DNA from: Nitrosococcus oceani ATCC 19707
Lineage (GTDB): Bacteria > Pseudomonadota > Gammaproteobacteria > Nitrosococcales > Nitrosococcaceae
Length of the DNA stretch: 32,000 bases
Direction: 5' to 3'
NCBI RefSeq assembly: GCF_000012805.1
Contig: NC_007484.1
Location: 600,001 to 632,000 of the forward strand
The stretch's first letter is position 1; every line of letters starts with the position of its first letter. This document shows positions 1 to 32,000 of the stretch, one piece after another. The position numbers and the translations under genes were made by a program. The notes beneath the pieces are model-generated. The model worked only from the letters and a program-made list of their open reading frames with translations. It was not told where the DNA came from and searched no databases.

Positions 1-298
1 GGATGAGATCGTGGAGGGGCTGAATCTGACAGGCAAGTTCCTCTGGCATAGGAGGGCGATGGTCTTTGTACTGCTCAAAGAGTTCATGGCGAAATGTTTT
101 GCCCTTGGCATCAAAAACTACCGCTATGTATTGGGGCTGATACTCATCAAGTAACTTGCGCAGCATATTGATGACCCCATAGATTGCCCCGGTAGGTTGA
201 CCTTTAGAAGTCGTTAAAGAAGGCAGTGCATGGAAAGCACGAAAGAGATAGGAGGAGCCGTCGATTAGAATAAGCACCGGGTTTTCCGCCATGTTCAT
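1..298 (-). CDS. polA: DNA polymerase I, N-terminal 5'-3' exonuclease part (partial, runs off the left edge)
   Basis: Minus-strand translation from the ATG at 298 (or 292) reads [50 protein letters not shown]...[26 protein letters not shown]. This is the typical Pol I 5'-nuclease N-terminus. It is absent from the ORF track because it is truncated by the window edge. Confidence 0.85.
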
Positions 299-442
299 AT
301 AGACCTATCAAGATATAACAGTTTGTGGTTAGAACGCAGCCAAAGAGAATTATAAAGCCAGGGCGTAGTATGCTATTAGGCGTAAGGTATCTCACCTAAG
401 CAGGAAATGCGATGGCAAAAATTAGTACCACTAGGATATGTT

Positions 443-1168
443 ATGAGCAAACAAAATAAACGCTCCTTCACCGAACGAAAGGCTATCAATGATTCTTTGC
501 TTATTCGGGAGTCATGGAAAGTTTTCCAAATCATGGCGGAATTTGTGGAGGGATTTGAACGTTTAGCCACTATTCGCCCTTCGGTCAGTATTTTTGGCTC
601 AGCCCGCATGGCGCCTGAACATCCCTACTACCAGCTTACTGAGAAGATTGCCCGGGCTCTGTCCGATGCTGGGTTTAGTGTCGTCAGTGGTGGTGGTCCT
701 GGCCTGATGGAAGCCGCTAATAAGGGGGCTTTTACAGGCATCTCCCCCAGTGTAGGACTCAATATTAGCTTGCCCCGAGAGCCGGGCGCTAATGAATACC
801 AGGATATTGCGGTTAACTTCCGCCATTTCTTCTCCCGTAAAGTGATGTTTGTCAAATATGCCTCTGCTTATGTGGTGTTACCCGGGGGGTTTGGAACGCT
901 GGATGAGTTAGCGGAAATTTTAACGTTAGTGCAAACTGGTAAGTCGCGGCGAATTCCAATTATTCTTGTGCAGTCCTCTTTTTGGGCGGGGTTGATCGAT
1001 TGGTTTAAGGAATACTTGGTAGAGGAAGGAATGATAGATCGCCATGATCTAGATTTGTTTAAAATCCTGGACAAGCCTCAGGAGGTCGTGGATGCTATTT
1101 TTAGTTTTTACGAAAGCCGTAGCTTTGAACCTTCGGCGGAAGAGCGGGAGCGACTGCTCAACCTGTAA
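443..1168 (+). CDS. LOG-family (TIGR00730) Rossmann-fold nucleotide-binding protein
   Basis: ORF 407..1168 carries the GGGPGLMEA and PGGFGTLDE motifs characteristic of LOG / lysine-decarboxylase-like proteins. The ATG at 443 (MSKQNK) is the preferred start; 407 is possible. Confidence 0.8.
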   Translation: MSKQNKRSFTERKAINDSLLIRESWKVFQIMAEFVEGFERLATIRPSVSIFGSARMAPEHPYYQLTEKIARALSDAGFSVVSGGGPGLMEAANKGAFTGISPSVGLNISLPREPGANEYQDIAVNFRHFFSRKVMFVKYASAYVVLPGGFGTLDELAEILTLVQTGKSRRIPIILVQSSFWAGLIDWFKEYLVEEGMIDRHDLDLFKILDKPQEVVDAIFSFYESRSFEPSAEERERLLNL

Positions 1169-1191
1169 GCAACTTTTCCGGGGAACAGCCC

Positions 1192-1545
1192 ATGTCTGTA
1201 CTTTATCTTAGGGTGCTAATATATCTAAACTTTTTATGGCTCTTGCTGACGTCTGCGCCGACTCTTTCGGAAGAGCCGGAGGATCTTATTCCTCTTCCCG
1301 ATCTTCCTTCCTTGCCCGGGCAGCCTGACACCATGGAGCCTGAAATCAAGATTATTCAGCAAGGAGATAAATTAATCGAAGAGTATCGCCTCAATGGAAA
1401 GCTTTATCAAATTAAGGTAACGCCTAGTATTGGTCCGCCCTATTTTCTTGTGGATGCAGATGGTAATGGCGACTTTGAGAGTCGTTTTGAAGGGCCGGTT
1501 AACTCAGATATGCTGATTCCTAGCTGGGTTATTTTTCGCTGGTAA
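1192..1545 (+). CDS. DUF2782-like secreted protein
   Basis: 117 aa with an N-terminal hydrophobic signal-like segment, then EPEIKIIQQGDKLIEEYRLNGKLYQIKVTPSIGPPYFLVDADGNG. This resembles the DUF2782 proteins often found next to polA. Confidence 0.6.
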   Translation: MSVLYLRVLIYLNFLWLLLTSAPTLSEEPEDLIPLPDLPSLPGQPDTMEPEIKIIQQGDKLIEEYRLNGKLYQIKVTPSIGPPYFLVDADGNGDFESRFEGPVNSDMLIPSWVIFRW

Positions 1546-1565
1546 CACGTGCTTGTAGTGGATAG

Positions 1566-3455
1566 CTAGTCTTCCAGGTAAGTGTATCCTTTCAATCCTG
1601 CTTCTAGCTCCTGAAGATAGAGGCGGCGTTGATGGTCATCAAGGGCTGCCTGACTGAGTTTGGCCTGTAAATGCTCCTTTATTTCGGCGGCATCAAAGCG
1701 CACTTGCTGCAGGACCGATTCCACTGTATCTCCTTTGTGGGCATGGCGCAGCCGAAACCCTTGTTGTCTATCGACTTCCACATGAACGGAATCGGTGGCG
1801 CCGAATAGGTTATGAATATCACCGAGGATTTCCTGATAGGCGCCCACCAGAAAAAAACCTAATAAATAGGATTCACCGGGAATGAGAGGGTGCAAAGGCA
1901 GGCTGGTTTCAATGCCTTCCCCATCGACGTAAAGATCGATGCGTCCATCGGAGTCGCAGGTCAGGTCCTCTATCCACACCCGTTCGGTTGGTGGCTGTTC
2001 CAGGCGGTGCAAGGGCATGATGGGAAAGATCTGATTAATAGCCCAGGCATCAGGCAAGGAGCGAAATAAGGAAAAGTTGCAGAAAGCCTTTGCCGTTAGC
2101 TTCCCCTCTAGTTCGTCCAAAATTTCTCGGTGGGCGCGGACCTGGGGGTTGAGAAACGAGCGAATCCGGCGGCAAAGGGAAAAATAAAGCTGCTCCGCTT
2201 GGGCCCGTTGTTGCAAACTCAGAATCCCGTAGTTGAACATATCCAGGGCATCAGCGATGCCCTGACTGGCATCATGATAGGCTTCGATAGCCGAACGCCG
2301 AGTAAGCTTTTGATAGCTCTGCCATAACCCCTGGGTGATAGGCGGATCGTCGGCGGCGGGGGCGGGGGGTTCTTCCTTGCCAGGAGCCGGTTGGATGTCA
2401 ATGATATTGCTGATAAGAATGGCATGGTGAGCCACCATAGCCCGTCCTGCCTCGGTAATAATCTCGGGGTGGGGTAGCTGGTGGGCTTCGCAAATCTCCC
2501 ACAATCCGTGAACTATTTTATGGGCATATTCCGGGAGGGTATAGTTGGTGGAGCAAAGACCACGGGTGTGGGTGCCATCATAGTCTACGCCAAGCCCCCC
2601 GCCCACATCGACACTGCGCAGAGGAACACCCAGTTCCCGCAGGGTGGCGTAATAGCGCCCAGCTTCCCGGATGCCCCGCTGGATGTCGGCGATATTGGGA
2701 AGTTGGGAGCCCATGTGAAAATGCAGCAGGGTAAGGCAGTGGAGCATGCCGATTTGGCGAAGCCGCTGGATCATCATGAGGACTTGTTCGGCAGACAGGC
2801 CAAATTTACCCTTCTCACCCCCCGTATTCTGCCATTTGCCTTTTCCAATAGAAGCAAGACGGACTCGTACCCCTAGCAGCGGCTCTACCTTTAGAGCTTG
2901 GGCTTGGTGGATAATATGTTCCAGCTCAGAGGGTTTTTCCACCACCAGATAAATCCGTAATCCTAATTGCCGCCCCATCAAAGCCAGACGGATATATTCA
3001 CGGTCTTTGTAGCCATTACAAATCACCAGGGCTCCAGGCCGGGATAAGGCCATGACCGCCAATAATTCGGGCTTACTTCCCGCTTCTAACCCCAAGTGTT
3101 CAGAATCCGCGGCCAGAATTTCCTGAATGACCTGCCGCTGCTGGTTCACCTTGATGGGATAGACTGCACTAAAGAACCCTTGATAATGGGTAGCGGTCAT
3201 GGCCTTGGTAAAAGCAGTTCGCAGGCTTTTAGCGCGATGGTGAAGAATTCCGGAAAAACGTACTAGTACGGGTAAAGAAAGTCCTGCTTCCAGGAGCGCC
3301 TGGCTTACCTGGTAGAGATCAATGGGTGTTTGGCTGGTTGGGCCTTCAGGGCGAACGATGAGATGGCCTTGGGCGTTGATATCGAAATAACCTTCGCTCC
3401 ATTGGGTGATATTGTAGAGTTCTTGCGAACGTTGGATATTCCAGTTTGCTGGCAT
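1566..3455 (-). CDS. speA: Biosynthetic arginine decarboxylase
   Basis: 629-aa ORF with full-length resemblance to SpeA: the N-terminal YNI.QWSEGYF motif, a PLP-dependent fold III decarboxylase layout, and the GAYQEILGD.HNLFG motif near the C-terminus. Confidence 0.9.
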   Translation of the reverse strand: MPANWNIQRSQELYNITQWSEGYFDINAQGHLIVRPEGPTSQTPIDLYQVSQALLEAGLSLPVLVRFSGILHHRAKSLRTAFTKAMTATHYQGFFSAVYPIKVNQQRQVIQEILAADSEHLGLEAGSKPELLAVMALSRPGALVICNGYKDREYIRLALMGRQLGLRIYLVVEKPSELEHIIHQAQALKVEPLLGVRVRLASIGKGKWQNTGGEKGKFGLSAEQVLMMIQRLRQIGMLHCLTLLHFHMGSQLPNIADIQRGIREAGRYYATLRELGVPLRSVDVGGGLGVDYDGTHTRGLCSTNYTLPEYAHKIVHGLWEICEAHQLPHPEIITEAGRAMVAHHAILISNIIDIQPAPGKEEPPAPAADDPPITQGLWQSYQKLTRRSAIEAYHDASQGIADALDMFNYGILSLQQRAQAEQLYFSLCRRIRSFLNPQVRAHREILDELEGKLTAKAFCNFSLFRSLPDAWAINQIFPIMPLHRLEQPPTERVWIEDLTCDSDGRIDLYVDGEGIETSLPLHPLIPGESYLLGFFLVGAYQEILGDIHNLFGATDSVHVEVDRQQGFRLRHAHKGDTVESVLQQVRFDAAEIKEHLQAKLSQAALDDHQRRLYLQELEAGLKGYTYLED

Positions 3456-3666
3456 CGGAGTCTTCTTTAATTTTAAAGGATTAGGAAATGATTGCTTGTT
3501 TCTCTGCCAGGCGCCTACCTTTTACGGTGCTCCAATCCACGCTCAGCCCGTTTATTTTCTGGTGAAGGGGTACTTGTCAGGGTAACATGAGGCGGCTATT
3601 ATCCCTTGATTTTATCTTTTATCAAGCGGTTAAAAGTATGTTGAGCGCGTCGGTTGGAGAGGTAGC

Positions 3667-4521
3667 ATGCAGCTAGATCCGAAGGGATGGTTCACTGAGG
3701 TTTGCAAGGAGGGCGGCCTCGCTTTTTCTCTTGCCATCAGGGAAAAACTTCATGCGGAGACCACTCCCTATCAGTATATCGAAATTTATCAGACCGAGAC
3801 TTTTGGCCGGTTGATGGTCATCGACGGCTTTATTATGCTATCTGGAAGGGATAATTTTTTCTATCATGAAATGATGGCTCACCCGGTGTTGTTTACCCAC
3901 CCTCATCCACAACGGGTACTCATCATCGGGGGGGGAGATTGCGGGACCTTGCGGGAAGTGCTTAAGCATGACGTAGTTGAGAAAGTCCAGCAGGTGGAGA
4001 TAGATGAACGGGTTACCCGGTTGGCGGAAAAATATTTTCCAGAACTGTGCCAAAGTAACGATGATCCCCGGGCCCATTTCCACTTCGGTGATGGACTGCG
4101 CTTTGTGGCCGAAGCGCCCGCCAACAGCGTCGACGTTATTATCATTGATAGTACCGATCCGATCGGTTCTGCGGAGGGGCTTTTTCAGGCTTCATTTTAT
4201 GCTGATTGTCAACGGTTATTGGGGGAGAAGGGCATTCTGGTGCATCAAAGTGAATCTCCCCTAATCCATTTGGACCTCCTCAACAAGATGCGGGCGGAAA
4301 TGAAGAAGGGGGGCTTTCCCCAGGTACGGACCTTGACTTACCCCCAGTGCGTTTATCCTTCTGGCTGGTGGAGCGCAACTTTGGCGGGGCATACTTTGTC
4401 CTGCTTCCGGGAGCGGGACGCCACGGCCAAAATCTTTCCAACCCGTTATTATAATGTGGATATCCACCGGGCTTCCCTGGCTGTTCCAGAATTTCTGCGC
4501 CAGACAGAAGAGTCATCATAG
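3667..4521 (+). CDS. speE: Spermidine synthase (polyamine aminopropyltransferase)
   Basis: 284 aa with YQ.IEIYQTETFGRLMVIDG, the GGGDGG-like IIGGGDCGTLREV, and the DSTDPIG motif. It is divergent from speA. Confidence 0.9.
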   Translation: MQLDPKGWFTEVCKEGGLAFSLAIREKLHAETTPYQYIEIYQTETFGRLMVIDGFIMLSGRDNFFYHEMMAHPVLFTHPHPQRVLIIGGGDCGTLREVLKHDVVEKVQQVEIDERVTRLAEKYFPELCQSNDDPRAHFHFGDGLRFVAEAPANSVDVIIIDSTDPIGSAEGLFQASFYADCQRLLGEKGILVHQSESPLIHLDLLNKMRAEMKKGGFPQVRTLTYPQCVYPSGWWSATLAGHTLSCFRERDATAKIFPTRYYNVDIHRASLAVPEFLRQTEESS

Positions 4522-4598
4522 GTGATTGGGATAAGCTCTCAACTATCCCCTTGGAGAAACGGCTCTAGGAAAGCCAATAGGATGCCCCTAGCACAGGG

Positions 4599-5543
4599 TT
4601 GCGATTGGTAAGTATGCAGAGTTCGGCGGAGCCTTTTATTACCTGGTATCTGACCGACGGTAAACCCGGACATGAAAATCAAAGTTCAGGGCTGTTGAAC
4701 GCCCTGGCTCGCTATGTACCCCTGCAGGCCCATGGAATACCGGTATCGTCTGGGCCAGGAACCATTGGGTGGTGGGCCTTGAAGATTTTCCCGCCCGCCA
4801 AGGATCTCCCAAATCCACATCTCATCATCGGCGCGGGCCATGGGACCCATATACCGCTGCTTGCGGCGCGCCGTGCTCGTGGTGGGCGGACAGTGGTGTT
4901 AATGCGCCCCAGCTTGCCTTTTTCCTGGTATGACCTATGTTTAATTCCCGAGCATGACGGGATAGAAGCCGAAGCCAATGTGGTGCTTACCCGGGGAGTG
5001 CTTAATAAGATAGCTTCAGAAGGTATTCATGAGCCGAGTCGAGGATTAATTCTCCTAGGGGGACCTTCGCGCCATTATAATTGGGACCCTCAAAGCATTT
5101 TATGGCAGGTGCAAAGTCTGCTGAAACAAGAGAAGAAGACGTATCAGTGGGTGTTGAGCACCTCGCGGCGGACGCCGCCATCCATGCTCACGGCGCTCCG
5201 AAATTTGCAGTTTCCGAATTTGCAAGTGTTTGCCGGGGAAACGACTCCGCCTGGCTGGGTAACGGAACAATTGTCCCTTGCGGGGCGGGTATGGGTGTCG
5301 GAGGACAGTGTTTCCATGGTGTATGAGGCGCTTACCTGTGGAGCGGCGGTAGGTGTTCTTAACGTGCCTTGCAAAGCTTGGGGACGGGTAGTACGGGGCT
5401 TGGATAGCCTCGCCGAGAAGGGAATCGTGACGACTTTTACCGCTTGGCGCCAAGGCCAAAAGTTAGCGCCGCCCCGGCAGCAATTTAATGAAGCTGATCG
5501 CTGTGCCCAGATTCTTGTGGAACGATGGTTCAGCGGCCCCTAA
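4599..5543 (+). CDS. ELM1/DUF1022-family putative glycosyltransferase-like protein
   Basis: The N-terminal WYLTDGKPGHENQSSGLLNAL signature (TDGK.GHENQ) is typical of ELM1-family proteins found in LPS-core clusters. The start may be the ATG at 4614. Confidence 0.6.
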   Translation: MRLVSMQSSAEPFITWYLTDGKPGHENQSSGLLNALARYVPLQAHGIPVSSGPGTIGWWALKIFPPAKDLPNPHLIIGAGHGTHIPLLAARRARGGRTVVLMRPSLPFSWYDLCLIPEHDGIEAEANVVLTRGVLNKIASEGIHEPSRGLILLGGPSRHYNWDPQSILWQVQSLLKQEKKTYQWVLSTSRRTPPSMLTALRNLQFPNLQVFAGETTPPGWVTEQLSLAGRVWVSEDSVSMVYEALTCGAAVGVLNVPCKAWGRVVRGLDSLAEKGIVTTFTAWRQGQKLAPPRQQFNEADRCAQILVERWFSGP

Positions 5544-6649
5544 CCGTATTACAGGTTTTGCCTGCTTTAGAGTCAGGGGGCGTGGAACAGGGCGTTTTGG
5601 AGATCGGCGCGGAGCTGGTTCAGCGAGGGCATCGTTCCATCATCATCTCAGCGGGCGGCTATCTGGCCGAAACACTCAAAGGAGGGGGGAGCGAGCATTA
5701 CACTTGGCCTATCGGTGCTAAATCTCCTTGGACTTTAGGCTTAGTCCTCCGGTTGCGGCGTTTTCTCTCCGAGCAGCAAGTAGATATCCTCCACGCTCAC
5801 TCCCGGGTGCCTGCTTGGGTGGCTTGGCTAGCCTGGTGGAGTATGCCTGAGTCAATCCGGCCGCGCTTTGTGACTACTGTGCATGGCCTCTATTCGGTGA
5901 ATCGGTACAGCCGTATCATGACTTGGGGAGAAAAAGTCATTACCGTATCCGAGCGCGCGCGCCAGTATGTGCTGGAAAATTATCCTGAAGTCAGGCTGGA
6001 GCAGTTAATAGTGATCCCTTGGGGGGTTGATCCCGAACTTTATCCCTATGGGTATCAACCAAGCAGGGAATGGCTTGCCCGCTGGGAGAGAGATTATCCT
6101 CAGCTCCAGGGGAAAAAGATTCTCACCTTGCCGGGCCGTTTGACCCGCCTTAAGGGGCACCAGGATTTTATCGAACTTATTGGACGGTTACGGGAGAGGG
6201 GATGTCCTGTCCATGGTTTAATCGTCGGGGGCGAGGACCCGCGGCGGCAGCGCTATGCAGATGAAATAAGGCGGCAAATTAGCCACGAAGGGCTCCAAGG
6301 AGCGGTGACTTTCACCGGCCACCGCAGCGATTTACGGGAAATTTATGCCATCTCGGATCTGGTGCTCTCGCTTTCCAAAAAACCCGAATCCTTTGGCCGC
6401 ACCGTGCTTGAAGCCCTGAGTCTGGGAGTACCTGTCATTGGCTACGATCATGGGGGTGTGGGAGAGGTACTAGGGCAGTTATTTCCGGAGGGGCGTGTTC
6501 CCGTAGCTAATCTAAGCATCTTATCCGAGCAGGTTATCCAGTTTATAAAAGCGCCGCCAAAGGTGCCAAAGCAGCGGTGCTACACTTTGCAGCGTATGTT
6601 AGCGCAAACCCTACAATGTTATCGTACGCTATGCGGGTTTACCCTTTAG
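5525..6649 (+). CDS. Glycosyltransferase family 4 (group 1)
   Basis: 374 aa with the C-terminal E-x7-E region ESFGRTVLEALSLGVPVIGYDHGG. It overlaps the upstream gene by 19 nt. Confidence 0.8.
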   Translation: MVQRPLTVLQVLPALESGGVEQGVLEIGAELVQRGHRSIIISAGGYLAETLKGGGSEHYTWPIGAKSPWTLGLVLRLRRFLSEQQVDILHAHSRVPAWVAWLAWWSMPESIRPRFVTTVHGLYSVNRYSRIMTWGEKVITVSERARQYVLENYPEVRLEQLIVIPWGVDPELYPYGYQPSREWLARWERDYPQLQGKKILTLPGRLTRLKGHQDFIELIGRLRERGCPVHGLIVGGEDPRRQRYADEIRRQISHEGLQGAVTFTGHRSDLREIYAISDLVLSLSKKPESFGRTVLEALSLGVPVIGYDHGGVGEVLGQLFPEGRVPVANLSILSEQVIQFIKAPPKVPKQRCYTLQRMLAQTLQCYRTLCGFTL

Positions 6650-6710
6650 GCTTTTGCGCTTGGGCTAAGGACTGCCCTAGGGGATGGCAACAGCTTCTTG
6701 ATGTCACAGG

Positions 6711-7727
6711 ATGGTAATGCCCATGCGATCCCCACCCCGTAAAGGTATTTTGGTCATCCAACCGCTGCCTGGGATTGGCGATATGATTTGGCATCTGCCC
6801 GCCCTTCATGCTATTGCCGCGGCTTCACTGGAGGGCTGCGTGACGGTGTTAACCAAGCCTCGCAGTCAGGCGGATCGCTTACTTAAGGCAGACCCCTCTA
6901 TTCAGCAGGTGCTCTGGCTGGAGCGTAATCCCGGCCAGCATGATGGCTTGCTGGGTCTGGGGCGTTTGGTAAAGCTTTTGCGACGACAGCATCTCCGTCA
7001 AGTATGGGTATTACATGGAAGCTCGCGTTATGCTCTTAGCTGTTGGCTGGCTGGAATCCCTGAACGGATTGGCTATGGACGCGGGCTGCAAAGATATTTT
7101 CTCAATCATTCAGCCAGGTTGCCGCTGGCCCAAACCCGCGGCCATCCTATAGAGTTAGCGGCTCGCTTGCTGAAACTCACTCATATCCCCTCCATAGAGG
7201 AAGAGCCCCGCTTGGTGATTGATTCCTTGGCGCAACGGATAGTGGCTAGCCGCTACCAAACGCTTCCACAGCCGTGGATTGCGCTGGGTATTGGCAGCAG
7301 CGAGCCCTATAAACAATGGGGCGAAGCGAATTTTATTCAGTTGGCTCGGCATCTTGGCGAAGGCGGAGGTTCTATTTTGGTAATAGGTGGCGCAGGGGAG
7401 CAAGGGATGGGACAGTGCATTAGCGCTCAGGTGAGCCAATGGGGAATCCCTGCGGGAGAGGCGCTTACCCTACCCTTGGAGGAGACAGCCGCCTTACTGG
7501 CAAAGTGTACCCTGTATGTAGGTAATGATACCGGGGTATTGAATATGGCGGCAGCTGTGGGGACGCCCGCCTGGGGGTTGTTCGGGGCTTCGCCTCCCTT
7601 GCATCATTCCCGCTATATCCATTGCCTTGTCCCTCCACCAGGAGGTACCGGCATGGAAGCTATTACCCCCGCCTATGTGGCGGCTGAATTGCGTAACAGC
7701 GGAGTAGTGCATGGTGGTTTTGCATAG
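6711..7727 (+). CDS. Glycosyltransferase family 9 (LPS heptosyltransferase-like)
   Basis: 338 aa with an N-terminal ILVIQPLPGIGDMIWHLPAL motif and a C-terminal YVGNDTGVLNMAAAVGTP motif, both typical of GT9. Confidence 0.8.
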   Translation: MVMPMRSPPRKGILVIQPLPGIGDMIWHLPALHAIAAASLEGCVTVLTKPRSQADRLLKADPSIQQVLWLERNPGQHDGLLGLGRLVKLLRRQHLRQVWVLHGSSRYALSCWLAGIPERIGYGRGLQRYFLNHSARLPLAQTRGHPIELAARLLKLTHIPSIEEEPRLVIDSLAQRIVASRYQTLPQPWIALGIGSSEPYKQWGEANFIQLARHLGEGGGSILVIGGAGEQGMGQCISAQVSQWGIPAGEALTLPLEETAALLAKCTLYVGNDTGVLNMAAAVGTPAWGLFGASPPLHHSRYIHCLVPPPGGTGMEAITPAYVAAELRNSGVVHGGFA

Positions 7728-8919
7728 ACGGTTACAGCACGCTTTTTTTTCTTGGGGGTGGTTATTGCCTACCGTGTTGCCTATTGCTCAGGTATTAGGA
7801 AGGGCAGTATTTAGCATTTTGATCGTACTTTATGTTTTATGGGGAACGCTTAGTTTATATGGCCAGCAAAAAAGTATAGAACGCCCCGTATTAGGATTAT
7901 TTATCGGCCTGCTGTTGGCTTTTCTCATGAGCGTTCCGGGAGCTGAGGATCTGGGAAGGGCATGGCACAAATGGCTTAAATATCTAGTCTACTCCATGAG
8001 TTTCGTCTTCACCCTGGTGGCTTTGCAGCAAGGGCAAGAGAACTTTGAGCATCTTTGTCGAGCTTTTGCCCTGGCGGGGGTAGGGTTATTGGTGGTGCTT
8101 TACTTGCATTTAGCCTATGTGTTGTGGAGCAGTGCAGAATTCGATCCTGCCCAGCAACTTAAGGAAGATAATCTTCCATTTTTGCTGCCCTTTCTCCTCC
8201 ATGGGCTGTTGCAGGCAGAGTTTAGAAAATACCGCATTTTGCTGGGCGTTGCTTTATTGTCGAGCGTATTATTTTATACCGTGCTGTCCGAAGGCAGGGC
8301 AGCGTTATTAGCACTAACGGTTGCGTTGGTATGCTATGGAGCGCTAGTAATGGGATGGCGCCTGAGGAGTTTGTTATTGCCAGCAATGTTAGCGACCGTT
8401 GCACTTATAGGCATGATGACCGTGATCCATGTGGAGTCTCCAGAGAAGGATAAAGAAACATGGACTGAGATTGTGGACCGGATCAGCAGTGGGCGGACGG
8501 TGCTTTGGCGTCAGGCGTTTGTTTACCCGCCTGAATCAGTGATAACCGGGGCAGGAATGGGCAATGCCCGTTATGCTGAGGAGGCATTGACTATAGGCGA
8601 GCAGGGACAAGTCCGCCATTTTCATAATTTGTTTATCGATGCTTGGTATGAAACGGGTCTACTTGGCCTGGCTGCAATGACGGGATGGCTGTTATTTATG
8701 CTATTCAGAGCGTGGCGGGATTGGCGAAAATCAGCCGCTGAGAACCGGCAGCAGATCGGGTTGCTGCTCTCTGCTAGCGCGGCTATTCTTACCGCTGCCC
8801 AGCTGGGGCCATCCTATGCTTCCAGTTTGGTCAGCGTGTACCTGATGGTAATTTTTGCCGCGTTAACGGACTGCCATGGAAAAATACAAAAGACATTGTT
8901 TACGCTGGGGAAGCAATAA
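7711..8919 (+). CDS. O-antigen ligase family (Wzy_C) membrane protein
   Basis: 402 aa, multi-pass hydrophobic, with GRTVLWRQAF...GAGMGN...HFHNLFIDAWYETGLLG, which resembles the Wzy_C / WaaL loop. Confidence 0.7.
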   Translation: MVVLHRRLQHAFFSWGWLLPTVLPIAQVLGRAVFSILIVLYVLWGTLSLYGQQKSIERPVLGLFIGLLLAFLMSVPGAEDLGRAWHKWLKYLVYSMSFVFTLVALQQGQENFEHLCRAFALAGVGLLVVLYLHLAYVLWSSAEFDPAQQLKEDNLPFLLPFLLHGLLQAEFRKYRILLGVALLSSVLFYTVLSEGRAALLALTVALVCYGALVMGWRLRSLLLPAMLATVALIGMMTVIHVESPEKDKETWTEIVDRISSGRTVLWRQAFVYPPESVITGAGMGNARYAEEALTIGEQGQVRHFHNLFIDAWYETGLLGLAAMTGWLLFMLFRAWRDWRKSAAENRQQIGLLLSASAAILTAAQLGPSYASSLVSVYLMVIFAALTDCHGKIQKTLFTLGKQ

Positions 8920-9340
8920 CCGCTAGCATTTTCCGATTATAAAAAAGCTTTTCACGAATTCCCAGCCCTTTCTCTATAACGACCTGCGCTTTGTATTAAT
9001 GCGCAAGCCGTCGCCATCAAGTTTTGGTGACAGGGGCAACGATTTTTTATTTTTGCAAGCATGCCTCAATAAATTGAGCTACCGTTTTAATTGCTGCTTT
9101 TAGAAACCGTAACTGCCCTCCCACCTACCCAGCCTCCGCGTTGAATGTGCGCTACTGCCATTGCCCTAGGTTGAGAAATTCGCGAGCCGTATCGTTCTCA
9201 ATTTTCTCTTATAGACTTCCTGCTTCAGATGATTAAAGTTTGCTGGTAAAAAGACGAAATTAATGAAAACTAGCCTATCATTTTTGATATTTCGGTAGGT
9301 AATGTTTTAACGAATATGCAGGCAAACTCGCCTGAATTTT

Positions 9341-9491
9341 AAGTTGATATCAAGTTATCAAAGCAAATTCACCTAAAAATAAAGTTATCATGGCAAAGAT
9401 GCCTAATTTACTAGCTAATATCAACTTATCAGGGCGTATATGCTTGAGAATAAGTTGTTCGCGCCACTGCGCGGCGCGAATCGGGGAGTTG
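9341..9491 (+). promoter_or_regulatory. Array-proximal repeat cluster plus an orphan 5' half of a long attC-like site
   Basis: Repeat copies: AAGTTGATA 9341-9349, AAGTTATCA 9352-9360 and 9382-9390, CAACTTATCA 9422-9431, and inverted ATAAGTTG 9450-9457. An 8-bp hairpin pairs TTCGCGCC (9458-9465) with GGCGCGAA (9473-9480). The 21 nt GCGGCGCGAATCGGGGAGTTG at 9471-9491 are identical to 18640-18660. Confidence 0.5.
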
Positions 9492-9500
9492 GAGAATTAA

Positions 9501-9947
9501 ATGAAAGCTGATTTAGAGGGTTTGCTCTCGGCGATAAGGAATTACAGTCAAAATTATCGAAATTCTACGATGTATCCGCTTGAAGTAGCAGAGCCGTACG
9601 ACATGTCGCCTGAGCGCGACCGAACACCTGTGAAATGTAATGCCCAATGGCCGGAAATTTGGCCCCATGCTGCTCGTGCTGGAATATATGCTTTTCTGAA
9701 TGAAGACTCGGAAGTGATTTATGTCGGCAAGGCTTCACTCAGGAATTCTTTGGGCGCGCGCATCTCATCATATTGTGGTTACGGCGCTGATAGAGAGTGC
9801 CGCTTCTACGGCGAATGGAGAAGTCCTCCCCGCTACGTTTTAGTTGTTGCAGTTCCCGATGAAACTCGCTTTGAAGCGCCCGCTCTTGAGGAGTATCTAA
9901 TCCGTGAGTTACAGCCAAGCGACAATTCGGCTGGAATCGAGCGTTAA
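9501..9947 (+). CDS. GIY-YIG nuclease-domain protein (cassette 1)
   Basis: GIYAFLNEDSEVIYVGKA gives the GIY-x10-YVG motif. A downstream Arg (LGARISSY) and the EEYLIRELQPSDN Glu/Asn region follow. A GGAG SD lies 8 nt upstream of the ATG. Confidence 0.75.
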   Translation: MKADLEGLLSAIRNYSQNYRNSTMYPLEVAEPYDMSPERDRTPVKCNAQWPEIWPHAARAGIYAFLNEDSEVIYVGKASLRNSLGARISSYCGYGADRECRFYGEWRSPPRYVLVVAVPDETRFEAPALEEYLIRELQPSDNSAGIER

Positions 9948-9957
9948 ATGTGCAACC

Positions 9958-10030
9958 ATATAACAAATCACTGCACCTGACCGCTATTCCGCTGCGTTCC
10001 ATAGCGGCAAGTGAGCTTCGGCGGTTAGGC
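9958..10030 (+). repeat. attC site (73 bp)
   Basis: The site runs ATATAAC...GTTAGGC. Internal arms pair: TCACT/AGTGA and CCGCTAT/ATAGCGG. Unpaired bases sit on the 5' arm. Confidence 0.8.
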
Positions 10031-10106
10031 GCCAAATGCCAACGGAATTGAGTATCCGGAGTAAAGTGAATTACGTTCTGGACGCGGAGAGAAATGGGAG
10101 ACACTT

Positions 10107-11528
10107 GTGAAAAGACCTGACTACTTGTCATCCGGCGAGCTCGGTCGCCTGATCCCTGTAGCGACAAAGCCCGAGCTCAGAAATACCTGCGTCACCTCAG
10201 CCATGCTCATGGCTGTTGAAGAATTCGCAGAGGCGCTTTTAGGGGCTTTGGGTGCCCCAACCGGCAAACGCGCCAAAACTCACGTTTGGCTTGAACCGGT
10301 GTTTAAATCCTCCAAAAACGACAACAAAGATCGTCCGGATGCCCTGATTATCGTAAATAACGGTCGGCGGGAATGGCGAGCGTTAATGGAGGCGAAGGCC
10401 AAGGGTGCTGATCTGGATGCCGACCAAATTGAGTGCTACTTGGACATCGCCAAAGTCCAAGGTGTGGATGCCGTTGTGACCATTTCCAACCAGTTTGTTG
10501 CAACGCCCACTCAATCGCCCTGCGACATCAACCGGCAGAAGTTGAAAAAGGTGGCTCTGTTTCACTGGTCGTGGTCTTTCCTTCAGACAGAAGCAAAAAT
10601 TCAGCTTTCAAAGAGCGCGGTTTCTGATCCAGATCAGGCTTACATGCTCGAGGAGTACGTCCGCTACCTCGAACACGATTCATCTGGTGTCAGTGAATTC
10701 GAGCAAATGGGCAAGGAATGGGTCGAAGCTTGCAAGCTCTATTTCGCTAAATCCAAACTCGACAAAAAATCCCCGATGGGGGCTGCTGTCGTAAGCGACT
10801 GGGACGAGCTGATGCGTTGTACCGCTCTCCTGATGAGTCGAAATTTGGAAACAAACGTGACGACGGTGCTAAGCGCGAAGGAGAGGAAAGATCCGAATGG
10901 CCGTTCGGAGTCCATGCAAAGTTCGTTTGTTTCTTCGGGGGAACTTAAAAGCCGATTGGAAATTCCCGATGCGGCTTCGCCAATTTCTGTTGAAGCGGAC
11001 CTGACCCGACGTTCTGTTACGGTTTCTATGACCGTAGATGCGCCAAGGGACAAGAAAAGGGCTCCTGCAACGGTTACATGGCTGCTGCGCCAACTCGTCA
11101 AAACTGAGGATGGCAGCATTATGTTGGTTGCCAAATGGCCAGGCCGCACGCAGGACACTTGTGCAGAACTCGTAAAAGTTAGAGAAGACGTCGATGCTTT
11201 GGTGGGGGATAGAAAAGGTCAACTCCCTCGCACTTTTGAAATACGGGCAGTATCGGACCTCGGTGGAAAATTCACGCAACGGCGTAATTTCGTGCCGGAA
11301 TTGGTGTCGTGCGTCACGCGATTTTATGAAGCCGTCGGGCAGTATGTTGTTCCGTGGCAGGCACCTCCCCCCAAGCCCAAGAAGCCGGTACAAGTAGAAG
11401 AATCCTCTGAAGAAAGTACAGGCCCAGAGGCTGGAGAAATCAGTGCCCAACAAATCGCTCCAGGTGCGTTTGAGGCGTCGGCTATTTTTGCATGCGCAAA
11501 AATAGCCGACGCCTCAAACGTCACCTGA
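10107..11528 (+). CDS. Uncharacterised 473-aa protein with an N-terminal PD-(D/E)xK (Mrr-like) nuclease motif (cassette 2)
   Basis: DRPDALIIVNNGRREWRALMEAKAKG gives PD...E-A-K, followed by VDAVVTISNQF. The C-terminal roughly 270 aa is not recognised. GTG start with GGGAG 6 nt upstream. Confidence 0.6.
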   Translation: MKRPDYLSSGELGRLIPVATKPELRNTCVTSAMLMAVEEFAEALLGALGAPTGKRAKTHVWLEPVFKSSKNDNKDRPDALIIVNNGRREWRALMEAKAKGADLDADQIECYLDIAKVQGVDAVVTISNQFVATPTQSPCDINRQKLKKVALFHWSWSFLQTEAKIQLSKSAVSDPDQAYMLEEYVRYLEHDSSGVSEFEQMGKEWVEACKLYFAKSKLDKKSPMGAAVVSDWDELMRCTALLMSRNLETNVTTVLSAKERKDPNGRSESMQSSFVSSGELKSRLEIPDAASPISVEADLTRRSVTVSMTVDAPRDKKRAPATVTWLLRQLVKTEDGSIMLVAKWPGRTQDTCAELVKVREDVDALVGDRKGQLPRTFEIRAVSDLGGKFTQRRNFVPELVSCVTRFYEAVGQYVVPWQAPPPKPKKPVQVEESSEESTGPEAGEISAQQIAPGAFEASAIFACAKIADASNVT

Positions 11529-11543
11529 TCTCGGTCGTTATAC
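11445..11543 (+). repeat. attC site (99 bp) embedded in the 3' end of the preceding CDS
   Basis: GCCCAAC (a perfect RYYYAAC) at 11445-11451 and GTTATAC at 11537-11543. The 5' box AACAAATCGCTCCAGGTG closely matches the other sites (AACAAATCGCTGCAGTTG). The centre is a perfect 25-bp inverted repeat (11467-11491 / 11496-11520) with a 4-nt loop. Confidence 0.7.
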
Positions 11544-11678
11544 GCCAGCAATATTGGCTAAGGAACAATATGCATTTTGATCAAAACGATTATCCAAAAA
11601 TAAAAGCTGCTTGTTGAGAATAAAGAGCAAATTGAGTTCGTCGCGCCAAAAGCAATAACCGGCTTTGCTGATAGCGAT

Positions 11679-11888
11679 GTGGAGGTTCCAGACGAGTGGC
11701 AAGCGTTCCCACCGGCACTTCTACCTCCCCAGGGATATGCGGAGGTATTTATCTATTCAGGCAATGATGCCCGAGATGCTTTAACACGGTTGGAGCTAAT
11801 CGTTCACCTTGACGGCGGAAGCATCTTATACAAAAAAGCCGACTCTGATTCGGTTGGAATTAGAGTAACTTGGCCTGATGAAGCATAA
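11679..11888 (+). CDS. Hypothetical 69-aa cassette protein
   Basis: GTG-initiated ORF whose TAA stop lies inside the GCATAAC box of the next site, as is typical for cassette ORFs. No recognisable family. Confidence 0.4.
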   Translation: MEVPDEWQAFPPALLPPQGYAEVFIYSGNDARDALTRLELIVHLDGGSILYKKADSDSVGIRVTWPDEA

Positions 11889-12029
11889 CGAAACGCTGCA
11901 GTTGACCGCCCAAAGCGCTGGCGCGCTTTCGCCTCGCGAACAACCGTTCGACGGGAAGAACCTTCTGCATAATCAGATGCCGCACATCCATTATCCAGGA
12001 GAACCCGCCGGTCAACTCCCCGATTATGC
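11883..12029 (+). repeat. Long attC-like site, copy A (147 bp; conserved module 11934-12029)
   Basis: The 5' half is canonical (GCATAAC gaaacgctgc AGTTGACCG). The 3' part is the conserved 96-nt module ending CGGTCAACT ccccg ATTATGC. AGTTGACCG pairs with CGGTCAACT, and GCATAA pairs with TTATGC. Confidence 0.65.
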
Positions 12030-12055
12030 CACAGAATCAAAAAGAGCCATGAAAG

Positions 12056-13751
12056 ATGGAAGCCTCAACAACTATTAGAAAGATGATGGCAGGCAACAAA
12101 ATTGTCGTACCTGCATATCAGCGTGCGTATTCGTGGGATACGCCGATGGAGAAATCAGACAGAAACACGCAAACAGATGTGTTCGTGTCGGATTTAGAGA
12201 AATACAGCAGAAGTAACGCAACTAGTCCCTATTACTTTGGGCCATTTCCTTTTTGAGGAGAAAACACAAAAGTTCAATGTAATAGACGGCCAGCAACGCT
12301 TAACAACCATTGTCATTTTCTTATCGGTCCTGTTTGCCCAGCTGAAATCAATAAGAGATTTATCGGAGGAAGAAGAAATATGCTATGAAGATATGGTGAA
12401 GAGGCGAAGCGCAATACGCTTTTGGACTGTTGACTACGATAATCAATTGTTCATTGACTATGTAATAGACCAAAGCAAGTCTGAACATAATGGCCTTGAA
12501 ACGGAATCGTCACGACGAATCGTCAGCGCATTCGACTTTTTCAAAAATCATCTTTCTGATAAACCAGAAGAGTATCTAACAAAAATGCTGTTGATTGTTG
12601 CTGGGGCAGCTTGTACCACGCACCCGGTTCAAAATGAATCGGAGGCGATACAGATGTTTATCTTTCAAAATAGTCGCGGAAAACGACCGTCAAATCTTGA
12701 AATAGTGAAAGCCCAATTCATGCATCATGCTCACCTGCATGGGGGCGCCAAAGATGAAGTTGATTCGTTAATTGGTGAAATCAAAGGGCGTTTTGAAAAA
12801 ATCTACAAATCAATTTCTTCAATCGAATACAGAATTAATGAAGATGATGTTTTGCTATACACCTTGCGGGTTCACTTTAACTCGCTCTGGGAAACAAACT
12901 CTTTAGACAAAATCAACAAGATGTTGGCCGATGGAAATCCACTTGATTTCATCAAGTCGTTCTCGAGGTCGCTCTCGACAAGTTTTGAACATCTGTCACA
13001 GTTTTTTGGCAAGCATGAGAGAGAAAACTTTGCGATTCATTCTCTAATATCACTAGGCGGGATAGCTGTTGCGCTTCCATTTGTCATTAAGGCATACAGA
13101 TATGGCTTGTCTCTTGATCAAATTGGCAAACTTTGCTGGTCTTTGGAATCTTTAGTGCTTCGGCATCGTTTAATCGGGACAAGGGCAAATATTATTTCAA
13201 GAATCAACGATGTATTCGAGAAATTCACCGAAAGCAACAAAGACATTTCCCCAGTAATTGACCATATTGAATGGATGAAGACGACAGATGATTGGTGGTG
13301 GGCCTACTGGAACAATGACAGGTTGAAAGAATCCATCCAAGGAGGAATCAATCATTCAACCGCAAAATACCTTCTCTGGAAATATGAGGTTCATTTAGAG
13401 CAGCAGGGTAAAGCCGGTTATTCACCAATCCGGTTTGATAATATCATCAGTCCTGAGCTGGAACATATCGCCCCCACGACGGAACCTGAAAGTAAGCCCC
13501 ATGGCTATGATGATTATGACGATGAGTTCAGGAACCAATATCTAAACACTCTTGGCAACTACCTGTTGTTATCAAAGTCGCATAATTGCGCGGTTGGCAA
13601 TATTCTGCTTTCCCAAAAATTAGCCACATATACCCATAATGAACAGCAGAGAGAGGTGAGGAGCCTTGTTCCTAAAAACGGAATATGGAGCAAAGAAATA
13701 ATACAACAACGGAAAAATAAGATCATTGGTGTAATCATGATCATTTGCTAA
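12056..13751 (+). pseudogene. GmrSD-like DUF262/DUF1524 nuclease, frameshifted near 12239-12242
   Basis: ORF 12056..12256 (VPAYQRAYSW...SPYYFG) and ORF 12237..13751 (HFLFEEK..IDGQQRLTT...ELEHIAP...LGNYLLLSKSHNCAVGN) form one DUF262 (DGQQR) plus DUF1524 (His-Me finger) protein. It is split by a 1-nt shift in the TTTGGGCCATTTC run. Confidence 0.8.
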
Positions 13752-13756
13752 GAATA

Positions 13757-13829
13757 GCATAACAAAACGCTGCACTGGACGGGCTATTCCGCTGCGCTCC
13801 ATAGCCGCCAGTGAGCTTGGTCGTTAGCT
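13757..13829 (+). repeat. attC site (73 bp)
   Basis: GCATAAC...GTTAGCT with arms GGGCTAT/ATAGCC and CGCTGCACTGG/CCAGTGAGC. It is highly similar to the site at 9958-10030. Confidence 0.8.
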
Positions 13830-13844
13830 TTCAGAACGAGAAAT

Positions 13845-14807
13845 ATGGTGCAGAATTCAATATTTGTCGTAAATAAAGAGCCATACTGTATTTGGGAAAT
13901 TGATATGGCCGAAAGAAACGGTGAGTTTCTTGATGGAATCGACGTAAATTACTTTGATTATTTGCTTAATGTATACCTTGATTCTGAGGACGAAAAAAGA
14001 GCGGCTATTGCACTCAGGGCCACTCTGCATCATGCAATGGAAACTATGTTTTTATTGTTAGGCGCATACATTCAGGCGCCAGACTGTGCATATGCATGGA
14101 TAGCCAAATGCTCAAACAACGACTTACGGCAGTTAGTGAAAAATATTAGTGGCTATCACAATACGCTGTTTACAAAGCTTAATGTTAAACAAGTGTCATG
14201 GGAGTCTATTTCAAAATTAGTATTCCAATGCTACAAGCCCGATAGTGATAGAAACACACAAACAACAAAGTTATTTGCCTCACTATGGCAAAGATTAGCT
14301 CATGATTTAATTGATGCGAATCATGTTGACGAATATAACAGTATCAAACATGGGTTTAGGGTTCGTTCTGGGGGTTTTTCTCTCGCAGTAGGGTTGGAGC
14401 ATGAATATGGGGTAGCCCCGCCCGCTGAAGAAATGAAAATGGTAGGCTCATCCGAACATGGTTCTTCATTTTTTAAAATAGAACCTGTAGGGACATCAAA
14501 GCGCAATAGAAGCCTTAGATCCAAAAGAACCTCAATAAATTGGAAGATTGAAAAGGTTGCCTTACTTATTCAATTGGTATCAATGTCGATAAACAATATC
14601 GTTTCAGCATTGAAAATTGCCAATGGGGCAACTGCAGGCACATGCCAATTTCTGCGTCCTGAGGAAGATGCTGATTTCGATAAACCTTGGTCTTACTCTA
14701 CAGGCGTTACAAGCTGCAATATGGATTTTGTTATTAATGAAGATGATGTTGTTTCAACAACAAGAAATGAGCTATTGGAAAGACTTAATGAGCACAAGAA
14801 AAGCTAA
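13845..14807 (+). CDS. Hypothetical 320-aa cassette protein (AT-rich)
   Basis: Long ORF between two attC sites, with its stop in the AGCTAAC box. No confident family. It contains LRATLHHAME and YNSIKHG, weak HEPN-like strings. Confidence 0.6.
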   Translation: MVQNSIFVVNKEPYCIWEIDMAERNGEFLDGIDVNYFDYLLNVYLDSEDEKRAAIALRATLHHAMETMFLLLGAYIQAPDCAYAWIAKCSNNDLRQLVKNISGYHNTLFTKLNVKQVSWESISKLVFQCYKPDSDRNTQTTKLFASLWQRLAHDLIDANHVDEYNSIKHGFRVRSGGFSLAVGLEHEYGVAPPAEEMKMVGSSEHGSSFFKIEPVGTSKRNRSLRSKRTSINWKIEKVALLIQLVSMSINNIVSALKIANGATAGTCQFLRPEEDADFDKPWSYSTGVTSCNMDFVINEDDVVSTTRNELLERLNEHKKS

Positions 14808-14889
14808 CAAGGCAAATGCACTCGGACAGCAAAAAACGCCGCTCCTTCGTCGCTCTGCTTTTTGCTGTCGGTGATTTGCGGCGATAGGT
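14802..14889 (+). repeat. attC-like site with a degenerate 3' core (GATAGGT)
   Basis: AGCTAAC at the 5' end. Long arms GCAAATgCACtCGgACAGCAAAAA / TTTTTGCTGTCGGTGATTTGC carry three unpaired bases on the 5' arm. The 3' core reads GATAGGT rather than GTTAGGY. Confidence 0.65.
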
Positions 14890-14935
14890 CGGCGCTTCGC
14901 GCCGACCCATTATGGCTATTTTGGAGGAATTGAAT

Positions 14936-15376
14936 ATGGAATGCTTTATGGATCACATCGTTTTGAATGTGGAAGATAGCAAAAATATGATGGCCTTTTA
15001 TTCAAAAATACTCATGTTTGCACCCGAACGCCTGGAGGAATACGACGCGGGGAAGGTACCATTCCCGTCTATACGACTGAACTCGAATACGATCATCGAC
15101 CTGTTCCCGAAAAAGATGTGGCAGAAAGACGCTCGGGACGAGCAAAGTAGTGAGAACTTGAACCATTTCTGTATTGCTTTGAGTAAGGGGACGTGGCAGG
15201 AACTTTTAGAGCGACTTAAGGCCAATAACATTAATATACAAGAAGGACCTGTTCCACGATGGGGTGCGCACGGTACAGGAACATCCATCTATTTCCAAGA
15301 CCCGGAGGGAAACCTAATCGAAGCACGATATTATGAGGACAAAAATAATGTGGAAAAATGCCTCCTTGGTTCTTAG
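14936..15376 (+). CDS. VOC / glyoxalase-bleomycin resistance-dioxygenase family protein
   Basis: MDHIVLNVED...LNHFCIAL...GTSIYFQDPEGNLIEA matches the paired beta-alpha-beta-beta-beta VOC pattern. GGAGG lies 8 nt upstream of the ATG at 14936. Confidence 0.75.
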   Translation: MECFMDHIVLNVEDSKNMMAFYSKILMFAPERLEEYDAGKVPFPSIRLNSNTIIDLFPKKMWQKDARDEQSSENLNHFCIALSKGTWQELLERLKANNINIQEGPVPRWGAHGTGTSIYFQDPEGNLIEARYYEDKNNVEKCLLGS

Positions 15377-15419
15377 TCGACAAAAGTTGTTTTCGGACCA
15401 TTCCACACCGATGATATTC

Positions 15420-15596
15420 ACATAACCATGCTTTTGCAGCGGAGCAAAAAAAACTGCGCCCGCTAAAAAGCGACGTTACGGTTGCCTGCGCCGCTACGCG
15501 TCGCGAACAACCGTTCGACTGGCAGAACCTCCTGCATCATCAGATGCCGCACATCTATTATCCAGGAGAACCCGCCGGTCAACTCTCCGATTATAC
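15420..15596 (+). repeat. Long attC-like site, copy B (conserved module 15501-15596)
   Basis: The 96-nt module differs from copy A at about 7 positions by hand alignment and ends ATTATAC. The upstream ACATAAC box at 15420-15426 is a tentative 5' boundary. Confidence 0.55.
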
Positions 15597-15608
15597 GAGT
15601 AATCGAAT

Positions 15609-16133
15609 ATGGTAAATCTTGAGCAAATTCTCCGCGACCTTGATCTCTCCGCCATAGCGCCTGGAAGCGATAAGCTCGATGAATGCCGGTTTTTTCTTTC
15701 TGCATTGAAGTCGCAAACAGAACGTCAATTCTTCCGTTGGTATTTAAGCGCGTATCTTGGTGCGACTTATAGCTATCTGGAGATCAAGGCGCTTGAGCTC
15801 TATTTCTCATCCTGCGATCCAGAAAACGGCGAGTCGGTAAAAGACGAGGCCGGACTGTCAGTGCTTCGGGAGTACGTTCGCGTGTTTCAGGAAAAAAAGC
15901 GCCCAGATTTTATTAAGACTTCAGGAAAAGCTGAAACGGCAAAAAAACTATACGAGATCCGGAAACAAAATACGCACCTACGGGCATTACCGATAATGGA
16001 AGGTCCTGTGCACGATCAACAACAGCAGTTTCTCATCGGCGAATATCGTGAAAAAGGTATCCCCGCTGTTGAATTTTGCGAAGAAGTTCAAAGCATGCTG
16101 GACCAAATCGATGCTGTCCTTGCATCTGTATAA
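15609..16133 (+). CDS. Hypothetical 174-aa cassette protein
   Basis: ORF bounded by site B and the attC at 16128, with its TAA in the GTATAAC box. The composition looks alpha-helical. It contains YEIRKQNTHLRAL (an R-x4-H string). Confidence 0.55.
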   Translation: MVNLEQILRDLDLSAIAPGSDKLDECRFFLSALKSQTERQFFRWYLSAYLGATYSYLEIKALELYFSSCDPENGESVKDEAGLSVLREYVRVFQEKKRPDFIKTSGKAETAKKLYEIRKQNTHLRALPIMEGPVHDQQQQFLIGEYREKGIPAVEFCEEVQSMLDQIDAVLASV

Positions 16134-16202
16134 CAAATCGCTGCAGTTGACCGTCTAAAGCGCTGCCGCGCTTCGGTCGGCAACTGAGCTTGGGCGTTGA
16201 GC
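16128..16202 (+). repeat. attC site (75 bp)
   Basis: GTATAAC aaatcgctgc AGTTGACCG ... CGGTCGGCAACT gagcttgggc GTTGAGC. Confidence 0.8.
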
Positions 16203-16266
16203 CTTTTACGCAGGTTTCATATCATGAGGCATTGACGGTATGTAGCCAGAAGGCTACAGTTTGATT

Positions 16267-16555
16267 ATGCCTGAGATTCGCAAGACCGAAGCCTATGCCA
16301 AGTGGCTCGATGGTTTACGCGATATCCAAGCCCGAGCTCGTTTTAGTACGGGTGGAGCGCTTGGCAGCCGGAAATTCGGGGGATGTTAAGCCCGTGGGTG
16401 AAGGTGTTTCAGAGTTGCGGATCGATTACGGACCCGGCTATCGGGTGTACTATAAAAAGCAAGGCAAAAAGGTCATTATTTTACTAGCTGGCGGCGACAA
16501 ACGTTCCCAGGCCAGTGATATCAAGACGGCCTTACGCCTTGCTCGGAACCTGTAG
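16267..16555 (+). pseudogene. RelE/ParE-superfamily 'addiction module killer' toxin, frameshifted near 16339-16345
   Basis: Frame 1 from the ATG at 16267 reads MPEIRKTEAYAKWLDGLRDIQARAR. Frame 2 continues LVRVERLAAGNSGDVKPVGEGVSELRIDYGPGYRVYYKKQGKKVIILLAGGDKRSQ. Together they match the TIGR02683-type killer protein. The break lies at the T-run GCTCGTTTTAG. Confidence 0.75.
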
Positions 16556-16564
16556 GAACGTACC

Positions 16565-16918
16565 ATGACCAAGACTATGACTACCCCCTACGATGTCGCC
16601 GAGCACCTTCGCACGCCCGAGGAAATGGCTGCTTATCTAGAAGCTTGCCTTGAGGAGGCTGATGGGGACGCTGCATTCGTTGCCAAAGCTCTGGGCGATA
16701 TTGCCCGCGCCAAGGGTATGTCTCAGGTGGCACGTGATGCTGGTCTGTCCCGCGAAAGTCTTTACAAGGCACTTTCTGGCGAACGAAGCCCAGGCTTTGA
16801 CACAATTCTCAAGGTCATACGAGCCTTAGGCTTAAAATTGCATGCTGAAGCAGTTATCGTATTTGACTCAACGGCCCAACAAAGCGCTCCAGCCGAGGCT
16901 CGTGCCTCGCGCGGCTGA
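16565..16918 (+). CDS. Addiction module antidote protein (HTH, TIGR02684-like)
   Basis: YDVAEHLRTPEEMAAYLEACLEE.DG...AKALGDIARAKGMSQVARDAGLSRESLYKALSGERSPGFDTILKVIRALGLKLHAEA. The C-terminal tail runs into repeat C. Confidence 0.8.
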   Translation: MTKTMTTPYDVAEHLRTPEEMAAYLEACLEEADGDAAFVAKALGDIARAKGMSQVARDAGLSRESLYKALSGERSPGFDTILKVIRALGLKLHAEAVIVFDSTAQQSAPAEARASRG

Positions 16919-17050
16919 GTTTTGACGTTCGCGCCGCTGCGCATCGCTAACAACCGTTCGACTGGCAGAACCCCCTGCATAATCAGACGCCGTGCGCCTA
17001 TGTATGCAGGAGAACCCGCTCGTCAACTCCCCGATTGAGCTTGTAACCCG
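16908..17050 (+). repeat. Long attC-like site, copy C (conserved module 16954-17050)
   Basis: This is the most diverged copy. It ends ATTGAGC and has no clear ..TAAC 5' box. Its inner stem is CCTGCATA/TATGCAGG, where the other copies have CTCCTG/CAGGAG. The 5' boundary is approximate. Confidence 0.5.
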
Positions 17051-17075
17051 AGGCGTATCAGGTTACGATTCGTCC

Positions 17076-17354
17076 ATGATCAAGGGATTCCGACACAAGG
17101 GCCTGGAGCGCTTCTTCCGATCCGGCAGCAAAGCCGGTATCCAAGCCAAACACGCTGATCGGCTACGTTTGATACTGGCACGTCTGCACGCGGCGAATGG
17201 TTCGGAGGATATGGATCTACCGGGATTAGCGCTGCATCCTTTGAGTGGAGACCGTAAAGGCACCTGGTCGGTCCAGGTCAGCGGAAATTGGCGCGTTACC
17301 TTCATGTTTGAAGATGGCGATGCTTATGTTGTCGATTATGAAGACTACCACTGA
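17076..17354 (+). CDS. higB: HigB-like toxin (plasmid maintenance system killer family)
   Basis: [15 protein letters not shown]...[17 protein letters not shown]......[41 protein letters not shown] is the classic HigB-2 / PF05015 pattern. The start is taken at the ATG at 17076, not the ORF-track start at 16992, which lies in repeat C. Confidence 0.85.
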
Positions 17355-17364
17355 GGTTGAGGCT

Positions 17365-17688
17365 ATGCGTATGCACAATCCCCCTCATCCCGGCGAAGTT
17401 CTGAAGAGCTTGTGTTTGGAACCGCTGGGATTGAGTGTTACAGAGGCAGCGGAAGCACTTGGAGTCAGTCGCAAGACGCTTTCCAGTATTCTAAACGGGC
17501 GAGCCGGCATCAGCCCGGAGATGGCCATTCGCCTGTCCATGGCGTTTGGTACGTCCGCAGAGAGCTGGCTGAATCAGCAGTCGATGTTTGATCTTTGGCA
17601 AGCCGAGCGACGCGGGCCAAAGCCGCGTGTCAGGCGATTCAAGCCTACTCATCGCGAGCCCAACAATGGGTTGGAGCCGACACACTGA
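17365..17688 (+). CDS. higA: HigA antitoxin (XRE-type HTH)
   Basis: [65 protein letters not shown]. It starts 10 nt after higB. Its C-terminal tail overlaps the next attC. Confidence 0.85.
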
Positions 17689-17715
17689 AGTGCGCGGCTC
17701 AACCCACCGTTATAC
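17658..17715 (+). repeat. attC site (58 bp)
   Basis: GCCCAAC aatgg GTTGGAGCCG ... CGGCTCAAC ccacc GTTATAC. The arms pair with one extra G on the 5' arm and both spacers are 5 nt. Confidence 0.7.
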
Positions 17716-17732
17716 CGGATGAGGATACATCA

Positions 17733-18096
17733 ATGGCTATTTATGGAGTGGGAACAAATTGGGACGGAGAAGAGCAGAAAGATCGGTTTTTTTCCGAAGG
17801 AAAATTTATCCTCGGCTGGAATCAACGATCGGCCAGGTTCTCGGTCAATACGAGTGAAAGGAATTGGCATAGTAAAGCGCAGCTTGATGTCTTGCATGCT
17901 TGCCGGCGAATTAGAGGATAATGCTAGTAATTGGAACTCGCTCTTTGTGCATGTCGAGTGGTTAGTAAAAAAGGAATTCAAGGTCGAAATAGAGCCGGAT
18001 CACGGCCGCCTCACGAATATTCGGGCTGCTACCGTCTATGAAGAATATTTGCCCCAACTGCAAGAGTGCATCATCACTAGGCTTATAGATGTATAA
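17733..18096 (+). pseudogene. Hypothetical cassette gene, apparently disrupted (two frames)
   Basis: MAIYGVGTNWDGEEQKDRFFSEGKFILGWNQ (frame of 17733) appears to continue in the frame of ORF 17719..18096 (..DRPGSRSIRVKGIGIVKRS...VEWLVKKEFKVEI...YEEYLPQLQECI), whose TAA lies in the GTATAAC box. The junction is near 17830-17845. The homology is recalled only vaguely. Confidence 0.4.
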
Positions 18097-18165
18097 CAAA
18101 GCGCCGCAGTTGACCGCCTACGTCGCTGGCGCTCCTCCGGCGGCAACTGAGCTCAGGCGTTATGC
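18091..18165 (+). repeat. attC site (75 bp)
   Basis: GTATAAC aaagcgccgc AGTTGACCGCC ... GGCGGCAACT gagctcaggc GTTATGC. Confidence 0.8.
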
Positions 18166-18419
18166 CGACAAGAAACATGACAGTGAAGGCAACGAAATAC
18201 TTCCAGGCAACTCGGGTCAGACCGGATCGAGCGATAATCAAGGACGAATGGATTCAGCATGTAGTCCGGTTCCCTGAAAGAGAGTACATACAGGCAGACG
18301 GTCGAATAAGGCGATGGGCTAGAATTGAAGAAATGGAAAACCGATACCTGCGGGTAATCTTATTGTCGGATGGTAAAACCGTACACAACGCATTTTTTGA
18401 CAGAGGGTACAAGGCATGA
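18162..18419 (+). CDS. Putative toxin, DUF4258-like, paired with DUF2283
   Basis: 85 aa with ..RPDRAIIKDEWIQHVV.FPEREYIQADGRIRRWARIEE.ENRYLRVILLSDGKTVHNAFFDR. The ATG lies within the GTTATGC core (alternative ATG at 17 nt downstream, 18177). It has a 4-nt ATGA overlap with the next ORF. Confidence 0.5.
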   Translation: MPTRNMTVKATKYFQATRVRPDRAIIKDEWIQHVVRFPEREYIQADGRIRRWARIEEMENRYLRVILLSDGKTVHNAFFDRGYKA

Positions 18420-18613
18420 AAGTCAGCTATTTCGAAGACACAGACACGCTGTACATCGAGTTCCGCGACAATGACATAGCTGAGTCTAAAGACTTAGATG
18501 AGAACACTATTCTCGATGTGGATGCCAACGGTAACGTTTGCGCTATCACGTTCGAGCATGCAAGCCAGCGCACTGATGTAAGCCGTTTGATTGTCGAAGG
18601 CATTGCGGCATAA
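18416..18613 (+). CDS. DUF2283 family protein (putative antitoxin)
   Basis: MKVSYFEDTDTLYIEFRDN...ENTILDVDANGNVCAITFEHAS is the typical DUF2283 pattern. The TAA stop lies inside the GCATAAC box. Confidence 0.7.
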   Translation: MKVSYFEDTDTLYIEFRDNDIAESKDLDENTILDVDANGNVCAITFEHASQRTDVSRLIVEGIAA

Positions 18614-18794
18614 CAAGTCCATCCAACCGACGCCAAAAAGCGGCGCGAATCGGGGAGTTGACTGCGCTAAACGGCTGCCCGCGCCGCTTCGCATCGCATC
18701 GCTAACAACCGTTCGATTGGCAAAACCTCCTGCATAATCAGATGCCTCACATCTATTACCCAAGAGAACCCACCAGTTAGCTCCCCGATTATGT
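18608..18794 (+). repeat. Long attC-like site, copy D (187 bp; conserved module 18699-18794)
   Basis: GCATAAC at 18608-18614. AATCGGGGAGTTGAC (18646-18660) pairs with the 3' end AGTTAGCTCCCCGATT. The site ends ATTATGT. Confidence 0.6.
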
Positions 18795-18978
18795 GCACAA
18801 AGCCCGAAGCATTTGGTAGCATGATCCTGACGCCTCTAGGAGGTGAACGGGCGCCCATTAGGCTGTTCTCTGAACAGGCCCCGGGGGATGGGCTCTGCAA
18901 GCTCCGTCCAATTGGAAACTTACTTTTACGCGGTTGCGCCCGTGGGAGGCCCGGTCCTAGATCGGGCCTTTTGTCTTT
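18795..18978 (+). ncRNA. Candidate structured leader or non-coding RNA upstream of the reverse transcriptase
   Basis: About 185 nt with no convincing CDS and nested stems: GCCCAT...ATGGGC encloses CTGTTC-tct-GAACAG. A GC hairpin plus T-tract directly abuts the RT start codon. No SD precedes the RT ATG. Confidence 0.4.
18947..18978 (+). terminator. Intrinsic-terminator-like hairpin immediately 5' of the RT start
   Basis: AGGCCCG gtcctagat CGGGCCT followed by TTTGTCTTT. The RT ATG is at 18979. Confidence 0.5.
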
Positions 18979-20397
18979 ATGCCAATGAGATTCGAAGAGC
19001 ACCTTGAACGGGTCATCGCCGAGGAGGCAGATAAGCTAATTCAGAGATATCATGCTTATCACAACGCGCTTCACGTTGAACACCGTCGAAACTTGAAACG
19101 CATAAAAAATGCGCCGCCGAAGGTCGTCGAAGTTCCTGACTACTGGCAGCAGGATTTAAAGTTCAATCCGTTCTACGTTAAATCTCGGCGTAAGAGCATT
19201 GCCAGATCGATAACAAAGAAGCTCTCGAACAGCTCCTATACACCCCGGGATCCACACATCAAAGAGATCCCCAAACATGGCGGCGACGTGCGAAAGGTTG
19301 CCGTCTACTAGATCCCAGATGCCGCTGTTTCGAGGATTTTTTACGAGCGCCTGCTTGACAAGAACAAGCACAGATTCAGTTCGTTTTCGTACGCATACCG
19401 CAACGACCGAAACGTACACTTCGCCATTCAAGACATTTGGCTTGATGTGTCACGCGATGCCAGAGCATTTATCGCTGAGTTCGATTTCTCGGATTTTTTT
19501 GGTTCGATTTCCCATGAGTACCTTCGAGAGCAATTCGACTGCAACGGCTTTTATATCAGCGATGAAGAGCGCGTCGTTATTGACGCATTCTTGCAGTCGC
19601 GGGAGGTTGGGATTCCGCAGGGCACCTCAATCTCTCTGTTCTTAGCGAACTTGGTTTGCTGGAGGCTTGATCAGGAGTTTGAGCGGGCCGGCCTCAAATT
19701 TGCCAGGTACGCAGATGACACGGTGATATGGAGTCAGAGCTATCAGCGCATCTGCGATGCCTTTACCATCATCAACGATTTCTCAGCAGCAACCGGCATA
19801 AAGATCAACCCCAAGAAGTCTGATGGAATAAGCCTTCTTACACGTCCAGGTCTGCCGGCTGAACTTGCGAATACGAAGAGCTCCATCGACTTCCTGGGCT
19901 GCTCCATTTCTGTTAATTCAGTCGGCATCAAAAAGGCTTCGGTGCAGAATGTTCAGCAGCAGATTTCATATCTTCTTTATCGGAACCTTTTGCAGCCGTT
20001 GAGAGGGAAACAGCTCCGCGGACTTGTTATTCCTGCTAATGGCGAGGACCCAGCCCTCCTAACGGCGATGTTGCAAATTCGTCGTTATCTTTACGGTGGC
20101 TTGACCAGCCAACAACTCCGGAACTACATCAGTGGCCGGTCGAAGCGCATACATTTCAAAGGAATCATGAGCTTCTACCCGTTGGTCAATGACGAAGAAC
20201 AACTTCGATTTCTTGATGGGTGGCTAGTTTCGACAATCTTTAGGTCAGTTCAATTGAGGTCGAAACTCCTCAAAAAGTGGAAGCATGATCAATCGCATCA
20301 GTTTCCCTTCAATGTTCCGAGAGATGAGCTCGTTGCACGTTTCAAGGAACAGCGTATTGGGCGAAGTCGTCCGCTCGAAGTGCCGATTTTACCTTGA
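18979..20397 (+). pseudogene. Standalone reverse transcriptase (UG/Abi/DRT-like, not retron or group II) with an in-frame TAG at 19309-19311
   Basis: ORFs 18979..19311 and 19447..20397 share one frame and are separated only by a single TAG. RT motifs run in order: IPKHGGDVRKVAVY(*)IPDAAVSRIFYERL, FDFSDFFGSISH, GIPQGTSISLFLANL, ARYADDTVIW, GIKINPKKS, IDFLGCSIS. A C-terminal region of about 170 aa follows. Confidence 0.8.
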
Positions 20398-20489
20398 TCC
20401 AGAAGGCTCTAGAAGAAGGCCTTAAGGGACGCGGGATCGAGGGCGTAATGAATCCGGAAGCCAATGAATACAACTATTGAAGCGTCCGC

Positions 20490-20523
20490 ACATAACAAAC
20501 GCACCCGAGTTCAGGCGTTAAGG
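20490..20523 (+). repeat. Minimal or internally deleted attC-like remnant (34 bp)
   Basis: ACATAAC aaacgcacccgagttcaggc GTTAAGG. The two ends match the canonical sites (ATAACAAA.CGC... / ...GAGCTCAGGCGTTA), but the central arms are missing. Confidence 0.5.
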
Positions 20524-20529
20524 GTATAG

Positions 20530-20937
20530 ATGAAACTGGAAACACAGGTCACCGGAAATATCGGCCTTTATTACGTGTGCTATCACCTATCCCGACTGGG
20601 CTGGAATGTTATGCCAACCTCTCGGAATGCACGCGGAATTGATGTTATAGCCTATGATCGCACAGGAACTGAATTTATTGGCGTCCAAGTGAAAGCACTC
20701 ACAAAGCGCAATCCTGTCCCTCTCGGCAATAGCCTGGATAAGGTCATGGGAGACTTCTGGGTCATCGTTAACAATATCGGAAAGGAGCCGCAAACTTACG
20801 TGCTTCTTCCTGAAGAAGTAAAAAAACTGGTTCATAGGGGGGAGAAGGACGGTCGGGTCAGTTATTGGTTGCAGCCAAAATCTTACTGCGTGGATGAGTA
20901 TTTTGAGGCTTGGGGCCGCATCGGTCGGGGGCATTAA
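20530..20937 (+). CDS. Small PD-(D/E)xK-fold nuclease-like protein (135 aa)
   Basis: GNIGLYYVCYHLSRLGWNVMPTSRNARGIDVIAYDRTGTEFIGVQVKAL shows the helix ... D(GID) ... Q-V-K arrangement of small restriction-endonuclease-like proteins. Confidence 0.55.
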   Translation: MKLETQVTGNIGLYYVCYHLSRLGWNVMPTSRNARGIDVIAYDRTGTEFIGVQVKALTKRNPVPLGNSLDKVMGDFWVIVNNIGKEPQTYVLLPEEVKKLVHRGEKDGRVSYWLQPKSYCVDEYFEAWGRIGRGH

Positions 20938-20939
20938 AC

Positions 20940-21011
20940 CCTTAACAAGTGCATTAAATTCGTTCTGGCCCGATGGGCCTCCGGAGACGCCCTAGTCGGG
21001 CGCTGTTTATT
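20940..21011 (+). repeat. Possible terminal, poorly formed attC-like site (72 bp)
   Basis: CCTTAAC aagtgc ... GCCCGAtGGGC ctccggagac GCCCtagTCGGGC gct GTTTATT. The outer TAACAAGTGC pairs approximately with GCGCTGTTTA, but the 5' arm has a 15-nt unpaired insert and the 3' core is not GTTRRRY. Confidence 0.35.
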
Positions 21012-21316
21012 CTCATCTATGGAGCCACACCGGGCCATAGCCGTGGCAGATATATTGACAGCCCCCCTGCTTGGCTGATCAACCCATGGTTCAAGCTCGC
21101 ACTCGTTGTCGTGGGTCTTTTCATTATAGGTGCTTCACTCCACATAGCTAAATTCATCGCCTGCGGATCACCCTGCCCAAGCAGGCTAACCAGTGGCTGC
21201 TTTGGTTCCATCCTGCTATTATCGCCAACCTCAAGCGCCGTCTCTTGGGTGTTTGCCATGGCGCTTCCAAAGCCAGTGTACAAACATACCTCAGTGAATT
21301 TTGCTACTGTATAAAA

Positions 21317-22312
21317 ATGCAGCGAATATTGATCATTAAATTAGGGGCGCTCGGTGATATTATCATTGCGACCCCCCATATCAAACGAATCGTGGAGGGC
21401 TATCCCGAGGACGAGGTTTGGCTGCTCACCGCGCCGGGGTTTGCTGGCCTGTTTGCAGGCTATCCTAATCTACAAGTGAAGTCTTTCCCGAGAAAAGGCA
21501 TCCAGTCCCTGTTCCCTCCCCTAGGATGGATACGAAGCCAGGGTTTTCAAATGGTGTTCGACTTGCAAGGGAGCGACCGTAGTAAAACCATGGTGGCCCT
21601 TTCCGGGGCTGCCCGGCGCTACGGTTTAGGCCCAGGTTTCCCTTATACTCACTGCCCGCCTAACAAGGGAATTGTGGGCAAGGACGCCCATAGTTTCAGC
21701 CGCCTGAACCGGCTATTAGAAACGACGGGGTTGCCACCGGCACAGGCGGGTCCTTATCTTGAGGCCAGTGATGAGCAACGCCAAAAAGTAAAGGATTGGC
21801 TGGCAGAAAAAAGGCTGCTGGGAAGAGAGATCGCCCTCATCCATGCTGGTTCCAGCGCCCGTTGGGAGAGCAAGCGGTGGGCGGCCGCCCATTTTATTAC
21901 CCTGGGAACGATTCTGGAGCAGCAGGGGGTCGTGGTCATCTGGGTGGGCGGCTCGGAAGATGCTGAATTAAACCAAACCCTCTCCCAAAATATCGGTATG
22001 GATGCAACGGGGGATTTTTCTCTTCTGGAGCTTGTCGCGTTAGCGCGCCATGCCCGTTTTGCGGTGACCACCGACTCAGCGCCTATGCATGCTATCGCTG
22101 CTGCCGCTATCCCCGTTTATGCTTTGTTTGGACCCACCGACTGGCGCCGCAGCCATGCCGTTGGTCAGCAGCAGCGCGTTCTTGTGCATCCGGTAGCCTG
22201 CAGCCCGTGTTACCTGCCCGAGTGTCCCCCGCGGAATGCTCACCGTTGCCTGGCACAATTGCAGCCGGGGGAAGTGTTGGCACGCCTGCGCCAGGACGGG
22301 ATGCTGGGATAA
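21317..22312 (+). CDS. Glycosyltransferase family 9 (heptosyltransferase-like)
   Basis: MQRILIIKLGALGDIIIATPHIKRI... and ..TTDSAPMHAIAAAAIPVYALFGPTD are GT9 motifs. The ATG at 21317 is chosen over the ORF-track start at 21245. Confidence 0.8.
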   Translation: MQRILIIKLGALGDIIIATPHIKRIVEGYPEDEVWLLTAPGFAGLFAGYPNLQVKSFPRKGIQSLFPPLGWIRSQGFQMVFDLQGSDRSKTMVALSGAARRYGLGPGFPYTHCPPNKGIVGKDAHSFSRLNRLLETTGLPPAQAGPYLEASDEQRQKVKDWLAEKRLLGREIALIHAGSSARWESKRWAAAHFITLGTILEQQGVVVIWVGGSEDAELNQTLSQNIGMDATGDFSLLELVALARHARFAVTTDSAPMHAIAAAAIPVYALFGPTDWRRSHAVGQQQRVLVHPVACSPCYLPECPPRNAHRCLAQLQPGEVLARLRQDGMLG

Positions 22313-22339
22313 GGCTGGATGCCTAGATATTCTCTCCTA

Positions 22340-23407
22340 TTAATGGCCAAGCAGCTGGCTATAGAGATTCAGATAAGCAGTGACGATGGCTTCCCGGGAA
22401 TGATTACGCTGGAGGGTGGCGAGACCGTTTTTTCCTAACTGGGCTTGCAAAGCCTCGTCCGCGAGAAGGGCGGAAATTGCTTTGCTGAGAGCTTTGGGAT
22501 CGGCGTTAGGAGTGATCCATCCATTTTCGGTGGGGGTCATGAGTTCCTGGGCGCCTTGGGTGTTAGTGGCGATCACCGGTTTGCCATGGCTCCAGGCTTC
22601 GAGGATCACATTGCCCAGGGGCTCATGCCGGGAAGGGCAGATGAAAATATCAGCCAGTTGGTAAAAAACGCTAGGGTTTTGTTGCCAACCGCCCCAATGG
22701 ACCCGCCCTTCTAGGCGGAGGTTGGCAGCTTTGACCTGGAGTTCCTGTCTGAGGGGACCGTCACCAGCGATGAGCAAATGCACTGGCCGCCCGGCAATAG
22801 ATCTGGGCAAAAGAGCGAAGGCGGCCAGAAGATCCTCGAACCCTTTAACAGGATGAAGGCGGCCAACCGTAAGGAGCACCCAGGCATCCTCCGGGATGGT
22901 CAGCTCCACTTTAAGCTGATGAAGTAAGGTTGGTTTCGTTGGCAGGGGAAGATCGACAAAGTTGCTAATATGGAATACCCGCGCCGCAGGCATTCCCTGT
23001 TGCACCAAGTACTGACAGATCCCGCGGGTGTTGCCAACCCAGGCGTGGGCGTGGCGATAACCTTTAAGATTGTAGTAGTCGCCCAGGCGGGCAATATGGA
23101 TGGGTCCAACTTTACCAGGAATACGAGTCAAGCGCGTGGCCCGGCCCATATAGGTTTGTACAATCTCAGGCTGATAGTCGCGGATAAGTTGTCTAATTCG
23201 CCAACGAGCCCAGGGGTCCCAAACATTCCTCATGGGGATTGGTTTTTGGGGAACCTGGGAGTTTAGCGCCTCTCTGAGTGTACTCTGGGGAGGTAAAGCC
23301 GCCAGGATAGTTCCGGTAGTTTCGTGCAAGGCATTAACCAACCGGCAATAAAAACGCTCCGCGCCCCCTGATTGTTTGCTTCCGATCACGTGCAGGCAAC
23401 GGATCAT
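22340..23407 (-). CDS. Glycosyltransferase family 4
   Basis: 355 aa with the SRHEPLGNVILEAWSHGKPVIATNTQGAQE (E-x7-E) motif. Confidence 0.8.
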   Translation of the reverse strand: MIRCLHVIGSKQSGGAERFYCRLVNALHETTGTILAALPPQSTLREALNSQVPQKPIPMRNVWDPWARWRIRQLIRDYQPEIVQTYMGRATRLTRIPGKVGPIHIARLGDYYNLKGYRHAHAWVGNTRGICQYLVQQGMPAARVFHISNFVDLPLPTKPTLLHQLKVELTIPEDAWVLLTVGRLHPVKGFEDLLAAFALLPRSIAGRPVHLLIAGDGPLRQELQVKAANLRLEGRVHWGGWQQNPSVFYQLADIFICPSRHEPLGNVILEAWSHGKPVIATNTQGAQELMTPTENGWITPNADPKALSKAISALLADEALQAQLGKNGLATLQRNHSREAIVTAYLNLYSQLLGH

Positions 23408-24312
23408 GGCGTTTTCTCTAAAAGTTGAAAAAGGCGGTGAGCAACAGTAGTTGCTGACAGTTGTGCGAGTTGGCCATCAGGCGCTAATGCATAGGCGTTA
23501 CGATTCCCCCAGGGATGATAACGCTCCGGCCGCCCAGGGCCAAATAAGGTGAGGGTAGGGGTATTCATCGCCGCCGCTAAATGTCCGAGCCCCGAGTCGT
23601 TCCCTACAAAAATGCTGGCTTGTTGAAGTACTGCGGCTGCTTGCAGTAAATCGGTGCTTCCACATAGATCAACATAGGGTAGGGGCAAATGGGCGCCGAT
23701 CGCTTGGCTGCGTTCCCGATCCTGGAGGCCGCCGACGAGAACCACGCCATCAAAGCAGTTTTTGACAGCATTGACTAGTGCGGTGAAGGCAGATGCAGGC
23801 CAGATTTTGGGGGGCCAATTCGCCCCTGGCCCTAAAGCGAGCCAGCGGTGTCCCGGCAGTGGGGATAGTTGCGCTTTGGCAAACTGTACCTGTTGAGGCT
23901 GTAACCAAACCCGGCAGGGGGGAATGGGCGCAGAGGGAGATAGCAGAGATGCCACTACCGCCATGTGGCGTTCTACAGCATGGGGACCGGCAGGCTTAAT
24001 TCCTCGTTTGGTCAGGCGCTTTTGTGCTCTTAGTAGATAAGCCAGACCATCGGTGCGTAAATCTACCACCAGACTATAAGGAACGCGGCGTAGCTGATAA
24101 ATCAGACTGCCCAGCCCTCGCCAGCCAGCTTTTTTATTTTTATGGAAGATACGTCCCCGATAAGGACAGTGGGCAAAGACCAGGCTCGAACGTGGATCTG
24201 CCATGAGGTCGATGGTGGCTTCAGGAAAACATTGATGTAAGGCTTCGAGGGCGGGTGTGGTAAGTACCGCATCGCCAATGTTGCTGAGCGTAAAAAACAA
24301 TATCCGGCGCAC
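23404..24312 (-). CDS. Glycosyltransferase family 9 (heptosyltransferase-like)
   Basis: MRRILFFTLSNIGDAVLTTPALEAL... and FVGNDSGLGHLAAAMNTPTLTLFGP. It has a 4-nt overlap with the downstream GT4 gene. Confidence 0.8.
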   Translation of the reverse strand: MRRILFFTLSNIGDAVLTTPALEALHQCFPEATIDLMADPRSSLVFAHCPYRGRIFHKNKKAGWRGLGSLIYQLRRVPYSLVVDLRTDGLAYLLRAQKRLTKRGIKPAGPHAVERHMAVVASLLSPSAPIPPCRVWLQPQQVQFAKAQLSPLPGHRWLALGPGANWPPKIWPASAFTALVNAVKNCFDGVVLVGGLQDRERSQAIGAHLPLPYVDLCGSTDLLQAAAVLQQASIFVGNDSGLGHLAAAMNTPTLTLFGPGRPERYHPWGNRNAYALAPDGQLAQLSATTVAHRLFQLLEKTP

Positions 24313-24357
24313 GTTTTGATCGAGGTTTGGGCAAACTGCGAATGATACCAGACTAGC

Positions 24358-25107
24358 CTAAGCAGCCGCTAGCCAAATGAGTGTTGCCATGCGCCCTGTT
24401 ATCCCCTCCCGCCGATAGGAATAGAAACGGTCCGGATCAGCAACGGTGCAGTATTGGCCGCCATAAATAGATCGGACTCCTCGCTTTGTTAGACTGAGGC
24501 GCGCAAGTTGGTAAATGTCCGCTAACCAGTGTCCTGGGCGGTTAGCGTTGAAAGCCAGGGCATGGTCATCATTCTGGTCTAAAAAGGTTTGTTTCACTTC
24601 GGGGCCAACTTCAAAAGCTTGGGGACCAATGGCTGGTCCCAGCCAGGCCAGCAAATGTTCTCCAGGAATGTCCAAAGCGTTAATTGTGGCTCCAATAATA
24701 TCTGCCGCCAGCCCCCGCCAACCTGCATGCACCGCCGCCACCCGGGTTCCCTTCTGGTCGCAGAGCAGCAGTGGGAGACAATCGGCAGTGAGTATGGCGC
24801 ATACAGGGCCGGGTCCATAGGCAATACTGGCATCGCCTTGTTGCCCCGGACCATAATTCGCAGAGACGATTCTTGCGCCATGGACCTGCTTTAACCAGCT
24901 TGGCTCGCAGGGCAAAGAGAGGAACTGGTAAAGGTGAAAGCGGTTTTTTTTAACCGCTTCCGGTGTATCCCCCACGTGTTCAGCAAGATTAAATGAATGA
25001 TAGGGAGGGAGACTGACTCCACCGCTGCGGGTTGTGGTATAGGCACGGACATTGGCTGGGGCGGGCCAGTGAGGAATGATGGTTAGAGGATGTACCGTAT
25101 TTTCCAT
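24358..25107 (-). CDS. pgeF: Peptidoglycan editing factor PgeF (YfiH / laccase-domain family)
   Basis: 249 aa with ..TTRSGGVS..PY.SFNL..HVGD....V..NR.., the ADC motif (LTADCLPLLL), and HAGWRGLA. Confidence 0.85.
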   Translation of the reverse strand: MENTVHPLTIIPHWPAPANVRAYTTTRSGGVSLPPYHSFNLAEHVGDTPEAVKKNRFHLYQFLSLPCEPSWLKQVHGARIVSANYGPGQQGDASIAYGPGPVCAILTADCLPLLLCDQKGTRVAAVHAGWRGLAADIIGATINALDIPGEHLLAWLGPAIGPQAFEVGPEVKQTFLDQNDDHALAFNANRPGHWLADIYQLARLSLTKRGVRSIYGGQYCTVADPDRFYSYRREGITGRMATLIWLAAA

Positions 25108-25310
25108 CTATTATTTATATCACTTTGCCTTGAGATAAGCTTTTGGAGGTCGCCGTTCTCGCCTAGAGCCTGTTTATCTTTCCCAGGTAGTTTCAAAGAT
25201 GCTGAGTTTTGGGTAAATTTTAGGTACTCATTTTTAAGGTTCTCGAAAATAGCAATAAGCTAACCAAGTGTTACTCCTACAATTAATGGTTCCTGCAATT
25301 GAGTTAGCCT

Positions 25311-25895
25311 TTAGATCCCAATATCTTCGTCTAATTCTCGATTTTCAATAGTATGCACCGGCGCTTTATCGCTACATTGGGGGCGACTGGTGAAGATGCG
25401 GGTGACATCGATTAGTCCCAGGTGTTCGATGGTGCGCCGACCAAGCAGGACAGGGTAAGTCAGATCACTGCGGTCATTTAAAGTAAATTGCTCCTCGTAA
25501 ATTTCACCTCCTAGGCAAAGCTTCATTAGCACGGAGGGCCGGCGATCACTTTCACCGTTCGAGCTGGTAATTGTCACGAAACGGTAGACCGGTTCTTCAA
25601 ATATTTCCTGAACTTTCTCTTTCTGGTCCTTTTGATCTTCGATTTCTACTGTGAAGCGTACCCATTTGGCATTATCCCGTTGAAAATATTCTAAGTTAGT
25701 GGCGTGGAGCGAGGAGCTAAGCGCACCGGTATCCATTTTGACCTTGGCGACTACAGGCCAGTTTATAAATTTAGCCAGTTCGAGCCACCCAAATATAGGC
25801 GGCTCCTCTTTCTCCTGGGCTGAAGCACTAGCGTTAAGTATCAGAGAAAGGGCAAGCGCAATCGGGGTAAATTGACGCAAGTGACGCAAGAGCAT
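25311..25895 (-). CDS. DUF785 / putative ATP-dependent zinc protease (retropepsin-like) family protein
   Basis: Signal peptide, then FGWLELAKF.....VAKVKMDTGALSSSLHATNLEYFQRDNAKWVRFTV, typical of PF05618 proteins. Confidence 0.65.
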   Translation of the reverse strand: MLLRHLRQFTPIALALSLILNASASAQEKEEPPIFGWLELAKFINWPVVAKVKMDTGALSSSLHATNLEYFQRDNAKWVRFTVEIEDQKDQKEKVQEIFEEPVYRFVTITSSNGESDRRPSVLMKLCLGGEIYEEQFTLNDRSDLTYPVLLGRRTIEHLGLIDVTRIFTSRPQCSDKAPVHTIENRELDEDIGI

Positions 25896-26355
25896 TTATT
25901 TCTCCTTAGGTATCCGGGGATTTTAGAATTCAGCAAAGTATATAGCTGGCTCTTTTTTATTCAAGCCTTGGAGCAGTCTATTTAGTGTAGGCGGCTCTAT
26001 CAAGAACCGCTGAAGCCTGCTGTCCTTTAGGGAGAAAGCAGTTTAGCTTTTATGTTGGGGGTAGCAGGATGCGTGTTGCCAAAGGGAGACATGGCGCCAG
26101 ATCAATCCTCCTTCTTAGGGCATTGATCCCTAAGGTTTTATCTCTCTGAGGGGGAATTCCTTAAGTTGGCAGGGAGCCTGAAATTCAACTCGGGCTCTCC
26201 TTCTTCACTCTGTTCTATTATTTCATCTTGTCGATAGCGTGCGCGGTTCTTTTATGGGATTACACCGACAAGCTTAAGGAAATACTGCTCGAATACTCAT
26301 CTCCTCCATTTCAAGCCAGTCACGCCTACCAGGTTGGTGATGGAATCGATGCCCC

Positions 26356-27189
26356 TTAACCTCGCGCACCGGAAATATAGGCAGCCGTTAATTCATGGCT
26401 CGGTGTCTCGAATAAATGCTGACACTGGCCAAATTCGATCAGCTTGCCGACTCGCTCGGTCATCCAGAAGAAGCCCGCATAGTTGGCGACACGGCGGGCC
26501 TGGGCCAGATTGTGGGTGACAATCACCACTGTATAACGACCGCGTAGGCGCAAAATCAGCTCTTCTACCACCCCGGATGAGATGGGGTCGAGGGCGCTGC
26601 ACGGCTCGTCCATTAACAGAATTTCAGGTTCCAGTACGAGCGCACGTGCAATGCAAAGTCGTTGTTGCTGGCCACCCGACAGGACCAGGGCAGATATGCC
26701 TAGGCGGTCCGACACCTCATCCCAGAGCCCCACATCCTTGAGCGCCTGCTCGATCTTGCGGTAGCGCGTTTGACGATCGCGTACACCGTGTTCTTTCAAC
26801 GGCAGTTCCAGGTTGCGCCATATGGACAAAGGAAAAGGATTGGGTCGCTGAAAAATCATGCCAATGCGGCGTCTGAGCCTGAGTGTGTCCACCGGATCGC
26901 ATAACAAGTCTTGGCCGTCAAACAGAATCCGCCCGTTGACACGCGCTCGCTCATGGTGGTCCGTGAGCCGGTTCAGGGTGGAGAGAAAACTGGTCTTGCC
27001 GCAGCCGGAAGGACCGATCAAGGCGGTGATGCAGCCCTTGTAAATATCGAGCGATACTTGGGATAATACTGTTATCTCGCCATAACTAACAGCAAGATCC
27101 CGTACCCGCAACAAGGCTTTGGGCACGCAACAGGGTGTTCCCTGTTCGATTTCCCCTAAAGTATAGGGAGTTGTTTCTTGTCGGCTCAT
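26356..27189 (-). CDS. pstB: Phosphate ABC transporter ATP-binding protein
   Basis: Walker A GPSGCGKTS, signature LSGGQQQRLCIARAL, Walker B LLMDEP, and the PstB-typical FQRPNPFP. The start is taken at 27189 (ATGA overlap with the pstA stop). Confidence 0.9.
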   Translation of the reverse strand: MSRQETTPYTLGEIEQGTPCCVPKALLRVRDLAVSYGEITVLSQVSLDIYKGCITALIGPSGCGKTSFLSTLNRLTDHHERARVNGRILFDGQDLLCDPVDTLRLRRRIGMIFQRPNPFPLSIWRNLELPLKEHGVRDRQTRYRKIEQALKDVGLWDEVSDRLGISALVLSGGQQQRLCIARALVLEPEILLMDEPCSALDPISSGVVEELILRLRGRYTVVIVTHNLAQARRVANYAGFFWMTERVGKLIEFGQCQHLFETPSHELTAAYISGARG

Positions 27190-28019
27190 GATACGACCAA
27201 CCTCCGTTTGAACCATTTATCTACCAAACTTTGCGCCAGCGTGTTGAGTGTAATAATCAGGATCACCAGCACCAATGCTGAGGCGTAAGCCGCACCATCA
27301 CCGCCGGTCACATTCATGGATAAATCGTAGATATGCACTGCCAAGGCCCGGCCGGAATCCAGCAGTGATTCCGGCATCCGATCGACATAACCGCTGGTAA
27401 ATAATAGTGCTGCCGTTTCTGCGGTGGCACGACCAATGCCCAGGATCAAACCCGCCATAATCGCGGGACGGGCCGCCGGCAACAGGATGTACCAAATCGC
27501 GGCACTACGGGTCATACCGAGCGCCAGCGCGCCCCGCCGCCAGTCGTCATTGACAGCCCGCAAACCCGATTCACAGGTACGCACGAATACCGGCAGGATC
27601 ATGCAGGCTAGGGTCAGCCCACCGGATAGCAGAGAGAACCCTAACCCAAGATAGATACTGAAAAATGCATTGCCAAACAAGCCATAGACGATGGAAGGCA
27701 CCCCGGCCAGGATATCCAGTGTAATACCGGTGCCGTCGGCAAAACGGCTGTTTCTGGGAGCGAGTTCCGACAGCCAGATCGCCACGCCCAGGCCCAACGG
27801 TAAGGACACGGCTAGGGCAAGCAGCAGTATCCACAGGGTAGAAACCAGAATTGGACCGATACCACCGGCGCGGCCAGCATCGGCAGGTTCCGCGAACAAG
27901 AAAGACCAGGAAAAATGGGTAAGCCCCTCAATCACTACGTCGCCCAACACCCAGACCAATGATGCAACTACCAGTGCGGCGCAGCCAAACATCAACCAGG
28001 CAAACAAACGATCAGCCAT
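27186..28019 (-). CDS. pstA: Phosphate ABC transporter permease PstA
   Basis: 277-aa polytopic membrane protein with the EAA-type loop (LGMTRSAAIWYILLPAARPAIM), positioned between pstC and pstB. Confidence 0.85.
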   Translation of the reverse strand: MADRLFAWLMFGCAALVVASLVWVLGDVVIEGLTHFSWSFLFAEPADAGRAGGIGPILVSTLWILLLALAVSLPLGLGVAIWLSELAPRNSRFADGTGITLDILAGVPSIVYGLFGNAFFSIYLGLGFSLLSGGLTLACMILPVFVRTCESGLRAVNDDWRRGALALGMTRSAAIWYILLPAARPAIMAGLILGIGRATAETAALLFTSGYVDRMPESLLDSGRALAVHIYDLSMNVTGGDGAAYASALVLVILIITLNTLAQSLVDKWFKRRLVVS

Positions 28020-28911
28020 GATGACCTGCCTCTCTGCGATGGCGGTTCACGCGGTGCGCACCCCAGGAGAGGAACCACACCAGTAAAGTCAGTAATAATC
28101 CCGACGTAAACAGGCTGGCGCGGTGATCGTCCATGGCATAGGCCATCTCCAGGGCAATATTGGCGGTGAGCACGCGCACGGGTTCAAACAGACCAGTAGG
28201 AATTTGGACGACATTGCCCGCCACCATCAGTACCGCCATGGTTTCACCCAGGGCTCTTGCTGTGGCGAGCAGCGCACCACCGGTGATGCCGGACCGGGCG
28301 GCTGGAAGCATAATATGGAGGATCTGTGTTTTGCGGCGCAAGCCCAGCGCCACGCTACCGGCCAGCAGGTCTTTGGGAACACTGGCGAGTGCCGAGGTGC
28401 TGGTCAGGGTAATCGTTGGCAGTATCATCAATGACAGCACCAGTAGCGCCGCTAGCAGTGAGGCACCCGGTGGTTGCCATTGGGTAATAAGGGGTACGAG
28501 GCGTGTCAATCCCCACAGGCCAAACACCACCGAGGGAATGCCGGCCAGCACGTTGAGCAGCAGGCGAAAGACTCGGGCAATATGAGCGACCGCATAAAAC
28601 TCCAGAAAAATCGCACTGGCCAGACCAATGGGTAATGCCACCACGATTGCGCCCAGGGTGACTGCCAGCGAAGCCAGGATCATTGGCAACATACCAAACT
28701 TGCCTTCAAGGGGATACCAACCTTGACTCTGGAACAGACCGAGCGAAGCTCCATCACGCCAACTACTCATGAGAAACGGCCAGGCCTCGGTGACTAAAAA
28801 CAGCACAATGAGTGCTAACAGCAGCGCAGCACCGCCGGATAGCAGGGTTAGCACTACGCTTAATCGGTGATCAGCCCGATTGTTGATGCTTTTGATTCCC
28901 ATGCTCACCAC
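28012..28911 (-). CDS. pstC: Phosphate ABC transporter permease PstC
   Basis: 299-aa polytopic membrane protein (ALGLRRKTQILHIMLPAARSGITGG loop). It has an 8-nt overlap with pstA. Confidence 0.85.
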   Translation of the reverse strand: MVSMGIKSINNRADHRLSVVLTLLSGGAALLLALIVLFLVTEAWPFLMSSWRDGASLGLFQSQGWYPLEGKFGMLPMILASLAVTLGAIVVALPIGLASAIFLEFYAVAHIARVFRLLLNVLAGIPSVVFGLWGLTRLVPLITQWQPPGASLLAALLVLSLMILPTITLTSTSALASVPKDLLAGSVALGLRRKTQILHIMLPAARSGITGGALLATARALGETMAVLMVAGNVVQIPTGLFEPVRVLTANIALEMAYAMDDHRASLFTSGLLLTLLVWFLSWGAHRVNRHRREAGHHG

Positions 28912-28920
28912 ACCATTTCA

Positions 28921-29727
28921 TCACGGTGCGACAAAAAACTGCGCTTCAACGAGGTTTTTCACCTCGGCCGACTGGGCAAAGGCAATGAAATCCTTAACCA
29001 GTCCGGAGCGCGTCTTTTTTATCACCAGGTTTAGCGGGCGTGACAGGGGGTAACCGCCTTTTGCCACAGCCTCGACCGTAGCAGGTTGGCCCGCCATGGG
29101 CAGTAATTTGATAGGCGTCCCACGATCTTCTTCGTATTCGGCGGTACCGATGGATACATAGCCGATCGCTCCCGGGTTTCCTGATACCGTCTTGATGCCT
29201 TGCTGGTTGTCCCCGACTACCACGTGGGCCTTGATCTGGCTGTTCTTTAGCGCAAAGTAGTGCAGGAATAATTCCAGTGTCGAGCGTCCCTCGGCCTTGT
29301 TGACCACGGTGATCGGCAGGTCTGGGCCACCGACCTGTTTCCAGTGGGTAATTTTGCCGATGTAGATGTCGATAATCTGAGTATTACTCAGTGTGTTCAC
29401 GGCATTGCTCTTATGGAGGATGAGGCCAATACCGTCCATGGCGATGAGGAAAGCGGAGAGATCCTGCTCGGTGGGTTTCAATGCCCGCGACACCATGCCG
29501 ATGTCTGCCAAGCCCATTCGTGCATCGTTAATACCTCGCGATGAACCGCCCATCTGGACATCGATGCGGACACCGGGATGCTTTGATTCAAATCGTTTGG
29601 CAATTTCCGAAGCTAATGGGGCTACCGTGCTTGACCCCGTCAAAGTGAGCCGGTTGTCCGCCGCCTGGGAAAGCAACGCGGCGGTCAAAGTGAAGGATAA
29701 TAAAAGCGTTTTTAACAGTACCCGCAT
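28921..29727 (-). CDS. pstS: Phosphate-binding periplasmic protein (PstS / PhoT family)
   Basis: 268 aa with a signal peptide, LTGSSTVAPL, GGSSRGI and SRALK motifs of the short PstS family. Confidence 0.8.
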   Translation of the reverse strand: MRVLLKTLLLSFTLTAALLSQAADNRLTLTGSSTVAPLASEIAKRFESKHPGVRIDVQMGGSSRGINDARMGLADIGMVSRALKPTEQDLSAFLIAMDGIGLILHKSNAVNTLSNTQIIDIYIGKITHWKQVGGPDLPITVVNKAEGRSTLELFLHYFALKNSQIKAHVVVGDNQQGIKTVSGNPGAIGYVSIGTAEYEEDRGTPIKLLPMAGQPATVEAVAKGGYPLSRPLNLVIKKTRSGLVKDFIAFAQSAEVKNLVEAQFFVAP

Positions 29728-30260
29728 CAGGACAATTTTCTCATGGCATCGCAGATGGACTCACGAGAGTTAGTCACCGACAAGGTGCCGACCAGTGCTT
29801 GCACACGCGAGTTGATTGTCTCGAAACAGCGGGCGAAGGCTTCCCGCTCCTGCTGGATATTGTCAGATGAGCCCGCCGGATCGGGAAGTCCCCAGTGAAC
29901 ATGTTCGTAATCACCGGCAAAGGTCGGGCAAACTTCTGAAGCCGCGTTGTCACACACTGTCAGCACCAAATCCAATTGTGGTGCATCGGGTTTTGTGAAC
30001 TCATCCCAGCTCTTGCTGCGCAAAACCCTGTCCTCGGGCAGGCTCAACCGGCTGATCTGTTCCAGCGCCAAAGGGTTTACCTTGCCTGTTGGGCAACTGC
30101 CCGCACTGAACCCCTCAAACAACGGCGCGCCCACCGTATTGAAGATGGCCTCGGCCATAATGGAGCGCGCGGAATTACCGGTGCAGAGTACTAGAACTCG
30201 CAGGCGCGATGTGGTTGCAGCGTGTTGGGTCGTGCTATTCATGGATTTTGCTAACAGCAT
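29727..30260 (-). CDS. arsC: Arsenate reductase, LMW-PTPase (thioredoxin-coupled) type
   Basis: [17 protein letters not shown] (C-x5-R P-loop) and downstream Cys residues ([11 protein letters not shown]). The start at 30260 is preferred (AGAGG SD upstream); 30242 is the alternative. Confidence 0.8.
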
Positions 30261-31291
30261 GGGATTGCCTCTGTCGTTCCTGCCACAGTGTCGAATGGCA
30301 TCACTGAACCACAGCCTTCGAACAGACCAAAATGTCGTTTGAAATCGCCGATAAACTGAAAATGCCCAGCAAATCGTGTCTCGTGCAGCATGCGCCAGGT
30401 GTTGCCGCACACTGGAAATACCCGACCTGCCGCAATGGCGTGATGCTTATCCAATACGAATTGGTGTGGGCTGTGGGGAATCGTGCCCTGATAAATAACC
30501 GCCTGGCCGTAATCCTCACAGGCGCTTTCCAGCCCATCTAGTTTGAATAAACGGTAAGTTGCCGAGAAAAACTGCAGATTGCCGGTTTGTTGAGCCAGAT
30601 TCCTGTCAGTCACCTCAAGGGATCGATCCTCGACCAGCCGTGGATCGGCAAAACCCGCGGCATTGGCCAGACGCAGAAAGTCGTTCCAGTACAAGGCGCC
30701 ACCCAGACATTCACCATACAATACCGAATTGTTGCGCACGGCATCCGGCACACGGCGGTCGGAGTAGACATCCGAGAAATAGAGTTCACCGCCGGGTTTC
30801 AGAAGGCGGTGCACGCCATCCAATACCGCCGCTTTATCCGGTGACAGGTTTACCACGCAGTTGGAGACAATGACATCAAAGGAGCCGGGTTCCAGGTCCA
30901 GTTCATCGAGTTTTTCAATATACCCTTTGATAAAGCTCACGTTATCAAAACCGAAGGATTCGGTATGCCAACCCTGATGGGATTGAGCCACCGCCAGTTG
31001 TTCATCAGTCATATCCACGCCGACAACTTTGCCCTCAGGACCAACCAGCTGTGCCAGGGCATACACATCGCGACCCGACCCACAGCCCAGATCCAGCACT
31101 CGGCATCCTTTCAATAAGGGTGGACAAATCAGCCCGCAGCCATAGTAGCGAAATTGAATCTCCGGATGAATCCGCGCCAGTAGAGGCTTCAGCCAATCAG
31201 GCATAGCGCTGGCATCGCAGCAAGCAGTGGTTTTGAGATCGGCGGAACTTTGCAGCTGCTTACCGTAATAATCTTGAACGACGTCGTGCAT
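30251..31291 (-). CDS. arsM: Arsenite S-adenosylmethionine methyltransferase
   Basis: [20 protein letters not shown]... and [13 protein letters not shown] (SAM motif I), plus a Cys-rich N-terminus and C-terminus typical of ArsM/AS3MT. GGAG SD lies before the ATG at 31291. Confidence 0.8.
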
Positions 31292-31420
31292 GATAAAAAA
31301 CTCCAATCAGGATGACTTGACTTTTGGAACCCGTTTAGATTTGCCTATTGCAGATACGCTTTGCCTCCAGGCGAATTGCCGAATCCGCTTAAAATCCAGA
31401 TGATCTCCCTCGTCCTTCCC

Positions 31421-31678
31421 CTAATAGGCTGCCTGAATAATGCCATTTCTATCTACCAGAAAATTCGCTGGCATGGTGTTCATGTATCCACCAGTAGTGA
31501 TGGGCAAATACCCCTTGCCAAACACAGCATAGAGCAGTGACGGCAAGCGAGGCAACATACCTTTTAGCAGGCCACATCAGGAGTGACGAATGGCATAGCA
31601 TCCGTGAATAATCCCCCCTTCATCAGCCAAAATCGGAAAATGAGCATCATGACGCTGAGCGTAGCGCTGTAATTCAGC
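31421..31678 (-). pseudogene. Remnant of a thioredoxin-fold redoxin (AhpC/TSA/TlpA-like), C-terminal part only, frame-broken
   Basis: Minus-strand frames read AELQRYAQRHDAHFPILADEGGIIHGCYAI..* and then, in another frame, ..MPANFLVDRNGIIQAAY*. These resemble the F.iL.D...Y and P..FlvDr.G.I motifs. No N-terminal CxxC part is present. Confidence 0.4.
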
Positions 31679-32000
31679 TCAGCTAATGGCTGTGAAACGT
31701 GGCGCCCAGTTTTCAGGCAAATACTGCAAATCCTGTGGTTCGTCGATGTCATGCAAAGGTGCCAGTTGCTTGAACGTCCAACATTCCGCCAGCATTCGCT
31801 GCCGCGTCAGCCGTGCGACGGCGGTGGAACTCCAGGGCATGTCGCTGAATACCTCGGGAAGGTGCCGATTCAAGCCCAGCAGGGCATAACCACCATCACT
31901 TACTGGTACCATACAGGCATCGTGGCGCTCCAGCGCTTGCGCTGCTTCACGCAGCTTTTTTGCATTCAGGCTGGGGCAATCAGTGCCGATCAAAATAATT
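31679..32000 (-). CDS. DUF2064 / TIGR04282-type (arsenosugar-biosynthesis-associated) glycosyltransferase-like protein, C-terminal part (partial)
   Basis: IGTDCPSLNAKKLREAAQAL..HDACMVPVSDGGYALLGL......VFSDMPWSSTAVARLT matches the IG.D.P...DGGY.L.G...W.T pattern. It extends beyond the right edge. Confidence 0.65.
   Translation of the reverse strand, partial: IILIGTDCPSLNAKKLREAAQALERHDACMVPVSDGGYALLGLNRHLPEVFSDMPWSSTAVARLTRQRMLAECWTFKQLAPLHDIDEPQDLQYLPENWAPRFTAIS

Follow-up and report, generated by a model that had tools for sequence, protein, structure and literature searches.

Gene-less integron mini-cassettes with an ATT-type attC-like site: a probable new family in Nitrosococcus oceani and metagenomic relatives

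We analyzed a 32,000-nt stretch of DNA (the window) from Nitrosococcus oceani, which carries a chromosomal integron array with a retained attI site. Four direct copies of a 96-base module lie in this array. A family of gene-less integron mini-cassettes probably has this module as its conserved core, each member being little more than a folded attC-type site with A in place of G, moved by integron integrase. An earlier note on this DNA had described a second, longer attC-like class ending in ATT. That description holds, as ATT lies at true junctions, one relative has attI and an intI remnant as neighbors, and all seven copies from four sources carry it.

Results

A model of eight short attCs of the window showed compensatory changes in 8 of 11 pairs and also picked up attCs in unrelated loci, identifying the window as a cassette array. 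At its left edge, an attI-like region (9300..9457, + strand) contains repeated AAGTT(A/G)T boxes and has the 3' end ...AAGTTG|TT. Alignment revealed homology to the attI beside an intI remnant in a metagenomic locus, L024, with GCCTGA-TTT, ATATCAAGTTATCAA and TTGTTCGCGCC among the conserved blocks. The L024 intI is degraded, and its integron-integrase remnants match TIGR02249 (E = 2e-40 and 3e-24). No integrase gene was found within the 32,000-nt window, and the four strain assemblies compared were identical, giving no sign of current activity. The array also includes a canonical GTT-type attC of about 95 nt (11447..11541, + strand; 21.9 bits, E = 4e-4 with the canonical model R1) that folds at -41.5 kcal/mol (z = -11.1). 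Length alone is therefore no marker of the ATT class.

Repeat search and alignment placed the module copies, hereafter A to D, at 11921-12027, 15488-15594, 16931-17037 and 18686-18792. The earlier note had recognized all four, as well as their consensus and their endings (ATT followed by ATGC, ATAC, GAGC or ATGT), and its estimate of about seven differences between A and B proved exact (7 of 96 positions). Its placement of copy C at 16954-17050 was about 10 nt too far right; in register, this core occupies 16944-17040. The module is non-coding: C and D contain stops, changes between copies are mostly non-synonymous, no reading frame is conserved, and coding constraint is absent from the + frame of copy B.

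Copy A is a composite site (11883..12023, + strand; module core 11934-12029) whose last base is the A of ATT (12023-12025). A canonical R''/L'' (GCATAAC...GCAGTTGACCG) and a small hairpin are fused to the module, as expected from its earlier reading as a hybrid with the 5' half of a canonical attC. The fold of its bottom strand (-34.4 kcal/mol, z = -3.8) includes the outer stem AGTTGACCG/CGGTCAACT. Copy B is a gene-less mini-cassette of 115 nt (15476..15590, + strand). Its first bases are the TT from the GTT of the attC before it (15475-15477), and its last base is the A of ATT (15590-15592). Only the inner attC-like layout is present, and the left end (TTACGG...) is unpaired with the copy's own R''. 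Copy C, likewise a gene-less mini-cassette (107 nt; 16928..17034, + strand), starts at G|TTCGCGCC and ends with the A of ATT (17034-17036). Its R' (TTCGCG) and R''2 (CGCTAA) form pairs at five of six positions, and the replacement stem reported for this copy is present as contiguous CCTGCATA / TATGCAGG. Copy D (18631..18788, + strand) is a nearly full-length module ending at the A of ATT (18788-18790). It consists of a left arm (GCGAAT-CGGGG-AGTTGAC), a second hairpin, an inner R''2/L''2, the conserved hairpin and a right arm, and is joined to the attC 5' half of the cassette before it (18608-18630); its fold is a three-way junction (-29.8 kcal/mol, z = -3.4). Neither A nor D has a clean left boundary, both being fused to the preceding attC.

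In every case a gene follows the module closely, with neither distance nor sequence to the start codon conserved. The downstream cassettes identified are all toxin-antitoxin or defence cassettes (GmrSD, HigBA, DRT9, DUF433/PIN). Directly 3' of copy D, the cassette at 18791..20517 (+ strand) encodes a DRT9 defence reverse transcriptase (PADLOC Drt9 match, E = 7.8e-202) with a structured non-coding leader. An in-frame TAG occurs at 19309-19311, and a short attC closes the cassette, its R'' fitting the junction at copy D. This DRT9 gene is the sole reverse transcriptase nearby.

ATT was found in all seven family members, and canonical sites have AAC/GTT. The earlier note had assigned a G-first triplet to every other site. 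This was true of the ten other junctions whose triplets we located, nearly all of them GTT; the eleventh, after the attC at 14802-14885, is ambiguous, its triplet being G-A-T (14883) or, possibly, ATT (14909). The latter, a candidate fifth ATT junction (CCCATT|ATGG; 14909..14911, + strand), follows an atypical attC end (the G-A-T) and a perfect 9-bp hairpin (14887-14907), and in its TTATGG five of six positions agree with the R'' of the following attC (ACATAAC). Module sequence is absent there, leaving its status as a junction uncertain.

Across 14 junctions, the 4 nt after XTT matched the reverse complement of the next R'' at 43 of 56 positions, a value reached in 0 of 20000 permutations. The four ATT junctions matched at 15 of 16 positions (reached in 14 of 20000 permutations): 4/4 for the TTATGC 3' of copy A's A and for the TTATAC after copy B, and 3/4 for the TTGAGC after copy C. 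For copy D, TTATGTGC after the A and the next R'', GCACATAAC, match at all eight positions. The junctions of two relatives fit as well (ATT|CTGC vs GCAGAAC in L002; ATT|ATGCC vs GGCATAAC in L024). Since the bases after the A match the site of the next cassette, A|TT marks a genuine cassette boundary, and the A moves together with the module. The crossover thus falls between the first and second triplet bases, with TTRRRY complementary to the next R'', as at attC sites.

On the other side, the left junction is GTT in copy C, L002, L024 and at the array edge of the window, and wherever it is intact the left boundary of the unit is the crossover G|TT of an attC or attI. These GTT left junctions imply that ATT x GTT events, or insertions adjoining a module, must have occurred, though they are predicted to be inefficient. 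Two crossover bounds without a protein gene between them, the hallmark of a gene-less cassette, were found in L002 and L024 and in copies B and C.

Three further family members came from metagenomic DNA, giving a set of seven copies from four sources. Two independent relatives, L002 and L024, contain complete gene-less units of 159 nt running from G|TT to A|TT; in a further copy, L025, the architecture is kept and the second hairpin is different. The L024 unit sits right after the attI of the integron with the degraded intI. At the same position in the window lies a truncated left arm of the full-length module (9458..9491, + strand), TTCGCGCC-loop-GCGAAT-CGGGG-AGTTG (R', loop, R''1 with AAT, L''1), which matches the left arms of the L002 and L024 modules; a module model (R2) matched weakly at 9455-9506. 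The 21 nt at 9471-9491 that the earlier note had found identical to 18640-18660 come directly after the first G|TT of the array, and the repeat runs to 30 nt (18631-18660) at 87% identity. That note had missed the upstream left arm with its compensating AAT, and also the place of the module at the core of a self-contained gene-less mini-cassette.

A strict pattern applied to a collection of 185,579 species genomes found one other contig only, with the same sequence in JGI metagenomes. No module copies outside cassette settings, and none scattered, appeared in the searches run, which included both collections. In locus L018, an unrelated cassette that carries an ORF combines an AAC R'' with an ATT R'; its attC is ordinary in other respects. 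L018 also contains a GTT-type unit of similar design (1077-1237), suggesting that site-only mini-cassettes form a wider, undescribed group.

The complete unit is predicted to fold into a three-way junction with a variable second hairpin and a conserved third. Folding was more stable than chance (z = -2.3 to -11.3 over the copies), with three-way junctions at -63.9 kcal/mol (z = -11.3) for L002 and -66.8 kcal/mol (z = -8.5) for L024. In the outer stem, AAT is paired with ATT where canonical sites have AAC/GTT, the change on one side being compensated on the other; all five left arms (outer R'') carry AAT. The spacer of this stem reads CGGGG/CCCCG in N. oceani, two relatives have GCGCG/CGCGC there, and the terminal arms constitute a 15-19 bp inverted repeat (AAT-N5-AGTTGAC ... 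GTCAACT-N5-ATT). Competing with the three-way junction is an inner fold laid out like a classical attC: R'' (GCKAAC), 4 nt, L'' GTT[C]GAC (one base bulged), a long terminal structure, L' GGTCAAC, 6 nt and R' ATT. The inner R'' is AAC in six of the seven copies. The bottom strand is the strand recombined by integron integrases, and there the A of the inner fold yields a T-G wobble. The stem formed by GTT[C]GACTGGC and GCCGGTCAAC, noticed earlier, is real, and its bulged C is invariant. Also invariant are unpaired AGAACC motifs on both sides of the conserved hairpin, which a purely structural site leaves unexplained.

Structure cells were paired at 87-89%, compared with 20-44% when the 3' partners were slid by 1-3 columns. 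The earlier note had taken covariation, including that of copy D, as a sign of selection on structure. In copy D the changes are not compensatory: they comprise three G-T wobbles and three A-C mismatches, in the same numbers on either strand, as would be expected of random transitions in a copy undergoing decay. Nor did the four window copies plus one relative exceed the control, as their two two-sided pair changes were reached in 187 of 500 shuffles. With all seven copies aligned, the idea stood: 87% of cells in the outer stem and conserved hairpin were paired, six two-sided pairs were seen (4/500 shuffles), and no shuffle of 500 reached the covariation score, in a control that takes no account of kinship among the copies. 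Covariation among the seven copies is thus in favor of both the conserved hairpin and the outer stem. The N. oceani copies are partly decayed, with 2-6 of 26 pairs non-Watson-Crick per window copy (copy D being the most decayed, 6/26) and one such pair in L002.

We compared the modules with attC sites (59-base elements). Both occupy cassette junctions in arrays headed by attI or linked to intI (the window attI; the L024 intI remnants), and both are imperfect palindromes whose single strands fold into paired R and L boxes. They share the inner succession of R'', spacer, L'' with a bulged base, variable terminal structure, L', spacer and R', as well as a crossover one base left of TT and a downstream hexamer complementary to the next R''. 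The branched terminal structure of the modules is also found in large attCs, the Vibrio cholerae repeats being among the long branched sites (PMC2727003). The modules depart from the attC core, RYYYAAC and GTTRRRY with AAC/GTT triplets, by ATT in R' in 7 of 7 copies, whereas the GTT of attC has been described as its only fully conserved bases. Every known attC is regarded as having extrahelical bases and, at its center, an unpaired spacer (PMC2727003). A 4/6-nt spacer is left unpaired in the inner fold, where a single invariant C (G on the bottom strand) bulges out and no second extrahelical base occurs. In the complete module with its compensating AAT, unlike in attC sites, the outer stem is fully paired, with neither an unpaired central spacer nor an extrahelical base, and two alternative left arms compete for one right arm.

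The canonical covariance model R1, built from eight short sites of the window array, did not recognize the modules. Searched alone, they scored 4.9-8.4 bits, near noise, compared with 17-28 for unrelated canonical attCs and 49-79 for the training sites, and a whole-window R1 search returned no module among its matches. Despite the low score, their alignment to R1 was collinear end to end.

Discussion

These results suggest that a complete unit would be bounded on the left by the crossover of the preceding site, G|TT(CGCGCC...), and on the right by its own A|TT, and would contain an attC-type single-strand-folding recombination site and nothing else. Judging from the anatomy of the junctions, an integron integrase would have moved the units by cutting one base left of TT, so that the A would stay with the module and the TTRRRY after it would belong to the next cassette. 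The earlier note had proposed a different or lost integrase. An integrase gene is indeed missing from the locus. IntI1 does not read the first triplet base, and only its identity between partner sites counts (PMC2811028); nothing therefore requires a different enzyme.

Like other gene-less (ORF-less) cassettes, the units are cassette-bounded, lack a protein gene, recur within arrays and are shared between hosts. Vibrio gene-less cassettes measure 491-666 bp, have 335-515 bp outside the attC and mostly act as promoters (bioRxiv 10.1101/2023.11.21.568050). In the modules, by comparison, only about 11-17 nt between R' and R'' lie outside the folded site, which falls short of several hundred non-attC bases, and no sigma-70 or terminator consensus was present in any copy.

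The same kind of site could be present with an A that has no functional meaning, a tolerated lineage marker in N. oceani copies that are decaying relics. We regard this as possible and rather unlikely. With an inner AAC, a GTT exchange would turn the bottom-strand T-G plus C-G into C-G plus T-G at no cost, and the AAC of six inner R'' boxes, the AAC/ATT combination of the ordinary L018 attC and the GTT left junctions, which call for ATT x GTT compatibility or adjacency, all fit such a reading. So do the excess of non-Watson-Crick pairs in the window copies over L002 and the absence of an integrase gene from the window. However, the compensating AAT in all five left arms and an outer spacer that covaries with the right arm argue for selection on a paired AAT/ATT box. 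Moreover, a one-sided change costs about 300-fold with IntI1, in assays whose sites did not include an AAC/ATT hybrid (PMC2811028).

IS families that target attC sites are known, and the earlier note had considered a non-autonomous element of this kind. A MITE-like or IS1111-attC-type derivative, with terminal inverted repeats, insertion in attC and a transposase elsewhere, would account for the terminal arms, for several copies in one array and for horizontal movement between lineages. We nevertheless find it very hard to reconcile with the ends: no target-site duplication is present, the left end is a G|TT of attC or attI wherever intact, and the right end is an integron crossover whose downstream hexamer is part of the next cassette. 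The arms covary between lineages and offer no fixed transposase-binding sequence, the offset from the preceding attC is not the same in copies A/D as in B/C, the canonical attC model aligns collinearly with the inner layout, and the searches run turned up no copy beyond cassette settings. IS1111-attC elements and group IIC-attC introns also lie within or beside attC sites of arrays; unlike them, the modules lack a transposase, reverse transcriptase or ribozyme, are about 100-160 nt long and are bounded by crossovers. It is similarly improbable, in our estimate, that the unit is a regulatory cassette or structured RNA that influences the next cassette downstream as an sRNA, leader, insulator/terminator or promoter element, even though the unpaired AGAACC motifs are conserved beyond the needs of pairing, a gene always follows, and promoters of Vibrio gene-less cassettes are not predictable in silico (bioRxiv 10.1101/2023.11.21.568050). 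Rfam 15 gave no match in the window at gathering thresholds and none over any module at E values up to 10. G-T and A-C mismatches were equally frequent on both strands, showing no sign of one-strand selection, the spacing to the start codon varies, and the boundaries are recombination crossovers. The structured 3'-UTR or ssDNA element envisaged earlier thus survives in the ssDNA sense only, lacking an Rfam match, strand bias and a promoter or terminator consensus.

For the preferred reading, a mini-cassette whose A matters, a close counterpart is the engineered attCaadA7-ATT of Frumerie et al. 2010 (PMC2811028), which has the same double change, G to A in R' and C to T in R''. GTT is the sole triplet conserved between attC and attI (PMC2811028). 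With IntI1, an ATT attC recombined with a GTT attI at 3.1e-3 of the wild-type level, about 300-fold less, and ATT x ATT gave 1.0 (PMC2811028); attCaadA7-ATT equalled the wild type when its partner was ATT and reached about 3e-3 of that level with GTT, which its authors presented as a predictable change of integron target specificity (PMC2811028). That site is lab-made, a 60-nt class 1 attC assayed against attI1 with IntI1. The modules are natural, branched and 107-159 nt long, and, unlike attCaadA7-ATT, also bear an AAC-type inner arm.

By analogy with IntI1, strand exchange would need the same first triplet base in both partners, and ATT sites would recombine well with one another and hundreds of times less with GTT sites. 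Such low ATT x GTT exchange would weld a module to its downstream cassette, and pairs of modules could then excise multi-cassette blocks. On this analogy, a natural second compatibility class of sites is plausible. In these mini-cassettes, an A replaces the supposedly invariant G at the very point of exchange, a substitution that, according to published experiments, may have changed the choice of partner sites.

Results

The cassette array lies on the + strand from ~9458 to ~21000, between two lipopolysaccharide-core genes, one for an O-antigen-ligase-like protein (7711-8919) and one for a heptosyltransferase (21245-22312). Most of its cassettes serve defence or addiction, and they include a GIY-YIG protein, GmrSD, two toxin-antitoxin pairs, a DUF2283 pair and a DRT9 reverse transcriptase. 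No integrase gene was found in the window. A cassette protein of the array is also encoded in GCA_000155655.1, GCA_000740745.1, GCA_007990675.1 and a Logan assembly, all of which match the window at 99.99-100% identity across the retrieved stretch. Eight short sites of the array align as canonical attCs, with compensatory changes in 8/11 predicted pairs. R1, a covariance model built from these eight sites, retrieved a ninth, long GTT-type site at 11447-11541 and scored canonical attCs on unrelated loci at 17-28 bits. The long site forms a near-perfect ~31-bp hairpin (z = -11.1) and overlaps the 3' end of a 473-aa ORF; the only strong Rfam matches, all miRNA-like, fell on its perfect hairpin (11459-11529) and were dismissed as spurious. 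Two generic attC finders written in Python, one using constrained fold energy and the other an arm-pairing score, were discarded, as they matched housekeeping genes as often as the array.

Direct copies of the ~107-nt module were located at 11921-12027 (copy A), 15488-15594 (copy B), 16931-17037 (copy C) and 18686-18792 (copy D). The ending in ATT plus four variable bases that the earlier note described was confirmed in all window copies (4/4), and copies A and B differ at 7/96 positions. Copy C exists as proposed, but its coordinates had been placed ~10 nt too far right, the in-register position being 16944-17040. Copies B and C consist of the inner layout alone, as 115- and 107-nt units directly after a complete canonical attC. 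Copy D has the full architecture, and the outer arm of copy A is the 5' half of a canonical attC. Copies A and D are each fused to the site of the preceding cassette.

The identity of the 21-nt half-copy at 9471-9491 to 18640-18660, claimed earlier, also held, and it proved to belong to a 30-nt direct repeat (9462-9491 and 18631-18660). This repeat is the left arm of the module and brackets 9.17 kb containing most of the cassettes, an arrangement suggestive of a block inserted into a module. As origins of the repeat and of the A and D fusions we weighed replication slippage, integration of a circle bearing a left arm, and recombination at the GTT within AGTTGAC; none was established.

We compared the junctions with their neighbouring sites. 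In integrons, crossover occurs between the first and second bases of the triplet, and the TTRRRY that follows belongs to the next cassette and is complementary to R'' of the site closing it. Across 14 junctions, 43/56 positions matched the next R'' (0/20000 permutations reached this), a slightly low figure with two coordinates for the 11447-11541 site one base off, the real one being a little higher. The four ATT junctions matched at 15/16 positions (14/20000 permutations), and at copy D the match extends over 8 bases (TTATGTGC against GCACATAAC). The same rule is obeyed in two of the metagenomic loci that carry the module, L002 and L024. These matches indicate that A|TT is the exact point at which each module is joined to a different cassette, the A being part of the module. 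An A opens the triplet in 4/4 window copies and 7/7 members of the family, and at no other located junction except possibly 14909; it is thus an inherited family trait rather than a random hit. The earlier statement that every short site has G at this position held, since all other placed junction triplets begin with G, nearly all of them being GTT, with that one possible exception.

The junction in question (14880-14915) is odd. The attC at 14802-14885 ends in G-A-T instead of GTT and is followed by a perfect hairpin, GGTCGGCGC-TTCG-GCGCCGACC, and then by CATT|ATGG, whose TTATGG matches R'' of the next cassette at 5/6 positions. This may be an ATT junction without a module, the fifth of the array, or what remains of a deleted module.

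In both L002 (516-674) and L024 (7806-7964), the complete unit measures 159 nt. Its left part reads G|TTCGCGCC, an 11-nt loop, CGCGAAT, 5 nt, AGTTGAC and a second hairpin, whose 3' arm contains CGCGAAC-CAACC-GTTCGACCGGC; there follow AGAACC, a conserved hairpin, GAGAACC, GCCGGTCAAC, 5-6 nt and A|TT. Two folds can be drawn. The outer one pairs AAT-N5-AGTTGAC with GTCAACT-N5-ATT in a perfect 15-bp stem, which grows to 19 bp in the circularised unit. The inner one has on its 5' side R'' GCKAAC, 4 unpaired nt, GTT[C]GACYGGC with an invariant bulged C and a long terminal structure, and on its 3' side GCCGGTCAAC, 6 unpaired nt and ATT, in the order and spacing of classical attCs. R1 aligns the inner fold end to end in the classical register, though at just 5-8 bits. 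The unpaired AGAACC and GAGAACC on the 5' and 3' sides of the conserved hairpin form a direct repeat that is almost invariant in alignment A7, which holds all seven copies (15523-15528 and 15567-15573 in the window example); they could be a protein-binding site.

Arm changes in copy D had been read as structural covariation, which was not borne out, G-T and A-C mismatches being equal in number on either strand; their equal frequency on both strands also led us to reject selection on one RNA strand. Covariation among five sequences did not rise above the control. With seven, 87.8% of the inner structure was paired and 4 pairs had changes on both sides (18/500 shuffles reached this number), and the outer stem plus conserved hairpin was 87% paired with 6 two-sided pairs (4/500 shuffles) and a covariation score unreached by shuffles, figures that are supportive rather than proof since the shuffle control ignores relatedness. 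The clearest covariation lies in the outer 5-bp spacer, where N. oceani has CGGGG/CCCCG and two relatives have GCGCG/CGCGC, with three compensatory pairs. AAT compensates ATT in all five left arms. The window copies are the least well paired of the family, which fits decay in an array without a nearby integrase gene.

A strict 26-base pattern returned a single other contig among genomes of 185,579 species; JGI metagenomes yielded the same sequence. This first relative (L001/L002) lies on a contig binned as Verrucomicrobiota. Its module is longer and folds exceptionally well, into a three-way junction (-63.9 kcal/mol, z = -11.3). Further relatives were sought with a profile of pseudo-peptides from the module's accidentally open plus frame, and two more members were identified, L024 on a 10-kb contig of a Gammaproteobacteria MAG and L025 on a 786-nt contig; the minus-frame search found N. 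oceani alone. In L025 the conserved hairpin, the inner L pairing and the AATGC/GCATT box are all retained, and a different second hairpin occupies the same place. The module was not scattered in the collections searched, and the generic REP/MITE dispersed outside cassettes that the earlier note had raised as a counter-case was not encountered. Distant blastn against a plasmid collection gave nothing significant, and two viral-contig matches to a looser pattern (L007 and L008) were chance hits in GC-rich phage coding sequence.

The decisive evidence came from L024, where a degraded intI is present as two ORFs on the minus strand, one matching the N-terminal and the other the C-terminal end of the integron-integrase model TIGR02249 (E = 2e-40 and 3e-24). 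The non-coding DNA beside this remnant aligns through several conserved blocks with the left edge of the window array. That edge (9300-9457) is an attI relic with repeated AAGTT(A/G)T boxes, homologous to L024 7640-7806. The intI remnant and the homologous attI identify the N. oceani locus as an integron that retains its attI, with no integrase gene in the window. In L024 a full-length module starts exactly at the G|TT of attI, and the half-copy at 9471-9491 is thus the truncated left arm of a module in the same first position.

Rfam has no family over any module at gathering or permissive thresholds, and consensus scans revealed no sigma-70 promoter or intrinsic terminator in the modules. A protein-coding gene was rejected: the plus frame, open in A, B and two relatives and used here as a search handle, is stopped in C and D, differences between copies are mostly non-synonymous, and the minus frame is not common to the copies.

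Several observations concern neighbouring cassettes and loci. The DRT9 (UG28) defence reverse-transcriptase cassette follows copy D at 18791-20517 (PADLOC E = 7.8e-202). Its leader is structured, non-coding and ~180 nt long (18800-18975), with a terminator-like hairpin at its end, and the RT frame (18979-20397) has an in-frame TAG at 19309-19311. A group II intron or retron identity for this reverse transcriptase was ruled out, as the enzyme belongs to a DRT9 defence system that has a cassette to itself. Two overlapping ORFs, 12056-12256 and 12237-13751, make up the GmrSD restriction gene after copy A (12056-13751). The second matches its Pfam profile from position 44 onwards, and the split is probably a frameshift. 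In L011, a type I restriction-modification methylase gene is disrupted by an element of ~130 nt resembling a MITE (555-685), whose terminal inverted repeats measure 16 bp (GTGTCAGGCCTACACA). The element lies just upstream of cassettes carrying the L002-type module; these cassettes are part of a type I R-M locus, not a long array.

In L002 the module is followed by a DUF433/PIN toxin-antitoxin cassette, whose other examined contexts were mostly outside arrays. The informative one was L018, an unrelated metagenomic array with features of interest at 1-106, 1077-1237 and 1738-1810. There, an ATT junction precedes the same toxin-antitoxin cassette, and the attC of an ordinary ORF cassette combines R'' AAC with R' ATT. 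Hence ATT junctions also occur outside the module family. The unit at 1077-1237 is a GTT-type gene-less mini-cassette that forms a three-way junction and contains R' TTGTAG, a small hairpin and R'' CTACAAC; this unit of the same design suggests that site-only mini-cassettes may form a wider group.

Discussion

The modules have an attC-like anatomy, lie in an integron context and show crossover-type junction behaviour, and we infer that an integron integrase moved the module units. GTT, whose first base IntI1 does not contact in a base-specific way, is the sole triplet conserved between attC and attI (PMC2811028). Recombination falls to ~3e-3 of wild type when that base is changed in one partner, and the wild-type frequency returns when both partners carry the identical change; the attC mutant of that study had exactly the AAT/ATT pair found in the modules (PMC2811028). 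Genomic secondary sites keep the G as well, with the consensus GWT (bioRxiv 10.1101/2022.09.11.507474).

The reading that we prefer, and consider plausible, is that the modules are natural ATT-class sites that would recombine with each other and rarely with GTT sites. A module would then be hard to part from its downstream cassette, although the two could still exit jointly via flanking GTT sites, and two modules could excise everything in between as one block. Between one copy and the next, from A to D, the window array has blocks of two or three cassettes with ORFs, and the next module closes each block. Alternatively, the A may be neutral. In the inner fold, AAC with ATT gives a T-G wobble on the recombining strand, so that exchange with a GTT partner would be energetically neutral and the A merely tolerated. 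The GTT left junctions of the modules and the ordinary L018 cassette with AAC/ATT favour such tolerance, while the compensated left arms favour ATT-class sites over it.

A natural orthogonal recombination code, in which ATT/AAT modules ignore GTT, pair mutually and split arrays into mobile blocks, among other effects, seems to us unlikely. Were it real, multi-cassette blocks between modules would be excised and re-inserted as units, each module would be welded to its downstream toxin-antitoxin or defence cassette, and the attI-adjacent module of two related platforms would be a built-in landing pad for blocks. The site might switch between partner classes through its two competing folds, an outer stem with AAT and ATT fully paired and an inner AAC/ATT fold that looks canonical and has a T-G wobble on the bottom strand.

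The module is real and best placed within the attC and gene-less-cassette kind, not as a separate type of system. Branched terminal structures are already known from large attCs (PMC2727003). Described gene-less cassettes measure 491-666 bp, have hundreds of bases outside the site and act as promoters (bioRxiv 10.1101/2023.11.21.568050), whereas the module mini-cassettes have almost no sequence outside the site. No description of natural ATT-type attCs was found in the literature searched, an absence that is not proof of novelty. The family hints at a possible class of cassettes that are a recombination site and nothing else. Such cassettes might travel as selfish passengers or serve the platform as structural parts.

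GTT/AAC has been described as the sole sequence common to all integron recombination sites, and laboratory work predicted that a first-base change would retarget them. If the ATT-class reading is true, a natural family with exactly this compensated change would show the coexistence of more than one compatibility class of sites in integrons to be possible. This would bear on how large chromosomal arrays are partitioned and stabilised, on the joint movement of multi-gene blocks, here of defence and toxin-antitoxin cassettes, and on how many real sites attC-finding software misses.

Follow-up and report, generated by a model that had tools for sequence, protein, structure and literature searches.

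A DRT9 (UG28) antiphage module on an integron-type cassette of Nitrosococcus oceani, very probably inactivated in recent times

The window analysed here is a 32,000-nt stretch of the genome of Nitrosococcus oceani ATCC 19707. Part of it holds a cassette-sized unit in which a promoter-like element and a structured non-coding RNA (ncRNA) precede a reverse transcriptase (RT) gene with two lesions. The features of this unit and of its borders are as follows:

18610 to 18794, plus strand: attC-like site of the preceding cassette, a long 'D1-type' repeat (R'' GCATAAC at 18610-18616, R'-equivalent ATTATGT at 18788-18794)
18789 to 20517, plus strand: cassette-sized mobile unit of 1729 nt with promoter, ncRNA, RT gene and its own (deleted) attC
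18814 to 18822, plus strand: putative extended -10 element TGGTAGCAT for the ncRNA/RT transcript (TG at 18814-15, hexamer TAGCAT at 18817-22)
18824 to 18977, plus strand: DRT9 ncRNA, scaffold and template, as matched by the covariance model (predicted transcript ~18829-18978)
18831 to 18845, plus strand: SL1 (CGCCUC UAG GAGGUG), with compensatory changes in 6/6 pairs
18847 to 18856, plus strand: long-range closing helix, 5' strand ACGGGCGCCC, with partners at 18932-18933 and 18936-18943
18916 to 18931, plus strand: single-stranded template loop AAACUUACUUUUACGC, with the U4 template at 18924-18927
18932 to 18943, plus strand: closing helix, 3' strand (GG..GCGCCCGU), with the invariant CCGUG motif
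18944 to 18978, plus strand: SL6 hairpin (18944-56 / 18960-72) and U-rich tail UUUUGUCUUU, terminator-like and abutting the ATG
18979 to 20480, plus strand: DRT9 (UG28) reverse transcriptase pseudogene, 500 codons once repaired
19309 to 19311, plus strand: lesion 1, amber TAG in place of the invariant Gln111, upstream of RT motifs 2-7
19708 to 19719, plus strand: YADD catalytic box (TAC GCA GAT GAC), read directly from the sequence
between 20386 and 20387, plus strand: lesion 2, one-base deletion in the Ser469 codon, from the alignment to L001 and L002 (see below)
20388 to 20480, plus strand: out-of-frame C-terminal tail FTLIQKALEEGLKGRGIEGVMNPEANEYNY up to its stop codon, the translation of which matches the C-termini of homologues
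20490 to 20523, plus strand: remnant of the cassette's own attC (R'' ACATAAC at 20490-96, R' GTTAAGG at 20517-23)

The frame from 18979 to 20397 comprises 472 sense positions plus a TGA and includes an in-frame TAG at 19309-19311 (codon 111). Its translation contains the strings NPFYV, IPKHGG, VAVY-stop-IPDAAVS and DFLG, and the four residues of the catalytic box (Y244, A245, D246 and D247) are invariant among the aligned DRT9 RTs. Among the PADLOC profiles, Drt9 matches this RT with 669 bits (E=7.8e-202, profile positions 2-458 of 488), whereas the second-best profile, a generic RT, reaches 104 bits; RT_UG26, RT_UG17 and Drt2, which lead the other named DRT families, reach 77-86 bits. The DRT9 chains deposited in the PDB (9ioa, 9iob, 9nlv, 9nlx, 9vku and 9vma) are matched with E=2.2e-205, query positions 3-500 aligning with chain positions 1-498. 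RVT_1 is the only Pfam domain found, with no maturase or endonuclease domain, and the homologues are 498-500 aa long, with identities of up to 92%. These matches make it a member of the UG28/Drt9 clade over its full length. The first-pass annotation, made from the sequence alone, had proposed a UG/Abi (DRT)-type RT and had left the choice among DRT2, DRT3 and DRT9 undecided; HMM placement bears out the class and assigns the RT to Drt9. The frame that it described stands as well, together with the motifs (YADD and DFLG included), but not the end of that frame, since the TGA at 20395-20397 is an artefact of the base missing between 20386 and 20387. The true end of the gene is the TGA at 20478-20480, after which it measures 500 codons.

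The structured leader upstream of this gene is real, although it spans ~150 nt (18824/18829-18978) and not the 185 nt first assigned to it, with positions 18795-18823 corresponding to the cassette boundary and the -10 element, outside the structured RNA. In 57 DRT9 loci, A and T occupy positions 2 and 6 of the -10 hexamer with a conservation of 90% or more, at an equal distance upstream of SL1; as counterparts of the element, L002 has TGGTACAAT, and L003 and L004 have TGATAAAAT. A scan with the sigma-70 consensus yielded no full promoter and no canonical -35/-10 pair, and it is from the conserved -10-like element that we infer a promoter function.

Within the ncRNA, the cells of SL1 are paired in 100% (A5) and 95.9% (A6) of cases, and pairing in helices 2 and 3, where compensatory changes occur too, reaches 97-100%. 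The sequence ACTTACTTTTAC is invariant, or almost so, upstream of DRT9 RTs across phyla. The UUUU tract at 18924-18927, which lies inside the invariant ACUUACUUUUAC, is unpaired in both the MFE and the consensus structures. In the characterized systems SenDRT9 and EcDRT9, U123-126 and U124-127, respectively, have been shown experimentally to be the template for poly-dA (PMC12483538, PMC12489045), and this role, taken from the literature, would by analogy fall to the U4 tract of N. oceani.

The terminator which the first-pass annotation saw abutting the start codon is SL6 of the DRT9 ncRNA. Its arms are GGGAGGCCCGGUC and GAUCGGGCCUUUU (18944-18972), the U-rich tail ends at 18978 and the ATG follows directly at 18979 without a Shine-Dalgarno sequence, as that annotation had described. 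SL6 is also picked up by a terminator scan, ~93-94% of its cells are paired, and 10-11 of its pairs show compensatory changes. An SL6 followed directly by an ATG without Shine-Dalgarno is common to this RT clade. Tang et al. found SL6 to be dispensable for synthesis and suggested a terminator role for it (PMC12483538).

The strong evidence for this structure is comparative and does not come from the single-sequence fold, which is moderately better than shuffled sequences (z = -2.35). A covariance model built from 24 loci matches the window only once, at 18824-18977 (139 bits, E=1e-33), with a score among the best obtained, and it finds a single copy directly upstream of the RT in 77/81 sources. 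In the covariance-model alignment, compensatory changes occur in 46 of the 50 pairs and 81.6% of the cells are paired, where shuffles give 58% and slid controls no more than 49%; none of 500 shuffles reaches the observed values. RNAalifold detects compensatory changes in 17/22 pairs, and the template motif, CCGUG and GAACGG are kept in all aligned loci. The alignment made with MAFFT only backs SL1, the closing helix and SL6 alone, with internal stems 31-58% paired; these stems rise to 65-72% after realignment to the covariance model, an alignment that is fitted to the model, and helices 6 and 9 are still weak after it (~45% paired). The covariance model and the covarying pairs thus sustain the earlier proposal of a cis-encoded ncRNA directly upstream of the RT. 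It had been reasoned then that intact orthologues with an unstructured upstream region would speak against it, and the opposite was found: loci with intact RT frames carry an equivalent upstream region with covarying structure. In Rfam, neither a gathering-threshold search of the whole window nor a search of 18550-19050 at E<=10 assigned a family to the leader or the repeats. The lone Rfam match was a chance one, to IRES_Bip.

Regarding the RT gene, the first lesion replaces a residue that is Gln in 31/31 aligned DRT9 RTs and in 55/58 loci. The codon is CAG in the two closest intact relatives, L001 and L002 (loci in metagenome-assembled genomes, MAGs, of Oceanococcus and Rhodanobacter), indicating that the amber arose by a single C-to-T transition, just as had been guessed from the sequence, including the Gln at the equivalent position. 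It had also been claimed that the frame was interrupted only once, which does not hold, as a second lesion exists: the window reads CCGA-TTTTACC where both L001 and L002 read CCGAGCTTTACC. Judged from the sequence, the amber would halt translation at codon 111, ahead of RT motifs 2-7, and the deletion at codon 469 would throw the last 31 codons out of frame, including both priming tyrosines. These tyrosines are encoded in the tail by TAC at 20469-71 and TAT at 20475-77; Y498 is invariant and Y500 at least 90% conserved among the aligned DRT9 RTs, and in SenDRT9 the residues Y496/Y498 prime DNA synthesis (PMC12483538). The YADD box and the tyrosine codons are hence both present, yet they are not joined in one polypeptide, with the TAG at 19309 and the deletion at 20386/87 intervening, and for this reason the locus is regarded as a pseudogenised descendant of DRT9 and not as a working system. 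Owing to the second lesion, repairing TAG to CAG would not be enough to regain an active enzyme. Given the truncations, the prediction is that poly-dA synthesis, hexamer assembly and phage defence are all absent.

The unit is bounded in the manner of an integron gene cassette, a setting that the first-pass annotation had missed. Its ~90% DNA identity to L001 and L002 is limited to 18789-20498, with unrelated flanks on both sides. Homology to L001 begins exactly at 18789, where L001 and L002 read GCG/TTATGTGCAC, placing the cassette junction between 18788 and 18789, and the 3' end of the homology block is ACATAAC, entering ACATAACAA. The homology thus starts at G/TTRRRY (the slash marks the junction) and ends with an attC of its own, the two marks by which a cassette was recognised. 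The upstream attC-like site folds on the bottom strand into a long bulged hairpin (z = -3.1) and overlaps one of four copies of a 107-nt repeat, which are 61-90% identical to the reference copy (80% for the copy at 18686-18792). The R' of this upstream site reads ATT instead of GTT. As a sigma-54 or sigma-70 promoter, the D1 repeat was rejected on its spacing, by inspection only. At the other end, L001 and L002 carry a 99-nt attC (fold z of -6 to -7), whereas the window holds a remnant of 34-36 nt from which ~60 nt of the centre are gone and which folds weakly (-3.3 kcal/mol). A functional 3' attC is therefore lacking in the window copy, which reads as a degenerate cassette.

The attC-like repeat array spans ~9.45-21.0 kb of the window and sits inside a locus for the LPS core. 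The window ORFs of 100 aa or more that were searched include no tyrosine recombinase, and with no integrase within these 32 kb the array is considered CALIN-like. A custom attC scanner flagged only L001 and L002 among 70 loci, with L004 marginal, and flagged none of the controls; L003 and L013 also have attC-like flanks as judged by eye and by folding. On the contigs of P0002 and P0005 no attC flanks are obvious, indicating that not all relatives reside in cassettes; the statement that DRT9 is often cassette-borne thus has the backing of no more than a handful of loci. A DNA search of a plasmid collection with the cassette gave no match. In the literature consulted, DRT9 was not found named as integron-cassette cargo.

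The -10 element and the ncRNA have stayed intact, and the enzyme gene is disabled twice. The ncRNA region 18821-18978 (158 nt) has 0 substitutions with respect to L001 and L002, at a dS of ~0.6. The RT has a dN/dS of 0.037 against its intact relatives, and on the window branch dN is 0.018 and dS 0.51 (dN/dS 0.035). An RT constrained at a dN/dS of ~0.04, together with an ncRNA unchanged at such a dS, implies that inactivation was recent. It is very probable, taking all this evidence into account, that we are dealing with a DRT9 (UG28) antiphage module, carried as an integron-type cassette and recently inactivated; it is a dead copy of a known system, an ordinary decaying defence gene.

What the module would have done can be drawn from work on DRT9 of E. 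coli and Salmonella (PMC12483538, PMC12489045, and the review PMC13434031). By analogy, in the intact relatives the ncRNA would be transcribed, mostly terminating at SL6, and would bind the RT as a scaffold, the RT-ncRNA units assembling as a hexamer. Upon phage infection, a C-terminal tyrosine of the RT would serve as primer, and the enzyme would reiteratively copy the four-U tract of the ncRNA loop (18924-18927 in N. oceani) into a kilobase-long poly-dA product, which is expected to block the phage. The ncRNA of the window is ~30 nt shorter than the studied ones, of 184-188 nt, on account of one missing stem-loop, so that an equal function is an assumption.

Four other explanations were weighed against this one. 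Best placed among them, while still improbable, is that the RT is dead and the ncRNA is kept as a functional orphan, as the partner of an RT encoded elsewhere or as a regulator or decoy. The 0 substitutions in 158 nt, set against a synonymous divergence of ~0.5 on the window branch, would fit this explanation, as would the retention of the -10 element and of every invariant nucleotide and the high covariance-model score. However, a very recent inactivation predicts an equal pattern, and such recency is what the window-branch dN/dS of the RT points to; besides, the window contains no second DRT9-type ncRNA or RT, and in the published DRT9 systems the ncRNA works solely with its cognate RT (PMC12483538, PMC12489045). 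Slightly less probable still is the more specific version in which promoter and ncRNA (18814-18978), unchanged from those of intact relatives, would still give rise to an orphan RNA that is itself under selection and might titrate a phage or host factor, or act in trans with an RT encoded elsewhere in the N. oceani genome. If true, it would mean that a DRT9 ncRNA has a function independent of its cognate RT.

A second explanation holds that the RT is still made by recoding, through read-through or suppression of the amber and a programmed frameshift, which would act as a safeguard against the toxicity of an abortive-infection enzyme. The perfect conservation of ncRNA and promoter and the unrelaxed coding constraint could be read in this way, but we consider it very unlikely. 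No examined homologue has either lesion, the Gln being conserved as mentioned above and the C-terminus being in frame. In this genome TAG serves as a normal stop, ending 8 of the 31 genes of the window, speA and speE among them, which rules out amber reassignment, and a tRNA scan of the window revealed no tRNA or suppressor gene. Two independent and unconserved recoding events in one gene would moreover be unparsimonious, and the second defence gene of the array, GmrSD, is also frameshifted, in agreement with decay.

It is even harder to believe that the organism has an intact gene and that both lesions are sequencing or assembly errors, even though each is a single-base change in an otherwise strongly constrained gene. 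Strain NS58 (GEM19887.1) and 6 Logan contigs carry precisely the 110-aa product that stops at the amber, 9 Logan contigs carry precisely the 316-aa product that stops at the frameshift TGA, and RefSeq fragments of the RT (353 aa and 361 aa) are annotated in two assemblies, while the housekeeping genes of the window are full length. The recurrence of the truncated products in independent N. oceani assemblies, together with the ordinary use of TAG as a stop, argues for real mutations and not for errors or recoding.

Finally, a retron or group II intron RT with an msr/msd or intron RNA as leader, for which weak generic similarity of the RT domain could be invoked (130 bits to TIGR04416 and 65 bits to the retron St85 model NF038233), can be practically discarded, as had been held from the outset, given that these scores fall far below the respective NCBIfam cut-offs of 300 and 235 and the generic RT profile lies far below Drt9, Rfam detects no group II intron or retron RNA, Pfam gives RVT_1 and nothing of a maturase or endonuclease, and the covariance model makes the leader a member of the DRT9 ncRNA family.

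The inactivated DRT9 module of N. oceani can be compared with several known systems. With SenDRT9 and EcDRT9 (Tang et al. 2025 Nature, PMC12483538; EMBO J 2025, PMC12489045), it shares full-length RT homology (E=2e-205), the YADD box and the C-terminal Tyr-x-Tyr codons, as well as a same-strand ncRNA directly upstream with SL1, the closing helix, the ACUUACUUUUAC template loop and CCGUG, followed by SL6 and a U-rich tail ahead of the RT start. It differs from them in the inactivation of the RT (amber at codon 111 and -1 frameshift at codon 469), in the ncRNA of ~150 nt versus 184-188 nt, which lacks the enterobacterial-type extra stem-loop, in the ATG without Shine-Dalgarno that abuts the SL6 U-tract, and in its location in an integron-type cassette of a marine ammonia oxidiser. 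These UG28 RT-ncRNA defence systems are reportedly also the subject of a 2025 Science article by Song et al.

DRT2 (UG2, KpnDRT2) likewise combines an RT-only protein with a structured upstream ncRNA, in which the template region is placed similarly relative to SL2, according to Tang et al. (PMC12483538). However, the Drt2 profile gives 77 bits on the N. oceani RT versus 669 for Drt9, and DRT2 uses an ncRNA of ~280 nt and rolling-circle reverse transcription into a gene (neo), while N. oceani has a DRT9-type U4 tract as template. Retrons, too, are bacterial defence RTs with a cis-encoded structured ncRNA as template, but their msr/msd architecture is absent from the N. oceani locus, retron RT models score under their cut-offs, and DRT9 synthesis is protein-primed and does not start from the 2'-OH of a branching G.

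Darracq et al. 2025 and Kieffer et al. 2025 in Science have described defence systems borne on integron gene cassettes, as summarised in PMC13434031. As far as that summary goes, they resemble the N. oceani locus in presenting a compact defence module between attC sites that is found in unrelated hosts, in same-orientation arrays with toxin-antitoxin pairs and other defence genes. By comparison with what it outlines, the N. oceani array has no integrase in the 32-kb window (CALIN-like), and its module has a promoter-like element of its own, an internally deleted attC and an upstream R' of ATT, not GTT.

The mechanistic gain from this locus is small, as DRT9 and its ncRNA were characterized in 2025 and the N. 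oceani copy is broken. It suggests that a complete DRT9 unit (promoter, ncRNA and RT) travels as an integron cassette of ~1.7 kb among marine and environmental Gammaproteobacteria, and offers an example of defence genes (DRT9 and GmrSD) decaying within an integrase-less cassette array in an LPS-core locus. The naturally shorter ncRNA (~150 nt) and the start codon that abuts the terminator without a Shine-Dalgarno sequence could inform the design of minimal systems. The RefSeq annotation can also be corrected, since the pseudogene appears there split into 'hypothetical' and 'RT domain' fragments.

Both the reverse transcriptase (RT) and the RNA encoded upstream of it belong to the DRT9 family. 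The first-pass annotation had described a frame that runs on the forward strand from ATG 18979 to TGA 20395-20397 (472 sense positions), with an in-frame TAG at 19309-19311 (codon 111). This frame was recovered, together with the YADD box at 19708-19719 and every peptide string quoted, and the proposed assignment to the UG/Abi (DRT) RTs proved right in kind. When the amber codon is translated as Gln, the HMM placement suggested as a check returns Drt9 (UG28) as the top PADLOC profile (E=7.8e-202, 669 bits, profile positions 2-458 of 488); a generic RT profile comes next (104 bits), and Drt2 reaches 77 bits. RVT_1 is the only Pfam domain, and scores fall far under the cut-offs of the NCBIfam Drt2 and Drt3a models, as they do for the group II intron and retron models, two classes that had been considered not to fit. 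In the PDB, the DRT9 RT structures 9ioa, 9iob, 9nlv, 9nlx, 9vku and 9vma match it over the full length (E=2.2e-205), and a protein database search found 1469 relatives, nearly all of 497-502 aa, with a top identity of 92%.

The frame had been read as interrupted only once; however, a second lesion is present, one base having been lost between 20386 and 20387. The C-termini of homologues read ...RPLEVPSFTLIQRALE.GLK.RGIEGVMNPEANEYNY, while the window frame ends in ...RPLEVPILP, and the two closest intact loci, from an Oceanococcus MAG (L001) and a Rhodanobacter MAG (L002), show CCGAGCTTTACC at the DNA level versus CCGA-TTTTACC in the window. The authentic C-terminus, FTLIQKALEEGLKGRGIEGVMNPEANEYNY*, can be read in the new frame as far as TGA 20478-20480, and the gene therefore spans 18979-20480, with 500 codons once repaired. 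As for the amber, a CAG to TAG change in a Gln codon had been anticipated correctly: Gln111 is invariant in an alignment of 31 sequences, and the codon is CAG in both L001 and L002. Y498 never varies in this alignment, and conservation of Y500 is at least 90%; their equivalents in the Salmonella system SenDRT9, Y496/Y498, prime DNA synthesis (PMC12483538), and a product of amber read-through would still be without its primer.

Both lesions are fixed mutations. Nothing supports recoding of the RT, since TAG is the stop of 8 of the 31 window genes, speA and speE included, and a tRNA scan found no tRNA gene in the window. Sequencing errors are ruled out because the truncated products recur: exact-sequence look-ups retrieved the 110-aa product up to the amber also from strain NS58 and six Logan contigs, and the 316-aa product up to the frameshift stop from nine Logan contigs. 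The genome of N. oceani ATCC 19707 is finished (Noc_0564 and Noc_0575 are among the genes in the window), and RefSeq annotates the RT as fragments of 353 aa and 361 aa. Four other DRT9 loci fetched from GTDB genomes (L027, L047, L049 and L055) show an ORF of only 15-175 codons from the expected start, yet match the whole RT by tblastn; they are possibly additional pseudogenes, or else MAG errors.

The leader of the RT gene is the DRT9 ncRNA, with the following elements:

18831-45, SL1
18847-56 paired with 18932-33 and 18936-43, closing helix
18916-31, template loop, with the U4 tract at 18924-27
18944-72, SL6

The hairpin reported to abut the start codon corresponds to SL6, with 13 bp (18944-56/18960-72); after it, UUUUGUCUUU runs to 18978 and leaves no gap before the ATG. 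In nearly all of 80 DRT9 loci from GTDB genomes, AACUUACUUUUAC, GGUU, CCGUG, a variable hairpin and a U-tract succeed one another just 5' of the RT. An alignment of 57 sequences shows that the template motif, CCGUG and GAACGG are invariant, and that a TGnTAnnnT element is conserved a few bases 5' of the first stem (TGGTAGCAT at 18814-18822 in the window). SL1, SL6 and the long-range closing helix are supported by RNAalifold, 17 of 22 pairs showing compensatory changes, and these helices are 93-100% paired in a 24-sequence subset. Within the window, a covariance model built from this subset matches exactly once, at 18824-18977 (139 bits, E=1e-33); in 77 of 81 sources it gives one match, directly 5' of the RT. 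In the resulting alignment, which is fitted to the model and in which two internal helices stay weak, pairing reaches 81.6% of cells, where shuffles give 58% and slid controls no more than 49%, and 46 of 50 pairs show compensatory changes. This match and the compensatory changes across DRT9 loci bear out the cis-encoded ncRNA that had been proposed, and by every criterion applied the ncRNA is intact. Rfam 15 holds no family for it.

The window RNA shares the layout of the published DRT9 ncRNAs: stem-loops, then an irregular loop that holds the U4 template (U123-126 in Sen, U124-127 in E. coli; PMC12483538, PMC12489045) and, at the 3' end, SL6 with a U-rich stretch, which in the published system is dispensable for synthesis and has been proposed as a terminator (PMC12483538). 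With one stem-loop missing, it falls ~30 nt short of the 184-188-nt enterobacterial forms. Enterobacterial- and Vibrionales-type loci (L009, L011, L013, L016, L018, L020, L025 and L067, compared with the window, L006 and L060) carry this extra ~26-30-nt stem-loop and give matches of 179-184 nt; window-type ncRNAs measure ~154 nt, and Marinobacter loci, without a further hairpin, 139 nt. Mechanical ORF calling places frames of 53-65 aa over the ncRNA in the window (18791-18988 and 18843-19007); in the related contig L083 (7840-8001) gene callers annotate an ORF of this kind, probably a mis-annotation of the RNA gene.

The loss of function is recent. Against L001 and L002, the RT shows dN ~0.023, dS ~0.6 and dN/dS 0.037 (dN 0.018 and dS 0.51 on the window branch alone), with no excess of replacements, a sign that purifying selection was still strong until very recent times. 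The leader differs from theirs at only 3-5 positions, all within 18799-18820, and 18821-18978 is identical in the three loci, far tighter than synonymous sites.

In intact DRT9 systems, the ncRNA scaffolds an RT hexamer which, upon infection, primes on a C-terminal tyrosine and copies the U4 tract reiteratively into kilobase poly-dA, which blocks the phage (PMC12483538, PMC12489045, PMC13434031). By analogy, the intact relatives of the window unit would be expected to assemble such a hexamer and to synthesize tyrosine-primed poly-dA from U4. In N. oceani, translation ends ahead of motifs 2-7 and the priming tail lies in another frame, so that an inert system is to be expected. The locus is a dead member of DRT9, a system described in detail in 2025; its only new aspects are the cassette context, a shorter variant of the ncRNA, and the junction without SD.

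Regarding this junction, no SD precedes ATG 18979, as had been noted. An SD-less ATG abutting the SL6 U-tract is common to the RT clade of the window (with L001, L002, L006, L060 and L081), and is therefore a lineage feature unrelated to decay. It also occurs in L023 and L065, and L083, likewise without SD, places its ATG 3-4 nt after the U-tract; across these nine loci the RT starts 0-4 nt after the U-tract (18970-18981 in the window), while most other DRT9 loci show an 8-20-nt spacer with a GGAG-like motif. As a guess, translation from the SD-less ATG may depend on the U-rich tract and read-through of SL6.

The boundaries of the DRT9 unit are those of an integron cassette. DNA similarity to L001 and L002 is limited to 18789-20498, starting at the crossover position (G|TTATGTGCAC in both, A|TTATGTGCAC in the window) and ending at the entry into ACATAACAA, the R'' box of the cassette's own attC. 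This attC comprises 99 nt in L001 and L002, where the bottom strand folds as a bulged hairpin (z -6 to -7), and ~34 nt in the window after an internal deletion. Foldable attC-like flanks are present in L003 and L013 as well; other relatives lack them. The cassette belongs to an array whose units hold one or two genes each, with attC-like repeats (RYYYAAC...GTTRRRY) between them; the array is inserted among LPS-core genes, with Wzy_C (7711-8919) on one side and GT9 (21245-22312) on the other:

9450-21010, + strand, array with GIY-YIG, GmrSD/DUF262, AbiU2-like HEPN, glyoxalase, Gp49/HI1420 and HigBA pairs, a DUF2283 pair, DRT9 and PD-(D/E)XK

Defence genes and toxin-antitoxin pairs abound in this cargo. 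No integrase was found among the searched ORFs of at least 100 aa in the 32-kb window, and the array therefore resembles a CALIN (cluster of attC sites without integrase). Defence systems in integron cassettes are established, according to the summary of Darracq 2025 and Kieffer 2025 in PMC13434031.

The GmrSD/DUF262 gene Noc_0564 carries a frameshift too and is a second inactivated defence gene of the array. Its parts (12053-12250 and 12237-13751) are in different frames; the upstream peptide matches Pfam GmrSD_N positions 4-46, precisely what the main ORF is missing, and the conceptual fusion matches positions 4-77 (E=2.5e-18). Two overlapping ORFs of 108 and 125 aa at 17595-18096 also seem to be pieces of a single small gene broken by a frameshift (Noc_0572, annotated at 66-125 aa across assemblies); their conceptual fusion matched no family.

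Four long (~110-180 nt) attC-like sites (11882-12037, 15419-15597, 16931-17040 and 18610-18794) lie 5' of the GmrSD, AbiU2-like, HigBA and DRT9 cassettes. They have a 107-nt conserved core in common (61-90% identical to the reference copy, 11921-12027), end in GATTATG/GATTATA/GATTGAG, with ATT in place of the GTT of canonical R' boxes, and have no Rfam match. Partial inverted copies of both ends of this repeat, joined head to tail (GCGGCGCGAATCGGGGAGTTG), are found at 9455-9495, just before the first cassette ORF, and at 18631-18662, within the site upstream of the DRT9 cassette. Finally, relatives with 90% identity or more exist in Halomonas and Oceanospirillum for the cassette protein Noc_0565 (13845-14807, 320 aa), and in Marinobacter and Celerinatantimonas for the cassette protein Noc_0575 (20530-20937, 135 aa, PD-(D/E)XK), a distribution consistent with cassette exchange among marine Gammaproteobacteria.
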